64,000 nt of DNA from Candidatus Yanofskybacteria bacterium CG10_big_fil_rev_8_21_14_0_10_36_16 (lineage in GTDB: Bacteria; Patescibacteriota; Minisyncoccia; 2-02-FULL-40-12; IGHO2-01-FULL-4-A), in NCBI GenBank assembly GCA_002794035.1, contig PCXQ01000001.1, positions 3,256 through 67,255 on the forward strand. The letters run 5' to 3'. Positions 1 through 64,000 of this stretch are shown here, one piece after another. Every line of letters begins with the position of its first letter. Position 1 is the first letter of the stretch. Position numbers and translations under genes: made by a program. The notes under the pieces are model-generated. The model was not told the origin of the DNA. It made no database searches and was given only the letters and a program-made list of their open reading frames with translations.

Positions 1-756
1 GTTTGAAATATTGGAATGAGCAACAATATTAGCATTTTGATCTACTATAAAAGTAATGCCTTCTTTACCTATTTTTATTTCTTCAATCCATTTTTGGAAT
101 TTACTCAGCTTTATTTGAAAGAGAAGTATGCCGGCAGGACTACCAAAAGAATTTTTTATAGGAAAAACAAAGGAGGCAACATTATAAGCTGGACTGGTTG
201 ATCTAGTATATATCTCAGAAAGATGGGGCTCCCAATCAGTTATGATATTACGATACCAATTTCTATGAATTAAGCTTGAGCCCAATATTCCGCTTTCAGG
301 GAAGGATGCTTTAGCTATTCCCTCAGTATCGGCAAGGCCTATCAATTCAATAGCTTCGTTGCTTTCTTGAATTGCGGGCGTTATTAATGAGGTTGCTTCT
401 TGCCATTTTCTTTCAATAACTAAATTTGTAATATCTCTGCGAGTAGAATAGTGGTTTCCTATAGTCTTAATTTTTTCTAATTGATTTCTTAGTACCTGAG
501 AAGCTAAAAGTGCTACTGTTTCATTTTTTGTAATAACAGCTGCACTTACGTTTATTCTGGAATGCTCATCTTCTGTGATTAATCCTCCTTCATCTTTTTC
601 TTTGTTAAGCAAAAAATAACTAATACCCACAGATGAAGCAGAAAGCAATATAAAAATTAAAACAGCAGACATTATTATCCCTGTTTTGCCTTTGGTTTTT
701 TCTGAATCGTTTGAGATTAGTGTAGAATTACTTTTTTGCTGACTCTGGTATTCCAT
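1..756 (-). CDS. Partial (C-terminus off window) membrane-anchored protein with a Cache-like extracytoplasmic domain
   Basis: ATG at 756-754 opens a frame that runs to the window edge (not in the ORF track). Translation starts MEYQSQQKSNST, then a TM helix IIMSAVLIFILLSASSVGISYFLL, then a long extracytoplasmic alpha/beta region. Confidence 0.4.
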   Translation of the reverse strand, partial: MEYQSQQKSNSTLISNDSEKTKGKTGIIMSAVLIFILLSASSVGISYFLLNKEKDEGGLITEDEHSRINVSAAVITKNETVALLASQVLRNQLEKIKTIGNHYSTRRDITNLVIERKWQEATSLITPAIQESNEAIELIGLADTEGIAKASFPESGILGSSLIHRNWYRNIITDWEPHLSEIYTRSTSPAYNVASFVFPIKNSFGSPAGILLFQIKLSKFQKWIEEIKIGKEGITFIVDQNANIVAHSNISN

Positions 757-892
757 TTAAATTTATTAATCTTTTACTAATCGACATTCCGACAATGCTT
801 TGTTTTTAAAGGGTTTGTCGGATGTTTTTACTTTAACATATTATTGCTTAAATACGTTATTAAATATTGTGGATATTAATAAAAAATGTTTA

Positions 893-2362
893 TTACAGTT
901 CATAACTATCTCCATCTTTTGGTACTACAGCATCAACTACTAGAATATCTTTTATTTTGCTTGCAAGAACTTCTGATACTTCTCTTTCCCCTTGAACCAC
1001 AAACACTTTTTTTAATCTATGTTCTCCTTCATCTTTATTTTGTTCATTTTGTCTTTGTGTTGTCTCATTAGAACAGCTTTCATCACTCTCAAGGTAGCTA
1101 TTTGCTGCTTTTACCCAGCGCAAAAGCCCTAGTTGGTCTGCATGTGCTGAATATCCTCCTATGGCCACAATGTTGCAGTTTACAGGGATTTCATTTCCAA
1201 AAATTCTTACAGAATTCGATTTTTTACCGACTTTTCTTTTGTCTTTTATTTCAAGAATTGCTCTGCCTAAGGTTCCTATTACCTGATATCCTACAAAAAG
1301 CATGGTTGATTTTGGATCGGGTAAGTATTTTCTTTCGTGGTGCAATATTCTTCCTCCAACACTCATTCCTGATCCTGCAATTATTATTTTGGGTGGAGGC
1401 ACTTCATTTATTGATTTTGATTCATTTACTGTTCTTGTCATCTTTAGTCCTGGGAAATGGAATATGTCATCTCCTGACTCAATAAGCTCTGATGCTTGTT
1501 TATTAAAGTTTTTCTGGTATTTTCTGTATACTTCTGTGATCTTTATTGCCAACGGGCTGTCAACAAATACAGGAATGCGGGGTATTCTTTTGTTTTCTAT
1601 TAATTCATTTAATTCAAAAAGAAGTTCTTGGGTTCTTTCAACTGCAAACGAGGGAATAATCAGTGCCCCGCCTTCCTTAACTGTATTTTCTACGGCGTCT
1701 TCTAGTTTCCCTTTCCTTAGCTCTCTGTCTTCGTGGACCCTATCACCATAAGCTGACTCTATAACCACATAATCAGCATTTCTGACTAATTCAGTAGGAT
1801 TTAAAAATGGTGTAGGCGGATTTCCTAGATCCCCTGAAAAATATATTCTTTTGTATTTCTCTCCTTCTTTCCACTTTATTTCAATTATAGATGACCCCAA
1901 AATATGTCCTGCGTCATGTAATTGTGCCTCGACATCTCCTTGTAAATCAACCTTTTCGTGGAAATCAAGACTTTGTACTAATTCAAGCATTCCTTTAATA
2001 TCTTTTCCTTCATAAAGAGGAGGATGTCCATCTTCTTTTGCTTCTCTTTCAATATGACTTAAGGAATCTGGCAAAGATGCAGTCATCAAGTCTTTTGCAG
2101 GGGTATTTGCATATATTTTACCTCTAAAGCCGTCTTTGTACAATTTGGGTAAGCGCCCCATATGATCTATGTGGCTGTGGGTTATGAAGACAAAATCTAC
2201 TTGGGAAGGATCATAAGAAAAATCTGCATAATTAAAATCTTCTGCGTATTTACTACCCTGGCTTAGACCGCAATCAATTACTATTTTTTGTCCGGAGTCA
2301 GTTTCAAGCAAATAATTAGCTCCAGTAACCTGACCAGCACCTCCGAAAAATGATAATTTCAT
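893..2362 (-). CDS. Metallo-beta-lactamase / beta-CASP ribonuclease (RNase J / CPSF-like)
   Basis: 489 aa. HSHIDH motif (HxHxDH) near the N-terminus; MBL fold followed by a beta-CASP-like region and C-terminal extension. Confidence 0.7.
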   Translation of the reverse strand: MKLSFFGGAGQVTGANYLLETDSGQKIVIDCGLSQGSKYAEDFNYADFSYDPSQVDFVFITHSHIDHMGRLPKLYKDGFRGKIYANTPAKDLMTASLPDSLSHIEREAKEDGHPPLYEGKDIKGMLELVQSLDFHEKVDLQGDVEAQLHDAGHILGSSIIEIKWKEGEKYKRIYFSGDLGNPPTPFLNPTELVRNADYVVIESAYGDRVHEDRELRKGKLEDAVENTVKEGGALIIPSFAVERTQELLFELNELIENKRIPRIPVFVDSPLAIKITEVYRKYQKNFNKQASELIESGDDIFHFPGLKMTRTVNESKSINEVPPPKIIIAGSGMSVGGRILHHERKYLPDPKSTMLFVGYQVIGTLGRAILEIKDKRKVGKKSNSVRIFGNEIPVNCNIVAIGGYSAHADQLGLLRWVKAANSYLESDESCSNETTQRQNEQNKDEGEHRLKKVFVVQGEREVSEVLASKIKDILVVDAVVPKDGDSYEL

Positions 2363-2413
2363 TTACAAATCATATCGACATAACCAATAAAACAAGGGTT
2401 TGTCGGAATATTA

Positions 2414-3259
2414 TTAAATTATTATGTAAAAAATTAAGTAACCTATTATACTTAAAGCAGCAATTGGTGGCAGTGCTGCCATTGGCCGTTTTTTATTTTG
2501 GTTCGTGAATATTAGATGTGTTAAGAAAAGCCCCGCAAGTGAAAATATTAATACAATCACTGATCCTGCAAGTGATGTTTTGGCTACAGATGATGTGAGT
2601 ATCAAGGGCATTACTATATCCCCTGAACCTAATATCATAAAATTATCTCCTGGAGTAACGTTGTTTAATCTTTCTGTGACAAGATTTAATTTTGATGGAA
2701 TTACAAAACCAAATATTGCTTTTGATTCAATCATTGCTTTTGCCATGCTAATCATGTGTTTTGTTTTGTAAACAGCTATTATGTCATAAATTGAAAGAAC
2801 AGCTAGTAAAATAACGGCGAACAAAGGCGTCACAGTAAGGCCAAATAAGGCTCCTATTCCTGCAATAGCGATTACCATTACTATATTTTGAATTATAACA
2901 TTATTCCTATATAAAAATAATCCTATTAATACCAAAGAGACAATGAGAGAGATGTAAGGGTTTAGAAATGATCCTAGGGATAGCTGTAAACCGCTAAAGA
3001 CAGCTAGTGTTAAAAATACTTTAAAAAAAATAGTTCCTGCTTTGCCGCCCTTTTTACTAAAAAATATAAAAAGAACTAATATGACTGCCAATATGATTAT
3101 GTCTAAAAGATTAAAGCTTAGCCCTTCAGACATGGCAACTGTTTCTTCTGGGGGTAATGCCAGTAGTTTTAATGTTACGGCTAATCCGAGGATTTGAGTG
3201 GCCAAGAAAGGTATTAATTCTTTTATGTATGAGCCAAGGTTTAGGTTTATATCCTTCAT
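2414..3259 (-). CDS. Presenilin / signal-peptide-peptidase-like intramembrane aspartyl protease (A22 / DUF1119-like)
   Basis: Polytopic membrane protein. YD motif (SIYDIIAVY) followed by GxGD (LGSGDIVMP) and a PAL-like AALPP near the C-terminus. Confidence 0.5.
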   Translation of the reverse strand: MKDINLNLGSYIKELIPFLATQILGLAVTLKLLALPPEETVAMSEGLSFNLLDIIILAVILVLFIFFSKKGGKAGTIFFKVFLTLAVFSGLQLSLGSFLNPYISLIVSLVLIGLFLYRNNVIIQNIVMVIAIAGIGALFGLTVTPLFAVILLAVLSIYDIIAVYKTKHMISMAKAMIESKAIFGFVIPSKLNLVTERLNNVTPGDNFMILGSGDIVMPLILTSSVAKTSLAGSVIVLIFSLAGLFLTHLIFTNQNKKRPMAALPPIAALSIIGYLIFYIII

Positions 3260-3322
3260 AAAGGTTAATAATTATTATTATATTTTAACAAATTTAGACA
3301 AATAAATTTAGCATTATAAGTT

Positions 3323-3760
3323 TTATAAGTCTCTTACAATTACTGTACCCCTCTCTAATTCATTATAAAAATTGTGATAACTAAATATTCCTGATTTTGA
3401 AAATCTATAAATGTATGATTCTCCAACCTTGACATCATTTATGCTATCGAGGCCAGAGAGTACTTCCTCGCCGTTATCGCCAATGTCTGAAATAACTCGT
3501 AATGATGTTAGTCCATCGTTTTGAAATTTAACAGTATCGCCTACTCGTATTCTTAGGTTGGTTGGGCTAAAAACTCCTGCCTTATAAAAAACAGAATAAA
3601 TCCTCGGTTTCCTGTTGTTTATTAAAGAGCCATTCGCAGTAACGTTAGTTGTTTGAAGTTGTGAAGTGGTTTCTCCAAAGTGAATTAATGCCAAAATAAA
3701 AACTGCCAGCACTAGCATTATTTCAAACCACATTAATCCATTATTGGATCTTTGTTCCAT
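3323..3760 (-). CDS. Membrane-anchored cupredoxin-like domain protein (no obvious Cu ligands)
   Basis: N-terminal TM helix; beta-rich domain with RIRVGDTVKFQNDG. No Cys present. Confidence 0.3.
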   Translation of the reverse strand: MEQRSNNGLMWFEIMLVLAVFILALIHFGETTSQLQTTNVTANGSLINNRKPRIYSVFYKAGVFSPTNLRIRVGDTVKFQNDGLTSLRVISDIGDNGEEVLSGLDSINDVKVGESYIYRFSKSGIFSYHNFYNELERGTVIVRDL

Positions 3761-3810
3761 GTAATTATTTTAACACCTACTGCCTGAGTAAGCAAAAAAA
3801 AGCCCCGATA

Positions 3811-4287
3811 TTAATATCGAGGAAGAACATTGTTTATGGTTTTGATCAGATCTACAACTGAATCAGAATGGGTTGTTATGATTTTTATAATGAAGCTGTT
3901 GCACTGTACAACCCGCAGGTCTTGATTAAATGATAGTTTTGGTTGTGTTCTTTTTTTTCTTTTTGCATCCCATCCATTTTCTGCATCACGTAAGAAATTT
4001 TTATCTCTGGTGACTATAAAAAATTTAGTTTTCGGAGTTATTAGTTTAGGAGGAGTATGGGTTAGTTTCCATATAAAATCTAGAATTACTTGAAAGTCAG
4101 ATAAGTGGAGAAAGCTAAGCTCACCGGAATGTCGAAAGATTAGTGGATTAGGAGATCTCAAACGATGGCGGCACATGTATTCTTTGTTGTTTCGGCAACT
4201 GTTCGTACATGGTTTGAGTCTAGATGCACATGCATCAAAATATAATACTAAATCATAAGGTTGCTTTTTCTTTCCCCTGTTCCTCAA
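3811..4287 (-). CDS. Hypothetical protein (weak NYN/YacP-like resemblance)
   Basis: 158 aa. LVLYFDA and FFIVTRDKNF segments recall NYN/YacP nucleases, but the N-terminal motif is missing. Confidence 0.25.
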   Translation of the reverse strand: MRNRGKKKQPYDLVLYFDACASRLKPCTNSCRNNKEYMCRHRLRSPNPLIFRHSGELSFLHLSDFQVILDFIWKLTHTPPKLITPKTKFFIVTRDKNFLRDAENGWDAKRKKRTQPKLSFNQDLRVVQCNSFIIKIITTHSDSVVDLIKTINNVLPRY

Positions 4288-4331
4288 GTATAATCTCCTT
4301 TTTAAAGATCTTTATTTCTGCTTTTATGTTA

Positions 4332-5570
4332 TCAATATTTAAGAAACTCTTCAACCACAGCCTTGTCAGACCACTGAATCTTCTTGTTATTTGATACTGC
4401 CATGGATGTTTCAGACCCTTTGCCTGTTATTATTACTGTATCGTCTTTTTTTGCTAGCGATAAAGCTTTTTTGATCGCATCTTGTCTGTTTATTATTAAA
4501 TTATAACCATTGTTCAAATTTGAAAAACCCGACACAATTTCTTGCAAAATTTCCTCAGGATTTTCATCGTAGGGATCCTCGTTTGTAAGTACGATTTCAT
4601 CACAATATTTTTCGGCAATGCGTCCAAAAGAGGATCTCTTCCATTTGTCTCTCCCTCCTCCTGCAGCTCCAAGTACACAAACAAGTTTAGAATTGTCCTT
4701 TTTGAGGGTCTGATAAACTTTTTCTAAACTGTCTGGTGTATGGGCGTAATCAACAACAACATCAAACGGTTGTCCCTTTTTTATGAATTCCATTCTACCG
4801 GGAACCTTTTCTATTTTTTCAAGTTCATTTTTCGCTTCTTTTGGGTTAATGCCATATGCTTTCGAGATGGCTAGTGCTGCCAGACCATTATAAATATTAA
4901 AATTGCCAACAAGTTTTAATTTGAGCTCAGTGTCTTTTTGATTGACATCTCCTTCTTGCATCCCGAAGGTTATTTTTTGGTCTGATTTAATTTCAATGAA
5001 GTCTTTAGATTGTTTGTCATCTATGTTTATTATATGTATAGCGTTTGTCTTAAAAAATAATTTTTGCTTTGCTTGCAAATAGTTTTCAAATGAGCCATGA
5101 CTCTCAATGTGTTCTTTGTGTATTCCTGTGAAAACAGCACAATTTACATTTATGCCTGCAAGACGATTTTGGGCCAGTCCCTCAGAAGTTGCTTCAAGTA
5201 TTACATATTTTGCTCCTGATTTTTTTGCATTATATAAAAATTTTTGCAACTTCATTCTGCCCGGCATCGTCATCTTTAGAGAGTTTGGCCATGTTTTATC
5301 CTTTATTTTAAAACCAAGTGATCCAATTGATGCGACGGGAATTCCAGCTTTTTCAAATATTCTTGTTGTCATATATACAACAGTTGACTTACCTTTTGTG
5401 CCGGTTACCGCTATTATTTTAAGGTTTTTTGAAGGAAATCCATAAAATATTCCTCCTAGTATAGATAAAAATCCATGGTAATATGGCTGAGTAAATTTAA
5501 ATATTGATCTAGGAATTAACTTACGTCCAATATCTAAAACCTTATTTAAGATATATAATTCTTTAAACAT
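4332..5570 (-). CDS. murE: Mur ligase family, UDP-N-acetylmuramoyl-tripeptide synthetase (MurE-like, short N-terminus)
   Basis: GTKGKST P-loop, LEATSEG, DYAHTPDSLEKV (MurE signature DYAHTPDAL). Confidence 0.6.
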   Translation of the reverse strand: MFKELYILNKVLDIGRKLIPRSIFKFTQPYYHGFLSILGGIFYGFPSKNLKIIAVTGTKGKSTVVYMTTRIFEKAGIPVASIGSLGFKIKDKTWPNSLKMTMPGRMKLQKFLYNAKKSGAKYVILEATSEGLAQNRLAGINVNCAVFTGIHKEHIESHGSFENYLQAKQKLFFKTNAIHIINIDDKQSKDFIEIKSDQKITFGMQEGDVNQKDTELKLKLVGNFNIYNGLAALAISKAYGINPKEAKNELEKIEKVPGRMEFIKKGQPFDVVVDYAHTPDSLEKVYQTLKKDNSKLVCVLGAAGGGRDKWKRSSFGRIAEKYCDEIVLTNEDPYDENPEEILQEIVSGFSNLNNGYNLIINRQDAIKKALSLAKKDDTVIITGKGSETSMAVSNNKKIQWSDKAVVEEFLKY

Positions 5571-5593
5571 GTTATATTAATGATTATTAATGT

Positions 5594-6514
5594 TTATAAT
5601 ACCTTCTTGCCTATAATATAAAGCCAGTACCACAGCTTATTTATAGGTAAATCAAAAGAACCAAAATACTCAATTTCACTACCTCCCCAACCTTTTTTAA
5701 ATCTTGTAACTCCGGGCCACTTTTTTTCATCAATCCCCCAAAAATCATAATGTTTTAATCCTGCTGATTTTAAAAATTTTATAATTTCCCAATGAAGCAC
5801 GAAGGGTGCCATGGCGGCTCTCATATTATAGTCAGATGCTCCATGAAGATAATAGCCGGTTTCTTTAAAAATTAATATTAAAGCAGAAGCTACAGGTTTT
5901 GAATTAAATTCAGCCGTAAAGATTTTGATTTGTATATCATCACTATTTTTAAAGTAGTCTATAAGCTTATGGTAGTAATTTTCAGAATGAGTGCTGAATT
6001 TGTCTTTAATAGATGTTTTTTTGAGAAGTTGCCAAAAAGTTTCTACATTATTATGTTGCTCTACTATTATAGAATGTTTTTTAGCAACGCGAATGTTGTA
6101 ACGAGTTTTAGAGTGCATTTCTGATAAAAGCTCATCTTCAGTTTTTTCTAAATTTAAAATCTGGGTCTTGTTGGGTTGAATTTGTTTTTTTGATTTTCTA
6201 AAACCTGATTCAATAAGTTTATCCGAAATTTTTTTAGACAATGGTTCTGCTTTTATGTAAATATATTTTTTTTCTTTTGAAATTTTTTTTAAATAAGATA
6301 CAAAATTTTCCGGAGAGAATTTGTCCTCATTGACAGCTAATGGTCCATGGGGTATATATAAATAATTTTTATTGACATATGGCATGTCGTGTTCTATTAT
6401 TTCAGCCCTAATTTCTCCCTCATGGTATTCAAAAACATTCCTGCCAATGTGCCTTTGGAATTCTAACCACGATTTTGATTGTAAAAATGACTCCATGTTT
6501 GAATTGAACATCAA
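5594..6514 (-). CDS. FemAB-family peptidoglycan interpeptide-bridge aminoacyl transferase
   Basis: 306 aa; TRFKKGWGG motif typical of FemX/FemAB. Sits directly downstream of murE. Confidence 0.55.
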   Translation of the reverse strand: MMFNSNMESFLQSKSWLEFQRHIGRNVFEYHEGEIRAEIIEHDMPYVNKNYLYIPHGPLAVNEDKFSPENFVSYLKKISKEKKYIYIKAEPLSKKISDKLIESGFRKSKKQIQPNKTQILNLEKTEDELLSEMHSKTRYNIRVAKKHSIIVEQHNNVETFWQLLKKTSIKDKFSTHSENYYHKLIDYFKNSDDIQIKIFTAEFNSKPVASALILIFKETGYYLHGASDYNMRAAMAPFVLHWEIIKFLKSAGLKHYDFWGIDEKKWPGVTRFKKGWGGSEIEYFGSFDLPINKLWYWLYIIGKKVL

Positions 6515-6642
6515 TAAATATTTATTCCTAAGTTATTTTTAATAGTCTAGTTAAAATATGTTAAATATGCACGTATTTCCTTACTAGAATATCTTATTAA
6601 ATAGATAAATTGACCCTAGACAGGGTCAATTTTGGGAGGTTT

Positions 6643-7227
6643 CTACTTCCCTAATATTTTGAGTGCATTAGTTATTTTTTCTTCTATAGTAGTGGCTTCT
6701 TTTGATGATTTTAGGGCTTCTATCGCTTGGTGTTGAGAATATCCTAGAGTCATTAAGGCATCGGCTGCCTCTCCTTCAAGAGCTAGGTTTCTCCCCGACT
6801 CATTGCTTGATTCACCAATTGTGATGACTTTATTTTTAAGTTCTAGAATTAGTCTTTGGGCAGTTTTGAGTCCAATGCTTGCTGTCTTGCTTAAGTATTT
6901 ATGGTCTCCTTGTATTATGCCTAGTTGAAGCGTGGCAAGATCAACAGAAGATAATATTGATTGGGCAGACTTTGGACCTATGCCAGAAACCGTGGTCAGC
7001 AGTTCAAAGAAATTTAACTCTTCGGGCGTGTTAAAACCATAAAGCTCAACGCTCCCGTCTCTAGGATTTAGTGTAAAGTGGGTGTAAAACTTGACTTTGT
7101 CTCCTATATTTGATAGAATATTTCTGTTTTTTTCAGATATGGCCACTCTGTAGCCTACTCCATTTACGTCAATTATTGCATATTTTTCCCCTAAAGATAT
7201 TAATTTTCCTTCAACATAACCAATCAT
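6643..7227 (-). CDS. ruvA: Holliday junction DNA helicase RuvA
   Basis: MIGYVEGKL...GVGYRV N-terminus; HhH motifs GIGPKSA. Confidence 0.9.
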   Translation of the reverse strand: MIGYVEGKLISLGEKYAIIDVNGVGYRVAISEKNRNILSNIGDKVKFYTHFTLNPRDGSVELYGFNTPEELNFFELLTTVSGIGPKSAQSILSSVDLATLQLGIIQGDHKYLSKTASIGLKTAQRLILELKNKVITIGESSNESGRNLALEGEAADALMTLGYSQHQAIEALKSSKEATTIEEKITNALKILGK

Positions 7228-7380
7228 GCTTTTATATTATCCCTTTTGGTTATATTTTTCAATCTATACAGAACTTACACGCTTGAGCATAAGCCCCCAA
7301 AATAAAGGGCTTATCTTGCTCAAGCCACAAGGGTTTGGCCAAACGCGTAAGCCTTACTATAATAATTTAACCTTAAATAA

Positions 7381-9423
7381 TTGTTTAAATTAAGCTCAAA
7401 ATTTAAGCCTACAGGCGACCAGCCCCAAGCAATAGATAGGCTGATACGAGGAATTAAAACAGGCGAAAAACACCAGACGCTTTTAGGCGTGACGGGTTCC
7501 GGCAAGACCTTTACTATTGCAAACGTAATCGCGAATGTTAAAAAGCCAACTCTTGTAATATCTCATAATAAGACCCTTGCAGCCCAGTTATATCAGGAGT
7601 TTAAAGAGTTTTTTCCGGAAAATGCCGTTCATTATTTTGTTAGTTACTATGATTATTATCAGCCAGAGGCCTATATTCCCCATTCAGACACGTATATTGA
7701 AAAAGATGCCAAAATAAACGAAGAAATAGACCGTCTTAGACATGCTTCAACCCAAGCTCTTATAAGTCGAGACGATGTTATTGTTGTGGCCTCGGTTTCT
7801 TGTATTTATAACCTTGGTTCTCCTGAAGATTATGATAATTTGTGTTTGGATGTTGTTGAGGGTCAAAAAGTAAGGCCGGGAGAAATTGCTGGGCATCTTG
7901 CCAGATTGCAATACGGATATGAACTTGAGCTTAAAAGAGGTACTTTCAGGAAATCAACAAAAGAAATAGAAGTAGCATCAGCTACCGGCGATAGGATTAC
8001 AAAAATAAAATTTAAGGGCAATGTTGTAGAAAAAATATCAGTTGCTGACAACGTTGAATTAGATGACATATTTTATAAAGATCCTAAGTTTGAGAAGGTT
8101 GTTGAAACAAAAATATTCCCTGCAAAGTATTGGATTGCCACAAATGACAAAACTGATTTGGCTATACAAAACATAAGGGCAGAACTGCAAAAACACATTA
8201 AAAAACTAGACAAGGAGGGGCTTTATGTAGAAGCAGAGCGTCTTAAATCAAGAACCGAATATGATATGGATATGATCAAAACCGCCGGTTATTGTCATGG
8301 AATTGAAAACTACTCAAGCCATCTTGATTTTAGAAAACCCGGAGAACCTCCATATACACTATTGAACTTTTTTTCCGCCAAAGGTGGATCCGCCTCCGGA
8401 GGAAAGACTAAGGGAGATTTTTTAACAATAATAGATGAATCTCACATGACTATTCCTCAAATAAGAGGTATGTATGGCGGGGATCATTCAAGGAAGACAA
8501 CATTGGTTAAGCATGGATTCCGCTTGCCTTCTGCCATTGATAATAGGCCTTTAAAGTTTGATGAGTTTGAAAAAAAAATTGATCAGAGAATATATGTATC
8601 TGCGACCCCTGGTCCCTATGAGCTTAAAAAAACAAAGAAAAGCAACGTTGTGGAGCAGTTTGTTAGACCCACAGGACTTCTTGATCCAGTTGTAGAAATT
8701 AAGCCAACAAAAAACCAGATCCCCCATTTAATATCTGAGATAAAGAAAAGAAACGATAATAACCAAAGAACTCTTGTCACAACCATTACAAAAAGGATGG
8801 CGGAAGACTTGTCAGAACATTTGGCGGACGAAGGCATAAAAGTAAATTATATTCATTCGGAGATCAAAACTTTAGATAGGCTTGAAATCATAAGGGATTT
8901 GCGTCTTGGCAGATACGATGTTGTTGTAGGGGTTAATTTGTTGAGAGAGGGTTTGGATTTGCCCGAGGTATCTCTTATCGCTATTCTTGATGCAGACAAA
9001 GAGGGCTTTTTAAGAAATGCGACAACCCTGGTTCAGACAATGGGCAGAGCAGCAAGGCATATTGAGGGAAGAATCATAATGTATGCTGACAAGATAACAA
9101 AATCTATGCAATTTGCTATTGATGAGACAGAAAGACGTAGAAAAATTCAAGAGACCCATAATAAAAAACACGGAATAACGCCAAAAACTATCATAAAGGA
9201 GATAGGTCAAAATTATTTGCCGGCAGGAAAAGGAAAAAAAGAAAAGATAAGCCGTTGGACTAGTTATGATCCTAAAGACGAAGAAGAACCAGAGAAAATG
9301 CTTCCTGAACAGCGTCTTGAATATCTTGAAAAAGAGATGAAGAATGCGGCTAAAAGACTACAATTTGAAAAGGCTATGATTATGCGTGAAGAGGTTTTAA
9401 GGTTAAGAAAAGAAGTTGGCTAG
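7381..9423 (+). CDS. uvrB: Excinuclease ABC subunit B
   Basis: TTG start right after an in-frame stop. FKLSSKFKPTGDQPQAI, GVTGSGKTF, full UvrB helicase motifs and the C-terminal UvrB/C interaction helix. Confidence 0.9.
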   Translation: MFKLSSKFKPTGDQPQAIDRLIRGIKTGEKHQTLLGVTGSGKTFTIANVIANVKKPTLVISHNKTLAAQLYQEFKEFFPENAVHYFVSYYDYYQPEAYIPHSDTYIEKDAKINEEIDRLRHASTQALISRDDVIVVASVSCIYNLGSPEDYDNLCLDVVEGQKVRPGEIAGHLARLQYGYELELKRGTFRKSTKEIEVASATGDRITKIKFKGNVVEKISVADNVELDDIFYKDPKFEKVVETKIFPAKYWIATNDKTDLAIQNIRAELQKHIKKLDKEGLYVEAERLKSRTEYDMDMIKTAGYCHGIENYSSHLDFRKPGEPPYTLLNFFSAKGGSASGGKTKGDFLTIIDESHMTIPQIRGMYGGDHSRKTTLVKHGFRLPSAIDNRPLKFDEFEKKIDQRIYVSATPGPYELKKTKKSNVVEQFVRPTGLLDPVVEIKPTKNQIPHLISEIKKRNDNNQRTLVTTITKRMAEDLSEHLADEGIKVNYIHSEIKTLDRLEIIRDLRLGRYDVVVGVNLLREGLDLPEVSLIAILDADKEGFLRNATTLVQTMGRAARHIEGRIIMYADKITKSMQFAIDETERRRKIQETHNKKHGITPKTIIKEIGQNYLPAGKGKKEKISRWTSYDPKDEEEPEKMLPEQRLEYLEKEMKNAAKRLQFEKAMIMREEVLRLRKEVG

Positions 9424-9444
9424 ATATAAACAATAAACAAAACA

Positions 9445-9480
9445 ATCCCCCGCAATTGCGGGGGGTTTGTGTTTTTTTTA
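9445..9480. terminator. Bidirectional intrinsic terminator
   Basis: CCCCCGCAATTGCGGGGGG hairpin followed by a T-run; between convergent uvrB and the dnaJ-cluster tail. Confidence 0.7.
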
Positions 9481-9720
9481 CTTTACTCTAATTAGAATAA
9501 TATCATCTGCTCTTTCAACTTCTCCAAGAATGGCGCTATTGCCTAGTTTTAATCTTAATCCTTCAACGGAATTTCCTCTGGATTCTTTGCAAGAAAAGCC
9601 ACAGCCTCTCTTTGTCTTTTTTTGGAGTACCCACATTTTAAGGTTTTCCTCGATTCCAACAGCAGCGTCTATTAAGTCGCCACAATGCCCTTGGTGTAAA
9701 ATTCCTGCATACATAAGCAC
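9478..9720 (-). CDS. Small Cys-containing protein (weak Nfu/NifU-like pattern)
   Basis: 80 aa; HCGD...GCGFSC spacing loosely resembles an Nfu C-terminal domain. An in-frame stop lies directly upstream. Confidence 0.25.
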   Translation of the reverse strand: MLMYAGILHQGHCGDLIDAAVGIEENLKMWVLQKKTKRGCGFSCKESRGNSVEGLRLKLGNSAILGEVERADDIILIRVK

Positions 9721-9797
9721 TCCTTATAAAAAATATTCGCGAAAGGTGCTTGTTGTATAATAATACAAAATTATGTTTTGGTCAATACTATTGTTGT

Positions 9798-10946
9798 TTA
9801 ATCTAATTCTTCCGCTAGTTCTTCCACCAATTTCTTTGCTTTTTTATTTAATTTATTGGGCATTTTTATATTTACTTTGACTATCTGGTCACCGGCTCTA
9901 TACCCTCCAAATCCTGATTGGCCATAAATTCCCAAACCTTTTAGGCGTATTTCTTGACCATCGTGGGTCCCAGGTTCTATTTTAATTTTTGATTTGCCAT
10001 CAATTGTAGGAACGGTAGTTTCTGTGCCAAGAAGAGCGTCCGTTAGTTTGAGTGGCATTTCGTATAGGATATCATTGCCTACGCGTTTAAAGTTTTCATC
10101 GGTGGTTGCATTAATGTGTAAATATAGATCTCCTGCTGAAGCACCTCTCAATCCTGCTTGGCCGGCACCTTTAACTGCCAATACTTCGCCGTTTTTGATA
10201 CCTGCAGGAATATTTATTTCCAAGACTTGTTTTTCTTTGTTTTTACCTGTGCCTTTGCAATGAGGACATTTTTCTTTTGGTATTTTGCCGCTACCCTGAC
10301 ATGCCTCGCATGCGGTGACTCTTATAAAGTTGCCAAAAAATGAGCCGGTAGATTCCTTTACTTGCCCTCTTCCTTTACATGTTGGACACTCATCCAAGGG
10401 CGTGCCTTTTTTGGCGCCCAACCCGTCACATTCTTTGCATGCTATATCTTTTTTTATTTCTATTTTTTTAAGTCCACCTCTTGCTATATCGTAAAAACTA
10501 ACCGATAGATTTACGTGAATATCTTCTCCTCGGCCTGCTTGTTGCCTGCTTCCTCTTTGACGAAATCCAAAAGCATCTCCGAACATGTCAAAGATATCAT
10601 CAAAATCAACATTTTGATATTGCCTGTCCTGAGACCCTCCGAAGGGTTGACCTCCCTGAGCGCCTCTGAAGAAATCGCTAAAATCGCCTTGTCTGAAGTC
10701 GAAACCGCCAAAACCTCCTCCACCCCCAGGTTGGCCTCCTTCGTTGAATGTAGAGCCAAATTTATCGTATTGGGAGCGTTTTTGAGGGTTAGACAAGACT
10801 TGATAGGCCTCATTTACCTCTTTGAACTTTTTTTCGTCTCCGCCCTTCTTGTCAGGATGATATTTGTGGGCCATTTTTCTGTATGCCTTCTTTATTTCAT
10901 CCTGAGAAGCGGACCTGTCTATGTCTAGTATTTTGTAGTAATCCAT
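9798..10946 (-). CDS. dnaJ: Chaperone DnaJ
   Basis: J domain HPD, G/F-rich region, four CxxCxGxG zinc-finger repeats. Confidence 0.9.
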
Positions 10947-11059
10947 GTTTTAAATTTCTAATTTCTCTCCCTACGGGAGATCTGCCGTAGGCATGATAAT
11001 TTTTAATTTCAAATACAATACGAAATTTTTAATTTTAAAATTTTGTTTTTTTATTATCT

Positions 11060-11182
11060 AAAAATCCAAAGTCCAAAACCCAAAGCCCAAACCAGTATTG
11101 AAATCCAAAACGTTATTATGCCTTTTGGATTTTGTTTATTTTTAGATTTGGTTGGGATTTTGGATTTTAGATTTTGGATTTT
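11060..11182. repeat. Imperfect long inverted repeat: (AAATCCAAA)n arm and (TTTGGATTT)n arm, upstream of dnaJ
   Basis: aaaatccaaagtccaaaacccaaagcccaaacc, about 50 nt spacer, then gatttggttgggattttggattttagattttggatttt. Confidence 0.6.
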
Positions 11183-11971
11183 CTAAAACTCTAACTGTTC
11201 TGCTTCAATTTGCACTATTTTGATTTTTGCTAGGCCGGTTCGTTTTGCCAGCCACACCCAAAACATGGTGATTGGTATTGTAAGCCACACGAATATAAAA
11301 CTCAATCCTTCAAGAACAAGAAATAAACCAAATGCTAAAATTGGAGGCATAAATTGGAAGTATGGCCCAACAAATTCTATGAACTGGTTTGTTACCTGCG
11401 TTATTAGTTGGTTTAGTGCCGATTCTCTTTCTTCTTCAGGCAACTCTCTTATTTCATCTCCCAAAAAAGTGCTTACAGTTCTTTCTATCACTTCATTTAC
11501 TGTGGGAGGAAGTTCTTTATTTGCTGCCTGGCTTTGTATTTTGGGGCTAAAGTAATATCCAAAAGATATCATAATAAAAAGAGGCATCATAACAATCGGC
11601 AACCCTCTTCTCATGATAAGGTGGGTATTTACTACATTTCTTTGTTCTTCCTCGTCTTTGATGATTTTGCCCGCATATAAATGGACCAAAAGGGATAACC
11701 CAACACCTATAAAGAAAAAGTAATTAAAGCCGAAAACTAAGAAAAATGGCAATACAACTGCAAGGGATATCCCTAGTCTTTCAAGGGACTTTCTCATTAA
11801 AAGAAAAGACATAGCTACTAGAGACGACAATACGAGGAGTCCCACTAGAGGTTGAATCCAAGCTTCAGCAACAGCAAAAAGAGATGAACCATAAAGCCAG
11901 GGTTTTGTAACAGCCCAAAACCAAGTAGATAGCGCAAGAATTATTATAAGTGTAATTGGTTTTTTATACAT
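11183..11971 (-). CDS. Polytopic membrane protein of unknown function, between dnaK and dnaJ
   Basis: 262 aa; about 6 TM segments and an acidic loop. Confidence 0.45.
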   Translation of the reverse strand: MYKKPITLIIILALSTWFWAVTKPWLYGSSLFAVAEAWIQPLVGLLVLSSLVAMSFLLMRKSLERLGISLAVVLPFFLVFGFNYFFFIGVGLSLLVHLYAGKIIKDEEEQRNVVNTHLIMRRGLPIVMMPLFIMISFGYYFSPKIQSQAANKELPPTVNEVIERTVSTFLGDEIRELPEEERESALNQLITQVTNQFIEFVGPYFQFMPPILAFGLFLVLEGLSFIFVWLTIPITMFWVWLAKRTGLAKIKIVQIEAEQLEF

Positions 11972-12111
11972 GCTTATATTTTAACACAATTTAATTTTTG
12001 CAGCTTCAACAATTACAACATTTTTATCAGCATCAGCGCCTTTATCGGTGAGTATGGTTTATAACATCCCAGCCCCGCCGAAGCAGAGCTGGGATGTTAG
12101 GGTTTTTTGTT

Positions 12112-14052
12112 TTATTCATTTTCTTGCCCTGGGTTTGTTTGTGGTGAGGAATCAGAATCTGTCGAAGGGTTTTCTTCTTTTGATGTTTTGGTTTCCTTAT
12201 TGCCTTCTGCCTCGCCATTTTTGGGCTCGGCATCTCCGGCACTTCCAGCACCTCCGGCATACATTGCTTGGCCTACTTTTTGAACTGATTGTGATAATTC
12301 TTCTGTAGTTTTTTTGATTTCATCTGTGTTATCGCTGTCCTTTGCTTTCTTTAGGGCCTCAATTTTTTCTTCAATTTCTTTTTTGTCTTCTTCTTTTAAT
12401 TTGTCGCCTGCGTCTTTAAGGGCTTTTTCAGACGAGTAAATCAAAGTTTCGGCCATATTTTTTGTTTCAACTGCTTCTTTTTTCTTTTTATCTTCCTCTG
12501 CGTGTTTTGCTGCTTCTTCTGTCATTCTTTTCTTTTCTTCATCAGTTAAACCTGATGAACCTTCAATCTTTATTGATTGTTCTTTGCCTGTGGCTTTGTC
12601 CTTTGCTTTTACGTTTAGTATTCCGTTGGCATCAATATCAAAGGATACTTCAATTTGAGGAACGCCACGAGGTGCTGGAGGAATACCGTCAAGAATAAAC
12701 CTACCTAAGGTTTTGTTATCAGCAGACATTGGTCGTTCACCTTGCAAGACGTGTATTTCAACAGACGGCTGATTGTCAGCGGCAGTTGAATAGGTTTGTG
12801 TTTTTGAAGTCGGCACAGTGGTGTTTTTCTCTATCATTCTTGTCATCACACCGCCCAATGTTTCAATACCAAGTGATAAAGGCGTAACATCAAGCAAAAG
12901 TACGTCTTTGACATCACCTTGCATAATTCCTCCTTGAATAGCTGCTCCCATTGCCACAACTTCATCAGGATTAATATCTTTGTGGGGCTCTTTGCCAAAA
13001 AGTTCTCTTACAGCACTAACTATTGCAGGCATTCTGGTTTGTCCCCCAACAAGTATCACTTCGTTAATATCTGATGGTTTAAATCCAGCGTCTTCAATTA
13101 CTTTATTGGTAATATCAATTGATTTTTTAATATGCCCCTCAACTAATGATTCAAGCTTTGCTCTTGTGAAATTAATGTTAAAATGCTTGGGTCCTGATGA
13201 ATCAGCAGTCAAGAAAGGTATATTGACGTCGCTTTGGTTTGTGGTTGATAGTTCGTGCTTGGCTTTTTCTGCAGCATCTTTTAAGCGCTGTAGAGCCATT
13301 TGGTCTTTTGAGACATCGATTCCTTGGTCTTTTTTAAATTCTTCAGCAAAATAATCAATTATGTGCTGATCAAAGTCATCTCCCCCAAGGTGAGTATCGC
13401 CTCCTGTTGATTTTACTTCTATTGTGTCTTCAGATACTTCAAGCACGGAAACGTCGAAAGTTCCTCCACCAAAGTCGTAAACAACTATTTTTTCATCTTT
13501 TTTCTTGTTAAAACCGTAAGCTAAAGCAGCGGCTGTTGGCTCGTTGATTACCCTTTTTACTTTAAGGCCTGCAATTTCGCCCGCATCTTTTGTGGCTTTT
13601 CTTTGAGAGTCGTCAAAGTATGCCGGTACAGTAATAATGGCTTCTTCTATTTTTTCACCTAGTTTGTCTTCGGCATCTGCTTTTAATTTTTGCAAAATCA
13701 TAGCTGATATTTCAGCAGGCTTGTAGTTTTTGTCAGCCATTTTTATTTCTACTGCACCATGAGAACCCTCATGGATGTCATAAGGTAATGTTTTCTTGTC
13801 ATGTTGGACTTCGGGGTCTGAAAATCTGCGTCCAATAAGGCGCTTGGCAGAAAATATAGTGTTAGTAGGATTTGTTACCGCCTGTCTTTTTGCTGTAATT
13901 CCTGCATAACGATCTCCGTTCTTACCTATGGCTACTATTGAAGGCGTTGTTCTCATGCCTTCCTTGTTTTCTAAAATTCTTGGCTGGCCTGCGTCTACTA
14001 TAGCCATGGCGCTGTTTGTTGTTCCTAGGTCTATTCCTAATATCTTGGGCAT
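12112..14052 (-). CDS. dnaK: Chaperone DnaK (Hsp70)
   Basis: [28 protein letters not shown]; C-terminus extended with a low-complexity tail. Confidence 0.95.
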
Positions 14053-14256
14053 ATGTTTTAAAAACTTCTTTATGTGGCGGACTAAATCCTTGTCCGCGAC
14101 GCAATTTCAGAAAGTTTTTTTGTTTAGTTTTTTGTTTAAGAAAGAGTCCCCTGCGGACGATGCTATACCATCCGCAGAAACTCTTTCCTTTGTTGACAAA
14201 TAATAGTTTTGGGGGTATTCTATAGTTAGTTATCCAAACAGAAGGAGTGTGCACCT

Positions 14257-14436
14257 ATGGGTTTAATGATCAATTCAGTGCTGGGTTCTTTTATTGCCGG
14301 CTATGCTTTTCATGGCTTGTTGGAAGCTATTTCTAGCACTGCCACTGCTTGGTATTCTATTGGTTTAATAATTGGTTTGTTTTATATGGTCATTAACATT
14401 TACTTATTTCATTGTCAGCAATTAAGTTTGGATTAA
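14257..14436 (+). CDS. Small hydrophobic protein (59 aa) with its own promoter and terminator
   Basis: TTGACA-17-TATTCT at 14193-14221; RBS AAGGAG at 14243; ATG at 14257; hairpin with T-run at about 14445-14478. Below the ORF-track length cut-off. Confidence 0.3.
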   Translation: MGLMINSVLGSFIAGYAFHGLLEAISSTATAWYSIGLIIGLFYMVINIYLFHCQQLSLD

Positions 14437-14534
14437 CTATTTAATGGCTCGGTCCGGCAATATAGCTGGCCCGGGTTTTTTTATTTACAGATTTTTTCCT
14501 TGTTATTGGTTACTAATTTTTAAAACCAAAGATT

Positions 14535-14963
14535 TTATTTAACTTCTACGTCTATTTTTTTAGGTTCCTTAACCTCTGCCTTTGGAACCACAATTTTTAA
14601 TACTCCATCTTCGTGAGTTGCCTTAACCTCGGTTTCCTTTATTCCTGCAGGTAGAGAAATTGCTCTTGAGAAGTGGCCTCTCCTAATCTCTTTTCGGTAA
14701 TAATTTTTGCCCTCTTTTTCCTCTTCTTGTTCTGATCCGCCTTCAATTCTCAATACCCCATCTTCTACAGAAATGTTTACTTTGTCTGCTTCTGATTTTG
14801 GGATTTGTAGTTCTACAACAATATTGTTGTCTTTTTCATAGACATCTATTGCCGGCGCCCAATGTCTTTTTACTGCCGGCCAGAAGTTGAGGGGCGTAAC
14901 ATCATCCCAGTCGTCAAACAATCTTTCCATTTCTTTGAAGGGATCATATTTTATGATGGACAT
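14535..14963 (-). CDS. Hsp20/alpha-crystallin small heat-shock protein
   Basis: Alpha-crystallin domain; PAIDVYE...GVL.I..P. Confidence 0.85.
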   Translation of the reverse strand: MSIIKYDPFKEMERLFDDWDDVTPLNFWPAVKRHWAPAIDVYEKDNNIVVELQIPKSEADKVNISVEDGVLRIEGGSEQEEEKEGKNYYRKEIRRGHFSRAISLPAGIKETEVKATHEDGVLKIVVPKAEVKEPKKIDVEVK

Positions 14964-15048
14964 AAATTATATACTCATCACATGTCTTCGATACCAACCA
15001 CGCTCAAGGTGTTTGATAGAAGCCAGATGATAAGTGTTATGTTTTAAG

Positions 15049-15175
15049 GTCAAAACTCAAAATTCAAAATCTCAACTAAACCCAAATATTTAAAATTCAA
15101 ATACAGGAAAGCTTAACTTTAGTTTTGGATTTAAATATTGGTTTGGATTTTGGGCTTTGGATTTAGGATTTTTTA
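15049..15175. repeat. Imperfect long inverted repeat (CAAA-rich arm / TTTG-rich arm) upstream of hsp20
   Basis: Same motif family as 11060-11182: caaaactcaaaattcaaaatc ... ggtttggattttgggctttggatttagg. Confidence 0.6.
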
Positions 15176-15209
15176 AAGATAATTTAATTAAGATAACTTT
15201 TTTTCTAAT

Positions 15210-15686
15210 CTACTTGCTTATTCTTACTTTTGCTGCCCTTATTATTTTTCCTCCTATTTCATATCCCGGCTGAACTTCTTCAACGACTGTGCCAGATTTT
15301 CCTCCTTCAGATTCGCCTATCGACTCATGTCTTAAGGGATCAAAATCTTCACCAATTGTTTCAATCTTTGTGACGCCATTTTTACTTAGAAAACTTATAA
15401 ATTTGCTTTTTATGTTTTCAAGACCTGTTACCCATTCACTGTTTTCATCCCGCACTTTCTCAGGCAAATGACTAAGGGCAATATCAAATTCATCTATAAA
15501 TGATACAAGCTGGATGACCAAGTCTTCGTTTGCAAACTTTATAGCTGATTCAATTCTGCTGGACTCTTCTTTTTTGTAATTTAAAAGGTCAGCTTGGGCT
15601 CTTTTCCAACCGCCAAGATATTCCCCAGCTTGTTTTTCGCATTCCTCAAGTTTTTTTTGGTTTTTTTGAATTTCCTTTTCAGACAT
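15210..15686 (-). CDS. grpE: Nucleotide exchange factor GrpE
   Basis: Coiled-coil N-terminus, RAQADLLNYKK, C-terminal beta domain. Confidence 0.9.
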   Translation of the reverse strand: MSEKEIQKNQKKLEECEKQAGEYLGGWKRAQADLLNYKKEESSRIESAIKFANEDLVIQLVSFIDEFDIALSHLPEKVRDENSEWVTGLENIKSKFISFLSKNGVTKIETIGEDFDPLRHESIGESEGGKSGTVVEEVQPGYEIGGKIIRAAKVRISK

Positions 15687-15692
15687 AATTTT

Positions 15693-16487
15693 TTATTCCA
15701 ACAGTAATGGTCTATTAGCTGTTAGGTTTAAATATTTTGTTGCAAATTTTACAAGGCCTAAGTTTCTTTCATAATCCATTCTCATAGGTCCTACTAGAGT
15801 TAGTGATCCTATATAGTTTTGTGGCAAGAGATATCTGCTAATAATCACTGTTTCCCCGGACATTTCCTCTAGAGGGTTTTCTTTTCCTATTAGAATTTTT
15901 ATATCTTTTCCAATATCCCCTGTCCCTACGCGTATGGTCGGTATTATGTTTTCTGAACCAAATATTTCTCCGGCCATTTTTTCAAAAATTTCGTCAAATT
16001 CATCAAAAAAACTTGTAATATTAAATATCCTGTCTATTTCTCTAAATTCGGGTAATGACATTAGTGCTGAAATTCCCGTTTTGTGAAATTCATTTTTTCC
16101 GATAATGCCAGTCATTATCATGTTGCCCGAAAGTCCCGAGAGAACTTTAGCTAACGCCTTATTTATATCGGATGGGTTGTTGAAATTTTTTTCTAGCTCT
16201 TCCTGAATTAATTCAGCTTCATTAATATCTATGCGTGGTGTGTTCTGTATTATATTATCTACAAAATATCTGAAGGCTTTGTGAGTGGGCACTCTGCCTG
16301 AAGATGTGTGGGGGTGTGTTAGATACCCAAGATCTTCAAGGTCATGCATATCTGCCCTAATAGTTGCGGAACTTACGCCAAGATTACCTCTGTTTTCAAG
16401 AAGCTTAGAACCTACAGGTTCAGCTGTTTGGGTGTATTCACGTATAATTGTTGACAATATTGCCTCTTGGCGTCCTGTTAAATCCAT
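15693..16487 (-). CDS. hrcA: Heat-inducible transcription repressor HrcA
   Basis: LTGRQEAIL...VGSKLL winged-helix N-terminus; overall HrcA architecture. Confidence 0.9.
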   Translation of the reverse strand: MDLTGRQEAILSTIIREYTQTAEPVGSKLLENRGNLGVSSATIRADMHDLEDLGYLTHPHTSSGRVPTHKAFRYFVDNIIQNTPRIDINEAELIQEELEKNFNNPSDINKALAKVLSGLSGNMIMTGIIGKNEFHKTGISALMSLPEFREIDRIFNITSFFDEFDEIFEKMAGEIFGSENIIPTIRVGTGDIGKDIKILIGKENPLEEMSGETVIISRYLLPQNYIGSLTLVGPMRMDYERNLGLVKFATKYLNLTANRPLLLE

Positions 16488-16689
16488 AAAAACAAATCAT
16501 CGCTTTCGCAGGAAGTCCCCTACACAAATGGGCTTATCCTGCTCAAGTCTAAGAAGGTTAGCTCAATTTCTTTGTTAGTCACTCCGGTACTCCCTCAACG
16601 TATTATATATATGCTTCGGTTCGTTCCTCGTGCCCGCCTCGAACTTGAGCAAACGATGATTTTTTTGTTATATTCCTATTATATTACTG

Positions 16690-16716
16690 TTAGCACTCTC
16701 AAGTCAAGAGTGCTAA
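16690..16716. promoter_or_regulatory. CIRCE operator (HrcA binding site)
   Basis: Perfect TTAGCACTC-N9-GAGTGCTAA, about 200 bp upstream of hrcA. Confidence 0.9.
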
Positions 16717-16794
16717 TTTCATTATATACAGACGTTAAAATAATGCAAGGGGTTTCATATAAATAAAAACCCCGCTGTTGCGAGGTTGCGTTGT

Positions 16795-17139
16795 TTAATA
16801 ACGGCCTATTGAGAATTCTTCTATATATTTCATTAAATAATCCGATGCTGTAATTTGTTTTGATCGAAGTTCTGGGCAAAATTCTTTTACTCTCCTATCT
16901 ATGTGTTCACATGTTGGTATTAATTTTTTAAGTTCTTCCTGAACTGAATAATTTTCATCGTCAGTACAAACATCGTCTATTCTTTCTTTCAAGTCAAAAT
17001 ATTCGAATACAACTTGCAGTTTTCTTTCCAAAACCCGAACTTCATTATACAAAAAGAATATTGCTAATATTCCGATTGCTATGATGATTCCGAGGCTCAT
17101 GATCACCTCCTTGTAGGTGTGCTTGTTTAAAATTAACAA
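16795..17139 (-). CDS. Hypothetical small membrane protein
   Basis: 114 aa; one N-terminal TM helix. Confidence 0.3.
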   Translation of the reverse strand: MLILNKHTYKEVIMSLGIIIAIGILAIFFLYNEVRVLERKLQVVFEYFDLKERIDDVCTDDENYSVQEELKKLIPTCEHIDRRVKEFCPELRSKQITASDYLMKYIEEFSIGRY

Positions 17140-17169
17140 AACGTTAATTAACTTGCAATAAAAAAGGGC

Positions 17170-17454
17170 TTATTGCCCTTTTGGATATACTTCTACAGGG
17201 TACCAATTCTTCCCTATAACAGGATGACATACCTTACAATCACAGCATTGATATAGATCCCTGGATAACTGATAGAATTGAATTGAACCACAGATACAGC
17301 CAAGCTTGTGTTCTTTAGGATGTCCTAATTCAGATTTCCATACCACATATACTTTTAAGGGCGAGGATACTTCGGTGTGGAAGCCTTTTACCATTTCTGG
17401 ATCGTCTAGTATGCGTTGCCATCCTTCATCTGGTTGTATTAGTGCAAAATTCAT
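17170..17454 (-). CDS. Hypothetical Cys-rich small protein
   Basis: 94 aa; CICG...CCDCKVCH cluster. Confidence 0.3.
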   Translation of the reverse strand: MNFALIQPDEGWQRILDDPEMVKGFHTEVSSPLKVYVVWKSELGHPKEHKLGCICGSIQFYQLSRDLYQCCDCKVCHPVIGKNWYPVEVYPKGQ

Positions 17455-17518
17455 TTTGTTATCCTTCTTGTTTTTATATGTACTGACTAAAAAGTATCAA
17501 AATGGTAAAATAATATCA

Positions 17519-18796
17519 ATGCATGACAAGTTTAAAAAATTCTGGAAGTCATTAGGTCCCGGATTAATTACGGGAGCATCAGATGATGATCCTTCGGGAA
17601 TCGCTACATATTCTATTGCAGGAGCAAAGTTCGGGCTGTCTGTTTTGTGGATGGCCATTTTTACGCTTCCGTTCATGATAACGATTCAGAGAATGGCGGG
17701 CCGAATTGGTCTTATTTCCGGCAAGGGCATAGCGGGTAATATGAAAAAACATTATCCACGTTTTGTCTTGGTGTCTGTGGCTTTGATGGCCGTTGCTCAA
17801 AATATAATAAATATAGGCGCAGATATTTCGGGCATGGCAGCCACCTTTGTGCTAACTGTTCCAATATCACCCCTGCTTTATTCTGTCATATTGGTTGCCG
17901 GTATCGTGCTTGCTTTGGTTTTTATCCCCTATTATAAATTAGCTTCATATTTAAAATGGGTTGCAATCGTTATGTTTTCATACGTTATGGCGGCATTTTT
18001 TGTTCAGCATGACTGGTCAGAGGTGTTTAAGAGAACTGTTATTCCAGAAATTCATTTTTCTAAAGATTACTTTCTTATGATTATAGCTATTTTGGGCACA
18101 ACTATTTCTCCCTATCTTTTCTTTTGGCAGGCATCTGAACAGGTAGAGGAAGAAAGAGTCCATGTAGATAAAAAGCTGTCTCCTAAGCATCAGCATCACA
18201 AGAGACACCCTTCAAACATAGTGGTTGGAAGAGAGATTAATGTTATGTATAAGGATATAAAGTCAGGAATGTTTTTCTCTAATTTAATAATGTTTTTTGT
18301 AATTGTTATGGCCGCGTCTACTTTATTTAATACAGGCCATTTTGAAGTTGAGACCATGGAACAGGTGGCATCAGTCTTAAAGCCTCTTGCTGGTCAATAT
18401 GCTAATATATTATTTTTGATAGGCATAACAGCGGCAGGTGTCTTAGCGATACCTGTTTTGGCAGGGTCAGCTGCATATGTAATGGCAGAAACATTTGGCT
18501 GGAAAGATGGCCTGAATCATAGGTTTGACAAGGCAAAAGCTTTTTATACGGTTATAGCTGGGTCAACTGTTTTGGGTTTATTGATTCCTGTTTTTGGTTT
18601 TGACCCCGTTAAAGCATTGTTCTATACTGCTATTTTGCATGGTATAACAGCGCCTTTTTTGATTTTTGCCATAATTCATATGGCAAATAACCCCAAAATT
18701 ATGGGTAAATATATAAATAGGCACAGATCTAATGTTGTGGGATATATTTTATTTTTAATTATGTCTGCTTCAACTATTTTGTTATTTTTCCTGTAG
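17519..18796 (+). CDS. NRAMP-family divalent metal transporter
   Basis: GPGLITGASDDDPSGIATYS motif, about 11 TM helices. Start moved to the internal ATG at 17519, because the track start at 17306 overlaps the convergent ORF. Confidence 0.6.
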   Translation: MHDKFKKFWKSLGPGLITGASDDDPSGIATYSIAGAKFGLSVLWMAIFTLPFMITIQRMAGRIGLISGKGIAGNMKKHYPRFVLVSVALMAVAQNIINIGADISGMAATFVLTVPISPLLYSVILVAGIVLALVFIPYYKLASYLKWVAIVMFSYVMAAFFVQHDWSEVFKRTVIPEIHFSKDYFLMIIAILGTTISPYLFFWQASEQVEEERVHVDKKLSPKHQHHKRHPSNIVVGREINVMYKDIKSGMFFSNLIMFFVIVMAASTLFNTGHFEVETMEQVASVLKPLAGQYANILFLIGITAAGVLAIPVLAGSAAYVMAETFGWKDGLNHRFDKAKAFYTVIAGSTVLGLLIPVFGFDPVKALFYTAILHGITAPFLIFAIIHMANNPKIMGKYINRHRSNVVGYILFLIMSASTILLFFL

Positions 18797-18808
18797 TTAT
18801 TTATAAAT

Positions 18809-20239
18809 TTGAAAATATTTAACACTCTTACAAAGAAAAAGGAATCATTTAATTTACCCGATAAAAAAGTTCGGATGTTTGTTTGTGGTCCTACAGTTTA
18901 TGACTACCCTCATATAGGACACGCCCGTACTTATATAATGTTTGACGTTGTTGCTAAGTATCTTCGCCACGAAGGGTACGATGTTTTTTATTTACAAAAT
19001 ATCACAGATATTGATGATAAAATAATTGCCAGAGCTAAGGAGCAAGGCAGAGAGATAAAAGAACTTACAGAAGAATTTGAAAAAATATATATGGAGGATA
19101 TGGTAGCCCTTGGTATTAATTCAGTTGATAAATACGCCAGAGCCACAGAGCACATATCAGAGATTGTTGCGCAAGTTAAAAAGTTAATAGACAAAGGTCA
19201 TGCGTATAAAATAGATCCTTCGGCAGAGCTCAGGACAAGCGGCCTCGCTTCTTCAGACGGGGCAGGCGGTTATTATTTTGATTTATCTACTTTTGAAGAT
19301 TATGGTAAATTATCAGGCAGAACGGCGGCACAAGCCGAGGATTCAGTGTCTAGAATAGATGAAAGCGTGGGTAAACGAAACAAGGGTGACTTCGTGTTAT
19401 GGAAACTGTCTAAGGAGGGCGAATCTGGTTGGGAATCAGAATTGGGTTACGGTAGACCCGGTTGGCATATTGAAGATACTGCAATAAGCGAGAAGTATCT
19501 AGGAGATCAATATGAAATTCATTGTGGCGCACAGGATTTGATGTTTCCTCATCATGAATCAGAAATAGCCCAACAGGAAGCGGCTTCAGGCAAAAAGCCC
19601 TTTGTTAAGTATTGGTTGCATTCAGGACTGCTAACTGTAGAAGGAAAGAAGATGTCAAAGTCTCTTGGTAATTTTGTGACCATAAGAGATATATTAGAAA
19701 AATATCCTGCCGAAGCAGTTAGGATGATGTTCTTGATGAGTAATTATCGATCCCCTGTTGATTATAGTGAACAAAATTTAAAACAGGCAGAGGCAGCAGT
19801 TCAAAGAATTTCCGAATTTGTAAATAGGCTTAATTTATCTAGCAGCCCAGGTGATAGTGGTTTAGATCGCATCATCTTAAATGATTCAAAAGAGCAGTTT
19901 GAAAAAGAAATGGACGATGATTTTAATACGCCGAAAGCTGTAGCTGTAATTTTTGATTTGATTAAGAAAATTAATCCAATGATTGACGAAGGCAAAATTA
20001 GCAAAGATGATGCAGAAATAACCTTAGGTATATTAAATGAATTTAACGATGTTTTAGGGGTGGTTCCTGCAGAATATTCTAGTGTTCCTGATGAAATTAA
20101 AAAGCTTGCAAAAGAGCGCGAAGAATTAAGAAAAGACAAAAAATTTGAGGAAGCAGACAAAGCTCGGGATGAATTAAAAGAAAAAGGATTTAAAGTAGAA
20201 GATACAGAATGGGGCCCTTTGATTAAAAAGATTAAATAA
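18809..20239 (+). CDS. cysS: Cysteinyl-tRNA synthetase
   Basis: CGPTVYDYPHIGHARTY (HIGH), KMSKSLGN (KMSKS), Zn-binding Cys. Confidence 0.9.
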   Translation: MKIFNTLTKKKESFNLPDKKVRMFVCGPTVYDYPHIGHARTYIMFDVVAKYLRHEGYDVFYLQNITDIDDKIIARAKEQGREIKELTEEFEKIYMEDMVALGINSVDKYARATEHISEIVAQVKKLIDKGHAYKIDPSAELRTSGLASSDGAGGYYFDLSTFEDYGKLSGRTAAQAEDSVSRIDESVGKRNKGDFVLWKLSKEGESGWESELGYGRPGWHIEDTAISEKYLGDQYEIHCGAQDLMFPHHESEIAQQEAASGKKPFVKYWLHSGLLTVEGKKMSKSLGNFVTIRDILEKYPAEAVRMMFLMSNYRSPVDYSEQNLKQAEAAVQRISEFVNRLNLSSSPGDSGLDRIILNDSKEQFEKEMDDDFNTPKAVAVIFDLIKKINPMIDEGKISKDDAEITLGILNEFNDVLGVVPAEYSSVPDEIKKLAKEREELRKDKKFEEADKARDELKEKGFKVEDTEWGPLIKKIK

Positions 20240-20289
20240 AAACCCCGTGCTTTTTATACAAAAAGTTCGGGGTGGGTGGATTCCGTAGT

Positions 20290-20526
20290 TTAAGGTTGTT
20301 TTTGTCTTTTAAGTAGTTTTTTTTCTAATTCCTGCAGATCATCTAAGGCCAATTCTAATTGTGGGAGTTCAAATTTTCTACCGCATTTGTTGCATTTATA
20401 ACCGTCACTGATGCCCGGTCCCATAACAAAGTCAAGCGGATTACTTGGCGGGGGTTGCACAACAAACACTTCCCAGATGTCACCGCCGCATTTACACTTT
20501 CCCCCATATTCTGGTTTCCTTGCCAT
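20290..20526 (-). CDS. Small zinc-ribbon protein
   Basis: RBS AGGAGGAGG then ATG (MARKPEYGGKCKCGG ... CNKCGRKF): two CxxC pairs. Confidence 0.4.
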   Translation of the reverse strand: MARKPEYGGKCKCGGDIWEVFVVQPPPSNPLDFVMGPGISDGYKCNKCGRKFELPQLELALDDLQELEKKLLKRQKQP

Positions 20527-20544
20527 AATCCTCCTCCTTTTCAA

Positions 20545-22317
20545 ATGTTAAACATCAAAGTACAACTAATAGCTATAATTATAATAACAGCTTCTGTTGC
20601 TTTGTCAATGGCGTCTGTTTGGAATGATTCGGTGATTGTTGATGAAGTGCCTCACATTGGCGCTGGTTACTCATATCTTAAAAAGCAGGATATGAGAATT
20701 AATCCCGAACATCCCCCCCTAGTTAAAGACTTAGCTGCAATTCCGCTTTTATTTCAAGACATAAACCAAGATGCTTTTAAAGATCCTTCTTGGGCGGAGG
20801 CTTTAAACGGTCAGTGGGTGTTTGGCCGTAATGTTATATTTGGCCAGGGCAATGATTCTCAAAAAATAACTCGTAGTGCAAAAATGCCGATGCTTGTGTT
20901 CTTTGTGCTGTCAGCTATTTTAGTGTTTCAATGGAGTCGTAAGCTTTATGGAGACAAAGCTGGTCTAATGGCTTTGTTTTTATTTTCTTTTTCAACAACT
21001 ATAATGGCTCATTCTCGCTTTGTTACGACAGATGTGGCAGCTATGTTCGGTATCGTTTCAGCTACTTACTTCTATGTTAAATGGCTTGAAGAACACTCTA
21101 ATAAAAATTTATGGATTGCAGGTCTTGTTTTGGGTGTTGCTTTAATTACAAAATTTTCAACTTTTCTACTCCTTCCCTTCTTTTTTATCTTAGCTTTTAT
21201 TTACGGAATTTTATCAACAAATAGGTTTCATACTACCTGCTACTTACTGCTTGTTACCATGGTGATAATTATTATTGCTTTTGTCTTTATCGTTTGGCCT
21301 GTATATTATTTCCACACAATAGGCTATCCAACTGAACGCCAATTGTCTGATACCGTAGAAAACCTAAGCACATATGGTAATCGTAATTTTGCCGATATCG
21401 TGATTTGGATGGCGGATAAACCAGTTTTGCGAGCTTTGGGCCAGTATGGGCTCGGTCTTTTAATGGTTGTCCAGCGTTCTGTTGGAGGCAATACTACGTT
21501 TTTCCTTGGCGAAACATCAAAATATGGCTGGTGGTATTACTTCCCTGTTGTTTATTTCATAAAGGAAACTTTGGCATGGTGGGGACTCGTAATTATGGCT
21601 GTAATTACATTTGTAATAACTAAAACTCTAAGGCCTAGAATCGGACTTAAGGATTTTTTAAAGTCCAACTTCACTCAATTTGCGATGTTTCTTTGGCTCG
21701 TTGTTTATTGGTATACAAGTATGGACAGTACTTTAAATATTGGGGTCAGGCACTTATTACCAGTTTATCCATTTACGATTATTTTGGTGTCAGGACAAAT
21801 AAGCCAAATTGCAGGCAGAATTAAGAGAGAGACACAAACTTTGATTTTTACTTCTAACTTATTGATTATGATTTTGTTTACTTGGTATTTTGTTGAGAAT
21901 ATTCGTGTTTATCCTTATTATCTCACATACTTCAATCAAGCAGTTGGTGGTCCCTTAAATGGATATAAATATGTCGTTGATTCTAATCTTGATTGGGGTC
22001 AGGATTTGAAGCGACTTTCAGATTGGATTGAAAAAAATAATATTAAAAAAATTGAGGTTGATTACTTTGGTTGGGCTGATCAATCATATTATCTTGGTGA
22101 TAAAGTTGTGTGGCTTTCGTCTGAAAAATATGGAGGATATGATGATTTTATCGCTAGAAATAAAACCGACGGCTGGATAGCTGTATCTGCCTCGTTTCTC
22201 CAAGGATCAGAGGGTCCAAAAGAAGAAGGTTTTAAACAGCCAAATTATTTGTGGCTTCATGAGCTTAAGCCAGTAACTGTTATAGGAAATTCAATTTTGA
22301 TATACAATATTAAATAA
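20545..22317 (+). CDS. Glycosyltransferase family 39 (PMT/ArnT-like, undecaprenyl-phosphate-dependent)
   Basis: N-terminal TM then DEVPHIGAGYSYL...RINPEHPPL motif, about 12 TM helices, large C-terminal periplasmic domain. Start chosen at ATG 20545; the track's longer upstream frame is antisense to the zinc-ribbon gene. Confidence 0.6.
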   Translation: MLNIKVQLIAIIIITASVALSMASVWNDSVIVDEVPHIGAGYSYLKKQDMRINPEHPPLVKDLAAIPLLFQDINQDAFKDPSWAEALNGQWVFGRNVIFGQGNDSQKITRSAKMPMLVFFVLSAILVFQWSRKLYGDKAGLMALFLFSFSTTIMAHSRFVTTDVAAMFGIVSATYFYVKWLEEHSNKNLWIAGLVLGVALITKFSTFLLLPFFFILAFIYGILSTNRFHTTCYLLLVTMVIIIIAFVFIVWPVYYFHTIGYPTERQLSDTVENLSTYGNRNFADIVIWMADKPVLRALGQYGLGLLMVVQRSVGGNTTFFLGETSKYGWWYYFPVVYFIKETLAWWGLVIMAVITFVITKTLRPRIGLKDFLKSNFTQFAMFLWLVVYWYTSMDSTLNIGVRHLLPVYPFTIILVSGQISQIAGRIKRETQTLIFTSNLLIMILFTWYFVENIRVYPYYLTYFNQAVGGPLNGYKYVVDSNLDWGQDLKRLSDWIEKNNIKKIEVDYFGWADQSYYLGDKVVWLSSEKYGGYDDFIARNKTDGWIAVSASFLQGSEGPKEEGFKQPNYLWLHELKPVTVIGNSILIYNIK

Positions 22318-22404
22318 ATCTATTTAATATTAGGCATATAAAAAACAACACTATGTGTTGTTTTTTGATAAATTCTGTAAAGATATTGTTACAATGGTCT
22401 GAAA

Positions 22405-22962
22405 CTAGGTTTTCATTAATTCATCTTCTTTCTTTTTTTCCATTTCTTCAATTTTTTTATTGTAGCTGTCTACCAATTCTTGCAAATCTTCTTTTGATTT
22501 GAACTTTTCATCTTCACCTATTTCCTTGTTTTTTTCTAACTTTTGTATTTCATTCCAAGCATCTTCCCTGATTCGTCTTATTTTGATTCGTGTTTCTTCA
22601 GTTTTATTTTTTAATACCTTAACAAATTCTTTGCGCCGTTCTTCTGTTAGGGGCGGAATGTTTAGGCGGATTGTTTGGCCGTCTACCGCAGGATTAAGGC
22701 CTAAATCGCTTTTAGATATGGCACCTCTTATGGCTTCAATTGCATTTGCATCCCATGGTTGAATCATTAATGTCCTAGGCTCAGGCGTTGTTATTGAAGC
22801 AAGCTCTTTTATGTGCATTTTTTGGCCATAAAAATCAACTTGTATATCTTCAACTAAAGACGGGGTTGCCCTTCCAGTCCTAACGGTGCCAACTTCTTTA
22901 TGATAGAAATCTACAGCAGATTCTAAGTTTTGTTTTGTTTTGGATAAAACTTCTTTTAACAT
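22405..22962 (-). CDS. frr: Ribosome recycling factor
   Basis: 185 aa with full RRF architecture. Confidence 0.9.
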   Translation of the reverse strand: MLKEVLSKTKQNLESAVDFYHKEVGTVRTGRATPSLVEDIQVDFYGQKMHIKELASITTPEPRTLMIQPWDANAIEAIRGAISKSDLGLNPAVDGQTIRLNIPPLTEERRKEFVKVLKNKTEETRIKIRRIREDAWNEIQKLEKNKEIGEDEKFKSKEDLQELVDSYNKKIEEMEKKKEDELMKT

Positions 22963-22971
22963 GTTTGTAAA

Positions 22972-23850
22972 TTATAGTGTTAATACAAAATTTTCCATTG
23001 CTAGTCTCTTATTATAATGTGGGTTTGAAATCGTGTAGTGTAATTTTAACAAATTCTTTGCCATTCTGACAACATCGGCTTTGCTTTTGCCGTCATTGTC
23101 TTGTGTTAACTTTGGTCTTAAATAAAGCATCCAGTATAGTATTGTTTTTTCAAGCTCGCCAGCTTTTGATTTATCGACGATATTGGCTACAAACAAAAAT
23201 CTTTCATGGATGTCAGATGATATTAGATCTGATAATTTTTGAACAGCTTTTTTGATATCCTTAAATGAATTTTCTTTTAAAATATTAAAAACCATGCCCG
23301 TTCGGCCATTTGAGAAATCAGATACAAATTTTATCTGTTCTTCAGATAATCCAGTATTGTTATCGTTTAATATCTTGCTGATTACTTGTGGTGAGTGAGC
23401 CGGGAAATAAAATTTTTGGCATCGTGAGAGAATCGTCGGCAATATGGTGTCTGTTTTGTGGCTTATTAATATCATAATTGCGTATGATGGCGGCTCTTCT
23501 ATTATTTTGAGGATTGAGTTTTGGGCCTCCTCTTGCATTTCATGTGCATTGTCTATAATTACGAATTTTAGTTTACCTCCAAATGGGCTTAATGAAAGGA
23601 ATTTCTTTGCCTCCCTTATTTTATCAATGGAAATAGTTTGTCCGCTGTCGGAATGAGAGCTGTCAATAAAAAGAAGATCGTGGGTTGCTGATCCCCCGCT
23701 TCGGGTTATGTGTTTGTTTGCCAACTCCAAGGCTAGTGTTTTTTTGCCTATCATTTCTTGGCCATGAAACAAAAAACTCCCTGAAGGATATTCGGATTTA
23801 AAATAATTATCCAGTATCTTTTTTTGGTTGTTGAATCCAAATATGGTCAC
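22972..23850 (-). CDS. holB: DNA polymerase III delta-prime subunit
   Basis: AAA+-like P-loop GQEMIGKKTLA, SRCQ motif (LSRCQKF). Confidence 0.75.
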   Translation of the reverse strand: MTIFGFNNQKKILDNYFKSEYPSGSFLFHGQEMIGKKTLALELANKHITRSGGSATHDLLFIDSSHSDSGQTISIDKIREAKKFLSLSPFGGKLKFVIIDNAHEMQEEAQNSILKIIEEPPSYAIMILISHKTDTILPTILSRCQKFYFPAHSPQVISKILNDNNTGLSEEQIKFVSDFSNGRTGMVFNILKENSFKDIKKAVQKLSDLISSDIHERFLFVANIVDKSKAGELEKTILYWMLYLRPKLTQDNDGKSKADVVRMAKNLLKLHYTISNPHYNKRLAMENFVLTL

Positions 23851-24026
23851 TACTTTAATACTTTAGCACTTAAATATTCCGATATAAACCCCACCCTTGG
23901 AAATCCACCATAGATCTAGATTAGCAAGTGAAACTGAATTTTCAAGTACAGGTTGAGTACTTTTCTGTTTTTTAATATTGTGGTATATTCACGAAGGTTA
24001 TTTTAAAATTTTTGTGAAGGCTAACA

Positions 24027-24362
24027 ATGTTCACAATGACTGAAAAAGCTGTGGGGGTAGCTTTAAAAGTAATGGCAGAACATTATGTAAATCAGAAATA
24101 TTTACGGATCGGTGTTGTTGGCGGAGGATGTTCAGGATTTCAGTATAGTATGAAATTTGAAGATAAAAAAATTCCTCTTGATAAGGAATATAAATTTAAA
24201 AGCGGACAAAAGGTATTAAAGGTGTTGATTGATTCAGCAAGCATGGTTTTTTTAGAAAATTGTGAAGTTGATTATGTTGAGACACTTGAAAGTTCAGGTT
24301 TTAAGTTTAATAACATAAACGTTAAATCTACTTGCGGATGCGGAAGCTCATTCAGTATATAA
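24027..24362 (+). CDS. HesB/IscA-family Fe-S cluster insertion protein
   Basis: GGGCSGFQY and C-terminal CGCGSSF motifs. Confidence 0.85.
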   Translation: MFTMTEKAVGVALKVMAEHYVNQKYLRIGVVGGGCSGFQYSMKFEDKKIPLDKEYKFKSGQKVLKVLIDSASMVFLENCEVDYVETLESSGFKFNNINVKSTCGCGSSFSI

Positions 24363-24432
24363 TATGCGCGACGTCCTGACACTGCTGTGGAATGGGCGGA
24401 AGCTCATTCAGTATATATTTTTTTTTTAATTT

Positions 24433-24470
24433 AAAACCCCTTGGGTAGTATCCAAGGGGTTTTGTGCTTT
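24433..24470. terminator. Bidirectional intrinsic terminator
   Basis: AAAACCCCTTGG-gtagtat-CCAAGGGGTTTT with T-run. Confidence 0.7.
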
Positions 24471-24481
24471 TGAGACAATAT

Positions 24482-24739
24482 TTAACTCATTGAAGGTGGT
24501 GTAGGACCTTGAGGAGAAGAATTGTTGTCATTCATTGATCCTTCGTCTGAAGAAGGTGTAGAGTCTTGAGGGGCTCCTCCCCCCATTGATTCCCCGCTTG
24601 ATGGAGGTTGCGTCATTGAAGACATGTCTGAAGATCCTGAGTCAGAATCTGAACTGCCGCCTCCTTTTTTGCTCTTTTTAAGCCAGAAATAAACTACTAT
24701 TAAAACGACCAACAGAACTAAACCAATTACAAGTTGCAT
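24482..24739 (-). CDS. Small membrane protein with Ser-rich low-complexity tail
   Basis: N-terminal TM helix, KKSKKGGG, SDS/SS-rich C-terminus. Confidence 0.35.
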   Translation of the reverse strand: MQLVIGLVLLVVLIVVYFWLKKSKKGGGSSDSDSGSSDMSSMTQPPSSGESMGGGAPQDSTPSSDEGSMNDNNSSPQGPTPPSMS

Positions 24740-24932
24740 AATTAAAAACTATAATCACACATAAGACCGGTATTTAAATAAATACACGGTTTATTAGTAA
24801 TTATAAGCCAAAAATCTAGTTATTAATTTAAAATTATAATTTAATATATGGCACTAAACCAAATATTAAATCCTTTTTAAGTATATCACTTTTTGTGGAT
24901 AATTTATCCACTTTTAACCTCATTTTTTATGG

Positions 24933-26060
24933 CTAAGCCATCGCAAGCAGTTTTTGGGCTATTATTTTTGCAGCTTCAGGCTTGGCGAAAGCTTTAATTC
25001 TAGATGCTAACTCTTCTTTCTTGCTTAAAACATTATCCACTGCGTTTATTAGCAGGTTTGTTGTTAGATTGTGTTCTTCTATTATAGTAGCTCCAAATTT
25101 AGATATTTCCATGGCATTTTTTAACTGGTGATTTGAGGGAGAATTCTTTATTGGTACAATTATTGCCGGTTTGCCTAAAAGAGCAATTTCAAAAAGGCTT
25201 CCTGCTCCTGCTCTGGAAACAACAATGTCTGATGCAGCATAAGCTAGTTTCATTTGGTCTGCATTAAAATACGGATAAAGGCGGTAATTACTTCTTACGC
25301 TTGGTGCATAAGTGTTTTCGCCTTCTTTAAGCATAAAATCAACCTGTTCCTGTACTTCTTTTGCCTTGTCTTGACCGCACTGGTGAATTATTTGATACTT
25401 GTAACTCATTTTTACTAGGGACAGCAATACTATCTTGTTTATTGCGCTTGCTCCCTGACTGCCACCCATAAAAAGTATTATGGGTTTTGAATTGTTTAAA
25501 CCAAATGATTTCATTGATCTTTCTTTATCCCCTTCTAGAAGATCTTTTCTAACAGGATTTCCAACAAGCTCTGTTCTTTTAGCCGGGAAATATCCATATG
25601 CTTCTTCAAATGACACAAATATTTTTTTAGCAAATTTAGCCGACCAAGTATTTACTTGTCCCGGTATCGAATCAGATTCGTGGATAACGACAGGAATAAA
25701 AAACAGCCGAGCAGCTAAAAGCGGGGGTACGGCATCATAAGCTCCTTTACTGAACACTATATCAGGCATGTATAGCCACATATAAAAAACAGATTGCAAA
25801 AATCCAAGAGGAAGTTTGATAAGGTCTAGAATGATTTTAATACCACGGTAACTTCTCAATTTACCGCTTAAAACTCTAAGAAAAGGAATTTTGTATTGTC
25901 TTGAAACTTCAGTAAGGTATCCTTTGTTATCGCCCATTAATATTAGTTCAATGTTTTGATTTTGGGACTCGCTTTCTTTTTGGAGTTCCTTAGCTACGGC
26001 AGCCAGAGGAAAAGCGTGTCCTCCGCTTGAGCCGCCAATTAAAAATATTCTTGTACTCAT
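24933..26060 (-). CDS. murG: Undecaprenyldiphospho-muramoylpentapeptide beta-N-acetylglucosaminyltransferase
   Basis: GGSSGGHAFPLAAVA N-terminus; GT28 C-terminal GAGSLFEIALLGKPAIIVP. Confidence 0.75.
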   Translation of the reverse strand: MSTRIFLIGGSSGGHAFPLAAVAKELQKESESQNQNIELILMGDNKGYLTEVSRQYKIPFLRVLSGKLRSYRGIKIILDLIKLPLGFLQSVFYMWLYMPDIVFSKGAYDAVPPLLAARLFFIPVVIHESDSIPGQVNTWSAKFAKKIFVSFEEAYGYFPAKRTELVGNPVRKDLLEGDKERSMKSFGLNNSKPIILFMGGSQGASAINKIVLLSLVKMSYKYQIIHQCGQDKAKEVQEQVDFMLKEGENTYAPSVRSNYRLYPYFNADQMKLAYAASDIVVSRAGAGSLFEIALLGKPAIIVPIKNSPSNHQLKNAMEISKFGATIIEEHNLTTNLLINAVDNVLSKKEELASRIKAFAKPEAAKIIAQKLLAMA

Positions 26061-26150
26061 GTTTTAAATTATACTATAAAAAGTAATTATAATTAAGCGC
26101 ATAATTGAAAATAACCAATAAAAGTGATAGAATACATCTAATATTTTAAG

Positions 26151-26232
26151 GGGCGAGTGATGAAATTGGCAAACATGCACGACTCAAAATCGTGTGCCGC
26201 AAGGCTTGAGGGTTCGAGTCCCTCCTCGCCCA
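26151..26232 (+). tRNA. tRNA-Leu (anticodon CAA)
   Basis: 7-bp acceptor GGGCGAG/CTCGCCC; anticodon stem CACGA/TCGTG with loop CTCAAAA; 13-nt variable arm; T-arm GAGGG-TTCGAGT-CCCTC. No encoded CCA. Confidence 0.8.
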
Positions 26233-26392
26233 CTTTTTATAGCTTATCATAGGGTGCTTAAAATAAATTCAGACAGAAATTAGAGAGCATATGTAGCGGG
26301 GTTAGCCATCGGTGATGGTAATTTGTTTAACCCAAATGGTAGAGCGACAAGATTGAGAATAATTTTAGTAATTTTTCGTATTTTTTAACAAT

Positions 26393-26424
26393 AAAACAGC
26401 CCCGCCACGGCGGGGCTGTTTTAT
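26393..26424. terminator. Bidirectional intrinsic terminator
   Basis: ACAGCCCCGCC-acg-GCGGGGCTGT followed by TTTTATT. Confidence 0.7.
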
Positions 26425-26438
26425 TGTTAAAAAAGTTT

Positions 26439-28874
26439 TTATTGAATAGAGTAAATATATTTTAGTACAGCATTAGCTACTCTTTCTAGACTTTGGGCAC
26501 TACATTTATCAAGCGTATCGCCTGTGGTATGAAATGGCGGATAGTTAAAATCAATTACTAAAAAGCTTGGTATGCCAGCATTGTTAAGCGGTGTGTGGTC
26601 GTCTCTTATTGTTTGTTCCACTTTATCACCAAAAGATTCATTACTTATGTTTTTCGCTATATTCCAAAAGAATTCTACTTGTTTTGGAGCGTTTTTAACT
26701 GATGATTCTTCTTTATATATTTTTAAGTTTTTATCGCATACCATATCAAGAACAAGTGCAGATGTTGGTTTGTTGTTTTTGTATGTACCATTTAAGTGTT
26801 CCGAAAAATATGTAGAGCCAAGGGGTACCCAGTTTCTGTAATTGCCGTTTTGTTTTATGTCCCCTTCCTCCCCATCAAAGAAAACTATATCAATACCAAT
26901 ACTCGGTATTTTGTTGTTATTGTTTAATATCCTTGCAATCTCTACAAGAACGGATACTCCTGAGGCTGAATCATTAGCTCCCGGTACCGGCTTGTCTTTA
27001 TGCATTAAGTCTAAATCGGCAAACTCTTTGCTGTCATAATGTGTTGCCAAGATAAGGCGTTTTTCTTTGTTTGGATAAAAACGGCCGATAATATTCATTA
27101 ATCCATAATTGTTTTTATCCTTATCTTCGTGGTTCCACGATTGTATTATTGTTTCGTGGGCCAGTTCTTTTATTTCAGCATTTAAAAAATCCTGGGTTTT
27201 TTTGTGGCCGGTAGATCCTATATAACGTGGCGCATAGCTTAGTTGTTGTTCTATTGTGGCCAGCATTTCGTCGCCATCGACTAGTTCGGGTTCATTAAAT
27301 GTTCGCTGTATGATGTCTGCTGTCATATAATCAACCGGGGCATAATTATCTGTAAGTATTGGATATAAATCTAAATTATATCTATCAAGGTTAATTAATT
27401 TATCCCCCATCGAACTGATTATGGGGTTTTTGTTTTGTAAAATTTGATTGGCACTTAGATCAATTTGCTTATCGCTGTTATGTCCTACAAAAATAATATT
27501 TTGTGAACCTGTTTTATTTGGGTTTTCGGTTGCAAAAAAGTAGCTGTTAGGAAAAACGCTTCTGAATGTTCTTATTTCCGAAAAAATAAGAGAAGGTTTT
27601 TGTCTTGATAAATTGCCAATCAAATTAGCTATAAATACGCCATTATCAGATAGTTTTTCTTTTGCTGTAATAAAAAATTCCTGCGTGGTGAAGTGAGCAG
27701 GAATGGAAAAAAGTGAATAATACACGTCGCTGAATATCAAGTCATATTTTTTATTAGAATCTCGCAGTAATCGCCGGCCATCCTCGGTGTAGTTATGAAA
27801 ATTGAGATTGTCTTTAAGATCGAAATATTGTTTAGCAAGATTGAAAAGCGATGGTTCTATTTCAGAAATATCAATTGTTGCATTTGGTAATTCTGCAGAA
27901 AGTGCTTTTGGTATAGAATATGCACCGCCTCCTATGACTAAGGCATTTTTGACTTCAGGATTGAATATTTTGTACAGAGAGTAGTATCTGGTGTAGTTAT
28001 ATACCAAATCAGTGGGGTCATTTGAATCAAGAAACATTGCCCCCGATAAACTTTTGTCCTGCTTGAAAACTCTTATTGGTCTTCCTCCGCTTAAGGTGTC
28101 AAAAATGGTTATATTTTCATATATGCCATCTTTGCTGTATAAAACATCTGCTTTAGTTTGGTTAATGATAAAAATGGTGGCCCCGGTTAAAGATATAACT
28201 GCAACAATAGATTTTATTATCCACTTTTTATTAATTCCTAAAAAAACAAGTGGTATAAAACCTAATAAAAATAGAGCTATTCCTGTGCCAATGAAAATAT
28301 AATCAATACCAAAATTTGGTATAAGAACAAATCCTGCAAGCAAGCTTCCCAGAATACTACCAAGTGTAGACCAAAAAAACACTTTGCCTGATATGCTGCC
28401 GATACCCTGTTCGGGCACTTGGACGCTTTGTAATTTTATTGCGTAAGGCGATAGCGTGCCCAACAGAAGAGCTGGTATAAGAAAAAGCAACAAAGAGGAA
28501 ATCAGAGGCCCAGTTATAAGAGAAAAATTGACGCTTAAAATCGGTAAAATTATAGCACCTATAAAATGTATAGTAATAACTAGCAAGCCACTGACAAGAA
28601 TTATTCCAAAAAACCACCTTAATACAGGATATTTGTCGGCAAATTTACCGCCTATGTAATATCCAATGCTTAAAGCTGCCAATATAACGCTTATAACACT
28701 TGATACGGTAAAAATAGTATTGCCATAATGAGGAGACAAAACACGTACAGCAACAACCTCAATGATTAATACGCAAGCTCCTGTAATAAAAACAGAAAGT
28801 GGGAGTAAATTTTGTTTTAGGAATTTATTCATGTATCTTGTTGTAATTGTAACAGGTTGCAAATATTTGCTCAA
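26439..28874 (-). CDS. Fusion protein: polytopic membrane domain + spermidine-synthase-like domain + C-terminal M28 zinc peptidase
   Basis: About 8 N-terminal TM helices. PABS-like fold (VIGGGAYSIP...DLIFSDV). M28 motifs (HYDS, ANDSASGV, FFDGEEGD, HTTGD). Confidence 0.55.
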   Translation of the reverse strand: MSKYLQPVTITTRYMNKFLKQNLLPLSVFITGACVLIIEVVAVRVLSPHYGNTIFTVSSVISVILAALSIGYYIGGKFADKYPVLRWFFGIILVSGLLVITIHFIGAIILPILSVNFSLITGPLISSLLLFLIPALLLGTLSPYAIKLQSVQVPEQGIGSISGKVFFWSTLGSILGSLLAGFVLIPNFGIDYIFIGTGIALFLLGFIPLVFLGINKKWIIKSIVAVISLTGATIFIINQTKADVLYSKDGIYENITIFDTLSGGRPIRVFKQDKSLSGAMFLDSNDPTDLVYNYTRYYSLYKIFNPEVKNALVIGGGAYSIPKALSAELPNATIDISEIEPSLFNLAKQYFDLKDNLNFHNYTEDGRRLLRDSNKKYDLIFSDVYYSLFSIPAHFTTQEFFITAKEKLSDNGVFIANLIGNLSRQKPSLIFSEIRTFRSVFPNSYFFATENPNKTGSQNIIFVGHNSDKQIDLSANQILQNKNPIISSMGDKLINLDRYNLDLYPILTDNYAPVDYMTADIIQRTFNEPELVDGDEMLATIEQQLSYAPRYIGSTGHKKTQDFLNAEIKELAHETIIQSWNHEDKDKNNYGLMNIIGRFYPNKEKRLILATHYDSKEFADLDLMHKDKPVPGANDSASGVSVLVEIARILNNNNKIPSIGIDIVFFDGEEGDIKQNGNYRNWVPLGSTYFSEHLNGTYKNNKPTSALVLDMVCDKNLKIYKEESSVKNAPKQVEFFWNIAKNISNESFGDKVEQTIRDDHTPLNNAGIPSFLVIDFNYPPFHTTGDTLDKCSAQSLERVANAVLKYIYSIQ

Positions 28875-28883
28875 TTTATTGAA

Positions 28884-28910
28884 TAAAAAACGGCCTGTTG
28901 GCCGTTTTTT
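28884..28910. terminator. Intrinsic terminator
   Basis: AAAAAACGGCC-tgtt-GGCCGTTTTTT. Confidence 0.6.
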
Positions 28911-28925
28911 GACAGTGGGTATATT

Positions 28926-29711
28926 TTAAGACAATAAGAATTTGATTAGTTTTTTAGTATCCTTTGTATCCTTAACTTTATAAGCAGGAACGGTGGTTTT
29001 AAGTACTGCGCTATCATTTCCTCCTTCAAACAATGCATCACCGACAAACAGCATGCTGTCATAAGGAATTTTTAGGGTTTTCTTTATTTGTTCAATGCCA
29101 TATTTTTTATCAATTCCCTCTCTTGTTACATCTATGGAGGTTAACCCACCTGCCTTAACTTCCATCTTGGGAAGTTCTTTTTGCAGCATTTTGATCATTT
29201 TCATCCTGGTTTTATTATTTTTTTTCTTCCAATCTTCTTTTGCTTTTACAGGAGCTTTTTGACCAACAGCGGAGAATGTAATTTGAGTTCCTCTGTCTTC
29301 TATTACTTTTCCGTATGCTTTTTTAGGATTTGAGTATCCCAGATCCTCAAATACTTTTTTAAATGCACTAAAAATCTTTTCTTTTTGATCCGGTGTAAAA
29401 TCATAAGAATAAATTTGCTTCCATTTGTTGCCTAAATAACGATAAAAAGTAGTTGAGGTTGTTGGGAATAAAAATAACTTTTCGAGTAATTTTTCGGGGG
29501 CTTTTAGCCTTGATACTAACTGATCACTGAACTGTTTATAGGTTCCTCCTCCAATAACCGCAACATGTTTAGATTCTAAAAGCTTTTTTAGTAATTCCGC
29601 CATTTCTTTATCTAGATTAGATTTGCTCACAGTCAGTGTGCCGTCTAAATCAAAAACAATCAAACTTTTATCTTTTGGTACCTCGCTTAGCTTTATAATT
29701 GGTTTTTTCAT
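28926..29711 (-). CDS. HAD-superfamily hydrolase (IIB-like)
   Basis: FDLDGTLT motif I; C-terminal GDALFEGGND motif. Confidence 0.6.
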   Translation of the reverse strand: MKKPIIKLSEVPKDKSLIVFDLDGTLTVSKSNLDKEMAELLKKLLESKHVAVIGGGTYKQFSDQLVSRLKAPEKLLEKLFLFPTTSTTFYRYLGNKWKQIYSYDFTPDQKEKIFSAFKKVFEDLGYSNPKKAYGKVIEDRGTQITFSAVGQKAPVKAKEDWKKKNNKTRMKMIKMLQKELPKMEVKAGGLTSIDVTREGIDKKYGIEQIKKTLKIPYDSMLFVGDALFEGGNDSAVLKTTVPAYKVKDTKDTKKLIKFLLS

Positions 29712-29773
29712 TTTATTTTTGCTATCTTTTTCTTAATGATATTAATTAATAATCTTTAAGAAAAAATAAGTTT

Positions 29774-31255
29774 ATGGATAAAAAAATAATAGATTTAAGC
29801 AAAATTAGAAATATTTACATGATAGGTATTAAGGGTACTGGAATGGCGCCTTTGGCGGTTAATCTTAAAAATATGGGCAAAATAATTACTGGCTCAGATA
29901 GCAGTCAGGTATTTTTTACAGATGAATTGCTTAAAAAACAAAAGATAAACATACTTTCCCCTTTTAAGGCCGGCAATATTCCTAGTGATGTAGATTTGGT
30001 AATTACCTCTACCGCATATGATAGCAAAAACCCGGAAATAAAAGAAGCTGAAACAAGAGGCCTTTCTGTTTTGGGATATCCCGAAGTTATTGGACTTCTA
30101 AGTAATTCAATGAAATCTGTGGCAGTGTGCGGAAGTCACGGAAAAACCACAACAACTGCTGTCCTTTCATATATATTATCAAGGTCAAACATCGGTGTTC
30201 TGCCAAATGTCGGTTCAATAGTTCCCCAACTTATCAATTACAAACCGGATTTCCCTTCAGGGCTTATTAATTTGGAAAAGTCCGAGGCAAAATCAAGCAT
30301 TGATACGAGGCGTACAGATGGTACGTCGAGTGTTAATGCGAAGATTTTAACGAAGGAATTCGTCAAACCCGAAGGGATTGGCTCAAAAGATCTTGCTTTA
30401 GCAGGTCATAATTTGAGCCAAGTTAATATGCCGTGGTTTGTGTTTGAGGCTGATGAATATCAAAACAAACTAAGGCATTATAGTGCCGACATTGTAATAC
30501 TCACTAATATTGATTATGACCACCCTGATTTTTTTAAGACGCTAAATGAGTATAAAAAGGTTTTTGTTGATTTTGTAAAAAGAATTCCCAAGGACGGACT
30601 TTTGATATATTGTTCGGATGATAAAGAGGCATCAAAGATTTCCATATACGCAAAATGTCCCAAAATTGCTTATAATTTAGAATTATTAGATTTAAGTAAG
30701 TGGGAAATAAAACTTGCGGGCCAGCATAATATTCTTAATACAATGGCAGCTATTTTGGCTGCCAAACATCTCGGTGTAGATGAGGATACAATTAAAAAAG
30801 CTGTGGCAAATTTTCAGGGTGTTAAACGCCGTCTTGAGTTTATAAAAAATACCCGCATAAACGGGCAGGACTGTGTTTTAATAGATGATTATGGCCACCA
30901 CCCTACTGAGATCAAGGCTTCAATAAAAGCCATTAAAGAAAAATATCCCAACAAAGTTTTGTGGACTGTTTTTCAACCGCATACTTTTAGCAGGACAAGC
31001 GCATTGTTTGATGATTTTGCAAAATCATTTAAAGAATCTGATAAGACAGTTGTTTTGGATATTTATACTTCTGCAAGAGAAAAAAGTGGTTCTATACATT
31101 CTCGAGACTTGGTTAAACAAATGAATAGTTCAAATGTTTTTTATAAAAAAGACATTCAGCAAACAGCTAAATTTTTAAAACAAAAAATAAATTCTCCCAG
31201 TGTCATAATGACAATAGGAGCAAGCAATGTCTGGGAATTGCATGAGTTGGTTTAG
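29774..31255 (+). CDS. murC: UDP-N-acetylmuramate--L-alanine ligase
   Basis: MIGIKGTGMAPLA, CGSHGKTTTTA, DDYGHHPTEI. Confidence 0.8.
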   Translation: MDKKIIDLSKIRNIYMIGIKGTGMAPLAVNLKNMGKIITGSDSSQVFFTDELLKKQKINILSPFKAGNIPSDVDLVITSTAYDSKNPEIKEAETRGLSVLGYPEVIGLLSNSMKSVAVCGSHGKTTTTAVLSYILSRSNIGVLPNVGSIVPQLINYKPDFPSGLINLEKSEAKSSIDTRRTDGTSSVNAKILTKEFVKPEGIGSKDLALAGHNLSQVNMPWFVFEADEYQNKLRHYSADIVILTNIDYDHPDFFKTLNEYKKVFVDFVKRIPKDGLLIYCSDDKEASKISIYAKCPKIAYNLELLDLSKWEIKLAGQHNILNTMAAILAAKHLGVDEDTIKKAVANFQGVKRRLEFIKNTRINGQDCVLIDDYGHHPTEIKASIKAIKEKYPNKVLWTVFQPHTFSRTSALFDDFAKSFKESDKTVVLDIYTSAREKSGSIHSRDLVKQMNSSNVFYKKDIQQTAKFLKQKINSPSVIMTIGASNVWELHELV

Positions 31256-31547
31256 TTAAAAATTAATAAGACTTTGTTTGTATTCTCATAGATTTCTGCT
31301 ACTATATTTCCATGCTTAGTATAGGTATGGTATGAACGCAATAGAACACAAGGAGGCCAAGTTTATTCCCTTCTCTTTTGTTATAAACCTGCCAAAACCG
31401 CGTTATGAGCGTATTATTGTAAACAGAGACCGGCAAGGTAGAATATTGAGATCAATGGCTCCCAAATAAAAGTTTGTAGCTCAAGAATTAAACTAACTGG
31501 GCTAAATTGAAAAATATGGTTCAGAAAATTTAATTCTTGTTTATATT

Positions 31548-31745
31548 ATGGAGACCTGTAACAGGTGTGACAAAGAATACCCCAAAGATTCAGAAAAGTG
31601 GCATCAAAGCACCGGTGGCATACAAACCGGTGGTGGCGATACGGATGAAAAAGGAGACTACACAGTGAAACCGGCAAAAATGTGCCACGAATGTTTTGAG
31701 AAACTACCAGAAGACCAAAAACATAGCTGGCCAGAAATAAACTAA
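31548..31745 (+). CDS. Hypothetical small Cys protein
   Basis: 65 aa; CNRC ... CHEC. Confidence 0.25.
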   Translation: METCNRCDKEYPKDSEKWHQSTGGIQTGGGDTDEKGDYTVKPAKMCHECFEKLPEDQKHSWPEIN

Positions 31746-31809
31746 CATGATTTAGGCAATATAAAATACTCCGGCAAGAGTATTTTATATTTTTATTATT
31801 TGAACTAGC

Positions 31810-32115
31810 TTACGCTATTCTGATTTCAAACTTCCTTCTGGTTGGAGCTAATGCCGCCCATCTCATGAAGGCAGTTTTTTGGAGCAAGGCATGGCTAGAA
31901 TTTAATGAATCAGATGTTTCTATCTCTACTACATATTCATAACCATTATGGGTTGCATAAACATCCGGTAGATGGCCATTAATTAGCGGCGGTTTGACAT
32001 TGCCCGGTAAATCTGACCAGACATTACTCCATCCGGCCGCAGTTATTTGTCTTGCCCAAGAAGCTACACCAGCATCGTGTTTTTGCTGATTAGCTTTCAA
32101 TCTTATATATGGCAA
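31810..32115 (-). CDS. Hypothetical protein
   Basis: 101 aa ORF; no recognisable motif. Confidence 0.3.
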   Translation of the reverse strand: MPYIRLKANQQKHDAGVASWARQITAAGWSNVWSDLPGNVKPPLINGHLPDVYATHNGYEYVVEIETSDSLNSSHALLQKTAFMRWAALAPTRRKFEIRIA

Positions 32116-32671
32116 TTTAAATTAAAAAGGGGTCTCTTGACTATAAATTTAATGGATGATAAGTTTCTGGGAACTGTTTATAACTTATTTTCATAATAAC
32201 TTATAAGTAGTTATAATTATTATTACTTACGTAAAAAGCTAAAAACTTTTGTAAAACATGCCTTTTGCCGAAGGCGTGTTTTATTTTCACATGGCTTCCA
32301 GACATTCTACTTATCGTCTTGAGCCCCCTCCCTTTCTTGGCCCTAATTTTAACAATTACTGCTTTGCAATTCTGCTTGCGATTTGGCCATTTTCACAAAC
32401 TGAAAAACAAAAAATCCTTTGGCCGAGACTTAAACGAGAACTGCAATAAGTTTCCTTATTGGTGTTCCCATCCAGATGGACATCTAGCTGGAACAACTAG
32501 TGCTCCCGCTAAAGTCCCTGCCAAAGGATTTCAAGGCTTTATTGTCTCGGCCGCTCTTTTAATGTCCGGCTGTCCAAACCGAACGAGCATTTTACTAATT
32601 ATTAAGTCTTAAACTAATTTCATTATAGGTTACCGTAAGATAGATTCAAGTAGCCCTTTTGTGGATAACGC

Positions 32672-33718
32672 TTATTTCTTTAACATTTTTTCAGCAAGCG
32701 CTTTTAGGGCTTCTTCGCCTTCTACGCCGCGGAGGCGGCCGGCAAGAAAGCCGAGTTTGTAATTTATATCATCGGCTATTAAACGCCAATTTGTGTCAGC
32801 TAAGGTTTTTTTGAGTAACCTGCGAAGATCATATACACTACTCCGATCTTGCCGACCGGGTTTATTATCCTGCAATGAAAAACCCACGGTTAAATCCCGC
32901 CCTGCTTCCGGCTTATCAAAATCAAGTTTAGAATACCCAGCTTTTTTAATAGCGGGGTTGAGGTGATTCTGTAGTTCTACAATGGTAAGTTTTTTAATTT
33001 TAGCAACAGCATCATAAATCTCCTTGTTCTCCTCGTGGTCTTTCATCCATTCCGCTATTTCTTTAAGGTTGGCAGTCCATGAAATGTAATCCGTACCCTC
33101 TTTGTCAGATATACAATATTTTCTTCTATTTGCCTCAAAGTTTGGATCAACCTCTTCTCTCTTGTCTAAATCCCAGGTATCAGTTTCTTTCTGGCCACAC
33201 CCCGGACAATTATAAGCTGTCGTTATGATATTACCCTTCCGGTTATGGACGGATGTTCTATTCGCATGGCACTTAGGACAAGGGTTTTTATATTCCCACT
33301 CTTGACCGTTTTCCCAGTAAGCACGTCGGCTATTACAGTTACTGCAGTCAAAGAAAAAGAGAACCCTGTCGTTTTTATCATTAATATCGGTATGTAAGTC
33401 TTTAGATTCTACTTGCATTAAATGGCTACAACTAAGGCAGCGGATTCCTTTCGGCTCAATGGCGTTATTAATCCTATCGTCTTTGTCCTGATCGCGTTCC
33501 ATCCATTTATGTATGGTTTCTGATTTATTTCTATATCGCTCTCCTTTTTTGAAATATAGGCCAATTTCTGTAAAAGCACCGGTTATTGAGCCGGCTTTTT
33601 TATACTTATCTCTTGAAGAGATATGATTCACAGAGTTAACCCATTCTTCGCATTCTTTAATGGTTAGGCGGTCATAAAGTTCGTGATAATAACTTTCGTC
33701 TTTTAGATACTTATACAT
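32672..33718 (-). CDS. Hypothetical four-CxxC zinc-ribbon protein, last gene of the defense-island operon
   Basis: 348 aa; CLSCSH, CSNC, CPKCH, CPGC pairs. The gene is 3 bp downstream of the NERD gene. Confidence 0.45.
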   Translation of the reverse strand: MYKYLKDESYYHELYDRLTIKECEEWVNSVNHISSRDKYKKAGSITGAFTEIGLYFKKGERYRNKSETIHKWMERDQDKDDRINNAIEPKGIRCLSCSHLMQVESKDLHTDINDKNDRVLFFFDCSNCNSRRAYWENGQEWEYKNPCPKCHANRTSVHNRKGNIITTAYNCPGCGQKETDTWDLDKREEVDPNFEANRRKYCISDKEGTDYISWTANLKEIAEWMKDHEENKEIYDAVAKIKKLTIVELQNHLNPAIKKAGYSKLDFDKPEAGRDLTVGFSLQDNKPGRQDRSSVYDLRRLLKKTLADTNWRLIADDINYKLGFLAGRLRGVEGEEALKALAEKMLKK

Positions 33719-33721
33719 TTA

Positions 33722-34366
33722 TTAAGAATCGTTTAATCTTTTGAGGCCCTTGGCGCTTTCAATATGTGACCTCCGGCTCTTTTTGTCCTTTATATCGGCG
33801 TTTTTGATAATGCTACAAATCTCGTCCCTTTCACTGTCAGACAATACCAAATCAGTATATTGTCTGATTTTTTCTACAGTATCCCTGCCATTACCGACTG
33901 TATCCGTACCAGTAATTTTAAGCTTATCCGCAGACGGGAAAATTATAAATGAATAAATGGGAGTATTTTGAAATCGCGGCTTTATTAGTGCCTCTATTGC
34001 TTTGGTGTGGGCGTAATTTTGCCTTAATGGATTATAGAATCTGCTCTTTCGTCTATAAATAACTTGGGTCCAGTATTGATCGCTGGCTTTACCGAAAATC
34101 CATCCAGAATAATCTTTCGTTTCAATGCAAAAAATTCCAAATCTTGAAACTATGATGTGATCAATTTGAGTTGTGCTTGTATTGCCGGTTGAAGGCAACA
34201 AAACGTCGCTTAGATTTATATACTGTTTAGGATCCAGCCCTGTCAGTTTTTTGTTTACAAATCTTTCGCCTAGCCAACCTTTCCATTGCGGAAACTTATA
34301 TTTAACCCACTGAACAATGAGATAAAGAAATCCAAACCAAATTAGTAAATATATAATGTTTTTCAA
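33722..34366 (-). CDS. NERD (nuclease-related domain) protein, membrane-anchored
   Basis: N-terminal TM helix, then IDHIIVSRFGIFCIETKDYSGWIFG (NERD core). Confidence 0.7.
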   Translation of the reverse strand: MKNIIYLLIWFGFLYLIVQWVKYKFPQWKGWLGERFVNKKLTGLDPKQYINLSDVLLPSTGNTSTTQIDHIIVSRFGIFCIETKDYSGWIFGKASDQYWTQVIYRRKSRFYNPLRQNYAHTKAIEALIKPRFQNTPIYSFIIFPSADKLKITGTDTVGNGRDTVEKIRQYTDLVLSDSERDEICSIIKNADIKDKKSRRSHIESAKGLKRLNDS

Positions 34367-34389
34367 TTTATAGTTATTGATGTATTTAG

Positions 34390-35724
34390 TTAGAAGGCAT
34401 GTCGCTCATTTTTTGTGATTTTTTGTAAAAACATTTTTTGTTGTTTTTTCTTTTGTAACCAACCCAACTTACACAAATCAGTTACTACTGACTGGGATAT
34501 TTTATATAGTTGTTTATCTAAATCAATCACCGTATTATCAACTTGTAATGCCAAATCATTCAAGCCCATTAATTTGATACCATTTAGTGTTCTAACGCGG
34601 GATAGAGCCACATAACCCATCCCGTAAGTAAATGACTTGCTAAGGTCAATTTCTGCAGCGTCTAAGCTCATCCCTTGGCTCTTGTGGACCGTAATAGCCC
34701 AAGCAAGCCGCAGGGGTACTTGGCTTATCTCCGCTTTTATAAGGTCATTTTCTTCAACGGTCCAACTTGTTGGCCGAGCTGCCACTTCTTTGCCTTTAAT
34801 TGTTTTGATAATAGGATAACTATCACCATCAAAATCAATTACTTTGCCCAATGTTCCATTAACATATCCTTTATCAAAATTGTTCTTTACAAACATTACT
34901 ACGGCATCCTTTTTTAAGGTAAGCTCTTCCGGAGCCAAGCAGCCTTTTTTCAATGATTCTACAAGATATTTTTCACCCCTGCATTGCATTTTATAAGTTT
35001 TTGGTTCGCTTTCAATTTTATTAAGTTCAAAGTTATTAATTGCATCCACATCAACATTATGAGTATAAAGTTTGGTAGGAGTTATATTAGTAACGGCCGG
35101 TTTGTTAAACCGGCTTGTTAAAAGACCAAGTGATGTGTCAGATGTTTTGCCAGCTCTTATATCATTTAACACATTAAGAAAATTAAGATCTTGTTGCCGG
35201 TATTGTTCTGTCAGATAGCAAATCTTTATATTCATGTTCTCCCAAGCTTTAGATGTGTGTATAAAACTATCATCTTCACCATTTTTTGATACTGGCGGTA
35301 ATTGAAAAAAGTCTCCGGATAAAATTACCTGCAAACCGCCAAATGGCAAATCATTTTTCTTAAACGCTTTGCAAACCTTATCTACCATGTCTAATCGGAA
35401 TGAGTGAAGCATTGAAACCTCGTCTATTATTAAAACTTTTGTTTTTAGGAATCTTGCTCGGAAGTTAATATTTTTAAGTAACTTTGATAAATGATCATCG
35501 GTAATCTCGTTTTGTATTCCTAATCCCGCCCAAGAGTGTATTGTCCGGCCATTCATATGAGTTGCGGCAATGCCGGTTGAGGCGGTTATACCAACGCCAA
35601 TATTTTTCCCTTTCAGAAAGTTGATATACTTGTTTAATAAAAAAGTTTTCCCGCTTCCAGCGGGACCAGTTAGATACACATTATGTCCAAGTTTTAATAT
35701 ATCTAAAGCTTCCTGTTGGGTCAT
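34390..35724 (-). CDS. PIF1/RecD-family SF1 DNA helicase
   Basis: GPAGSGKTF Walker A, DEVSM, GDFFQLPPV, C-terminal RecD/Pif1-like SH3 region. Confidence 0.75.
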   Translation of the reverse strand: MTQQEALDILKLGHNVYLTGPAGSGKTFLLNKYINFLKGKNIGVGITASTGIAATHMNGRTIHSWAGLGIQNEITDDHLSKLLKNINFRARFLKTKVLIIDEVSMLHSFRLDMVDKVCKAFKKNDLPFGGLQVILSGDFFQLPPVSKNGEDDSFIHTSKAWENMNIKICYLTEQYRQQDLNFLNVLNDIRAGKTSDTSLGLLTSRFNKPAVTNITPTKLYTHNVDVDAINNFELNKIESEPKTYKMQCRGEKYLVESLKKGCLAPEELTLKKDAVVMFVKNNFDKGYVNGTLGKVIDFDGDSYPIIKTIKGKEVAARPTSWTVEENDLIKAEISQVPLRLAWAITVHKSQGMSLDAAEIDLSKSFTYGMGYVALSRVRTLNGIKLMGLNDLALQVDNTVIDLDKQLYKISQSVVTDLCKLGWLQKKKQQKMFLQKITKNERHAF

Positions 35725-35743
35725 AAATTAAAAACTTAAAAAC

Positions 35744-37531
35744 TTAAAAACTTTGATAATACTCCCTTATCATATTAGCCATTAATTTTTGTCTTTCTTC
35801 CAGAAATTTTTGATAATCAGTAACTTCCATATCTAACACACTTACTGGTATGGCATTTTCTTTCAAGTTGTTTTCAAGCTCATTCTTGTCTTTAATGCCA
35901 CTGTATTTGAAAACCCCATTTTCAAGATGTTCCAATATTTCAGTAAAGTATTGTTTGGGTGATTTTGCTCCGATTTTGATATTAATTTCACTTTGTGTGT
36001 AGGCAAAATTGGCTATTTGGTTGTAATCTCTCTGTTTTAGCTTGTTGCTTTCAAGATATTTTTTGGGAAATATATGGTGTATATCTCCACGATGTATAAT
36101 CATATCTCGTACTTTTATATCAGTGGAAAGAAAACCTCTTTTTCCTAATTTTACTTGTGCTGCCCAAAAAAGTTTTAAGTACGGACTGGATATACTAGAT
36201 TTAACTAAATCGCGCACCAGACCTTCTGACCAGAATGTATCTGATAATTCAGCCCTCTCTATTCCTTCAAGATATTTTTCAGCACGCTGCTCAACGATGT
36301 TTCTTATATCTGTATCAAATTGGCTTTCGGGAGACCCAGAGTATCTTCCTATTAGCAGCGACATTATGAGCCACTTGCTAACTATACGCTCTATTTCAGA
36401 ATCATTGTATTCTTGTGATCTCAATTTGAGATATAAAATATAAGCAAAGTTTAAAGCATTTTTTGAACGAATTAACCCGCTTACTTCAAACCCCGCTGCC
36501 TTAACTATCATAGAAAAGCGTTCATAATGAGTTTTGTTTACAAAATCTAATACGCCGTTTTTTAATTTATTATAAGAATCCTCAACGATGGCTTCTTCGT
36601 AAGCCCTTGTTTCAAAGTTTCTACCAGATAGTAAACTTACCAAATCCCTCAACCTTCCGCGATTAAACTCTTTAGTAAAGCCAACCCTAATAATATCGGT
36701 ATAATCTGGTTGATAAATGTCATCCTGCAAGTTTTTGGCCCAAAGTATTTTTTGATAATATTCTGTATTAGTAAAGTCATCACTGGCGGATTTAATATTT
36801 TCAATAAACTCCGGATGTCGCAGAGTATGCGCAAAGTAATCTATTGCTTTTCTTAGATTTATCCCAAAATCTCCAAATGCTGCGATTCGTGACATTGCAA
36901 AGTCGGCCTGACTTAACACAACCCCCTCGGAGTTAATCCTGATAAATATTTCAGTAACCGTTTCTATATCAAGATTTTCTTTTAACTCTATAAATCCGAG
37001 CTGCTTATCTTTGATAGAATAAAGCTTGTCAATGTTGTTTTGAATGGTTTGTAAGTCTGCTTTTGGATTTCTTTTTTTGTATTCGTCTACAAGCGCAAAA
37101 ATACCTCCCTCATTTTTCAAAAACTCCGAAATATCACCAATCCAATTAACATCTTTTTCAATCGCGGGTGTTAATGTTTCAAACTTTTCCTCAATGGGAT
37201 TGAAGGCAATCCTGATTCTCATTTTTCTATATTCCTTGTCTAAAACTTCTTCTCCGAGAATGGCTGCTCTTAGTGCCGTAATTCGCTGCTGTCCGTCTAT
37301 AACAATTTTTTTACCGGATGATAAACTGCCATCTTTTAGACGAATAGATGGGTTACGCCATACAATTATGTAGCCAACAGGAAAGCCTTTATAGATAGAA
37401 TCCATCAAATCCCTCACTTTAATTGAACTCCACACAAAGGGTCGTTGAATCTCTGGTATAGCAATTTCATTGGACTGAACCCAGCTTAAAATGTCTTTAA
37501 TAAAATATTGATTTATAATGTATTGTTGCAT
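35744..37531 (-). CDS. GmrSD-family Type IV restriction endonuclease (DUF262 + DUF1524)
   Basis: N-terminal IPEIQRPFVW and IDGQQRITAL (DGQQR, DUF262); C-terminal IHHIFPKKY His-Me finger (DUF1524). Start set at the MQQYI ATG, 4 bp after the res stop. Confidence 0.8.
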   Translation of the reverse strand: MQQYIINQYFIKDILSWVQSNEIAIPEIQRPFVWSSIKVRDLMDSIYKGFPVGYIIVWRNPSIRLKDGSLSSGKKIVIDGQQRITALRAAILGEEVLDKEYRKMRIRIAFNPIEEKFETLTPAIEKDVNWIGDISEFLKNEGGIFALVDEYKKRNPKADLQTIQNNIDKLYSIKDKQLGFIELKENLDIETVTEIFIRINSEGVVLSQADFAMSRIAAFGDFGINLRKAIDYFAHTLRHPEFIENIKSASDDFTNTEYYQKILWAKNLQDDIYQPDYTDIIRVGFTKEFNRGRLRDLVSLLSGRNFETRAYEEAIVEDSYNKLKNGVLDFVNKTHYERFSMIVKAAGFEVSGLIRSKNALNFAYILYLKLRSQEYNDSEIERIVSKWLIMSLLIGRYSGSPESQFDTDIRNIVEQRAEKYLEGIERAELSDTFWSEGLVRDLVKSSISSPYLKLFWAAQVKLGKRGFLSTDIKVRDMIIHRGDIHHIFPKKYLESNKLKQRDYNQIANFAYTQSEINIKIGAKSPKQYFTEILEHLENGVFKYSGIKDKNELENNLKENAIPVSVLDMEVTDYQKFLEERQKLMANMIREYYQSF

Positions 37532-37535
37532 AAAT

Positions 37536-40217
37536 CTATTTTTCCCAAAGTCGGGCCGCTTCATCAAAGCTTTTCGGCTTCTGTGATAGCTTATCCCAAT
37601 CTTCTTGTTTAATATAAAGCATTTTGTATTTAACGTCGTTCTGAATACTATTAACATCTTTTATCCATTGTTCCAAGCGTTTTATTTTCTCAACATCGTC
37701 TAAGTCTTCGCGGCCTTTGGTTTCTATGATGTACACTTCTTTTTCTGAAACCTTTACGAAAAAGTCCGGGTAGTAATTTGAAATATCACCACTGGCATTT
37801 CGGTAATCAATCCTAAAATTAACTGCGAAGTAGTTTTTAGCATAAGAAATTATATCTTCCACTCCATCAAGAAAACCGGCAAACTCAAGTTCAAAATGCC
37901 CATCTCCAACTATTTTATTAAATGCGCTTTTCTTCGGTACAAGATATGCTTGATCCTTCACGACAAATGGTCGGCTCTTACTAATCTTAATATAATTTTG
38001 GATCTCGGCCTCGCCCTTATCTACCACGGTCAATTCGTTTATCTTCTTCTTAAATGTTTCTGTTACTGTTTTGCTGGCTTCAAGCTCTGACAAATTACGC
38101 AAAGCATTAAGATCGTCCAACTGTATTTTTTTATCAAAAAGGTTGTTTTCAATAAACTCTTTTACTTGGCCGTATAGAATATCATAACCGCTAAATAACC
38201 GAAGCTCTTTCATAATAACATTGGTAAAATACCCTATAACACTTTGGTAATCTGGTATGAAATTACTATCTAACTCTGTCTTGTGAGTTATATCACCGCT
38301 GGTAATATCCCTGAATATAATTTCGCGCTTTTCTTCTTCTGAAAACTCCTTTAATTTAACTTTCTTGTGACCAAATGTTGAAACATCAAGGTCTGAAAGG
38401 TTTTTATATTCCCGATAAATACGCGGTGTAAGAATGGGTATTTGAATATCTAACCTCGGTATATCTTTTTTGGTGTTTTCATTATCAACCTCAACAACCA
38501 AAGGAGCTTTAGGTTCTGTGCCTTCTCCCATTTTTCTGTGCTCAAGCTCAACACCTTCACTTTTAATAGATTCCACAAAATCCATAAAAGCATCTGTGCC
38601 CACTACACTAACTAATTCCGGCACTTCTTCGTTGCGATACATTCGTCTTAACCCTCTTCCAAGTGTTTGTTCTGGCAATATGTTGCTCTTTGAAGAATAA
38701 GGCCGCAATCCAACAATGGTTGTAACATTACGGACATCCCAACCTTCTTTAAGCATTAACACGGAAACTATGGCCTTATAAGGATTATCAAAATTATCAA
38801 TCTTGTTTGCTGCTTCCCGCAGCTTTTTTAATTCCTCCTCATTTTTCCCAGTTGCGCTTTCGGATATTTCACCGTTATTTTTTGTATGAATTACTAATAC
38901 AGAGTTTTTAAACTCCGGATAAGTATTTTCAAGATATTCAGCAACTTCATCACCGTTCTTAGTATCGTCGGTCATTAAAAACAAAACTGCTTTTTTGCCC
39001 AGTTTTATATGTTCATCATAAACCTTTTTCCACTCCAAATAACCGAGATGGACATAGTCCTTGTATTTCTCACTGAACTTTGAACTTTTATGCTCTTGTA
39101 GCTTGGCTCGGCTTGCAGAATCGGGCAGGACCGGACGCTTTACTACGTTTTGGTGAATGGCTTCAACCAATGGGTAATCGCTTATTGTTTGAACAAATAT
39201 AGCTCCGTTATTATGTCTTGGGGTAGCTGTTACATCAATTTGTAAAGATAATTCTTTGCCTTTCATCTTGAGACGATTGTGTATATCTTCTATGGACTTA
39301 AACCACGCTAAACGGCCATCGTGGATATGGTGCGCTTCATCATTTAGTACAACCAGCTCATCTATATCTCTAACTATTACCCCAAGATCAACTTTTGATT
39401 CATTTGTTGCGCCAACTGGTTTTTCGCCAAGAAAATATCGGGCCGTGTTTTCATCTTCAAAACTCGCAGCACTGCTATTACTCTCATAAACCCGATGAAT
39501 GTTAGTTAGAAAAATGTTTCCAGTTTTTTTAACTACACCTATTTCGTCTTGAATATGCAAAGTTAATTGAAAATCATCCCGCCAATTTTGGCCTGCAAAA
39601 CCATTATCCGGAAGTACCGGGTCTTCAAAAAATATCTTTAAGCCGTCAAAATCAGACCTGATACGGTCTAAAACAATAATGTTGGGGGTGATAACCAAAA
39701 AGTTTCGGGCTAATTTTGAATCCTCTTCATAAAGTTTATGAAAGAAGCTCCAAGCAAGAAGTAAACTTAACACCTTTGTCTTGCCGCTTCCGGTTGCCAT
39801 TTTTATTACGAAACGTAACCAGGATTCTTCAAACATTCCTGCTGAAACTGCTCCGGAACTATCAAATCTTATAAGGTCGTATTTATCTTTTACTTTTGCT
39901 ACTTCGTGGAGATAAATGGTTGTTTCTACTGCTTCTCTCTGTCCAAAATAGTATTGAAAAAGAAAGGTCTCTCCATCTGTATTTTCTCTTGGGTGGTCTA
40001 TTTTAAACCACCATTTAAGTAACGCTTTACTTGTTTCACTTGCCCCTTCATAATCAGCATCTCGCCATTCTTTGACCTTCCTACGAAGTTGATCCACTAA
40101 AGGCGGTAAAAGCCGAGCATAGCCCTGTTCTCTTAATGTCTCGTCTGCCGGAAACCACCGGAGGTCCGGGTTTAAAATCTCGTGAGGTGATTGTGGAAAC
40201 TTAGGGTGTAGTGCCAT
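37536..40217 (-). CDS. res: Type III restriction-modification Res subunit (SF2 helicase-nuclease)
   Basis: MATGSGKTKV Walker A, NDEAHH DEAH box, C-terminal endonuclease region; downstream of mod. Confidence 0.8.
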   Translation of the reverse strand: MALHPKFPQSPHEILNPDLRWFPADETLREQGYARLLPPLVDQLRRKVKEWRDADYEGASETSKALLKWWFKIDHPRENTDGETFLFQYYFGQREAVETTIYLHEVAKVKDKYDLIRFDSSGAVSAGMFEESWLRFVIKMATGSGKTKVLSLLLAWSFFHKLYEEDSKLARNFLVITPNIIVLDRIRSDFDGLKIFFEDPVLPDNGFAGQNWRDDFQLTLHIQDEIGVVKKTGNIFLTNIHRVYESNSSAASFEDENTARYFLGEKPVGATNESKVDLGVIVRDIDELVVLNDEAHHIHDGRLAWFKSIEDIHNRLKMKGKELSLQIDVTATPRHNNGAIFVQTISDYPLVEAIHQNVVKRPVLPDSASRAKLQEHKSSKFSEKYKDYVHLGYLEWKKVYDEHIKLGKKAVLFLMTDDTKNGDEVAEYLENTYPEFKNSVLVIHTKNNGEISESATGKNEEELKKLREAANKIDNFDNPYKAIVSVLMLKEGWDVRNVTTIVGLRPYSSKSNILPEQTLGRGLRRMYRNEEVPELVSVVGTDAFMDFVESIKSEGVELEHRKMGEGTEPKAPLVVEVDNENTKKDIPRLDIQIPILTPRIYREYKNLSDLDVSTFGHKKVKLKEFSEEEKREIIFRDITSGDITHKTELDSNFIPDYQSVIGYFTNVIMKELRLFSGYDILYGQVKEFIENNLFDKKIQLDDLNALRNLSELEASKTVTETFKKKINELTVVDKGEAEIQNYIKISKSRPFVVKDQAYLVPKKSAFNKIVGDGHFELEFAGFLDGVEDIISYAKNYFAVNFRIDYRNASGDISNYYPDFFVKVSEKEVYIIETKGREDLDDVEKIKRLEQWIKDVNSIQNDVKYKMLYIKQEDWDKLSQKPKSFDEAARLWEK

Positions 40218-40218
40218 A

Positions 40219-40614
40219 TTAGGTCAATCTGTAGATATATGCGTCTTTAATAAAAATACCGTTAATGATGTTTGATTTAAATCTAATACCTGCTTTTGAC
40301 TGTTTTGATGTTTTTATCATTGTTCTCAAAAGTTTCAGAAAGTCATTATCGTGATGAAGTATTGTTATATTTGAAAGTCCGATGTCTTTTACTGTTTTTT
40401 CTTCCCCGAATTGATTGATGAAATCATTATAATTTTGCCGCGTATTTTTAATACGGTCATATTTTTTTGATGAAATTAATAATCTCCAAGCATCTGACTC
40501 GGGAACAAGTATCCAAAGAAAAACCGTTGGATTTATTTTTTGTTTATCCATCAAATCTAATAAGGTTTTTCCACTTTCAATTTTTGGTTCTTCTACCATA
40601 ATTTTTTTATCCAA
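40219..40614 (-). CDS. Hypothetical protein, partner of the HEPN protein (possible toxin/antitoxin component)
   Basis: 131 aa. Overlaps the HEPN gene by 22 bp and ends 1 bp before res. No clear MNT GS-x-D-x-D motif. Confidence 0.4.
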   Translation of the reverse strand: MDKKIMVEEPKIESGKTLLDLMDKQKINPTVFLWILVPESDAWRLLISSKKYDRIKNTRQNYNDFINQFGEEKTVKDIGLSNITILHHDNDFLKLLRTMIKTSKQSKAGIRFKSNIINGIFIKDAYIYRLT

Positions 40615-41030
40615 ACTAAAATACCCTTACGCCTATCTTTTATTGAGTTGATTAAAGCTTCTGCGTCAGTTTTCTTGCATATTCCATATCTGCTTTCTTC
40701 GGTCCAATCTTTAACCGTGCTCCAATTTGACTCAAAGCCCTTATCTTTGCCTGCTCTCTTATCAAAGGCCCACTTGATACCACTTACACTCAATAAGTCG
40801 TTTAAATCGTGACTATAGAGTTTCTGATAAACACTCTTTTTTGGAGGGAAGCTCTTTTCTTTGACATTTTTGCAATAGCAAGCCTTGAGGGCAAGTTCAA
40901 CGGCATAACCTGCTAAATAGTAAGCACCACTATACTCCTTATTATTAAAAAGGGTTATCGCTTCTCTGATGCGCCTCAATGCTAACTTTTTAAAATCACC
41001 GTATTCTGGATTGTCCCAAAATAAAGCCAT
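40593..41030 (-). CDS. HEPN-domain protein
   Basis: AYYLAGYAVELALKA helix and YSHDLNDLL motif typical of HEPN. Confidence 0.55.
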   Translation of the reverse strand: MALFWDNPEYGDFKKLALRRIREAITLFNNKEYSGAYYLAGYAVELALKACYCKNVKEKSFPPKKSVYQKLYSHDLNDLLSVSGIKWAFDKRAGKDKGFESNWSTVKDWTEESRYGICKKTDAEALINSIKDRRKGILVWIKKLW

Positions 41031-41033
41031 ACT

Positions 41034-43283
41034 TTATATACTAATCTCAATTATTTTCATTGTATCGTTACCGAAAATATCTACGACCTTTATGGCAATT
41101 TTACGTCTGCCTTTTGGTAATTCTTTATAAGCGGTTATAAACTCAAGGTTTCTGTCCTTTTTGGTTCTAAATGATTGCCATTCGTTTTCAAAAATGTAAT
41201 CGCCGGTCCATTGTTCTTCAATTTCTTCCTTTTCGTTTTTTATAGCCACAACTTCTTTTTTGCTTTCAAAGTTAAAGTCAACGGACCAGTAATCAATCCA
41301 ATCACTCCATTTTTCAGTCAAAACATCCCTTGTAACTACACCCTCTTTGTCTTTTGAGATTTTAATAATTTTACCATTTTCTACTACAAGCTTTTTGCTG
41401 CCGTTTTTGAGGCTTTCTTCTACCTCTTTAATTGAATCTTGATTATAAAAAACTGAAAAATCAGTTAACTCAATGGCCAATGAGTTCTTTTTTATATGAG
41501 GCTTAACTTCAATGTAAGATACGTCGTGAAAAACAACTTGGTTTTTTTCTACAGCCCGTTTGTCAAATACATCTCGTGGAATATATTTAAGGGCCAAATC
41601 AACACCTTGATTTTTGGCATCTTCTTGTATTCTCGGAAATAATCCCATTTCAAACTCAAAAGCCAATATGTCTACTTTAGTTATTTTCTTTTCAACTGCT
41701 TCTTTAATTACTTCTTCAACAAATAACCGAGTAACTGGCAAGTTAATTGGGCCAACAGATACTAATCTTGCAGATTTTTTACCGAAAAAGGTTTTGAAAT
41801 TATTAATTGGTTCTGCTTTGTATGCTGACAGGATTAAAGAAACAAAATCTTTTTCTTTCTGTGCGATTTGTTTTTGCTTTTGCTCGTCCCGAAGATTGGG
41901 GTTTATACCAACGTAATGCTGCCTTTCATATTTACCAAGATTTAATACTTCAAATGCCCGATAATCTTTCCCAGTCTTTTTAAGTTCTCGTTGCACTCCA
42001 ATCATTCTCTTGCGTGTTGTGTGAATTGAGAACTTACCCAAGTCAGAACCAATCCATTTGCGGCTTAGTTTTTCAGCTGCAGCAAGGGTGGTACCAGAAC
42101 CGACAAAGAAGTCGGCAACAAGATCGTCCTCGTTTGAAGAGGCCTTTATTATGCGCTCAAGTAAGGACTCTGGTTTTTGGGTTGGATAATTATTACGTTC
42201 TTTAGCCATTGGATTAACTGGATTTATATCTAGCCAAATATCTTCAGAAACATTTCCTTTAGTATCTTCGTAAAACCTTTTTACATATGGTAACCCACTT
42301 TCAGAAAAAACAATAAGTCCCCGTTTCATTCCTTCATCTATTCTTTCTTGAGACCATATCCAGTGTTTGCCTGCCGGTGGATACAGCAACTTTTCACCGA
42401 ATTTTTTTGCTTCACCTTGTCCCTTTTGAGTAAAATCAGCCAAAGAATATCTTTTTCCCGTTTGCTCATCGGTGTACCTGTAATGAGTTTTTAATAATTT
42501 TTCCGATTTCGGTAAAAATTGAGTATTAAAAATAGTCTTCTCTTTATCTTTTGAATAAAAGAAGACTGTATCATGTACGTTTGGATAAGTTTTTGACTGT
42601 GGCTTAGCCGATGTCAGTTTTTGCCAAATAATTTCATTTTTAAAATTATTAGTTCCAAATATCTCATCTAATACCAACCTCATGTAGCTGTTAACCCTCC
42701 AATCACAATGTACATAAATACTCCCGTTTGCGGCCAACAAATCTCGCATCAGTGAAAGTCGCTCGTAAATCATAGAGATAAAACTATCTGCTCCCTTGCC
42801 CCAAGTATCCCGATATGCTAATTCCTCTAATACTGTTGGTTGTTTCTTAAACTCTTCGCCCCCAACCTCAATATCCATAGAAAAATCTGCCCCAACATCA
42901 AAAGGCGGATCAATGTAGATAAGTTTAATGCCCCCATTAGCTTCAATTTCTTCTCGTAGGGGTCCATTTTTTAAGCTTGATAGGATTAGTTTGTTGTCAC
43001 CCCAAATAAGTTTATTAGTCCAGCCCTTGATTTGGCGGCCGCGCTGGTCAAAATCAAACAACACCTGCTGGCGCTTTACTTCCTTCTCACTTCTCGGCTC
43101 ATCAACCTGTTCAATAACCTGAAATGGCAAGATAACATTGGTGACTTCATTTGTCTTGCCGTTCCAGACAAGCTCAACCTCTCGTTTGTCCTCAAACAAA
43201 AGAAACCGGTACTTATCGGGAAGAGGTTTACCGGCTTCAATAAACTTTATAGCATCGCGTTTTTCATTGTCAGTTAGATCCAT
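41034..43283 (-). CDS. mod: Type III restriction-modification Mod subunit (beta-class N6/N4 DNA methyltransferase)
   Basis: DPPF (motif IV) precedes FFVGSGTTLAAA (motif I). 749 aa with a large target-recognition region. Confidence 0.8.
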   Translation of the reverse strand: MDLTDNEKRDAIKFIEAGKPLPDKYRFLLFEDKREVELVWNGKTNEVTNVILPFQVIEQVDEPRSEKEVKRQQVLFDFDQRGRQIKGWTNKLIWGDNKLILSSLKNGPLREEIEANGGIKLIYIDPPFDVGADFSMDIEVGGEEFKKQPTVLEELAYRDTWGKGADSFISMIYERLSLMRDLLAANGSIYVHCDWRVNSYMRLVLDEIFGTNNFKNEIIWQKLTSAKPQSKTYPNVHDTVFFYSKDKEKTIFNTQFLPKSEKLLKTHYRYTDEQTGKRYSLADFTQKGQGEAKKFGEKLLYPPAGKHWIWSQERIDEGMKRGLIVFSESGLPYVKRFYEDTKGNVSEDIWLDINPVNPMAKERNNYPTQKPESLLERIIKASSNEDDLVADFFVGSGTTLAAAEKLSRKWIGSDLGKFSIHTTRKRMIGVQRELKKTGKDYRAFEVLNLGKYERQHYVGINPNLRDEQKQKQIAQKEKDFVSLILSAYKAEPINNFKTFFGKKSARLVSVGPINLPVTRLFVEEVIKEAVEKKITKVDILAFEFEMGLFPRIQEDAKNQGVDLALKYIPRDVFDKRAVEKNQVVFHDVSYIEVKPHIKKNSLAIELTDFSVFYNQDSIKEVEESLKNGSKKLVVENGKIIKISKDKEGVVTRDVLTEKWSDWIDYWSVDFNFESKKEVVAIKNEKEEIEEQWTGDYIFENEWQSFRTKKDRNLEFITAYKELPKGRRKIAIKVVDIFGNDTMKIIEISI

Positions 43284-43371
43284 GGGCCATAGTAAGATAA
43301 CTTTTACTTAAAGGGTATCACTTTTGTGCTGTTTTTTAAAGGTCTGAAAAAGAGCGTTGAGGGCGTTGACA

Positions 43372-43785
43372 CTAAACGAGAAATTGAGCGACAAACCAGA
43401 TGCCGGCAGTAATTAAAAACCATATCAACTGATTGGCTTCCCTAAAATCTCCGGAGCGGTAGTAGCGGCCAACTTGGGTTACGGTAAATATCGCGGCAGT
43501 CATCGGGATAAAGTTAAATGGAATATCAAATCTAAAGGACACGAGATAATATACGATTATTAAAGCTACCGCTTCGGAAAAACCCGAAAAGCGTGATTTT
43601 AAAATATCGCTATGTTTATCTAACAACCCTTTGAATGGGGCATAAATGAACATAGCAATAATTGGACTAATGGCTGCGATATAAAACAATGAGAATAAGG
43701 CCCATAAGAATGGCAAAAATATAAAAGAAGAAATAATAACTATACCCCATAGCAGTAAACTAATTTTTGATTTTATTACATCCAT
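43372..43785 (-). CDS. Hypothetical 4-TM membrane protein
   Basis: Start taken at MDVIKSK. The track's upstream extension is encoded by the hairpin cluster. Confidence 0.35.
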   Translation of the reverse strand: MDVIKSKISLLLWGIVIISSFIFLPFLWALFSLFYIAAISPIIAMFIYAPFKGLLDKHSDILKSRFSGFSEAVALIIVYYLVSFRFDIPFNFIPMTAAIFTVTQVGRYYRSGDFREANQLIWFLITAGIWFVAQFLV

Positions 43786-44012
43786 AAAATTACAAAACCC
43801 GCCGCTAGGCGATGGATTTCTCCACCTGTTACCCTTTCGGGTAACAACCACTGCTGGTGCTCCTAAACGACGGGTTTAGTACCCAGCAGTGGTTTTTACG
43901 TCATACCTCAAATGTTGACATTTTGAGGGTTAGGCAATTTTTAGTTGTTAGACCAATATTATCACAAAACCTTGAAAATCTCCATAATTTTCGTTTTACT
44001 TAAATTAATACT

Positions 44013-44768
44013 ATGGCCTTAATTAACGACAAACAATTTAAACAATTTTTAGAACTCCTAATAAATAAGGTTGAATTAAGAAACGATATTCATTTGGGAA
44101 TACAATACCGTGAATTAATCCAAATATTTTTAGATGATAACGCTATCAAAGATTATTTGCGCTATTCTGAAAATAAGAAGTTGTTAAAATTAATAGGCAT
44201 ATCTAAATATAAAGAAAAGGAAGATCCTTACCCTGATGATTATTATATAAACGAGATAACGCCTAACAATGATTTTATAGGCCCGAAAAGATATTATGCC
44301 GTAAAGAGGTATATACGGTATAATTTCTACCCAAAGGACAACTTTATACTTGATGTGTCTGATAAAAAAATTAAAGGTTTTTATAAGCAGTATCAAAAAG
44401 AAGGTCCGGGGCAAGACCCAAAACGGCTAATTTCCAAAAATAAAAGTGCTTATTTTTATAAATCAAAACAAATAGTTTTTGACAGTGAAGAAACTGACTA
44501 CTTCAGAGTATTTGATGTCCTTTACGAAAATAGTGGGCAAGACAACTTTTTGTCATATGAAAATATAGATAAAGAAATGGTCCGAAGGGGCTCGCCAAAA
44601 CTTATAGATGATCAACAAAAAATTAAACGTATTCATAATGCAGTTAAGAACTTATTTTTATATTCTCGTTGCGGAAGTGAAAAGCTAAAAAATACTACGC
44701 CCAATAAAACTGAACTAATAAAAAAGGTTAGAGGGAGAGGGTGTGTTTTCAATAACCCTCTAATTTAA
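44013..44768 (+). CDS. Hypothetical protein (first gene of the plus-strand element module)
   Basis: 251 aa; Lys/Tyr-rich; no motif recognised. Confidence 0.35.
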   Translation: MALINDKQFKQFLELLINKVELRNDIHLGIQYRELIQIFLDDNAIKDYLRYSENKKLLKLIGISKYKEKEDPYPDDYYINEITPNNDFIGPKRYYAVKRYIRYNFYPKDNFILDVSDKKIKGFYKQYQKEGPGQDPKRLISKNKSAYFYKSKQIVFDSEETDYFRVFDVLYENSGQDNFLSYENIDKEMVRRGSPKLIDDQQKIKRIHNAVKNLFLYSRCGSEKLKNTTPNKTELIKKVRGRGCVFNNPLI

Positions 44769-44792
44769 TAAGTTATCTCTCAATTTCTTGTG

Positions 44793-44820
44793 GACAGCCA
44801 AATATCGGCTGTCTTTTTTT
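44793..44820. terminator. Intrinsic terminator
   Basis: GACAGCC-aaatatc-GGCTGTC followed by T8. Confidence 0.7.
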
Positions 44821-44899
44821 CTTTTTTTACTTGGTTTTAGCGGCCAAAGAGATAAACGGAGAAATTAAAAGATATTAAATATTGATTCAAAATTAAATT

Positions 44900-45526
44900 A
44901 TGCAACCAATAATTAAAACTTTTACTGAACCGGATTGGGATTATCTGTTTTGGACTTGGGATTTAGAAAAACAATGGCAGGAGTCATTGCCAAGGCCAAC
45001 TGAACGAGAGTTGTTAGGTATTTTCCCGGAAGCAAAAAAGATATTGCCGGCATTATTAAGGGACTGGCAACAAAGAAAAAGTGAATTAACCAAAGAACTG
45101 GCTCGGAAATTAAAAATAGTAAAACTTGGCGCGGATAGCGACAGCGAAAGATTTTTCTGGACTGAATGGCTGAAAACAAAATATTTAGGAGAAATTACTG
45201 AAATCGTTAATGACATTAAAAAGTTCAAGAGAATGATGGCTATATCAAACAACCGGGGCCGAGCCTTACGAAGCGAAGAGTCATTGCAAAAGGCTTTAGC
45301 TGTGCCAATAGCATCGGCTATCCGAATTAAACTAAGAAAATTGGGTAATAAACTTGTTGGGCTGTGTCCCCTACATAACGAGAGTAACCCATCATTTTAT
45401 ATCTATACCGATACTAATTCCTTTTATTGCTACGGATGTGGCAAGGGTGGAAATGTAATCAACTTGGTTAGATTTCTACACGATTACACATTCCCAGAAG
45501 CAATAAAGTATTTAACTAATTTATAA
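44900..45526 (+). CDS. CHC2 zinc-finger (DnaG-primase-type) protein
   Basis: C-terminal CPLHNESNPSFYIYTDTNSFYCYGCGKGGNVINLV matches the primase CHC2 Zn-binding module. Confidence 0.6.
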   Translation: MQPIIKTFTEPDWDYLFWTWDLEKQWQESLPRPTERELLGIFPEAKKILPALLRDWQQRKSELTKELARKLKIVKLGADSDSERFFWTEWLKTKYLGEITEIVNDIKKFKRMMAISNNRGRALRSEESLQKALAVPIASAIRIKLRKLGNKLVGLCPLHNESNPSFYIYTDTNSFYCYGCGKGGNVINLVRFLHDYTFPEAIKYLTNL

Positions 45527-45609
45527 CTTTTGTTTCTTGTTCGGGCTCTTGGCAAAGGCCATAGTAAGCTCCGGCCAGGAGCTCAAACAAGAAACGCGGA
45601 GCTTACTTT

Positions 45610-47154
45610 ATGTCAAACAACCAAAACAATGAAAAACAAAATAAGGAAGGGCGGAAACCACAAGCAACCAAAATCGTAGAATTGGTCAGTGAAAGCAACA
45701 TAACCCTATTCCATAACGAGTTAAAACAGCCCTATGCCTATATTGAAATAAATAACCATAGCGAAATATGGCCCTGTGAAAGCAGGCAATTTAAGGACTG
45801 GCTGGGACACATATTTTGGAATAACGAAGGAAAATCTGCCTATCCTAATGCGATAAACGGTGCGCTATCAACATTAAGAGCCAAGGCGCTTTACGAAGGA
45901 CAGAAGTATAAACTAAACAACCGAGTAGCAATCAAAGACGGTGCAATTTGGTATGACCTTTCTAACAATAACTGGGAAGCGGTCCGTATAAGCAAAAATG
46001 GATGGCGAATCATAGGCAACCCTCCTATCATATTTCAGCGCTTTTCTCATCAGCAAGAACAATTAACCCCGGTACCAGAAGGAAATATAAAGGATGTCTT
46101 ATCGCTAATCAATGTAAAAAAAGAACACCAACTGCTTTTATTGGTTTACTTAGTATCCTGTTTTATTCCGGACTTTCCCCATCCGATATTGGTGGTTCAC
46201 GGGCCTCAAGGCTCATCAAAATCAATGCTATCCAAAGTTCTTAAAAGCTTAGTTGATCCATCTGTATTAGAAACTTGCGACTTCCCTGCAAGTAAAGCGG
46301 AACTGGCTCAAATACTATCCCACCATCACTATGTTGTCTTTGATAATCTCTCGTACCTATCAGATTCAAATTCCGACATTCTATGCCGTGCTGTTACCGG
46401 AGGAGGATTTTCAAAACGGGAACTCTACACGAACGACGAAGACGTAATACACCTATTTAAGCGTTGCATAAACCTCAACGGCATAAATCCGGTGGCAACA
46501 AAACCAGACCTGCTAGAACGAAGCATATTACTGGAATTAGAAAGGATACCCAATGAAAAAAGGAAAAAAGAGACAGATATTTTGCAGCAATTTGAAACCA
46601 AGAGACCAGAAATATTAGGGGCAATCCTAAACACAGTTGCCAAAGCAATGGAGATTAAAGAATCAATAAAAGTAACTGGATTGCCGCGGATGGCGGATTT
46701 TACAGAGTGGGGTTGCGCTATCGCTGAAGCAATAGGACATCCAAAAGAAGAGTTTTTATCTTCTTATTTTGAAAACATAAAGTCGCAAAATGACCAGGTT
46801 ATTTATGATAGCCCTGTTTGCAGTACTCTTTTGAGCTTAATGAAGGAGCGAGAGCAATGGAATGGAACAGCAACGCAACTTTTATCTGAGTTAATTGAAG
46901 AGGCGGAAAGGTTAAATATCAACACAAAAGAAAAAGGCTGGCCCAAATCAGCAGCGTCATTAAGCGGTAAATTAAATAACTATAAAACCAATCTTGAAGA
47001 AGCCGGTATAAAAATAAATCGTTTTGATGAAAACAGGCAAAGACAATTATCTATCAGCAATGATTCTGCTATTGAGAGCCAGGCCGGCAACGGATTAGCC
47101 GAAGAAGACGATAGAGACGCTGCAACGCTCTCAACGCTCTTTCCCGAGCATTAA
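45610..47154 (+). CDS. P-loop NTPase replication protein (phage/plasmid primase-associated SF3-helicase-like)
   Basis: VVHGPQGSSKS Walker A; hhhhDN Walker-B-like VVFDNL. Sits next to the CHC2 primase finger gene. Confidence 0.5.
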   Translation: MSNNQNNEKQNKEGRKPQATKIVELVSESNITLFHNELKQPYAYIEINNHSEIWPCESRQFKDWLGHIFWNNEGKSAYPNAINGALSTLRAKALYEGQKYKLNNRVAIKDGAIWYDLSNNNWEAVRISKNGWRIIGNPPIIFQRFSHQQEQLTPVPEGNIKDVLSLINVKKEHQLLLLVYLVSCFIPDFPHPILVVHGPQGSSKSMLSKVLKSLVDPSVLETCDFPASKAELAQILSHHHYVVFDNLSYLSDSNSDILCRAVTGGGFSKRELYTNDEDVIHLFKRCINLNGINPVATKPDLLERSILLELERIPNEKRKKETDILQQFETKRPEILGAILNTVAKAMEIKESIKVTGLPRMADFTEWGCAIAEAIGHPKEEFLSSYFENIKSQNDQVIYDSPVCSTLLSLMKEREQWNGTATQLLSELIEEAERLNINTKEKGWPKSAASLSGKLNNYKTNLEEAGIKINRFDENRQRQLSISNDSAIESQAGNGLAEEDDRDAATLSTLFPEH

Positions 47155-47186
47155 TAAAACAAGGGGTACTACCCATAACTTAAGTT

Positions 47187-47558
47187 ATGCAGTGTAAATA
47201 CATAAAAAATAATAAAAAACAGTGCGGAGCAAACGCAATGCTCAAAAACAGTTATTGCTTTTATCATAATCCGGATGTCAAAAAAGCAGATAAAAAAGAG
47301 GCTCAATCAAGAGGTGGTAAGGGCAATAAAAGTAGAGTTAGTGAAACTCTTCCGCCAATAACTTTCAAGAAGTCCCGAAACGTCGTCGGATTGCTTGAGG
47401 AAACTATTAATTTGGTTAGGGCAGGAAAAATGGAAATACGAGTTGCTAACTGCATAGGATACTTGTCGGGCCACATCATCAAGGCAATTGAGGTTTCAGA
47501 GCTTACGCAACGCCTACAGGAAGTTGAGAAAAAAATAGAAATAAAATGGCAGGAATAA
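47187..47558 (+). CDS. Hypothetical protein with N-terminal Cys cluster
   Basis: CKYIKNNKKQCG...CFYH. Confidence 0.3.
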   Translation: MQCKYIKNNKKQCGANAMLKNSYCFYHNPDVKKADKKEAQSRGGKGNKSRVSETLPPITFKKSRNVVGLLEETINLVRAGKMEIRVANCIGYLSGHIIKAIEVSELTQRLQEVEKKIEIKWQE

Positions 47559-47836
47559 CTTTATCTACAATAAAAAGATTAGAGAAAAAAGCCGAAGAAT
47601 TAAGGGCGGCAAATCCAATAGTGGACCGGGTCATAACTGTTCCTTGGCCTTTAGAGATTTATAGCGAAGAGGGAGAAAGATTTATCCAAGAGGAAATTGA
47701 GCGGCGAAATCAAATTAGGAAAGAATCCGGTATTTATTCCGAAGGTCCTTTCTACGTGATTATGCCGGGTAGAATGCCTCAATGGGTGGCCGAAGAAGAA
47801 TGGAGGAAACAAGAAGAGGCAGAGAAACTTAAATAA
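47546..47836 (+). CDS. Hypothetical protein
   Basis: 96 aa, overlaps the previous gene by 13 bp; charged and helical. Confidence 0.3.
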   Translation: MAGITLSTIKRLEKKAEELRAANPIVDRVITVPWPLEIYSEEGERFIQEEIERRNQIRKESGIYSEGPFYVIMPGRMPQWVAEEEWRKQEEAEKLK

Positions 47837-47864
47837 TTTCCAATTTTAAGTTATAATGAGTAAA

Positions 47865-47959
47865 CTACACAAAAACCCAAATAGTAGTCAAGACCTTGAA
47901 CATAACGAGGGGCAACGAGGGTTTTTGTGTAGTAACAAAACTTCTTGTCGTTGCCCCTC
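47865..47959 (+). promoter_or_regulatory. Two overlapping alternative hairpins upstream of the serine recombinase gene
   Basis: Hairpin A has a 14-bp perfect stem: CTACACAAAAACCC (47865-47878) pairs with GGGTTTTTGTGTAG (47919-47932). Hairpin B has a 12-bp stem: GAGGGGCAACGA (47907-47918) pairs with TCGTTGCCCCTC (47948-47959) and is followed by TTTGTGCT. A's 3' arm sits inside B's loop. Confidence 0.45.
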
Positions 47960-48058
47960 TTTGTGCTATAAGGCGTCCTCTGTTTTAGATCCCAAGTCAT
48001 TAGAACAAGCATATTTTAGAATTTTTGACTGGGTTTTAGAAAACAAGGACAGTAAATT

Positions 48059-49702
48059 ATGGAAAAAACAAAAAGATTAGCTGCTCTATATGGTAGAGTA
48101 AGCACATCAAACCAAGAGGACCAGAAAACAATTGAGAACCAAGTTGATGCTCTTAATGAGTTAGCGAACAAAAATGATTTTACCATTGTTCAAGAATATA
48201 AAGATGATGGTTGGTCCGGAGATATTTTAGCCAGACCGGCCCTTGATCAGCTAAGGCAAGATGCAAAAAGTAAAATATGGGATACTTTGTTAATTTACGA
48301 TCCGGATAGGTTGGCCCGAAGATACTCATACCAGGAGTTGATTATGGACGAGTTAAAAGAGGCCGGGGTTGAAGTGATATTTATTACTGTATCTGCACCA
48401 AAAAATCCTGAAGATAAGATTTTGCATGGAGTTCGGGGGTTATTTGCAGAATATGAGAGGGTACGGATTACAGAACGTTTTCGTTTAGGAAAGCTCCGCA
48501 AGGTAAAAAACGGCCATGTATTAACAACGGAAGCCCCTTATGGCTATAACTACATAAGAGGAGACAGAGAAAGGCAAATACACGGTTATTATAAAATTAA
48601 CCCCGAGGAAGCAGAGGTTGTAAAAAAGATTTTTCAGTGGATTGGGGATGAAAAACTAAATATCAGAGCTGTTGTAAGAAAATTAAAAGAAGTAGGAATT
48701 AAACCAAGAAAAGCCAAAAGAGGTGTTTGGGCTACGAGCACAATATCAACAATGCTAAAAAACGGGGCTTATATTGGAGAGGCACATTGGGGTAGTTCGT
48801 ATGCAGTAGTACCCGAAAATCCAATCAAAAAAGAGAAGTATAAAAAAATGAAAAAAAGTAGCCGGAGAATAAAACCGAAAGAAGATTGGATAGCATCTAA
48901 AATACCTGTACCTGCCATAATAACCAAGGAGCTGTTTGCAAAGGTACAAAAACAACTAAAAACAAATTCCTCTCTATGTCCAAGAAATAAAAAATATACA
49001 TATCTACTAGGCGGCAAAATACATTGTGTATGCGGTAAAACCAGAAGTGGAGTAGGCCCACAGCGCGGTAAGCATCTATACTATCGCTGTAATGACAGGA
49101 TTTATAGCTTTCCTATACCTCCTACCTGTAAAGAACAAGCCATCAATGCAAGGATAGCTGATGAATTAGTTTGGAATAAAATAGCAAATCTTATGAGTTC
49201 ACCGGAATTGTTAAAAAACCAAGCAGAAAAATGGTCTGATTCTCGCAAGGTGGGGGCAAGATCTCATATTGGCGATATAGAAACAACAGAAAAGGAAATA
49301 TTAAAGTTAAAAGCACAGGAGGATCGCTATAATAAAGCATATGGTGCCGGGGTGTTTGATATAAACCAATTAAAAGAGTATGTTGCTCCGGTAAGAGAAC
49401 GAATAGAATTGTTAAAATCCCAAATAGTCAAAATCAAACAGGAAGAAAACCAGTCGCAAGACAATGCCCTCCCCTCGCTAGATGAAATCCGGTCATTTAC
49501 GAAAGTAACAAGAAATGCTTTATTTAACTTGAATTTTGAAATGAAAAGAGCCACAATTTTAAATGTTATAGATAAAATTATCGGTACACAAAAACAATTG
49601 AAGGTGTATGGTCAAGTGCCGATAACACAAAATTATGTCACATACAAAACTAGCTATCGGTATAGTCGGGTTGCCCAATGTTGGAAAATCAACATTATTT
49701 AA
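48059..49702 (+). CDS. Large serine recombinase (integrase)
   Basis: LAALYGRVSTSNQ catalytic Ser, resolvase fold, recombinase domain, CxxC zinc ribbon (CVCGK...CNDR), coiled-coil. The 3' end overlaps ychF by 68 bp. Confidence 0.85.
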   Translation: MEKTKRLAALYGRVSTSNQEDQKTIENQVDALNELANKNDFTIVQEYKDDGWSGDILARPALDQLRQDAKSKIWDTLLIYDPDRLARRYSYQELIMDELKEAGVEVIFITVSAPKNPEDKILHGVRGLFAEYERVRITERFRLGKLRKVKNGHVLTTEAPYGYNYIRGDRERQIHGYYKINPEEAEVVKKIFQWIGDEKLNIRAVVRKLKEVGIKPRKAKRGVWATSTISTMLKNGAYIGEAHWGSSYAVVPENPIKKEKYKKMKKSSRRIKPKEDWIASKIPVPAIITKELFAKVQKQLKTNSSLCPRNKKYTYLLGGKIHCVCGKTRSGVGPQRGKHLYYRCNDRIYSFPIPPTCKEQAINARIADELVWNKIANLMSSPELLKNQAEKWSDSRKVGARSHIGDIETTEKEILKLKAQEDRYNKAYGAGVFDINQLKEYVAPVRERIELLKSQIVKIKQEENQSQDNALPSLDEIRSFTKVTRNALFNLNFEMKRATILNVIDKIIGTQKQLKVYGQVPITQNYVTYKTSYRYSRVAQCWKINII

Positions 49703-50783
49703 TGCCCTGACTAAAAAACAAGTAGATATTTCTAATTATGCTTTTACAACGATCGACCCAAATGTCGGGGTTGTTGGGGTACCTGATGAAAGATTAGATA
49801 AATTGGCCAAGATGTCTAATTCCGAGAAAATTACCCCTACGGCCATTGAATTTATTGATATCGCAGGTCTTATTAAGGGCGCAGCAGAAGGAGAAGGGTT
49901 GGGTAATAAGTTTTTAGCTAATATTCGTGAAGTAGATGCCATTGCTCACGTAGTAAGGGTTTTTCCCGCCGGAGGCGGGTCCGCTCATGGCGGAGAAATA
50001 CAGCATGTGCACAAAAATATTGATCCGGTAAATGATATTGAAATAATCAATCTGGAATTAATAATGGCTGATTTGCAGACTATTGAAAGAAGATTAAGGG
50101 AGACAAAAGGCAATGACCCTGCCAAGACTTTTGAAAAAGAGGTGTTAAACAAACTTAAAGAAAATTTAGAAAAAGAAATTCTTGCAATAAACATTTTATT
50201 TACTGAAAAAGAACAAGAAATTGTTCGTGGGTTACATCTTTTAACCAACAAAAAAGTTATATATGCCTTTAATGTGGCAGAACAACAGTTGAAAGACAAT
50301 TGGCAGCCTAACAAAGAATTGCTTGATGTTATAAAAAACAATGAATTTGTTGTTGTCTCAAATACGTTTGAACAATTGCTATCTGAATCAGACCCTGAAG
50401 AAAAAAAGGTTTATCTTGAAGAACTAGGTTTAAAATATAGCGGTTTAGATCAGCTTATAAAAAAAGGATACAAGGCTCTTGGTTTAATTACATTTTTGAC
50501 AACTGGTCCTAAAGAAACACGTGCTTGGACAGCTCATGAGGGTGATTCTATCCCCCGTGCGTCATCTGCTATCCATACTGATTTTGAAGAAAAATTTATT
50601 AAAGCCGATGTGATAAATTGGCAAACACTTTTAGATGTAGCGGTCCATTCGGCGGATTCGGGTTCCTCATCACAAGCAGGCTCAGGCCAAGCTTGGTCTA
50701 AAGCAAAAGAGCTTGGCAAGATGAGAACAGTTGGTAAAGATTACATAATTCAAGAAGGTGATGTAGTCGAGATTAAAATTTGA
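49635..50783 (+). CDS. ychF: Ribosome-binding ATPase YchF
   Basis: GIVGLPNVGKSTLFNALT G1 motif; TGS-like C-terminus with a short insertion. Confidence 0.85.
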   Translation: MSHTKLAIGIVGLPNVGKSTLFNALTKKQVDISNYAFTTIDPNVGVVGVPDERLDKLAKMSNSEKITPTAIEFIDIAGLIKGAAEGEGLGNKFLANIREVDAIAHVVRVFPAGGGSAHGGEIQHVHKNIDPVNDIEIINLELIMADLQTIERRLRETKGNDPAKTFEKEVLNKLKENLEKEILAINILFTEKEQEIVRGLHLLTNKKVIYAFNVAEQQLKDNWQPNKELLDVIKNNEFVVVSNTFEQLLSESDPEEKKVYLEELGLKYSGLDQLIKKGYKALGLITFLTTGPKETRAWTAHEGDSIPRASSAIHTDFEEKFIKADVINWQTLLDVAVHSADSGSSSQAGSGQAWSKAKELGKMRTVGKDYIIQEGDVVEIKI

Positions 50784-50914
50784 TCTTGACTACATCACTG
50801 TAAGAAGGCCGAACATTTTCTTGGTTTTTTGTAGAAAATGTGAAGGTGTCGAAATAATTCAATTATTTCGACAGATGTTGTTGAAATTAAAATATAGAAT
50901 AAACAGTAGTTTTT

Positions 50915-50945
50915 AAAAACCCCGCCAAGGCGGGGTTTTTGATTT
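50915..50945. terminator. Bidirectional intrinsic terminator
   Basis: AAAAACCCCGCC-aa-GGCGGGGTTTTT. Confidence 0.75.
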
Positions 50946-50970
50946 TATTTAAGATTTGAACTCTTTATAA

Positions 50971-51513
50971 TTATAATTCATTACAGTAATTTTTTGTATT
51001 GCAGGAACCGGTTAAGTCCTGGAATTGCTTACATTTATCACCGTCTTTAGAAAACAGTTGGCAAAAACCTAAATAGTTTCCTTGATTATCAAAATGATAT
51101 ACTCCACCTTCAGATATGGGGCTTTCTACAACTTTCCAAATTGGGCTGCCATCTACTTCAACACAAAAAAATGCACTTTGCGATCCTCCTTGAAACAAAT
51201 GTGTTATGTTGTTTTGGTCCTTGAATTCATGTTCTCCCGATCGAGTGCACAATGTTTTAACAATTAAAGGCATTTTGTCGCCGACAATTTGTTGGCTGGT
51301 GCTTGCAGAAGTTTTATCTAGATGCCATCCAAAAGGTGTGTTTAGTGGCCAGATATTTTCGAGAAAAGCAAAAGCAAGCCAAGCAATAACAAAACCAGAA
51401 AGCAACAATAAAAATGATTCTAGTTTTGCACGTTGAACCTGCTCAAAACTATATCCGTCTTGAGGGAGGTTAGCAGAGGAAGAGCTTTCTTTTTGAGGAT
51501 TTTGATTATCCAC
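50971..51513 (-). CDS. Hypothetical membrane-anchored Cys-containing protein
   Basis: 180 aa, one TM helix, 6 Cys in the extracytoplasmic part. Confidence 0.35.
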   Translation of the reverse strand: MDNQNPQKESSSSANLPQDGYSFEQVQRAKLESFLLLLSGFVIAWLAFAFLENIWPLNTPFGWHLDKTSASTSQQIVGDKMPLIVKTLCTRSGEHEFKDQNNITHLFQGGSQSAFFCVEVDGSPIWKVVESPISEGGVYHFDNQGNYLGFCQLFSKDGDKCKQFQDLTGSCNTKNYCNEL

Positions 51514-51864
51514 TTTATAAATGGCTAAAACACTTTAACAAAAGTGTGCATTAAATTAAAATAACCACTTGTGTTAAAGCGTTAGATTACTAATTAAAGT
51601 GTCAAAGTATCTTTTATACGAAAGGTGAGGCAAATGGCCACAGGTTGTTTATGTATGCGAATGCTACGTATGCGATCGCAAAACTGGTCAACATGAGCAT
51701 AAAAAACTCTGTTTTTATTCTCTTCGTGTTGTTTTGGGATTGGACCATGTAATTATTACTCAATATATTTGCATGATGCAAAATAAATAAAGAGCAGATT
51801 AGGAACTTTTTATTACTACTAATATTATATCACTAATATTTCAAAATATTATAAACAGTTATTA

Positions 51865-51896
51865 AAAAACCCGCTAAGGCGGGGTTTTTAATTTTA
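51865..51896. terminator. Intrinsic terminator (same family)
   Basis: AAAAAACCCGCT-aa-GGCGGGGTTTTTAATTTT. Confidence 0.7.
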
Positions 51897-52496
51897 TATT
51901 TTTAATTCTTGTGCTTTCCTAAATAATTCATTTGCTGCTTCCCAATTTAAATTCTTAAAGAAGTTGTCTATATAAGTTTTTCTATCAGAACCAGTATCCA
52001 TGAAGTATGAGTGTTCGTATACATCGCAGGTTATTATTGGTATTGCCCCCCATATTCCCCCATGGTTGTGGGCGTCACAGTTGAATACTCTAAGCTCGCC
52101 AACATTAGCGTCCCAAGCAAGAATTGTCCAACCTCGGGCTGCCATAGCACAGGCAGTAAAGTACTTTTGAAACTGTTCAACTGACCCATATTTAGCAGAA
52201 ATTGCTTCAGCTAGCTCCCCCGTTGACTTGCCATCGCCTCCCAAAATATCAAAATATTTTTCATGAAGGTAAACTCCGTTATTTGCAAAACTCTCGCCAT
52301 TTTTTAGAGAGCGCAGTTCGCTATAAGTTTGATTTCCTTCAGGGTTATCACTTTTGGCAATATCTGTCAGACGTTCTTTTATAGAATTGCTTTTATCAAC
52401 ATAGCCTTTGTATAGTTTGCCGTGGTGAGTTTCTATTGTTTTTGAGGAGATACCTTCTAGCTCTTTATCAAAAGGCAGTGGTTTGTGATTGTACAT
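51894..52496 (-). CDS. Fe/Mn superoxide dismutase
   Basis: HHGKLYKGY, DVYEHSYF (DVWEHAYY motif). Confidence 0.85.
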   Translation of the reverse strand: MYNHKPLPFDKELEGISSKTIETHHGKLYKGYVDKSNSIKERLTDIAKSDNPEGNQTYSELRSLKNGESFANNGVYLHEKYFDILGGDGKSTGELAEAISAKYGSVEQFQKYFTACAMAARGWTILAWDANVGELRVFNCDAHNHGGIWGAIPIITCDVYEHSYFMDTGSDRKTYIDNFFKNLNWEAANELFRKAQELKI

Positions 52497-52565
52497 GCTA
52501 ATTTGTCCAAGGGTATATCGATTGGGTAACTGTCTGTTCCCGTTCGTTTTATTGCGCTCGGACAG

Positions 52566-52805
52566 TTAGTTGGTTATGCCGAGGGCTTTATTTACTCTTT
52601 CTTTATCAAATCCTACTATAACTTTGTCATCTATAACTATTACGGGTACGGCCATTGAACCGCTTTTTTCTACCATTTCTTGCCTTTTTTGTGCATCTGA
52701 AACAACATCATATGCTTCATATGCAATATTTTTTTCATTGAAATATTCTTTTGCCATTTTGCAAAAATGACATGTAGGGGTGGTGTAAATTTGAACCTTA
52801 GCCAT
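52566..52805 (-). CDS. Glutaredoxin / NrdH-like redoxin
   Basis: 79 aa, CHFC active site (TTPTCHFCK). Confidence 0.75.
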   Translation of the reverse strand: MAKVQIYTTPTCHFCKMAKEYFNEKNIAYEAYDVVSDAQKRQEMVEKSGSMAVPVIVIDDKVIVGFDKERVNKALGITN

Positions 52806-52979
52806 AATAAAATATTAGCCAACGAATTTTGTGTATATACTACAAGCTTAGTATAAACTTGCAATTCGTGGACATTAATTAAGTTTATTAATTATATCAC
52901 AGCTATCCTATTGTTGCCAAAAAGCAGTAAATGGGCAATAATACATCAATGTTCCTTAACACATATAGGTGGTATACAA

Positions 52980-53891
52980 ATGAAGACAAAGCTTGGTTTA
53001 TTGATTATATTAATTTGTTTTTTTAAAAATACTGTTTGGGCTATGACTGAAAGCGAAAGAGATAATAAAATAGATGAATTTGTGGTTCATTTTGGTAACA
53101 GTGAAGCTGAACTTGCCCTTGAGATAGCTGAAGATCTTTCCGCATCTTTTCCTGAAGATCCTTATTTTAATATTTTAAAATCAAGGGCTATAGGCCAACT
53201 GATTAAAAATAAGATTTTAGAGGGATACAAACTTAAGAACATAAGAAATGGTCCATATTTCCAAGAATTAAGTACAAGATTTTATGCGGAAATAGATAGT
53301 GGATTAAAAAAGTTAGAAGGAGACAATAGCGTAAAAGGCAAATATCTGAGAGGGGTTTTGTTGGGATCCAAAGGAACTTTTGTTCAAATATTTATTGCTG
53401 AATTTAATATATTATCTCCTATTAAATCGCGTAATAATTATCAGGCAGCAGATAAGCTTGGCGCTAATGGCTTGGAGTTAATAATGGAAGCCCTTGAGGA
53501 AGATCCTTCGCTTTGTCCTGCTAAGTTTGTGATAGCAAAGACAAAATATGAGATGTCCAAACTAGGTTTTGTTGAGAGAACAATAATAAGCAATTCTAAC
53601 TCCTTGACCTTTAAACTTCTAGGAAGAAATTTTGATGTAGGAGAGGCTTGGGATTGGATAAACCAAACTTATTGGTGTGCCTCCCCGTATTATTACCAGA
53701 AAGAAATTAATTGGGATAAAATATTTGTTTATAAAGAAATGACGATGGATTACTGTATTAATGGCAATTTAGACAAAGATGGCCATAAAAGGCTGTTAGA
53801 GATACTAGATGTGCTTTGCAATAAGTTTCCCAAGAATAACCAAATAAGGAAAGAGAAAAATATTGTTGAATTTCATCTTGATAGATTTTAA
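52980..53891 (+). CDS. Hypothetical secreted protein
   Basis: RBS AGGTGG then ATG at 52980; signal peptide MKTKLGLLIILICFF. Confidence 0.4.
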   Translation: MKTKLGLLIILICFFKNTVWAMTESERDNKIDEFVVHFGNSEAELALEIAEDLSASFPEDPYFNILKSRAIGQLIKNKILEGYKLKNIRNGPYFQELSTRFYAEIDSGLKKLEGDNSVKGKYLRGVLLGSKGTFVQIFIAEFNILSPIKSRNNYQAADKLGANGLELIMEALEEDPSLCPAKFVIAKTKYEMSKLGFVERTIISNSNSLTFKLLGRNFDVGEAWDWINQTYWCASPYYYQKEINWDKIFVYKEMTMDYCINGNLDKDGHKRLLEILDVLCNKFPKNNQIRKEKNIVEFHLDRF

Positions 53892-53974
53892 AATGTTAAA
53901 CCCGTCAAGGACACATTGGCGGGTTTTTGTTATAATTATATTTATTTTAGTGGTTTTTTATTAATGTAAAAATT

Positions 53975-54382
53975 ATGGGTTGGATAATTAAAATCGTTGC
54001 TTTTGTTGCCGTGGTTTCTTTAACTAGTGGTTTTGTTATAACTAAAGTTCCTGATCTAAAGCAAAAAGTGGTTGAATATATAAACCCAGCAGAAAAAGAA
54101 AGACGTATATTGGGAGAACTGGACCAGGTGCTTGAAGATTTGGAAGATACAGCAATGCAAGTAAGCGATTTTGACAGCCCTGAAGAGGTTCGGGAAAAAA
54201 TTTCTAAGGCGGCAGAACTTATAAACAAGGCTCAAGATTTAAGATTGCAGGCTCAGGAAGCAAATGATAAGGATCAAGGTCTTGTAAGATCCGGAATGAC
54301 TCGAATTATTGATTCCTTTACTAGCAAGACAATTCCTGAAATTACAGATGAGTTGAAAGCCGAGATATGCAAAGAGCAGTAG
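53975..54382 (+). CDS. Hypothetical membrane-anchored coiled-coil protein
   Basis: N-terminal TM helix, acidic helical remainder. Confidence 0.35.
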   Translation: MGWIIKIVAFVAVVSLTSGFVITKVPDLKQKVVEYINPAEKERRILGELDQVLEDLEDTAMQVSDFDSPEEVREKISKAAELINKAQDLRLQAQEANDKDQGLVRSGMTRIIDSFTSKTIPEITDELKAEICKEQ

Positions 54383-54464
54383 TAAGTAGCATGTAGCAAG
54401 TATTATGCAAAAAAATCTAGATTTTAATCTAGATTTTTTATTCTTGCTACTGACTACTGGCTAC

Positions 54465-54540
54465 TAAAACAATAGTGGTGGGATTTTTGAGTCTACTAAA
54501 AATATTATAAGTCCGATTATCGCGCCAACGGCCGATATCA
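54465..54540. repeat. Direct repeat copy 1 (76 bp, duplicate of the mraY 3' end)
   Basis: Identical in sequence to 54688-54763. Confidence 0.9.
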
Positions 54541-54687
54541 ACACAAAAGTCGCGGGCCCCTCCCTCGCTGGCTAGGGATCCACTCCCGCTCCTTGAAACC
54601 TTGCGGTTTCAATACTTCCACTATGGGGAAACACCCAGTTTCCCCAGCCCCCCTTCTGATTTCGGATGATATCAGTTTTTTGTTGAT
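54541..54687. other. 147-bp GC-rich structured insert between the repeat copies
   Basis: Minus-strand reading contains GGGGAAAC-UGGGU-GUUUCCCC and UUGAAACC-GCAA-GGUUUCAA (GNRA loop) hairpins closed by GGCUGG / CCAGC. Confidence 0.5.
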
Positions 54688-55760
54688 TAAAACAATAGTG
54701 GTGGGATTTTTGAGTCTACTAAAAATATTATAAGTCCGATTATCGCGCCAACGGCCGATATCATCCAAAATCTCATGGTGATTTGGGTTTCATGCCAGCC
54801 CTTGGCCTCGAAATGGTGGTGTATGGGAGTAGATAGGAAAATCTTTTTGCCTCGTAATTTTTTTGAGGTTATTTGAACTATCACAGATAAAGATTCACCA
54901 ACAAACACTAGGGCTATAATTGGTAAAAGCAAAGCGGTATTGGTTAGCATGGCAATAATACCCAGAACAACCCCCAAAGACATTGACCCCGTGTCGCCCA
55001 TAAAAAATTTGGCAGGATAAATATTGAACCACAAAAATGCTACAAGAGCTCCCATGATGGATGCTATAAACACAACGAGATCCATCCTTTCTTGAACAAA
55101 AGCTATTGCGCCATAAGCGGCAAACATGGTTAAGAAGGTTCCACCAGCAAGTCCATCAAGGCCATCAGTTTCATTTGCTGAAAATGCAGTCGCTACGATA
55201 ATAAATATAAAGAATGGAATGTACCACCACCCTATTGCCATGTCTCCTGCAAAAGGTATGTTTATTGAATTAAAGTCCAATTTAAAGAAGAACCACCATG
55301 CACCTCCTGTAGCAACAAGGAGGTAAAGACCTATTCTGTGGCGCATTTTAAGGCCTCCTCCGTTAGGTCCTATTCGAAATACTCCAAAAAGATCATCTGC
55401 CAACCCAAACATTGCAGCAACAAAAAGAGCGCCTAATGGCAACAGTGTCTGTGCACGAGATAGAAAATTCCAATCAGACCAAGTTCCGTTGTAAAGGCTG
55501 GCAAAAAAAGAAAAACCAAGAGTTACGATTATTACAGTTGCCCAAACTACTACCCCGCCCATAGTGGGTGTTCCTTCTTTTTTTTTGTGCAGTTTATTAA
55601 AAATGGGTGCCGAATCGCTTCCTTTTAATTGCTTGCCAAGATTGTTTTTTTGGATAACTTTATTCCATGCGGGTGTTAATATTATTGCAATAAAAAAAGA
55701 TAGTGTCGCCACCACGAAAACTCTGACAACGTTAAAAACAGTAAATGTTTCGCCTATCAA
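54687..55760 (-). CDS. mraY: Phospho-N-acetylmuramoyl-pentapeptide transferase
   Basis: GTPTMGG motif, 10-TM architecture, conserved Asp-rich loops. Confidence 0.85.
   Translation of the reverse strand: MIGETFTVFNVVRVFVVATLSFFIAIILTPAWNKVIQKNNLGKQLKGSDSAPIFNKLHKKKEGTPTMGGVVVWATVIIVTLGFSFFASLYNGTWSDWNFLSRAQTLLPLGALFVAAMFGLADDLFGVFRIGPNGGGLKMRHRIGLYLLVATGGAWWFFFKLDFNSINIPFAGDMAIGWWYIPFFIFIIVATAFSANETDGLDGLAGGTFLTMFAAYGAIAFVQERMDLVVFIASIMGALVAFLWFNIYPAKFFMGDTGSMSLGVVLGIIAMLTNTALLLPIIALVFVGESLSVIVQITSKKLRGKKIFLSTPIHHHFEAKGWHETQITMRFWMISAVGAIIGLIIFLVDSKIPPLLF
54688..54763. repeat. Direct repeat copy 2 (last 25 codons of mraY)
   Basis: Begins immediately after the mraY stop triplet at 54687-54689. 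Confidence 0.9.
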
Positions 55761-55847
55761 TTAAGAAATATCTATACAAAAATAAAAATTTATACAAATA
55801 TACCGGTTTCAGTCTATATATTTGTAACAGATTTGTAATTTCGTAGA

Positions 55848-56831
55848 TTAATTATCCCACTTGTGAGCTGCTTTGCCCCATTCAATTAACTTCTCTGTTT
55901 CTCCGAATCTGTCATTGCTTCCAAGAACTATACTTAATAAAGTGTTTCCAGAGTGCCTTACCAACAAAAGCATTGATTCCCCCGCTCCATCAGTAAACCC
56001 AGTTTTGCCTCCGATTATGTTTTCTATTTTGGCAAGCAATTTATTCGTGTTGGTTAAGGGATGAATTATCAAACCATCAGTTGATTTAACTTCTGCAGAC
56101 TCAGTAAGTGTTGTTTTCCATATAGTATCATACCTTTCTGAATATTTCACTAGTTTTATTAGATCTGAAACCGTTGAGAACCCTTCGTCGTTTAAACCTG
56201 CTGGGTCTAAAAATCGAGTATCTATCATTCCAAGATCAAGGGCTTTCTTGTTCATTTCTAGCACAAAATCAATACTTTTTTTGTTAAGCATATCAGCAAG
56301 CGCCAGAGCCGAGTCATTTGAAGATTTAATCAATAACATTTTGAATAAATTTTCGGCACTTATTTCCTCGCCTTTATAAAGGTCAGCACCATTACCATCA
56401 ACATTTGTGTCTTCTGCTTTTATGGTTGTTGTTTCATCCAAGTTTAGGTGTTCCAACACTATAATCGCAGTCATTATTTTTGTTATGGAGGCTATCGGTA
56501 AGTGTTGTCCGATGTTTTTTTGAAATAAAAATTTGCCTGTATTAATATCATAAAGAGCTGCTGCTTTGGCGTTAATTTCGGGCAAAGGTATGTTAAAATC
56601 TCTTATTGGATAATAATTGGGTTCAGATGATGAAGTCAAATAAGTCGATGTTTCAGAAGGTGTGTTAGGGGCTATGCTTGTTTTGTTAGTATCTGCCGTT
56701 GTGTCAATTTCTTCTGCTATCGATGCTTTTAATCCTGTTTCCAATTGACTATTGTCATCCCAAATTAAAAAAACGGCCAGTCCCGTTAGTAATACCACAA
56801 GAGTTGTAAGAAATATTATGCGTTCAGGCAT
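55848..56831 (-). CDS. D-alanyl-D-alanine carboxypeptidase (S11, PBP5-like)
   Basis: Signal anchor; SITK (SxxK), SSND (SxN), KTG. Confidence 0.75.
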   Translation of the reverse strand: MPERIIFLTTLVVLLTGLAVFLIWDDNSQLETGLKASIAEEIDTTADTNKTSIAPNTPSETSTYLTSSSEPNYYPIRDFNIPLPEINAKAAALYDINTGKFLFQKNIGQHLPIASITKIMTAIIVLEHLNLDETTTIKAEDTNVDGNGADLYKGEEISAENLFKMLLIKSSNDSALALADMLNKKSIDFVLEMNKKALDLGMIDTRFLDPAGLNDEGFSTVSDLIKLVKYSERYDTIWKTTLTESAEVKSTDGLIIHPLTNTNKLLAKIENIIGGKTGFTDGAGESMLLLVRHSGNTLLSIVLGSNDRFGETEKLIEWGKAAHKWDN

Positions 56832-56891
56832 TAATAAAATATCAAAATTTTAGATTTGTTGAGATTCTTATAAACAATTATTGTTTTATGT

Positions 56892-58307
56892 CTATTTTTT
56901 TTTAGACACTTGCAGATGCAATTCTTTTAATTGTTCTGATGTTAAGTCGCTTGGTGCGTCCATCATAAGGTCTCGGCCATCTCCGGTTTTGGTAAAAGCT
57001 ATGACTTCTCTAATGTTTGGTTCATTGGTAAAAATTGATATTAACCTATCAAAACCCCAAGCTATACCACCGTGGGGTGGAGCACCATATTCAAATGCTT
57101 CAAGCATGTGTCCGAAATTTTTAGATGCGGTATCAGCATCAAGGCCTATTATTTCAAAAACTTTTCTTAATATTTCAGGTTTGTGGCTTCTAATGCTTCC
57201 TCCCCCAATCTCAAGTCCGTTTAGAACAATGTCGTATTGGCTTGTGAGTATTTCGCCTATTTTTTCTTTTTTAAGTAGCCAATTCGTATGTGCTTTATTT
57301 GGCATTGAAAACGGATTATGAGTAAAAGTCCATTTCTTTTCCCCGCCAGAGTCGGGTCCGCCTTCGGCGGAAAAAAATGGGAAATCAATTACCCAACAAA
57401 AAGCCAAAAGATTTGGGTCTTCTTTGTCTTTGCGCAAATCAGGTCTGTCTGAATTATACTTTTCCATAGCTTCTTTATATGATATGCGCGGGAAAGGAAT
57501 CTCTTGAATTTTTTTGTCTGGTAGAAGATTTTTTACTATTTCAATTAACAGTTCCTCATTGACTTGCATAACATCTTCGCGTTCGACAAAAGACATTTCC
57601 ATGTCCATTTGGGTGAATTCGGGTTGTCTGTCCCCTCTGGTATCTTCGTCCCTGAAACATCTTGCCATTTGAAAATATTTTTCAATACCGGCGACCATTA
57701 AAAGTTGTTTATATTGCTGGGGTGCTTGGGGCAGAGCGTAAAATTTTCCTTCATGAACACGAGAAGGCACAACATAGTCTCGTGCTCCCTCCGGTGTAGA
57801 TTTTGATATTATCGGTGTTTCTACTTCTATAAAACCTTTCTCCGTTAGCCAATTTCTTATAAATTGACTGGTCTTGTGTCTTAATTGTAAATTTTTTCTC
57901 ATTCTTTCACGGCGTAAATCAAGATAGCGGTATTTCATTCTGTTTTCTTCTCCGATTTCTTTGCCATCAGAATCAATTTCAAAAGGCGGGGTTTTTGATT
58001 CGGAAAGTACTTCAAGCTCAATTGGTTTAAGTTCAACTTTGCCTGTTTCAATTTCTGGATTTACCATTTTTTCAGGCCTTTCAGTCATTTTGCCTTTTAT
58101 TTTGATAACCCATTCTGGTCTTAATTTCTCTGCTTTTTTATGGAGTTCCTCATCCTTGGGCGTAAAAACAACCTGAAGCAAACCGCTTCGGTCTCTAAGA
58201 TCAATAAAAATTAGTTTGCCGTGATCCCTTCTGGTGTGGACCCAGCCAGCAACCTCAACTTCTTTGTCTATGTTTTGGATTGTGTCCAATATAGAAATAC
58301 GTGTCAT
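56892..58307 (-). CDS. aspS: Aspartyl-tRNA synthetase, bacterial-type motifs but no GAD insertion domain
   Basis: OB-fold N-terminus; FRDEDTRGDRQPEFTQMD motif 2; SDRPDLR then, about 12 residues later, FCWVIDFPFF (GAD absent); motif 3 GGIAWGFDRL. Confidence 0.85.
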   Translation of the reverse strand: MTRISILDTIQNIDKEVEVAGWVHTRRDHGKLIFIDLRDRSGLLQVVFTPKDEELHKKAEKLRPEWVIKIKGKMTERPEKMVNPEIETGKVELKPIELEVLSESKTPPFEIDSDGKEIGEENRMKYRYLDLRRERMRKNLQLRHKTSQFIRNWLTEKGFIEVETPIISKSTPEGARDYVVPSRVHEGKFYALPQAPQQYKQLLMVAGIEKYFQMARCFRDEDTRGDRQPEFTQMDMEMSFVEREDVMQVNEELLIEIVKNLLPDKKIQEIPFPRISYKEAMEKYNSDRPDLRKDKEDPNLLAFCWVIDFPFFSAEGGPDSGGEKKWTFTHNPFSMPNKAHTNWLLKKEKIGEILTSQYDIVLNGLEIGGGSIRSHKPEILRKVFEIIGLDADTASKNFGHMLEAFEYGAPPHGGIAWGFDRLISIFTNEPNIREVIAFTKTGDGRDLMMDAPSDLTSEQLKELHLQVSKKK

Positions 58308-58418
58308 AAACTTAATTTTAATACAATATTACACACAAATCAAAATCCCGCACTTCTTGACTTAATTAGACAATACATGCAGGATTTTTTAAATATTACA
58401 CTAAGTTTTAAAAAATTT

Positions 58419-58859
58419 TTAAATGAGGTTTAATAATTGTGTCGGGCTATCTTTTAAATACATGCCCCTTATCTCCTTCTTTATTTTGTCTCTTAATTGT
58501 TTGGGCAACTCATTTTTAAACTGGTTGATAATCTCGGGTGCACAAAATAGATATATTTCGTTTATGGCTCCTTTTTTGTCTACTTCTAATATATAGCTAG
58601 CTGCTTTTTTTATAAACTCTTTATGTATCTTTTCTTTTGGTATTTCGCGGGAAGAACCGCTTGAAATAATCCCAGCAGTTTTTGATCTAATTTCTGAAAA
58701 CCCTTCGTTATCTGAATATTTGGGAGTTATTACTTCTATCTTATTTACTTCCTCTATTAAACCATTCTCTGCTAAATAAAAAATGCCGCTTTGATTGCCG
58801 AAAACAGCTAATAGTGTTGGGTTATTTTTAAATTGTTGAAATTGTTTTGGAATTTGCAT
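58419..58859 (-). CDS. Hypothetical protein
   Basis: 146 aa; no motif recognised. Confidence 0.3.
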   Translation of the reverse strand: MQIPKQFQQFKNNPTLLAVFGNQSGIFYLAENGLIEEVNKIEVITPKYSDNEGFSEIRSKTAGIISSGSSREIPKEKIHKEFIKKAASYILEVDKKGAINEIYLFCAPEIINQFKNELPKQLRDKIKKEIRGMYLKDSPTQLLNLI

Positions 58860-58880
58860 TATATAAATTTTAAATTAATT

Positions 58881-59246
58881 TTAAAAACTATAGTCTGGTG
58901 CTACTATTGGTGCGGGTGTAATTATGGGTTTTGGTGTGACGCTTTCATCTTTGAGGGGGTCTGTCCCTGCTTTTATTTCTTCCCCATCAAGAAATCCATC
59001 ACCATCGCTGTCAGGATTAAATGGGTCTGTATTATAATTAGATTCTTCAAAATCAGCAATGCCGTCAAAATCAGAATCTTTTGCTAGGGGGTTGTTGATA
59101 TTAGTCGTAGGGGTTTTGTTTAAGTTTAAATTGGTATTTGTGGCTTTATTGATTGTGTTATTGCTGGGTTTTTGTACTGCATCTGATACAAACAAAATAG
59201 CTACAAAAATGATCCCAGCCGATATTGTTATTAATATCCCCTTCAT
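58881..59246 (-). CDS. Secreted protein with thrombospondin-type-3-like Ca-binding repeats
   Basis: Signal anchor; DSDFDGIADFEE, DPFNPDSDGDGFLDGEE (DxDxDG). Confidence 0.45.
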   Translation of the reverse strand: MKGILITISAGIIFVAILFVSDAVQKPSNNTINKATNTNLNLNKTPTTNINNPLAKDSDFDGIADFEESNYNTDPFNPDSDGDGFLDGEEIKAGTDPLKDESVTPKPIITPAPIVAPDYSF

Positions 59247-59340
59247 GTAATAAATATGCCAAAAATTAAGCTAAATTTCAAGTCACTCTAAATATTTATT
59301 ATGTTCTTATAACATTAAATTATGGTTAAGAAAAAGTAAT

Positions 59341-59640
59341 GGCCCCGCACTTCTTGGTGCGGGGCACGGGGTTGGAGGTTGGGGTCGCCTAGTGAAGGCG
59401 GCCGGCGTGAATGGGTTCAAACCGGATCGGATGAGCCCACAGAGATTCGATCGCGACGCTCCCAAGAGCTCGCGCCTCCTCGGACGAGATTGCCAGAAGC
59501 CCCAAGGGAACCTCCGGAAAAGACTGTTCCTCCTCCTCTGGAGTTCTTCGGCCTCGCCGTTTCTCGTTTCCCCTGACCTTGCGAGGCCAGGAGACATCAT
59601 CTCTCTGCATCTTCTGCATGGGAAATCCTCCTACTATTTA
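59341..59640. other. About 300-bp GC-rich island (candidate structured RNA or foreign fragment)
   Basis: Sharp GC jump; ORFs in four frames overlap one another. Begins with the perfect hairpin CCCCGCAC-ttcttg-GTGCGGGG. An RBS-like AGGAGGA then ATG lies on the minus strand. Confidence 0.3.
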
Positions 59641-59739
59641 AGTGTAGCATAATTAAAATGGCTTGTCAAATATTAAAAAATGTGGTATTTTAAAATAATT
59701 AAAAAACCAGCCTCTTTTTAAAAAGCTGGTTTTTATCGA

Positions 59740-60108
59740 TTATTCCCATATATTTTCTAATTCTGCCAATATCTCATCAGGAATAGGTATTGCTTTGCCC
59801 ACAGGACTTATGCCGGGGTATCTCCATGCAGATATTATTGTTTTTTTATTTGTTAATGGTATTTCATTTTGTATTTTTCGTTTTAAATTTTTATTTTCCT
59901 GATACATTACCCAAATTTCCTGAGGAGTTTTGCTTGTAGCTTTTTGCATAACCGCCGTGGTCCCAGTCGCTACCCCCTCTTCAGTGCGATGAGGATGTCT
60001 TACCACTCTTTTTATTAAGCTTTCTGATATACCATAATAAACCATCTTGTCTTTAACATGGTTGGTCCACTTATATTTTTCGTTGTCTTTAGGTAATTTA
60101 AATTGCAT
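59740..60108 (-). CDS. Hypothetical protein
   Basis: 122 aa. Confidence 0.3.
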   Translation of the reverse strand: MQFKLPKDNEKYKWTNHVKDKMVYYGISESLIKRVVRHPHRTEEGVATGTTAVMQKATSKTPQEIWVMYQENKNLKRKIQNEIPLTNKKTIISAWRYPGISPVGKAIPIPDEILAELENIWE

Positions 60109-60180
60109 GTTGTTGGGGTCTTTAATAGTAAATAGATAAATATAGATTAAATGATTTTGTTGTTTTCGTAAACTTAATAA

Positions 60181-60208
60181 TTAAAAACCCCGCCTAGGCG
60201 GGGTTTTT
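60181..60208. terminator. Intrinsic terminator (same family)
   Basis: AAAAACCCCGCC-ta-GGCGGGGTTTTT. Confidence 0.75.
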
Positions 60209-60210
60209 GT

Positions 60211-60699
60211 TCAATCACAATACTCATATGAAAGATTATTATATTCTTCAGTGGTGTAAAGATAAATACCGTCTTTATGCCACAAAACAAAATTCGATAT
60301 GCCCGAATCAAGAGCCAGCTTACTGCAAATTGTGCAATATGGTTTGCCTGATCTTAATATGTTGCCGTTATTATCAATCCTGACAAAAAAGATGGTAGAG
60401 TTTCTAAGCGCTTTCTGTGAATGGCTGTTTATAGCTTCAAATATTGCTCTTTGTTCGGCATGCATACAGCACGTTTTGTCGGTTACCTTTTTATGCAACT
60501 TTGTTTTATCGCAAGAACATCTGCGTTGCGAATCAATATTCCCCGGAGGAGAATTATATCCTTGTCCTATAACTATGCCGCATTTTACAATTACGCTCCC
60601 GCATTTTGATCGCGAGCACGTTGATTTAGTAGCCACACTAGCGGCAGCTTCAAACCATTTTTTTAATGGCATTTCTTCTTCTTTGCTTAGTTTTTTCAT
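60211..60699 (-). CDS. Deoxycytidylate (dCMP) deaminase, ComEB-like
   Basis: CMHAEQRAI (HAE) and YCTICSK (PCxxC) zinc ligands. Confidence 0.75.
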   Translation of the reverse strand: MKKLSKEEEMPLKKWFEAAASVATKSTCSRSKCGSVIVKCGIVIGQGYNSPPGNIDSQRRCSCDKTKLHKKVTDKTCCMHAEQRAIFEAINSHSQKALRNSTIFFVRIDNNGNILRSGKPYCTICSKLALDSGISNFVLWHKDGIYLYTTEEYNNLSYEYCD

Positions 60700-60779
60700 T
60701 TCACACCTCTTGTTGATTTTAAAAAAGCTGGAATTATATTGCCATAAATAATAATAAATTTAAAGTAATTCAAATTAAT

Positions 60780-60835
60780 CCCCACACTCATGCATGAGTG
60801 TGGGGATTAAAAACCCCGCCTAGGCGGGGTTTTTA
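60780..60835. terminator. Tandem hairpins: 26-nt perfect palindrome plus family terminator
   Basis: CCCCACACTCATGCATGAGTGTGGGG, then AAAAACCCCGCC-ta-GGCGGGGTTTTT (identical to 60181-60208). Confidence 0.7.
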
Positions 60836-60853
60836 ATGATTTTATTTTAAGGA

Positions 60854-61885
60854 TTAAGGAGTGAAATATATAATCTTTCCATTTTCATAAACATGAAGGT
60901 CATTGGTTTCCTCTGAAACGGTAAAGACCGTTGTGCCTTTAAAGACATAAGATGCGCTTATTGCAGATAGGTGTCGTGTGTGGACTTTGTGCTGGAAGCC
61001 GAATTGGTCAGATAAATCTTTGAATTTGCCCGGGCTTACTTTATTGGCGACTGTTCTGGGGCGCATACCTTCCACCATAACCCCGGAATGTAAAATGTCT
61101 CCGCGCTCATCTATCAATATAGCGCCATCAAAATTTATGGTGGTTTCAATGTCGTGCCCTTTTGTTTTTTTATGTCCGAGATCTAATATACTAATTTTAT
61201 TTTTATCAAAAATATCTTGTTCGCTATCGGATATGTCTGTGTAATTGTTCCATTTATTTTTCCACCCTAAAATAATAAACAGGCCGAAATTTTTCTTACG
61301 ATTCGTGAGATCTATTATAAAATCAATCAATTTCATTTTAAAGTCATAAGGAAGTTTGGTTTTTGACTCTTTTAATGTTTTTGAACTTTCTGATAATTTT
61401 TTTACGGTTTGTGTTTTGATTGGGTTTTTTTTGCTACTGCCCATTATTTTGCCGTATCTATCAAGGAGCCATGAGCTTGATTGTATTTTACCGCCTGCTC
61501 CGGCATTGAATACCATTTTGCATCCTATCTCATTGCATACTTGGACTTCTGGGATGTTGTTTTTAAATCGGTCTCCCCCATTTACAAATATATCAGGCTT
61601 AATTGTTGCAAGCTCACTACACACACTCATGTCTTTAGGATTTTTTTTGTGCTTTGATAGGACAACCTCATCTACGCAGTTTATCGCTTCTATCATTTCG
61701 CGTCTTTCATTTTGGGGCATAAAAACAAAGCCCTTCTTTTTTTTGAGCCAGTTATCGTTATTTAAAATAACAACAAGCTTGTCGCCGAGTTTTTTTGCTG
61801 ATCGGAATAACCTTACGTGACCTATGTGTAGAGGGTCAAAACCCCCGCTGACTGTTACTACTTTTTTATTGCTTGATTTTTTCAT
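60854..61885 (-). CDS. Fusion protein: HIGH-motif nucleotidyl/cytidylyltransferase-like N-domain + diadenylate cyclase (DAC/DisA_N) C-domain
   Basis: N-terminal TVSGGFDPLHIGHV (cytidylyltransferase-like HxGH). C-terminal DGAILIDERGD, HTRHLSAI, TVFTVSEETNDLHVYENG (DGA, RHR-like and VSEETG motifs of c-di-AMP synthases). Confidence 0.55.
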   Translation of the reverse strand: MKKSSNKKVVTVSGGFDPLHIGHVRLFRSAKKLGDKLVVILNNDNWLKKKKGFVFMPQNERREMIEAINCVDEVVLSKHKKNPKDMSVCSELATIKPDIFVNGGDRFKNNIPEVQVCNEIGCKMVFNAGAGGKIQSSSWLLDRYGKIMGSSKKNPIKTQTVKKLSESSKTLKESKTKLPYDFKMKLIDFIIDLTNRKKNFGLFIILGWKNKWNNYTDISDSEQDIFDKNKISILDLGHKKTKGHDIETTINFDGAILIDERGDILHSGVMVEGMRPRTVANKVSPGKFKDLSDQFGFQHKVHTRHLSAISASYVFKGTTVFTVSEETNDLHVYENGKIIYFTP

Positions 61886-62358
61886 TGATTATTCTTAATA
61901 ATTTTTTGTCTTAGTGGTTCCAATCTTGAACCTATACTAATTGCCAGTGCTATCATAACTAGGTTTTTAATTATGTATTGTCCTTCAAGAGTTGGTGTCA
62001 TAAATTGTTGCCATGTAAATTTCGGTAGAAATATCAGTGGCATAAATGTGGTACCCATGTGCAATACTAATATGAATATTGCTATTCTTGTAAGTTTAGG
62101 AATTAAAAACATTACGCCTATTACCATTTCTAGGTATCCAAAAAACGCTATAAATGAAGACGGTTCAAGGAACGGTAGGGTTTTCATTTGAAGTTCTTGA
62201 ACCAAGGGATTTGCCGGGCTTGTGCTTATAACTTTTAGCAATCCGAACCAGAAAAAAATTATGCCAATAGATATCCGTGAAAGCCAAGGATTTATCTTTC
62301 TGATAAATTTCAAAATTTTTAGATCCGCATTGATTATGAAGTTGTTATACATATGCAT
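61882..62358 (-). CDS. DoxX-like small membrane protein
   Basis: 158 aa, 4 TM helices. Confidence 0.35.
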   Translation of the reverse strand: MHMYNNFIINADLKILKFIRKINPWLSRISIGIIFFWFGLLKVISTSPANPLVQELQMKTLPFLEPSSFIAFFGYLEMVIGVMFLIPKLTRIAIFILVLHMGTTFMPLIFLPKFTWQQFMTPTLEGQYIIKNLVMIALAISIGSRLEPLRQKIIKNNQ

Positions 62359-62469
62359 TTAATATATCATAAATAGTAAGAAATATTTAAGTAAAATGTA
62401 TATTGACTTAAACCAAAGTACTTATTATTCTGTTTAGTATAGTTATTTAAAAAATAATAAGGAGAATAT

Positions 62470-62685
62470 ATGACATTGAAACTTGCAGAAAATGGATGTA
62501 TTCAAAAATTCCTACTTTCACAGCCAGAAAGTGGAATGGGTTATCAAGAGATAAAACTTAAGTTAAGGGATGGGCGTGAAATTCCAAATCTTGTTGTAGT
62601 GAACGCAGAGTTAATTGAAATTCCAGATGAATATGGAAATGTAATGGAAGACGACATTCAAGCTGTTTATTTTAAAATTGTTTAA
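62470..62685 (+). CDS. Hypothetical small protein
   Basis: RBS AAGGAG, then 6 nt, then ATG. Confidence 0.4.
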   Translation: MTLKLAENGCIQKFLLSQPESGMGYQEIKLKLRDGREIPNLVVVNAELIEIPDEYGNVMEDDIQAVYFKIV

Positions 62686-62708
62686 TCGGGAAATTCAAGG
62701 AACAGGCA

Positions 62709-62960
62709 ATGTCTAGAACAACTTCACAAGATCGAATGAATCAACTTCTTATAAAGCATTACCAAGGTCTTATGACAACAAGTGAACGTTTTGAGCTTCA
62801 TCGGTTATTGAAAGAAAAGTATGCATACGGGGTGCAAATGCTCGAGTATCGTTGTCCTAAATGTAACACACCATTAACCTTTTCTTGGGCTGATGGCCCA
62901 GCTTGTATGTGGTTTACCGGTGGTTGTGGGTGGACTCCTCACCGTGAAGATTTAGTTTAA
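62709..62960 (+). CDS. Hypothetical zinc-ribbon protein
   Basis: CPKC...CGW Cys pairs; RBS AAGGAAC. Confidence 0.4.
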   Translation: MSRTTSQDRMNQLLIKHYQGLMTTSERFELHRLLKEKYAYGVQMLEYRCPKCNTPLTFSWADGPACMWFTGGCGWTPHREDLV

Positions 62961-62984
62961 ACCCCGCTTTCGCGGGGTTTTAAT
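62959..62984. terminator. Intrinsic terminator (same family)
   Basis: AAACCCCGC-tttc-GCGGGGTTTT. Confidence 0.75.
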
Positions 62985-63052
62985 TTGCCATAATAATTAT
63001 TGCTCTCATGCTCCATGACACTTTGGGTTTTTATTCACTGTCACACATGATA

Positions 63053-63337
63053 TTAAGATTCTAATCGTGAAAGGATATCTAACATTTCCTGCGAAATTGG
63101 CCTTTGTCGTTCCCGCGTTTCAATTGTTTCCGCTGGAGTTTTTGCGTCCGTCTCCTTAGACGATTCTGATAATAGATATTCAGCGGTTCCTTGAAGTTGT
63201 TCTGTGATTTCTGGATTGTCTTGAACCAACTTTTTTAATTCAACTATTCTTTCTGCGACTTCTCTTAACAATTGATTTCCTTTTTGATATTCAGGCGACG
63301 GCTCTCTTGTATAATCTTTTTCAAATTCTTCTGACAT
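63053..63337 (-). CDS. Hypothetical acidic helical protein
   Basis: 94 aa. Confidence 0.3.
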   Translation of the reverse strand: MSEEFEKDYTREPSPEYQKGNQLLREVAERIVELKKLVQDNPEITEQLQGTAEYLLSESSKETDAKTPAETIETRERQRPISQEMLDILSRLES

Positions 63338-63369
63338 AAATTTGTATTTTAATTTATTGTTTATTTAAT

Positions 63370-63595
63370 TTCGACCTTCTCTCAAGGTATCACTTTTCCG
63401 CAAGAATTTCTATTCCTGCGTCATGTGGCACTTTTTATCCATTCGACTCCTCCTCGACAAGCTCGGAGCCGCTCAGGATAAACGTTGTCTCGGTCTAACG
63501 CTCGTGACAACGTTTATATCCCAGTACCAGAACCTGCGGTTCGGTACGGGACTGCACTCGCTAAATGTAGCTATATAAAATTTCAGCTCGCTTGT
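63370..63595. ncRNA. Candidate structured ncRNA of unknown class, downstream of secA
   Basis: GC-rich with no ORF of 60 aa or more. Perfect 12-bp hairpin ATAAACGTTGTC-tcggtctaacgctcg-TGACAACGTTTAT, plus CCCAGTACC...GGTACGGG and further stems. Confidence 0.3.
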
Positions 63596-63598
63596 TTT

Positions 63599-64000
63599 TT
63601 ATCCTTTATGATGAGGAGCATTTATCATTCCGCACTTTTTCCATTTATATAGTTGTCCTGTATTAGGATTGGTTGCTCCGCATGGACAGGGATCGTTTCG
63701 GCCTACCTTTTGAGTATTTTTGATCGGTTTAGAATTGTTTTGGTTTTGGTTGTTTGGATTTTGAGTTTGGGGTTTTGGATTTTCAAAAATGTTTGCTCTC
63801 CCTTCCTTTGTCTCTTGTCTCTGGGGTTTTTTTAATATTGTTACCTTAAATATTGTATTTGCGACTTGAGTACTTATTGTTTGTTGTAATTCTTTAAACA
63901 ATCTTTGCCCTTCAACTTTATACTCAACCAGAGGATCTTTTTGGCCATAAGCACGAAGGCGAACAGAATCACGAAGCTGTTCCATTGTTTCAATGTGATC
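63599..64000 (-). CDS. secA: Preprotein translocase SecA, C-terminal part (N-terminus off window)
   Basis: LRAYGQKDPLVEYK wing/helical region and C-terminal zinc finger DPCPCGA...KKCG. The frame continues to the window edge. Confidence 0.8.
   Translation of the reverse strand, partial: DHIETMEQLRDSVRLRAYGQKDPLVEYKVEGQRLFKELQQTISTQVANTIFKVTILKKPQRQETKEGRANIFENPKPQTQNPNNQNQNNSKPIKNTQKVGRNDPCPCGATNPNTGQLYKWKKCGMINAPHHKG

Follow-up and report, generated by a model that had tools for sequence, protein, structure and literature searches.

Organization of the heat-shock cluster

The window, by which we mean the whole 64-kb stretch of DNA that was analysed, comes from a Candidatus Yanofskybacteria MAG and carries a heat-shock cluster on its minus strand. 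The order CIRCE, hrcA, grpE, hsp20, dnaK, membrane-protein gene, dnaJ had been proposed by a first-pass annotation, and Pfam places HrcA, GrpE, HSP20, HSP70 and DnaJ exactly there. The features are listed below; where no strand is given, none was assigned.

16690..16716, CIRCE operator upstream of hrcA, a perfect consensus match (TTAGCACTC-N9-GAGTGCTAA)
16488..16677, minus strand, hrcA leader of ~190 nt, closed by long-range pairing of 16646-16666 with 16490-16510
15693..16487, minus strand, hrcA, 264 aa (PF01628, E 1.9e-18)
15210..15686, minus strand, grpE, 158 aa (PF01025)
15049..15178, palindrome 1 in the grpE/hsp20 spacer, an A/C-rich arm followed by a T/G-rich arm, a decayed copy
14973..15035, minus strand, hsp20 leader hairpin that stops ~10 nt short of the ATG, representing in the window a predicted structure conserved across relatives
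14535..14963, minus strand, hsp20, 142 aa (PF00011)
14257..14436, plus strand, orphan hydrophobic ORF of 59 aa with an AAGGAG SD, convergent with hsp20 and divergent from dnaK
14151..14177, palindrome B, CTGCGGA-N13-TCCGCAG, with TGgTATAGC, an extended -10-like box, in its loop
14074..14100, palindrome A, GTCGCGGAC-N9-GTCCGCCAC, the leader hairpin of dnaK, with its end 21 nt upstream of the ATG
12112..14052, minus strand, dnaK, 646 aa (PF00012)
11183..11971, minus strand, membrane-protein gene, 262 aa, no Pfam match
11053..11185, palindrome 2, (AAAATCC)4-5 facing (GGATTTT)4, beginning at the membrane-protein stop codon
10970..10991, minus strand, leader hairpin of dnaJ, CCTACGG-N8-CCGTAGG, with its end 23 nt upstream of the ATG
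9798..10946, minus strand, dnaJ, 382 aa (PF00226, PF00684, PF01556)
9478..9720, minus strand, ORF of 80 aa, no Pfam match, likely start ATG at 9714 behind AAGGAG
9444..9467, GC-rich, bidirectional terminator-like hairpin that closes the cluster against uvrB

Among Patescibacteria, hrcA-grpE-hsp20-dnaK-(x)-dnaJ is a common gene order, with a spacer between grpE and hsp20 that usually measures 57-95 nt. The membrane protein has a counterpart between dnaK and dnaJ in the relative L238 (30% identity, E 6e-33), whose membrane gene overlaps dnaJ by ATGA. The 59-aa ORF between hsp20 and dnaK, which the first-pass annotation does not contain, matched only itself in a search of 5.8 billion proteins, and a promoter-like TTGACA-17-TATTCT lies by it at 14193-14221. 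Because this plus-strand ORF sits between hsp20 and dnaK, the cluster is not a single uninterrupted operon.

The CIRCE operator and the hrcA leader

A single CIRCE had been claimed for the cluster, and indeed there is one perfect site before hrcA and no second one in the window at up to 3 mismatches. The hrcA promoter reads TTGACT-18-TATAAT, with 11 of 12 consensus matches, its -35 at 16707-16702 and its TATAAT at 16683-16678. The -35 lies inside the CIRCE spacer, such that the operator overlaps what is, by consensus match, a vegetative-type promoter; 27 of 29 relatives likewise have a CIRCE with TTGAC in its spacer before hrcA. The leader that follows is predicted to fold with -52.6 kcal/mol (z -3.1). 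Similar sequence was found in none of the other loci compared, and hrcA leaders appear short in L238 and L240. Neither the HspR-HAIR box (CTTGAGT-N7-ACTCAAG) nor the CtsR box (GGTCAAANANGGTCAAA) gave more than chance-level matches, and none of these lies in the cluster.

With the HrcA-CIRCE regulon of the Bacillus-type dnaK operon, the window shares the perfect CIRCE over a sigma-70-like promoter before hrcA-grpE, and it retains the order hrcA-grpE-dnaK-dnaJ. It differs in that hsp20 and the membrane-protein gene have been added, in that a convergent ORF parts dnaK from the CIRCE promoter, and in that hrcA carries a structured leader of 190 nt.

Two long palindromes built from heptamers

Two long imperfect inverted repeats made of AAATCCAAA units had been noted upstream of hsp20 and dnaJ, and both are found at these places, each ~130 nt long and lying 86 nt (palindrome 1, on the hsp20 side) and 107 nt (palindrome 2, on the dnaJ side) from the start codons. 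AAATCCAAA occurs 14 times where 3.4 occurrences are expected (0 of 100 shuffles reach 14), and 8 of the 14 are inside the two palindromes. According to TRF, both dnaJ-side arms and one hsp20-side arm have a period of 7, the arrays being GGATTTT x4.0 (11155-11182), AAAACCC x4.4 (11061-11091) and a period-7 array at 15050-15075. The two palindromes are paralogous, with 52 nt in common at 86.5% identity in inverted orientation. Palindrome 2 has the more stable predicted fold (-44.6 kcal/mol, z -7.0, as against -23 kcal/mol, z -2.5, for palindrome 1). Fold energies of sense and antisense strands show no consistent bias. The repeat unit also recurs inside secA, as claimed, where its translation is ...ENPKPQTQNPNNQNQNN..., part of the C-terminal linker of SecA.

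Neither the rest of the 64-kb window nor the 12.6 kb examined outside it yielded a third copy. In 76.6 kb the two copies thus both lie within the heat-shock cluster, the other ~69 kb examined being without one. By eye, neither copy is flanked by a direct repeat that would indicate a target-site duplication, and no mobility protein was seen, which leaves the analogy to MITEs a loose one.

All relatives' loci were fetched around hsp20 or hrcA, and the sample is therefore biased toward heat-shock genes. In the nearest relative, L241 (Hsp20 61% identical), a palindrome occupies the same grpE/hsp20 junction and has AAATCCTAAATCC in common with the window. L010 and L013 have similar elements at grpE/hsp20, and L239, L244 and L246 carry a homologous GAAATCC-type element at hsp20/dnaK. 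Two further elements of L239 lie at rpmJ/rpsM and rpsM/hrcA, one of them thus between ribosomal-protein genes. The syntenic loci of L238 and L240 lack the long palindrome, and their grpE/hsp20 spacers are tight. In this biased sample, most of the similar elements found in relatives lie inside or beside the heat-shock cluster, and the loci compared show that presence and position of these elements vary among relatives. Palindromes have nonetheless been kept at one junction between diverged species (the window and L241; L239, L244 and L246), and pairing is retained among diverged copies with a few compensatory or wobble (G-U) changes. Persistence at a junction together with retained pairing suggests that such sequences are under selection for structure rather than being junk.

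Beyond these relatives, the matches listed for the pattern AAATCCWAARYCYAAARYCCAAA comprise over 120 unrelated loci in metagenomes, with GC contents of 30-71%, and tblastn found heat-shock genes beside none of these. On viral contigs, (AAAATCC)3 was found at 32 loci and the control tracts (AAAACTC)3 and (AAATACC)3 at 44 and 8, respectively; a control heptamer is equally as common as AAAATCC tracts. Outside this clade, the comparison shows no link of heptamer palindromes to stress genes. The first-pass annotation had held that repeats scattered randomly through the genome would speak against a role at stress genes. By that measure the outcome is mixed: in this genome the two copies in 76.6 kb both stand at stress genes, and across genomes such a link is not seen.

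Short hairpins before hsp20, dnaK and dnaJ

What is conserved besides CIRCE is a set of short hairpins with GC clamps, ending 10-23 nt ahead of the hsp20, dnaK and dnaJ start codons. The hsp20 hairpin had escaped the first-pass annotation. Between positions -70 and -5 of hsp20 the median fold z is -3.4, with 18 of 26 loci below -2, whereas 97 control junctions have a median of -0.39 and 23% below -2 (Mann-Whitney p=3e-5). In most relatives the hairpin ends 8-16 nt before the ATG, and its predicted structural conservation across relatives is statistically well supported. At -14 to +3, hsp20 does not exceed other genes in pairing probability, and folding in silico at 20, 37 and 50 C gave only generic loosening. 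A thermometer role of this hairpin is thus not supported by the folding models.

For dnaJ, the reported CCTACGG/CCGTAGG stem is real, though displaced by ~2 nt from the coordinates first given for it. Its proposed overlap with the ribosome-binding site does not hold, because a hairpin that ends 23 nt before the ATG leaves a normally spaced site free.

Upstream of dnaK, the two palindromes with a GCGGA core are present as described, at 14074-14100 and 14151-14177, and they are the sole instances of GCGGA-N5-25-TCCGC in the 64-kb window, where 0.21 are expected and at least 2 turn up in 3 of 100 shuffles. The terminator scan called palindrome B, with a weak tail. A possible counterpart of palindrome B, CTGCAGGCGA..TCGTCTGCAG, lies 11 nt after hsp20 in L241; L238, L240 and L243 have unrelated GC-rich hairpins 17-28 nt before dnaK.

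Known RNA thermometers, such as ROSE, the Synechocystis hsp17 leader and the fourU elements (PMC3074152, PMC4152365, PMC3669281), likewise are hairpins in leaders of small heat-shock genes, and the ribosome-binding region of hsp20 borders directly on its conserved hairpin. However, the window has no Rfam match to them, its long palindromes lie far from the start codon, its stems are much more stable, and pairing at the hsp20 start is unexceptional. The Rfam scan covered 9300-17400 at E values up to 5 and returned no thermometer family even among weak matches.

What the long palindromes may be

We lean, with little more than even confidence, toward regarding the long palindromes as lineage-variable intergenic elements made of heptameric simple-sequence repeats, with (AAAATCC)n in the 5' arm and (GGATTTT)n in the 3' arm, similar to REP or MITE sequences, and not as heat-shock sensors or operators. 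The position of both copies, among 76.6 kb, inside the heat-shock cluster runs counter to this.

REP/BIME, ERIC and Correia/NEMIS sequences are imperfect palindromes, ~35-150 nt long, that sit between genes of one transcript. As RNA they form hairpins and affect mRNA stability, processing (by RNase III for Correia) or termination, and their presence at a given junction differs among relatives. The window differs in having two copies only, with arms of low-complexity tandem repeats and no unique consensus, and neither a target-site duplication nor an associated transposase was found. Over-represented intergenic heptameric repeats have been published, inverted arrangements included, with GGGAATC in Xanthomonas, GGGGA(T/C)T in Nostoc, TAACTGA in Beggiatoaceae and cyanobacteria, and the STRR heptamers of Calothrix as examples; stem-loop-capable inversions have been described and polymerase slippage has been proposed as their origin (PMC4692102, PMC4679880). 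As there, the window has tandem 7-nt intergenic units whose length and sequence vary between related genomes at the same junction. Its arrays, however, are short (4-5 units), AT-rich instead of G-rich, confined to two sites in 76.6 kb, and always paired into a palindrome of ~130 nt, with the A/C arm first and the T/G arm second.

Of the original proposal, the part that stands is that hairpin-forming elements exist beside CIRCE. The idea that the AAATCCAAA repeats are thermometer-like stems or operators of a second regulator does not stand: with distances of 86 and 107 nt to the starts, they do not pair with the start-codon region; Rfam gives no thermometer match; syntenic L238 and L240 do without them; a similar element in L239 lies between ribosomal-protein genes; and over 120 unrelated contigs among the matches listed have heptamer tracts, with heat-shock genes in none. 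A related possibility, which we consider unlikely, is that the AU-rich palindromes are heat-labile hairpins between cistrons: their melting, or their cleavage by RNase III, would change with temperature and so tune the output of hsp20, dnaK and dnaJ independently of HrcA. It would account for the position of both copies inside the cluster and for similar elements at grpE/hsp20 (L241, L010, L013) and hsp20/dnaK (L239, L244, L246), AU-rich stems are inherently temperature-sensitive, and some compensatory and G-U changes preserve pairing. In L239, L244 and L246, moreover, the 3' arm reaches to within 4-6 nt of the dnaK ATG and so covers the ribosome-binding region. This has to be set against the 86-107 nt that separate the window's palindromes from start codons, their absence from L238 and L240, the L239 element between ribosomal-protein genes, the lack of strand bias in fold stability, a locus sample centred on heat-shock genes, and energies of -23 to -90 kcal/mol, far more stable than known thermometers.

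The palindromes might also be terminators or insulators that split the cluster into hrcA-grpE, hsp20, dnaK, membrane protein and dnaJ, with promoters just downstream, which seems rather unlikely to us. Each begins at or shortly after the upstream stop codon and ends in GGATTTTT, hairpin terminators are used at other junctions of this genome, and promoter-like sequences can be seen by eye (TTGACC-15-TATCAT at 15053-15027; TATCAT at 10998-10993). Yet these sequences fit the promoter consensus poorly, their spacers being 14-15 nt, and the terminator scan called neither palindrome, the AU-rich stems having no GC-rich base or clean U-tract and being very unlike the perfect GC-cored hairpins that are the clear terminators of this genome; in relatives without the element the genes stay tightly coupled. 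The GCGGA palindromes could still be operators of a non-HrcA repressor, since site B encloses the extended -10-like TGgTATAGC and would occlude it, as CIRCE encloses the hrcA -35. Their uniqueness in 64 kb fits this, as does the convergent gene, which cuts dnaK off from the CIRCE promoter such that dnaK needs its own control. We nevertheless hold it to be improbable: the half-sites are unequally spaced (11 and 13 nt), no regulator gene is nearby, HAIR (HspR) and CtsR boxes are both absent, distant relatives have unrelated GC hairpins at that place, and the candidate counterpart in L241 differs by a compensatory G-C to A-T swap, which favours a hairpin over a sequence-specific operator.

If the long palindromes are REP/MITE-like elements, as we prefer, they would have arisen by polymerase slippage plus inverted duplication and would behave as REP/MITE-type sequences do. 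Lying between co-oriented genes, they are probably transcribed and would fold into long AU-rich RNA hairpins. Their effect would then be generic, as an intercistronic processing site (e.g., for RNase III), an element that governs stability, or a barrier at which transcription partly terminates, and hsp20 and dnaJ would thereby be uncoupled from the upstream cistrons. A role of the long palindromes that is specific to heat shock is not supported. Heat-shock control of the cluster rests on a classical HrcA-CIRCE operator at the hrcA promoter, and for the extra hairpin-forming elements a role at the RNA level appears, from their predicted folds, most plausible.

The chaperone cluster and its HrcA switch

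The window has a GC content of 36%, and its chaperone cluster is composed as follows (chaperone genes assigned with Pfam):

16487-15693, minus strand: hrcA
15686-15210, minus strand: grpE
14963-14535, minus strand: hsp20
14257-14436, plus strand: 59-aa hydrophobic ORF with an AAGGAG SD and a promoter-like TTGACA-17-TATTCT, between hsp20 and dnaK
14052-12112, minus strand: dnaK
11971-11183, minus strand: 262-aa membrane protein, no Pfam family
10946-9798, minus strand: dnaJ
9720-9478, minus strand: 80-aa ORF, no family

Pfam bears out the minus-strand order of chaperone genes reported in the first-pass annotation, which overlooked the plus-strand 59-aa ORF. Because this ORF sits between hsp20 and dnaK, a convergent gene separates dnaK from the genes preceding it. 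In a search of 5.8 billion proteins, its sole match was itself. Gene order in this cluster, hrcA-grpE-hsp20-dnaK-(x)-dnaJ, is common among Patescibacteria, where the grpE|hsp20 spacer mostly measures 57-95 nt, and the cluster is a conserved HrcA-CIRCE chaperone operon of this group. The membrane protein is kept between dnaK and dnaJ in the related locus L238 (L238:10433-11173; 30% identity, E 6e-33), where its stop overlaps the dnaJ start (ATGA); this suggests that the protein belongs to the chaperone operon in this clade specifically.

A CIRCE had been noted at hrcA only, and indeed the perfect element TTAGCACTCTTGACTTGAGAGTGCTAA at 16690-16716 is the single site in the window even when 3 mismatches are allowed. 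A -35 element (TTGACT) lies within its spacer, with TATAAT 18 nt further on, and 27 of 29 relatives (reference genomes) likewise have a CIRCE ahead of hrcA whose spacer contains TTGAC. CIRCE and promoter at hrcA are an intact, classical HrcA switch. Searches for HAIR (HspR) and CtsR boxes gave chance-level matches only, and no such boxes are present. Between the CIRCE promoter and hrcA lies a structured leader of about 190 nt (16488-16677, minus strand; -52.6 kcal/mol, z -3.1); the long-range pairing that closes it spans 21 nt and stops 3 nt short of the ATG. Similar sequence was sought elsewhere and none was found; the hrcA leaders of L238 and L240, another related locus, appear short. Scanned at the Rfam gathering thresholds, the whole window yielded one tRNA and a LOOT RNA (RF03000; 43811-43936, minus strand; full-length match, 86.2 bits, gathering score 46.4) only.

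A structured leader before hsp20

The most interesting result is a hairpin just before hsp20, which was missing from the extra elements listed in the first-pass annotation:

15035-14973, minus strand: hsp20 leader hairpin, window copy, by folding; weaker outer pairs reach the ATG

A stable hairpin of this kind is seen upstream of hsp20 in the loci L005-L014, L020, L238-L241 and L246. Its sequence is not conserved, and in most relatives measured it ends about 8-16 nt before the start codon. Over hsp20 positions -70 to -5 the shuffle z-score has a median of -3.4 and lies below -2 in 18 of 26 loci; the same measure gives -0.09 for grpE, -0.94 for dnaJ, -1.5 for dnaK and -1.7 for hrcA, while 97 control co-oriented junctions from the same loci have a median z of -0.39, with 23% below -2 (Mann-Whitney against hsp20, p=3e-5). 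Compensatory changes are visible by eye in the inner stem in L007 and L012, and in L239 and L246 the grpE stop codon lies within the 5' arm. A structurally conserved hsp20 leader hairpin, variable in sequence and kept in structure across many Patescibacteria, is thus statistically supported.

Since small heat-shock genes often carry RNA thermometers (PMC3074152, PMC4152365, PMC3669281), such a role is attractive for this hairpin. Folding in silico at two temperatures had been proposed as a check for thermometers; at 20, 37 and 50 C, the predicted pairing of positions -14 to +3 was no higher for hsp20 than for other genes, and a thermometer at hsp20 is therefore not supported in silico. Alternatively, the predicted structure may stabilise the mRNA, mark a processing site or act as a coupling hairpin.

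Hairpins upstream of dnaK and dnaJ

Three shorter elements precede the other two chaperone genes:

14100-14074: site A, GCGGA...TCCGC palindrome, ends 21 nt before the dnaK ATG
14177-14151: site B, GCGGA...TCCGC palindrome, encloses TGgTATAGC
10991-10970: dnaJ leader hairpin, ends 23 nt before the ATG

The two palindromes claimed upstream of dnaK are present, and the 64 kb contain no other GCGGA...TCCGC site (0.21 expected; two reached in 3 of 100 shuffles). That they form a sequence-specific operator is very unlikely, because the half-site spacing differs between A and B and because compensatory changes point to hairpins, which we favour. Site B is similar to a hairpin that L241, the window's nearest relative, has 11 nt past hsp20 (CTGCAGGCGA..TCGTCTGCAG), with a compensatory change between them; site A parallels unrelated GC-rich hairpins 17-28 nt before dnaK in L238, L240 and L243, and by eye a compensatory change, G-C to A-T, distinguishes the hairpin of L238 from that of L240. 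The dnaJ hairpin also exists, but the overlap with the ribosome-binding region once ascribed to it does not hold, since an end 23 nt before the ATG leaves it clear of a normal ribosome-binding site.

Anatomy of the long palindromes

The long inverted repeats described before hsp20 and dnaJ are likewise confirmed:

15049-15178: hsp20-side palindrome, between grpE and hsp20
11053-11185: dnaJ-side palindrome

They hold 8 of the 14 occurrences of AAATCCAAA, for which 3.4 would be expected. Tandem Repeats Finder reports a period of 7 (GGATTTT x4.0, AAAACCC x4.4, TCAAAAC x3.6), so each element is an A/C-rich heptamer array opposite its own complement. The dnaJ-side palindrome folds at -44.6 kcal/mol (z -7.0), and the hsp20-side one is a decayed copy (-23 kcal/mol, z -2.5). 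The two are paralogous over 52 nt in inverted orientation (86.5% identity), the match extending past the heptamers into ...ACCAGTATTGAAATCCAAAAC. Near-identical sequence occurs in 4 other samples, with 2-3 differences per contig, all outside the hairpins. As had been stated, the repeat unit also has a coding counterpart in secA: at 63708-63795 (minus strand), in the C-terminal linker of SecA, units of the A/C heptamer type, repeated with a period of 21 nt, code for the low-complexity tract ENPKPQTQNPNNQNQNN directly before the zinc-binding tail.

In a sliding-fold survey, many other intergenic hairpins of the genome turned out to be perfect GC-cored terminators, different in kind from the long palindromes. 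Clear terminators lie at 26380-26440, 60776-60840, 50760-50800 and 54410-54440; they are long, perfect and GC-cored with A/T extensions, and some form tandem pairs. TIGR arrays were set aside by judgement: the palindromes consist of two heptamer arms rather than spacer-containing arrays, and the ten cluster ORFs yielded chaperone Pfam families only. A literature search by sequence string returned unrelated primers only.

Heptamer repeats beyond the clade

According to the literature, the intergenic DNA of bacteria is enriched in heptameric repeats, which differ from one close relative to another and may form inverted pairs (PMC4692102, PMC4679880). Among the matches listed for the degenerate pattern AAATCCWAARYCYAAARYCCAAA in metagenomes, there are at least 120 loci, of 30-71% GC. 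In viral contigs (AAAATCC)3 was found at 32 loci, against 44 for the composition-matched control (AAAACTC)3 and 8 for (AAATACC)3; hence the AAAATCC heptamer is not special. Of the listed pattern matches with an inverted partner, 32 have the T/G arm first and 3 the A/C arm, and the control heptamer AAAACTC has the same bias (17 to 0); the window's palindromes are of the rarer, A/C-first type. High-GC (57-62%) metagenome contigs carry multi-copy (GGATTTT)n-spacer-(AAAATCC)n elements, often ending a few bases from a start codon:

L156:2470-2660 and L156:12170-12340
L045:3500-3850
L075:240-380
L068, L087, L133 and L052

Are the long palindromes heat-shock regulators?

The first-pass annotation took the repeats for possible thermometer-like stems or operators for a non-HrcA regulator. 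This is supported only in part: for the long repeats, neither a thermometer role nor a second regulator is borne out. A dedicated RNA-level role in the chaperone operon has some points in its favour. Both copies found in 76.6 kb (the window and 12.6 kb past its ends) lie in the heat-shock cluster. Among closer relatives, retrieved through Hsp20, L241 (Hsp20 61% identical) carries a palindrome like the window's between grpE and hsp20, with AAATCCTAAATCC common to both. Analogous low-complexity palindromes occupy this junction in L010 and L013. Moreover, a homologous palindrome of the GAAATCC type lies at hsp20|dnaK in L239, L244 and L246 (column identity 73%; -48 to -79 kcal/mol); its 3' arm stops 4-6 nt short of the dnaK ATG, and its pairing is retained by a few compensatory and wobble substitutions. 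Across these three elements, the only alignable orthologues, 4 of 46 predicted pairs have double changes, too small a number to decide the matter. However, the window's palindromes stop 86 and 107 nt short of the start codons, clear of ribosome-binding regions, and the Rfam scan of the cluster returned no thermometer or leader family, weak matches to E=5 included. L238 and L240 (Hsp20 54-55% identical to the window's) are syntenic for Nramp, hrcA, grpE and hsp20, L238 also for dnaK, the membrane protein and dnaJ, yet both lack the long palindrome, and in L238 the membrane-gene stop overlaps the dnaJ start (ATGA). L239 carries two further similar elements at rpmJ|rpsM and rpsM|hrcA, the metagenome matches listed contain no heat-shock genes by tblastn, neither the sense nor the antisense strand folds consistently more stably among ten elements compared, and the sampling of relatives is biased, every locus having been fetched around a heat-shock gene.

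On this balance, a dedicated RNA-level role is a minority possibility, and we lean towards a known, generic class of heptameric-repeat or REP-like palindromes; most likely the long palindromes are generic and repeat-derived. Whatever effect they may have would come about indirectly, by way of processing, stability or partial termination in the stretches between cistrons. It is quite unlikely that the long AU-rich heptamer hairpins are RNA elements under selection in the HrcA-controlled operon of Yanofskybacteria-like Patescibacteria and, with the conserved hairpin abutting the hsp20 ribosome-binding site, form a second, post-transcriptional heat-shock layer; such a layer would act by temperature-dependent processing, termination or translation, unlike any described thermometer.

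Palindromic insertions seem to be frequent in the grpE|hsp20 spacer, as at a hot spot. In L018 (9166-10054) it contains an insertion with a candidate GIY-YIG-type ORF (by eye) flanked by 'gatccttcgctccggagtaccggaactcaggatgac' repeats, and in L021-L023 GC-rich 'gtcatcctgagcgaagg...' hairpins. In the rpsM|hrcA spacer of L239, a CTAATTA-type heptamer run (3410-3470; ctaattactaattactaattactatttactaattacc) lies directly upstream of an A/C-first palindrome; therefore different heptamer arrays coexist in one spacer. A composition-based hairpin detector run over 495 kb of relatives was noisy, its weak matches being terminators or coding sequence.

To our knowledge, there has been hardly any work on how the Candidate Phyla Radiation regulates its heat-shock response, and we know of no way as yet to grow the Patescibacteria concerned alone. 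The generic reading of the eye-catching long repeats would save effort on a false lead, and the hsp20 leader hairpin gives post-transcriptional control of a small heat-shock protein a concrete candidate that can be put to the test.

What the first reader, a model, noticed from the sequence alone, without database searches (positions are those of the whole stretch)
32672..43283. 10.6-kb strictly co-directional defense island with 1-23 bp gene spacing
Eight minus-strand genes are packed with gaps or overlaps of 3, -22, 1, 4, 19, 23 and 3 bp. In transcription order they are mod, HEPN, a 131-aa ORF, res, GmrSD, PIF1-like helicase, NERD and a Zn-ribbon protein. Known restriction modules (Type III, Type IV) sit directly beside uncharacterised genes, the arrangement in which new defense systems are usually found. 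Immediately next to it is an integrase-bearing element, and the region between murC (housekeeping) and ychF (housekeeping) has no housekeeping content at all.
Basis: partly seen in the sequence, partly recalled or inferred. Interest (0 to 1): 0.8.

Follow-up and report, generated by a model that had tools for sequence, protein, structure and literature searches.

The report
Defence-gene cargo array in CPR mobile element
Eight tightly packed genes in a Candidatus Yanofskybacteria genome are a mosaic of separate anti-phage modules, carried in what looks like a serine-recombinase mobile element, and they end in a conserved zinc-ribbon gene that follows a different defence gene in each of dozens of related bacteria.

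Summary
Eight minus-strand genes (32672-43283) have spacings of 3, -22/-7, 1, 4, 19, 23 and 3 bp, and every domain call is confirmed.

They are not one system:
- Only mod and res recur together elsewhere.
- HEPN plus the 126-aa ORF is a portable pair with a weak MNT-like fold.
- GmrSD was not found again in the loci examined.
- NERD and Pif1 relatives each sit in unrelated contexts.

The zinc-ribbon protein (ZnR) has at least 240 relatives, almost all in Patescibacteria. In 61 of 76 loci the gene just upstream is co-directional (median gap 6 bp). Those 61 genes belong to about 48 families, many defence-like (KAP NTPase, Shedu, Avs4, PARIS, Mrr, R-M). Downstream lie host genes or recombinases. 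In 47 of 80 loci a backbone gene (serine recombinase, terminase-like, methylase) lies within 10 kb.

The recombinase module beside the array is therefore probably the same element, roughly 18 kb between murC and ychF. No empty site was found to prove it.

An orphan Rfam RNA, LOOT, heads the array and is about 9-fold enriched near ZnR.

Verdict: an ordinary kind of thing (a defence hotspot in a mobile element), in an undescribed Patescibacteria variant.

The parts
43811..43936 (-). LOOT RNA (Rfam RF03000), at the 5' head of the co-directional array
   Evidence: Rfam gathering-threshold match, 86.2 bits against a cut-off of 46.4, covering the whole model. My own covariance model scores it 116 bits. 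A terminator-like hairpin lies at its 3' end, 43812-43799.
43372..43785 (-). 137-aa predicted multi-pass membrane protein, 25 bp after LOOT and 88 bp before mod
   Evidence: ORF and sequence. Called as a gene on public contigs. No Pfam or PHROG hit. In other loci LOOT is likewise followed 43-108 bp later by a variable gene, and about two thirds of those have a TM-like segment by a crude test.
41034..43283 (-). Type III-like DNA methyltransferase (mod), 749 aa
   Evidence: N6_N4_Mtase 1.9e-47. PADLOC MTase_III 2.3e-117. The DPPF motif comes before FVGSGT in the sequence. A 62% identical homolog lies upstream of a ZnR gene in L042.
40593..41030 (-). HEPN-domain protein, 145 aa
   Evidence: Pfam HEPN 1.2e-6, 29.1 bits against a cut-off of 22. 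PADLOC PDC-M28A 2e-6 and AbiV 8e-4. A 48% identical homolog is paired with an orf126 homolog in L179.
40219..40614 (-). 126/131-aa protein of unknown family (orf126), overlapping the HEPN stop; weak minimal-nucleotidyltransferase-like fold
37536..40217 (-). Type III-like restriction subunit (res), 893 aa: SF2 helicase plus C-terminal PD-(D/E)xK nuclease
   Evidence: ResIII 1.7e-15 and Tn7_TnsA-like_N 8.6e-6. NCBIfam BPTD_3080 restriction endonuclease 5.9e-81, below its cut-off. GSGKT, DEAHH and PD...ExK motifs are visible in the sequence. 77% identical homolog in L042.
35744..37531 (-). GmrSD-family (DUF262/DUF1524) Type IV restriction enzyme, 595 aa
   Evidence: GmrSD_N 6.1e-33; GmrSD_C 0.0049, weak. 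PADLOC HEC-05 5.9e-32. DGQQR and HHIFP motifs in the sequence. The 595-aa start is the one used by public gene calls.
34390..35724 (-). Pif1-family SF1B helicase, 444 aa
   Evidence: PIF1 1.7e-40 and Pif1_2B_dom 4.9e-7. PHROG Dda-like helicase 1e-71. At least 198 relatives at 54-81% identity in metagenomes, in non-conserved contexts.
33722..34366 (-). NERD-domain protein with a hydrophobic N-terminal segment, 214 aa
   Evidence: NERD 3.5e-33. More than 720 homologs of about 207-214 aa. Three contexts examined; none has Pif1 or ZnR.
32672..33718 (-). ZnR: 348-aa double-zinc-ribbon protein of unknown function, the conserved last gene of the array
   Evidence: 149 homologs at 41-58% identity. 240 relatives in species-representative genomes. 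Invariant cysteine pairs. AF2 pLDDT 85.7. No informative fold or sequence match. The upstream neighbour is hypervariable and tightly spaced.
44013..49702 (+). Divergently transcribed backbone module: 251-aa ORF, CHC2 zinc-finger (primase-type) protein 44900-45526, 514-aa ORF, 123-aa ORF, small ORFs, and a large serine recombinase 48059-49702
   Evidence: Zn_ribbon_DnaG 4.6e-20; Resolvase, Recombinase and Zn_ribbon_recom domains. PHROG DNA primase 3.5e-19 and integrase 2.5e-97. The recombinase stop overlaps the ychF start by 68 nt.
29774..31255 (+). murC, host flank on the ZnR side
   Evidence: All three Mur ligase domains.
49635..50783 (+). ychF, host flank on the recombinase side
   Evidence: MMR_HSR1 plus YchF-GTPase_C. 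Canonical N-terminus MSHTKLAIGIVGLPNVGKST.

Best explanation
The array is a mosaic of independent anti-phage and addiction modules. It occupies a cargo slot of what is probably one integrative element of about 18.4 kb, from after murC to the start of ychF, in a Candidatus Yanofskybacteria (CPR/Patescibacteria) genome.

The element has two arms.
- One arm holds the large serine recombinase and a primase-type module.
- The other arm diverges from it. It starts with a LOOT RNA and a small membrane protein, carries the cargo, and ends with the conserved ZnR gene next to host DNA.

The cargo modules are:
- A Type III-like R-M system. Mod methylates self DNA; Res, a helicase plus PD-(D/E)xK nuclease, cuts unmodified DNA.
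- A portable HEPN plus MNT-like pair lodged between mod and res. It may act as a toxin-antitoxin or abortive-infection module, or as an addiction module.
- A GmrSD-type Type IV enzyme that would cut modified phage DNA. It complements the R-M system.
- A Pif1-family helicase.
- A membrane-anchored NERD nuclease-like protein.

Status of each step:
- Shown: gene content, spacing, modularity across genomes, and the ZnR/LOOT/recombinase association.
- Inferred: co-transcription from the LOOT end, each module acting on its own, the Type III and Type IV enzymes covering complementary phage DNA states, and the whole interval being one mobile element.
- ZnR's role is unknown. The most likely one is a backbone gene (regulatory or structural for the element) whose 5' side is the insertion slot for cargo.
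For: Domain identities.

Modularity:
- In L042 (Colwellbacteria) the same mod (62%) and res (77%) lie upstream of a ZnR gene. There a ClpP-like gene sits between mod and res, and a KAP NTPase replaces GmrSD, Pif1 and NERD.
- HEPN plus orf126 recurs with the same 22-bp overlap in L179, next to DUF3800.
- NERD and Pif1 homologs lie in unrelated contexts.

ZnR as the conserved end of a variable slot:
- 240 relatives.
- The upstream gene is co-directional in 61 of 76 loci, with a median gap of 6 bp. Those 61 genes fall into about 48 families.
- Their Pfam and PADLOC hits include KAP NTPase/QatA/PifA, Macro, Mrr_cat, Schlafen AlbA_2, SduA_C, Avs4 (E=0), AriA/B, PD-Lambda-5_B, a Type I S subunit and a caspase.
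- Downstream neighbours are instead recombinases and host genes such as IF-2, GT2 and M23 peptidase.
- In five loci the slot is empty and the methylase gene abuts ZnR.

Linkage to an element:
- Serine recombinase, Terminase_6C-like, a 140-aa gene and a 427-aa methylase recur with ZnR in a fixed divergent layout. 47 of 80 loci have at least one of them within 10 kb.
- ZnR occurs in up to three diverged copies (73-88% identical) in one MAG, each with backbone genes nearby.

LOOT:
- Present in 35 of 84 ZnR loci against 2 of 83 control loci, p = 1.8e-10.
- It heads a cargo array that ends in ZnR in L042, L050, L075, L087 and L069, as in the window.

The window's recombinase gene runs 68 nt into ychF. 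That places an element end at ychF.
Against: - No empty murC-ychF site or circular junction was found, and no att sites could be identified. That the whole 18.4 kb is one mobile unit is therefore inferred, not shown.
- Apart from its serine recombinase, which is only 23-27% identical to the usual ~440-aa recombinases (53% to the one in L080), the window's backbone (primase-type gene and unknown ORFs) has no homolog in the usual terminase/methylase backbone. The analogy is architectural, not homology-based.
- Defence activity has not been tested for any gene here.
- Pif1 neighbourhoods include housekeeping genes, so Pif1 may not be defensive at all.
- Gene calls in the related loci come from a simple ORF picker of my own. 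The gap statistics carry start-codon error.
Confidence: 0.68

Rival explanations
1. All eight genes form one integrated multi-component defence system. It would be transcribed and would function as a unit, for example an R-M core with helicase, nuclease and regulatory accessories, in the manner of DISARM, BREX or MADS.
For: - Strict co-directionality and 1-23 bp spacing.
- No convincing internal terminator on the coding strand.
- NERD and Pif1 give weak hits to MADS and BREX component models: MAD6 7e-9, PglW 3e-5, mad8 6e-5.
Against: - Only mod and res co-occur elsewhere, in L042.
- None of the 80 ZnR loci, 78 Pif1 loci or 3 NERD loci repeats the combination.
- The MADS and BREX hits cover only the generic NERD or P-loop parts and fall far below the family cut-offs.
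- Equally tight spacing joins unrelated genes in other loci.
Confidence: 0.04
2. Pif1 plus NERD, possibly with ZnR, is a new helicase-nuclease defence module analogous in logic to Hachiman, Gabija or Nhi. The SF1B helicase would load on foreign DNA and the NERD (PD-(D/E)xK-type) nuclease would degrade it.
For: - 23-bp and 3-bp spacing.
- A close Pif1 relative (60%) lies directly upstream of a ZnR gene in L059.
- In 11 Pif1 loci a PD-(D/E)xK nuclease gene (PDDEXK_1/Cas4-like) lies beside or near Pif1, immediately upstream in 10 of them. A helicase-nuclease pairing therefore recurs with a different nuclease.
- One other ZnR locus has a NERD-domain gene just upstream.
Against: - No NERD next to any of 78 Pif1 homologs.
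- No Pif1 next to three NERD homologs, including the closest one (71%) in another Yanofskybacteria.
- Several of the 11 PD-(D/E)xK-adjacent loci are the same organism sampled repeatedly.
- Only 1-2 of 80 ZnR loci have any Pif1 nearby.
Confidence: 0.1
3. ZnR is a chromosomal anchor gene, not an element gene. Mobile elements and defence genes pile up at a recombination hotspot just upstream of it. The window then holds two things: a chromosomal defence island (LOOT to ZnR) and a separate serine-recombinase element inserted beside it at ychF.
For: - Host genes usually follow ZnR.
- The window's backbone is unrelated to the backbone seen elsewhere.
- L042 shows a LOOT-to-ZnR array with no backbone gene in the 10 kb fetched.
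- ZnR is rare in viral contig collections: 4 hits in IMG/VR.
Against: - ZnR is absent from most Patescibacteria: 240 relatives among 185,579 species genomes.
- It occurs in two or three diverged copies in single MAGs.
- It has no conserved downstream synteny.
- In L026, L033 and L027 it lies between terminase or methylase genes and the recombinase, that is, inside the element.
Confidence: 0.18

Closest known systems
Type III restriction-modification systems (EcoP15I-type; NCBIfam BPTD_3080 restriction endonuclease family)
   Same: - Mod is an N6/N4 methyltransferase with motif IV before motif I.
- Res is an SF2 DEAH helicase with a C-terminal PD-(D/E)xK nuclease.
- mod precedes res on one strand.
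   Different: - Two unrelated genes (HEPN and orf126) sit between mod and res. A ClpP-like gene occupies that slot in the Colwellbacteria homolog.
- Res scores 273 bits against a cut-off of 800 for the BPTD_3080 equivalog.
- Mod has a C-terminal extension of about 320 aa with no family match.
GmrSD / BrxU / SspE-type Type IV (modification-dependent) restriction enzymes
   Same: - N-terminal DUF262 domain with a DGQQR motif.
- C-terminal His-Me-finger-like region.
- Single-gene architecture.
- Best PADLOC match is HEC-05, a DUF262/DUF1524 candidate.
   Different: - The C-terminal domain matches GmrSD_C only weakly: E 0.0049, 17 bits against a cut-off of 23.
- Substrate specificity is unknown.
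HEPN-MNT toxin-antitoxin modules
   Same: - A HEPN protein paired with a small overlapping partner.
- The pair moves as a unit (L179).
- The partner's predicted fold is closest to minimal nucleotidyltransferases, including the MNT of a solved HEPN-MNT complex.
   Different: - The gene order is HEPN first.
- No GSx(n)DxD nucleotidyltransferase motif is visible in the family's conserved residues.
- No Pfam NTP_transf_2 hit.
- One homolog occurs without HEPN (L178).
Defence hotspots of P2-like prophages and P4-like satellites (Rousset et al. 2022, PMC9122126); PICI/PICMI-type minimal satellites (PMC10803314)
   Same: - Conserved backbone genes flank a slot whose content differs from genome to genome and is rich in defence systems.
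- The element is small and carries a recombinase plus either a primase-type gene (this window) or a terminase-like gene (most relatives), with no virion structural genes in view.
   Different: - The host phylum is Patescibacteria.
- The integrase is a serine recombinase, not a tyrosine one.
- The flanking genes (ZnR, LOOT RNA) are unrelated to those of P2 or P4.
- Mobility, induction and a helper phage have not been shown.
Hyper-promiscuous partner domains such as the Panacea (DUF4065) antitoxin domain (recalled from the literature, not tested here)
   Same: One conserved protein sits immediately beside, and is tightly spaced with, many unrelated partner families.
   Different: - The partners here are often the last gene of a large multi-gene system rather than a small toxin.
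- There is no evidence that ZnR neutralises or binds anything.

Membership tests
Type III R-M | Mod subunit: N6/N4 DNA methyltransferase with motif IV (DPPY/F) before motif I (FxGxG) | tested here: met
   N6_N4_Mtase 1.9e-47. PADLOC MTase_III 2.3e-117. DPPF lies near residue 125 and FVGSGT near residue 395.
Type III R-M | Res subunit: SF2 helicase motifs plus a C-terminal PD-(D/E)xK endonuclease | tested here: met
   ResIII 1.7e-15 and TnsA-like nuclease 8.6e-6. GSGKT, DEAHH and PD..ExK are visible in the sequence.
Type III R-M | Curated family score (NCBIfam BPTD_3080 restriction endonuclease equivalog) | tested here: not met
   272.7 bits against a cut-off of 800, with a partial match to profile positions 69-410 of 970. 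Res is related to that equivalog but is not a member of it.
Type III R-M | mod and res adjacent in one operon | tested here: inconclusive
   Same strand and order, but two genes (833 bp) lie between them. The L042 homolog also has an insert, a different one.
Type III R-M | ATP-dependent cleavage that needs two inversely oriented unmethylated sites | not testable with these tools
   This is a biochemical property.
GmrSD Type IV restriction | N-terminal DUF262 (ParB-like NTPase) domain | tested here: met
   GmrSD_N 6.1e-33, 115 bits against a cut-off of 33. DGQQR motif.
GmrSD Type IV restriction | C-terminal DUF1524 His-Me-finger nuclease | tested here: inconclusive
   GmrSD_C E 0.0049, 17.2 bits against a cut-off of 23. 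An HHIFP...N...N motif is visible.
GmrSD Type IV restriction | Cleaves modified (e.g. glucosyl-hmC) DNA | not testable with these tools
   This is a biochemical property.
HEPN-MNT toxin-antitoxin | HEPN-domain protein | tested here: met
   Pfam HEPN, 29.1 bits against a cut-off of 22.
HEPN-MNT toxin-antitoxin | Partner is a minimal nucleotidyltransferase with the GS...DxD catalytic motif | tested here: not met
   - No NTP_transf_2 hit.
- The conserved residues of 45 family members (G10, D18, W29, W38, Y57, T97, D119, Y123, R124) do not form that motif.
HEPN-MNT toxin-antitoxin | The two genes travel together | tested here: inconclusive
   Together, with the same overlap, in L179. orf126 occurs without HEPN in L178. 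Only three contexts were available.
Pif1-family SF1B helicase | PIF1 ATPase core plus 2B domain | tested here: met
   PIF1 1.7e-40 and Pif1_2B_dom 4.9e-7.
NERD-domain proteins | NERD domain above the Pfam cut-off | tested here: met
   114.8 bits against a cut-off of 22.1.
Known multi-gene defence systems (BREX, MADS, DISARM, Hachiman, Gabija and others in PADLOC-DB 2.0) | Component proteins match the system's specific models over most of their length | tested here: not met
   There are only partial, weak hits to generic domains: PglW 2.9e-5 on NERD, mad8 5.9e-5 on the P-loop, and MAD6 at 34.7 bits against a cut-off of 460.
Mobile-element defence hotspot (P2/P4-type) | Conserved flanking genes with a variable, defence-rich slot across many genomes | tested here: met
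   About 48 families occupy the position upstream of ZnR in 61 loci, many of them defence families. Backbone genes recur.
Mobile-element defence hotspot (P2/P4-type) | The element is demonstrably mobile (att sites, empty sites, excision) | tested here: inconclusive
   - No empty site was found on public contigs.
- No att repeats were found.
- Indirect support comes from multi-copy, diverged ZnR elements in single MAGs and from the recombinase ORF running into ychF.
LOOT RNA (Rfam RF03000) | Covariance-model score above the Rfam gathering threshold | tested here: met
   86.2 bits against 46.4, over the full-length model.

The most novel reading that the evidence does not exclude
ZnR, together with the LOOT RNA, marks a cargo-docking site shared by a family of serine-recombinase elements across Patescibacteria. 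On this reading ZnR is not a passive flank. It is a promiscuous partner, translationally coupled to whichever defence gene lies upstream, and it acts as a regulator, neutraliser or licensing factor for that gene. LOOT would be a cis-acting leader RNA controlling the element's outward-facing operons. If so, ZnR neighbourhoods would be a ready-made discovery tool for new CPR immune systems, and an orphan Rfam motif would gain a biological role.
Probability: 0.22. Interest if true: 0.75.

Novelty: new variant of a known kind. Interest (0 to 1): 0.5.

Why it matters
CPR/Patescibacteria have tiny genomes, mostly lack CRISPR, and are hard to culture. How they resist phages, and how their mobile elements work, is poorly known. 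The one paper found on Patescibacteria islands describes a single Type I R-M island and mentions none of the elements seen here.

This locus shows a Yanofskybacteria genome spending about 10 kb on stacked, complementary restriction modules, probably carried on an integrative element.

The comparative work adds two reusable handles:
- **ZnR.** A conserved zinc-ribbon gene whose upstream position holds a different gene in almost every genome. About 48 families occupy it in 61 loci, and roughly half are singletons without annotation. It is a guilt-by-association route to new CPR defence genes.
- **LOOT.** A genomic context for LOOT RNA, an Rfam family for which a literature search here found no described function.

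The array itself holds known kinds of systems and, by itself, is ordinary.

Tried and rejected
- **Empty-site search.** Exact-protein look-ups with ychF (not on record) and murC (only the same locus on two contigs) gave no island-free allele.
- **att sites.** The repeat search over 31000-51000 gave only short, AT-rich chance matches.
- **orf126 function from sequence.** No PDB relatives. One weak PHROG of unknown function.
- **Eight-gene or three-gene conserved system.** Rejected from the neighbourhood data.
- **Pif1 as a plain housekeeping gene.** Not adopted. Its neighbours are not syntenic and include many conflict-system domains alongside housekeeping ones.
- **LOOT literature.** The 2017 paper's main text does not mention the motif and its supplements are not held. 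A search for 'LOOT motif' returned no papers.
- **Promoter and terminator scans.** Counts were at or below shuffled expectation and were not used as evidence.

Full report
**1. What is there**

The window comes from a Candidatus Yanofskybacteria (CPR/Patescibacteria) metagenome-assembled genome. The zinc-ribbon protein is identical to an NCBI entry of that name. The locus is found base-for-base on three public contigs.

The ORF list and the public gene calls agree on eight consecutive minus-strand genes between 32672 and 43283. The spacings are 3, -22 or -7, 1, 4, 19, 23 and 3 bp.

- A Type III-like methyltransferase: N6_N4_Mtase 1.9e-47; PADLOC MTase_III 2.3e-117.
- A HEPN protein.
- A 126/131-aa ORF with no family.
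- A Res-type SF2 helicase with a C-terminal PD-(D/E)xK nuclease.
- A GmrSD-family enzyme: GmrSD_N 6.1e-33.
- A Pif1-family helicase: 1.7e-40.
- A NERD protein: 3.5e-33.
- A 348-aa protein, ZnR, with four invariant CxxC pairs that model as two zinc ribbons.

Two more co-directional features sit just upstream. One is a 137-aa membrane protein at 43372-43785. The other is a LOOT RNA at 43811-43936, Rfam RF03000, 86 bits.

Beyond them, on the other strand, lie a CHC2 primase-type zinc-finger protein, three unknown ORFs and a 547-aa large serine recombinase. The recombinase stop codon lies 68 nt inside ychF. murC bounds the other side.

**2. Is the packing special?**

Within this window, yes. Only 11 of 40 co-directional junctions outside the array are 25 bp or less.

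Across comparable islands of other Patescibacteria, no. There, 59% of co-directional junctions are 30 bp or less. Tight spacing therefore does not show that these genes work together.

**3. One system or a mosaic?**

I took each uncharacterised gene to its relatives.

- **NERD.** More than 720 homologs of the same ~210-aa architecture. Three contexts were examined. The closest, 71% identical and in another Yanofskybacteria, sits after a KAP NTPase, Vsr and a C5 methylase. None of the three has Pif1 or ZnR.
- **Pif1.** At least 198 relatives at 54-81% identity in metagenomes. In 78 loci no neighbour matches NERD, ZnR or GmrSD. The neighbours are not syntenic. They mix housekeeping genes (Pol III alpha, MscS, glycosyltransferases) with conflict-type genes (Fic, PD-(D/E)xK/Cas4-like, Type I R-M, RhuM, TOTE primase).
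- **mod and res.** These are the only window genes that recur together. In L042, a Colwellbacteria from the same sample series, they are 62% and 77% identical. There a ClpP-like gene lies between them, and a KAP NTPase follows res in place of GmrSD, Pif1 and NERD.

The array is a mosaic of separable modules.

**4. The conserved piece is ZnR**

ZnR has 149 detected homologs at 41-58% identity. It has 240 relatives among 185,579 species-representative genomes. Most of the 80 loci listed are labelled as Patescibacteria lineages. Up to three diverged copies occur in one MAG.

I called ORFs in 80 loci and clustered them.

*Upstream of ZnR*
- The gene immediately upstream is on the same strand in 61 of 76 loci. 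The median gap is 6 bp, and 51 gaps are 30 bp or less.
- Those 61 genes fall into about 48 families.
- Their Pfam and PADLOC matches read like a defence catalogue: KAP NTPase/QatA/PifA-like, Macro, SMC-like and AAA_15/21 ATPases, Mrr, Schlafen AlbA_2, DUF4238, caspase, Shedu SduA_C, Avs4 (E = 0), PARIS AriA/B, PD-Lambda-5_B, Type I specificity subunits and Type II methylases.

*Downstream of ZnR*
- The first sizeable downstream genes are instead tyrosine or serine recombinases and ordinary host genes: IF-2, glycosyltransferases, M23 peptidase, CreD, TspO.
- The downstream gap is looser, with a median of 29 bp.

*Backbone*
- On the far side of the cargo a backbone recurs in a fixed divergent layout. 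It consists of a ~440-aa serine recombinase, a Terminase_6C-like protein, a 140-aa protein and a ~427-aa N6/N4 methylase, often with a LexA-like repressor.
- 47 of 80 loci show at least one of these within 10 kb.
- In five loci the methylase gene abuts ZnR directly, which is an empty slot.
- In L026, L033 and L027, ZnR lies between backbone genes and the recombinase, that is, inside the element.
- Four IMG/VR contigs carry ZnR. One shows the full recombinase/terminase/methylase backbone and two others show part of it.

The window has the same layout with a different backbone. A recombinase and primase-type arm points one way. The LOOT, cargo and ZnR arm points the other way and ends at host DNA.

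ZnR itself remains functionally opaque. There is no Pfam, PADLOC, NCBIfam or PHROG family for it. Structure searches gave only generic zinc-ribbon and ferredoxin-like similarities.

**5. LOOT RNA**

A covariance model built from eight copies finds LOOT in 35 of 84 ZnR loci (1.42 Mb). It finds LOOT in only 2 of 83 control Patescibacteria loci (0.72 Mb). Fisher p = 1.8e-10.

In 31 of 34 loci with a callable gene, LOOT lies within about 110 bp (mostly 43-108 bp) upstream of a same-strand, variable gene. About two thirds of those genes have an N-terminal hydrophobic segment by a crude test.

Its recurrent positions are:
- abutting the serine recombinase gene;
- before a gene next to the terminase-like gene;
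- just after ZnR;
- at the head of a cargo array that ends in ZnR, as in the window, L042, L050, L075, L087 and L069.

I treat it as part of the element and a candidate leader RNA. Its function is not established.

**6. Most likely mechanism**

- Inferred: the arm from LOOT to ZnR is co-transcribed.
- From established family knowledge: the Type III-like pair methylates self DNA and cuts unmodified invaders. The GmrSD-type enzyme cuts hypermodified DNA that escapes the first. A HEPN pair lodged inside the R-M operon could act as an abortive-infection or addiction module.
- Weakest link: Pif1 and NERD. They may be a helicase and a nuclease acting on foreign DNA, or simply further cargo.
- Inferred: ZnR is the constant gene whose 5' side receives cargo.

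The alternatives are one integrated system, a Pif1-NERD system, and ZnR as a chromosomal anchor with a separate recombinase element. They are weighed in the rivals section.

**7. Limits**

- No empty site, att site or excision evidence was obtained.
- Neighbourhood gene calls are from a simple ORF picker.
- Only 80 of the 240 ZnR loci, 78 Pif1 loci and 3 NERD loci were examined.
- Nothing has been tested experimentally.

**8. Verdict**

The array is an ordinary kind of thing: a defence island in what is probably a mobile-element hotspot, made of known system types. The setting, however, is undescribed, namely a hotspot bracketed by ZnR and LOOT in serine-recombinase elements of Patescibacteria. 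The literature searches found only general reports of Patescibacteria genomic islands and the P2/P4 hotspot precedent.

Noticed in passing
window 43811-43936 (-); L009-L088 (positions): LOOT RNA (Rfam RF03000; no described function found in the literature searched) is physically linked to ZnR and serine-recombinase elements. It occurs in 35 of 84 ZnR loci against 2 of 83 control Patescibacteria loci. In 9 loci it directly abuts the serine recombinase gene. In 3 loci it lies between ZnR and the recombinase or backbone genes.
   Followed up: partly
window 43372-43785 (-); genes downstream of LOOT in about 30 loci: LOOT usually lies 43-108 bp upstream of a same-strand gene. The family of that gene varies, and about two thirds have an N-terminal transmembrane-like segment by a crude test. 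This looks like a 5' leader for membrane-anchored proteins. In the window a terminator-like hairpin (43812-43799) closes the RNA.
   Followed up: partly
window 49635-49702: The serine recombinase ORF ends 68 nt inside the ychF coding sequence, in another frame. One end of the element, and presumably its att site, therefore lies at the very 5' end of ychF.
   Followed up: partly
L042 3864-4481 (Colwellbacteria): In the homologous Type III-like R-M, a ClpP-like protease gene (CLP_protease 4.5e-21) occupies the slot between mod and res that holds HEPN and orf126 in the window. The mod-res junction of this R-M family seems to accept accessory genes.
   Followed up: partly
L009-L088, e.g. L029 1767-6422: A recurrent minimal gene set appears in many Patescibacteria MAGs, with no virion structural genes within the 10-kb flanks fetched. 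It consists of a serine recombinase (~440 aa), a Terminase_6C-like protein (~488 aa), a ~140-aa protein and an N6/N4 methylase (~427 aa), often with a LexA-like repressor. It could be a satellite-like or cryptic element family.
   Followed up: partly
L029, L051, L060, L077 (immediately after ZnR); L061, L075 (one gene further): A ~122-136-aa protein family (cluster c13, no Pfam hit) lies just after ZnR. It overlaps the ZnR stop by 4 bp in L051, L060 and L077 and follows it after a 4-bp gap in L029. It may be a second conserved partner of ZnR. It is absent from the window.
   Followed up: no
L113, L127-L132, L174 and others (Pif1 loci): In 11 Pif1-homolog loci a ~280-aa PD-(D/E)xK (PDDEXK_1/Cas4-like) nuclease gene lies beside or near the helicase, directly upstream in 10. 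This could be a helicase-nuclease pair. Several of these loci are the same organism from different samples.
   Followed up: partly
window 40219-40614 (-): orf126 belongs to an unannotated family of ~128-aa stand-alone proteins. It has 683 representatives at 50% clustering (E up to 1e-3) and a weak PHROG match (phrog_5760, unknown function).
   Followed up: partly
L019, L026, L027 (one MAG, JBAXYM01): There are three ZnR copies in one genome, 73-88% identical, each with its own cargo and backbone genes. Two of them lie about 19 kb apart on the same contig.
   Followed up: partly
window 26439-28874 (-): An 811-aa protein combines a spermidine-synthase-like domain with a C-terminal M28 peptidase domain, next to murG/murC-region genes. 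This is an unusual fusion.
   Followed up: no
record titles: Some ZnR-bearing contigs are labelled Methanoregula, Woesearchaeota, Omnitrophota, Bdellovibrionales or Gammaproteobacteria. The likely causes are mis-binning or mislabelling of Patescibacteria contigs. Real transfer outside the phylum was not excluded.
   Followed up: no

Follow-up and report, generated by a model that had tools for sequence, protein, structure and literature searches.

A putative, mobile HEPN toxin/neutraliser pair carried as cargo between the mod and res genes of a CPR Type III restriction-modification operon

We examined a minus-strand operon within a 64,000-nucleotide stretch of DNA (the window) from Candidatus Yanofskybacteria bacterium CG10_big_fil_rev_8_21_14_0_10_36_16, in which the methyltransferase and restriction genes of a Type III restriction-modification (R-M) system flank two small genes (Table 1). 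Mod matched PF01555 (N6_N4_Mtase; 1.9e-47) and the PADLOC model MTase_III (2.3e-117), and its C-terminus, DIFGNDTMKIIEISI followed by the stop, is kept in all related cassettes. Res carries a ResIII helicase domain (PF04851; 1.7e-15, residues 131-334) and, at residues 762-856, C-terminal TnsA-like and RE_endonuc matches in Pfam that mark an endonuclease of the PD-(D/E)xK type; it also matched PADLOC REase_III, and database sources list it as 'type III restriction endonuclease subunit R'. By these matches, mod and res constitute a Type III R-M system, as the first-pass annotation had proposed. Database copies of the HEPN and Res proteins derive from a Candidatus Yanofskybacteria (CPR/Patescibacteria) groundwater genome. 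On the 3' side of the cassette lie genes for GmrSD, a PIF1-like helicase and a NERD protein (Pfam, PADLOC), which make the region a defence island.

Table 1. Genes and features of the Type III R-M operon and its cargo slot (positions in the window).
Feature	Coordinates	Strand	Basis
mod, Type III methyltransferase, 749 aa, first gene of the operon	41034..43283	-	Pfam N6_N4_Mtase, PADLOC MTase_III
mod-res cargo slot, 816 bp, occupied here by the HEPN-partner pair	40218..41033	-	mod stop to res ATG
HEPN-domain protein, 145 aa, HEPN-T/AbiV-like; predicted RNase/toxin component	40593..41030	-	Pfam PF05168
Overlap of HEPN 3' end and partner 5' end, 22 bp (translational coupling)	40593..40614	-	ORF coordinates
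Partner protein, 131 aa (TTG) or 126 aa (ATG 40599); predicted HEPN-binding neutraliser or regulator	40219..40614	-	
res, Type III restriction subunit, 893 aa, last gene of the operon	37536..40217	-	Pfam ResIII, PADLOC REase_III

In this operon mod is not directly followed by res; two genes occupy the interval. The four open reading frames and their minus-strand positions had been called correctly in the first-pass annotation, and so had the spacing between them. A 3-bp spacer separates the end of the mod stop codon (41034) from the HEPN ATG (41030), the HEPN stop codon (40593-40595) lies within the partner gene, which opens with a TTG at 40614, and the partner TAA (40219-40221) is 1 bp from the res ATG (40217). 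The interval therefore has no space for a promoter or terminator belonging to the pair itself. No terminator-like sites were seen on the minus strand from the 3' region of mod to the end of res, a scan for promoters and terminators returned no excess over shuffled sequences, and Rfam identified zero RNA families within the cassette. With the pair fitted precisely between the mod stop codon and the res ATG, co-transcription with the R-M genes is the most likely arrangement.

The suggestion that the 145-aa protein has a HEPN domain, made originally from the motifs AYYLAGYAVELALKA and SHDL, both of which are present in the protein, was borne out by profile searches: it scored 29.1 bits against PF05168 (gathering score 22; E 1.2e-6, residues 13-125). 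It also matched the PADLOC models PDC-M28A (2.1e-6) and AbiV (8e-4, 17 bits), and a homologue from another locus (L013) matched PDC-M28A at E 3e-8. Against the curated AbiV model NCBIfam TIGR04498 it reached 13.5 bits, below the cutoff of 27, and a PDB sequence search with the HEPN profile returned nothing meaningful. The protein consists of the HEPN domain alone and has no fused ABC-ATPase, so that it is not of the PrrC/RloC type. Aligning 21 homologues drawn from several phyla showed R20, E45, K49, H74, W103, W109 and S113-R114-Y115 to be among the invariant positions. The canonical Rx4-6H motif is absent, as none of the 21 aligned members has a His 5-7 residues after R114; H74, which belongs to the SHDL motif and lies N-terminal to R114, is invariant in all 21. 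AF0298-like HEPN-T and AbiV proteins have been described as keeping the Arg while a second conserved His lies N-terminal to it, and an alternative active site has been proposed for them (PMC3710099). The lack of Rx4-6H, together with the invariant R114 and the upstream H74, places the HEPN protein, on its residue pattern, in this alternative-His HEPN-T/AbiV class. RNase activity in this subfamily is an extrapolation, and the same survey allows for non-catalytic HEPNs (PMC3710099).

The missing Rx4-6H motif would also suit a non-toxic housekeeping or RNA-binding module, in which an inert HEPN protein and its partner had hitch-hiked into the mod-res junction with no functional link to restriction. 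We regard this explanation as improbable. The residues R114, H74 and E45 are invariant across phyla and match the proposed alternative active site, which argues against an inert protein; the genomic evidence that bears on it is weighed below.

The second gene encodes a small protein whose start may be placed at either of two codons. An in-frame ATG at 40599, used in the database copy P0001, would yield a 126-aa protein and a 7-bp ATGgTAG overlap with the HEPN gene. The upstream TTG is favoured by a purine-rich AAGGG 9 nt upstream of it, by an N-terminal length that fits the family consensus better than that of the ATG start, and by the recurrence of the 22-bp overlap in 38 of 46 paired loci, so that the 131-aa form called in the first-pass annotation is plausible, with the 126-aa form as the less favoured alternative. 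That both open reading frames are real, rather than mis-called, is indicated by more than 1,464 homologues for the HEPN protein and, for the partner, by a predicted model with a pLDDT of 94.6 and by its own family. A word-index search found just four partner homologues, and a profile search of 1.84 billion cluster representatives (50% identity clusters) found 1,068 at E<=1e-3, 362 of them at E<=1e-10. Among the best 150 homologues listed, nearly all are single-domain proteins of ~120-140 aa, a few being fragments or reaching up to 185 aa. The family is a single-domain alpha/beta one with a C-terminal DAYIYR motif, and its near-invariant residues are G10, L17, D18, W29, W38, Y57, R106, D119, Y123 and R124.

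The partner thus belongs to a sizeable family that the profile libraries do not name. While the searches for HEPN, MNT or toxin-antitoxin families called for in the first-pass annotation returned the HEPN protein in both Pfam and PADLOC, neither the window partner nor its relatives matched any Pfam, PADLOC or NCBIfam model, the Pfam search being run member by member on 141 sequences. A PDB sequence search with the partner profile gave nothing meaningful, and a tblastn search of phage GenBank sequences with the partner gave zero matches. No DNA-binding domain that could serve autoregulation is present in the protein. A canonical HEPN/MNT (HepT/MntA) system, in which the partner would be a nucleotidyltransferase that AMPylates the HEPN protein, is largely refuted by the sequence, and we consider it very improbable. 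The GS/DxD signature of the minimal nucleotidyltransferases (MNTs), the absence of which had been pointed out from the start, is indeed missing, none of the 141 members carries a Pfam NTP_transf match, and hhalign of the partner against MNTs in the PDB gave a probability of 0.1. The best fold matches of the partner model are nonetheless minimal nucleotidyltransferases, all weak, and judging from the predicted fold it is possible that the partner is a catalytically dead, distant MNT-like descendant.

We then asked how the two genes are distributed. A genome scan seeded with the partner recovered 50 loci from Planctomycetota, Acidobacteriota, Bacteroidota, Chloroflexota, Deinococcota, Bacillota, Nitrospirota, Methylomirabilota/Rokubacteria, Desulfobacterota, Actinomycetota and Pseudomonadota, so that the pair is kept across more than ten phyla. 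The HEPN gene lies directly upstream of the partner, on the same strand, in 46 of the 50, and in 38 of these 46 the two overlap by exactly 22 bp. Two of the other four loci have HEPN-like fragments at the contig start (L042 strong, L052 marginal), one contig is cut at the partner itself, and in the last (L039) an intact partner stands beside a HEPN remnant comprising the last ~35 codons. Conversely, lookups seeded with HEPN found a ~125-aa partner downstream in every one. Taken together, these arrangements identify the pairing as obligate and, to judge from the overlap, translationally coupled. As in generic type II toxin-antitoxin (TA) systems, two small, co-oriented, overlapping genes move together. 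In addition, a phage-like contig (L002), with a terminase large subunit 1 kb away, encodes a partner homologue (52% identical) with no trace of HEPN near it. A partner that persists next to a decayed HEPN gene, or as an orphan, fits an antitoxin role, the orphan evidence amounting to these two cases.

Most copies of the pair stand among housekeeping genes, and the pair is not specific to R-M systems. Genes flanking it in the genome loci have housekeeping or metabolic functions (UPF0047, LysE, BrkB, E1 dehydrogenase, NrdR, acylphosphatase, EF-P, SDR, DctP), and Mod or Res was found within 8 kb of the pair in 0 of the 50, which means that the R-M linkage could be hitch-hiking. Synteny of the pair is kept within lineages, and its position between UPF0047 and LysE genes in several Planctomycetota looks more like stable vertical inheritance than like a selfish TA module. 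This absence of R-M genes from the 50 genome copies, and the synteny among housekeeping genes in Planctomycetota and Acidobacteriota, are what a non-toxic hitch-hiker would predict. Against it, the pair is also found on plasmids and viral contigs, namely on the Acinetobacter johnsonii plasmid pAJ4131 (13.9 kb), where BrnT/BrnA, a toxin-antitoxin pair, is its neighbour, and on three IMG/VR contigs. The pair is present twice in one Nitrospirales contig. A scan of metagenomes with a close alignment yielded three loci, two of which were already in the locus set.

Evidence bearing on the R-M setting came from the relatives of the cassette itself. Res has more than 8,000 homologues; the best 120 listed are 76-82% identical to the window Res, and all those with a named source are from CPR bacteria. 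We inspected four cassettes of Res relatives, taken from a search seeded with Res in which cargo was not a selection criterion. In one (L074), a TAATG overlap joins Mod directly to Res, leaving the slot empty in the canonical arrangement. The others carry a 203-aa protein with an RNxxxH motif (L075), a 267-aa RNxxxH protein (L076-79), or DUF6864, a 216-aa protein and a PIN_12/PIN_8 nuclease (L080/81). The same insertion as in the window, which the first-pass annotation had recommended looking for in related Type III loci, is present in L007-L010 (Mod split into two ORFs, HEPN, partner, DUF3800, Res) and in L070 (Mod, HEPN, partner, DUF3800, Res); in L001, the order HEPN, partner, DUF3800 is followed by a more distant ResIII protein. 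Slot lengths range over -1, 620, 811, 816, 1670, 2042 and 2121 bp, and the borders are conserved in every case, with Mod ending in DIFGNDT(M/T)..I(E/D)... before its stop and Res starting with MALH(P/K).FP. Across this CPR Type III lineage, the mod-res junction is a slot whose cargo varies, with alternative, nuclease-type contents.

The RNxxxH hexapeptides of the 203-aa and 267-aa slot proteins read IRNLFAH and LRNSLTH. This motif, which occurs in 2.6% of similar-sized ORFs in the loci examined, is the single feature that hints at HEPN-likeness in the two proteins, and neither gave a Pfam, PDB sequence or hhalign match. That the other slot occupants are nuclease-type (PIN) or RNxxxH-bearing argues further against a non-toxic hitch-hiker, as does the occupation of the R-M slot by the pair in at least three separate cassettes whose embedded pairs are not each other's nearest relatives.

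The same cassettes bear on the mobility of the pair. The window Res is 79-80% identical to the Res proteins of cassettes with other cargo, compared with 63-66% to those of the HEPN-pair cassettes L007 and L070. The nearest relative of the window pair is a solo pair (L003; HEPN 69%, partner 75%), and that of the L007 pair is likewise solo (L011; 61%, 65%). Because R-M-embedded and solo pairs interleave by identity, the pair moves as a unit between R-M slots and other loci, having either entered the slot more than once or been exchanged. Co-divergence of the cassette as one unit was considered and set aside in view of the closer Res orthologues with other cargo and of the interleaved pair identities. 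The proposal of a TA or abortive-infection (Abi) module built into the R-M operon is partly supported: the pair is obligate, translationally coupled and mobile, and it is not specific to R-M systems.

In some loci the partner is associated with a further protein. In L001, L007-10 and L070, DUF3800 is encoded by a gene of its own that comes after the partner. On the Deinococcus plasmid NZ_CP140099, a gene for a 135-aa HEPN-like protein overlaps by 22 bp with one for a 460-aa fusion that joins a partner domain (residues 1-125) to DUF3800 (residues 156-376). A second fusion, in a Rokubacteria locus (L028), adds to the partner domain a C-terminus of ~320 aa that bears LRCDIVH (Rx4H). According to published papers, DUF3800 is RNase-H-like, is accompanied by many distinct structured RNAs, and serves as an accessory of type VII retrons and of RNA- or tRNA-targeting CRISPR effectors. 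These fusions hint at a role for the partner beyond that of a simple antitoxin, and they raise the alternative of a two-component sensor/effector defence system, in which the partner would be a regulator or adaptor that couples HEPN to nuclease effectors such as DUF3800, and the window copy, which has no DUF3800, a minimal version with HEPN as its sole effector. Both fusions, the separate DUF3800 genes and the published links of this domain to retron and RNA-targeting CRISPR systems speak for such an arrangement. We nevertheless judge it unlikely, if less so than an inert module. The great majority of pairs have no third gene and are followed by metabolic or housekeeping genes; BLASTP detects no similarity among the DUF3800 proteins; and the HEPN remnant in L039 and the orphan partner in L002 suit an antidote better. 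DUF3800 was also considered as a general third component and rejected, since ten genes that lie downstream on the same strand in the genome loci are metabolic.

A TA/Abi function is the best-supported reading of these data, with toxicity and neutralisation as predictions. We favour, with a probability of roughly 0.6, a mobile HEPN toxin/neutraliser pair that is carried as R-M cargo and acts as a backup or stabilising module. The HEPN protein would be an RNase-like toxin with an alternative active site built around R114 and H74. The partner would bind HEPN and neutralise or gate it, presumably by a route other than MNT-type AMPylation, as its catalytic motifs are absent. The module, widespread as a solo pair, would have been captured as cargo between the mod stop and the res ATG. 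There it could provide a second-line, RNA-targeting Abi backup for occasions when restriction fails or host expression is shut off, with HEPN being released once phage infection or loss of the cassette stops the resupply of the neutraliser. It could also, or instead, stabilise the R-M cassette as an addiction module, following a logic like that of PrrC-EcoprrI. We infer the RNase activity, the toxicity, the neutralisation by the partner and the functional coupling to restriction; the toxin and neutraliser roles are suggested by what is known of the HEPN family (PMC3710099), by the decay of HEPN in L039, by the phage-borne orphan partner and by the plasmid setting.

Going further, one might propose that the junction is a dedicated exchange slot for RNA-targeting Abi cargo (HEPN pairs, PIN trios, RNxxxH proteins, DUF3800) whose expression or activity is wired to the integrity of the R-M operon, and that the partner is a new HEPN-regulating domain, possibly a catalytically dead MNT descendant, able to dock further nucleases as well, DUF3800 among them. 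We hold this extension to be speculative and rather unlikely. If it were true, the slot and the partner family would amount to a widespread family of defence and toxin genes that has so far gone unrecognised. Several aspects of the locus matter irrespective of this. The unannotated partner family (~1,000 clusters at 50% identity) would represent a new way of neutralising or regulating HEPN proteins, and it is tied to DUF3800, a recurring and unexplained accessory of RNA-targeting defence systems. The near-identical Type III cassettes whose slot is empty or variously filled offer a natural series for what cargo adds to restriction.

The pair can be compared with several known systems. With HEPN-T, AF0298 and AbiV-like proteins, the HEPN protein shares the Pfam match, the Arg without a downstream His and the invariant upstream His, but the gene of its partner, which is not an MNT, lies 3' of HEPN rather than 5'. 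The antitoxin of AbiV is an RNA, the abiV2 transcript (10.1101/2024.05.05.592566), whereas the downstream element of the window pair is a conserved protein-coding gene. The candidate system PDC-M28 of PADLOC, of which no mention was found in the literature searched, is represented here by a HEPN match to PDC-M28A; the partner matches no PADLOC model and so supplies no second component. Like HepT/MntA (Shewanella SO_3166/3165; Aphanizomenon, PDB 7ae2), the pair combines a small HEPN protein with a small alpha/beta protein. In contrast to HepT/MntA, the partner has neither GSx(n)DxD nor similarity to an MNT profile and the HEPN protein has no RX4HXY, and neutralisation by AMPylation is hence not expected. 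The gene order, with HEPN 5' of the partner in the window and in 46/46 paired loci, is the reverse of that in typical MNT-HEPN modules and in most type II TA systems.

A further point of comparison is PrrC of the Type Ic EcoprrI locus, likewise a HEPN-superfamily protein with its gene inside an R-M operon, which provides the model of a first defence directed at DNA that is linked to a second one directed at RNA. PrrC joins HEPN to an ABC-ATPase in one large protein, and the Type I R-M complex itself keeps it silent. In the window pair, the 145-aa HEPN protein stands alone, has its own partner and belongs to a Type III operon. Links to R-M operons have been described for at least 16 HEPN clades, HEPN-T included, and in 2013 the HEPN genes of such operons were predicted to be PrrC-like second-line defences (PMC3710099). 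HEPN proteins, HEPN-T among them, inside R-M operons are an already published theme. To our knowledge, few HEPN genes in R-M operons have been characterised, and none that we are aware of belongs to a Type III system or to a CPR bacterium. Beyond this theme, the partner family appears from our searches to be undescribed and to take the place of the MNT; its tie to DUF3800, the reversed gene order and the fixed 22-bp overlap are likewise new, as is the recognition of the mod-res junction of CPR Type III systems as a hot spot for alternative nuclease-type cargo.

We compared the slot between mod and res in three cassettes whose Res orthologues are 79-80% identical to that of the window (L075, L076 and L080), and found cargo other than the HEPN gene and its partner, the protein of undescribed family encoded 3' of it (see the table). 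Two of these cassettes encode an RNxxxH protein, for neither of which Pfam, PDB or hhalign searches returned a match, and the third carries a trio of genes. In three further R-M cassettes (L007, L070 and L001) a DUF3800 gene lies between the partner and Res genes; the DUF3800 proteins display no mutual similarity detectable by BLASTP. Each gene is directly followed by a gap of 110-350 bp that could hold a DUF3800-associated RNA motif, and Rfam at the gathering threshold identified no such motif in these gaps.

Features of the window and of related loci
Feature	Locus	Position	Strand	Details
203-aa slot protein	L075	5385-5996		IRNLFAH (RNxxxH)
267-aa slot protein	L076	5186-5989		LRNSLTH (RNxxxH)
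Slot trio	L080	2884-4992		DUF6864, 216-aa protein, PIN_12/PIN_8 nuclease
DUF3800 gene	L007	6810-7547		between partner and Res
DUF3800 gene	L070	2523-3317		between partner and Res
DUF3800 gene	L001	814-1452		between partner and Res
Partner-DUF3800 fusion	L072	5989-7371		460 aa; Deinococcus plasmid NZ_CP140099
Partner fused to unknown C-terminal domain	L028	7989-9329		446 aa; LRCDIVH
Solitary partner homologue	L002	1028-1471		phage-like contig; 52% identical; C-terminal extension
LOOT RNA (Rfam RF03000)	window	43811-43936	-	full-length match
GmrSD	window	35744-37657	-	defence island, downstream of res
PIF1-like helicase	window	34390-35724	-	defence island, downstream of res
NERD protein	window	33722-34366	-	defence island, downstream of res
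Divergent gene block	window	44013-47836	+	includes CHC2 gene
CHC2 zinc-finger (DnaG-type) protein	window	44900-45526	+	within divergent block
Large serine recombinase	L076	1453-2775		Resolvase/Recombinase/Zn_ribbon_recom
Large serine recombinase	L080	7689-8990		Resolvase/Recombinase/Zn_ribbon_recom

The partner domain also occurs in two fusion proteins, each preceded by a HEPN gene that overlaps it by the usual 22 bp in the Deinococcus plasmid and by 7 bp in L028. On the phage-like contig, a terminase large-subunit gene lies 1 kb from the solitary partner homologue and no HEPN remnant was found beside it; this homologue may be a phage-borne antidote. A Desulfobacteraceae locus (L039 1160-1728) retains only the last ~35 codons of HEPN, ending ...GVLPWIKKRW*, overlapped by an intact partner gene, and a Nitrospirales contig (L026) carries the HEPN-partner pair twice, about 4 kb apart (7561-8387 and 11593-12420). 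The partner gene of the window has a GC content of 0.285 (GC3 0.25), markedly below both the 0.361 averaged over the window and the 0.365-0.377 of the HEPN, Mod and Res genes.

Upstream of mod, on the same strand and ~530 bp from its start, Rfam identified a LOOT RNA with a score of 86.2 bits, where the gathering threshold is 46.4. Since this match overlaps the 5' part of a 159-aa ORF (43372-43851), for which a Pfam search gave no match, the start of the ORF may be mis-called. Beyond lies the divergent block, in which several ORFs, one of 514 aa, have no Pfam match, and which may represent an integrated element adjoining the R-M cassette. On the other side, a defence island continues 3' of res on the minus strand (33722-37657). 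If its first ATG is used, the GmrSD ORF overlaps the 3' end of res by 122 bp, and a later Met is therefore probably the true start.

The Mod orthologue is divided into two ORFs (310 aa and 397 or 412 aa; 3843-5988 in L007) in four related Hainich groundwater contigs, a split that may reflect a frameshift or phase variation. Finally, in several relatives the Type III cassette is directly adjoined by a large serine recombinase gene together with a ParB-methylase gene, which suggests that these cassettes are carried by mobile elements.
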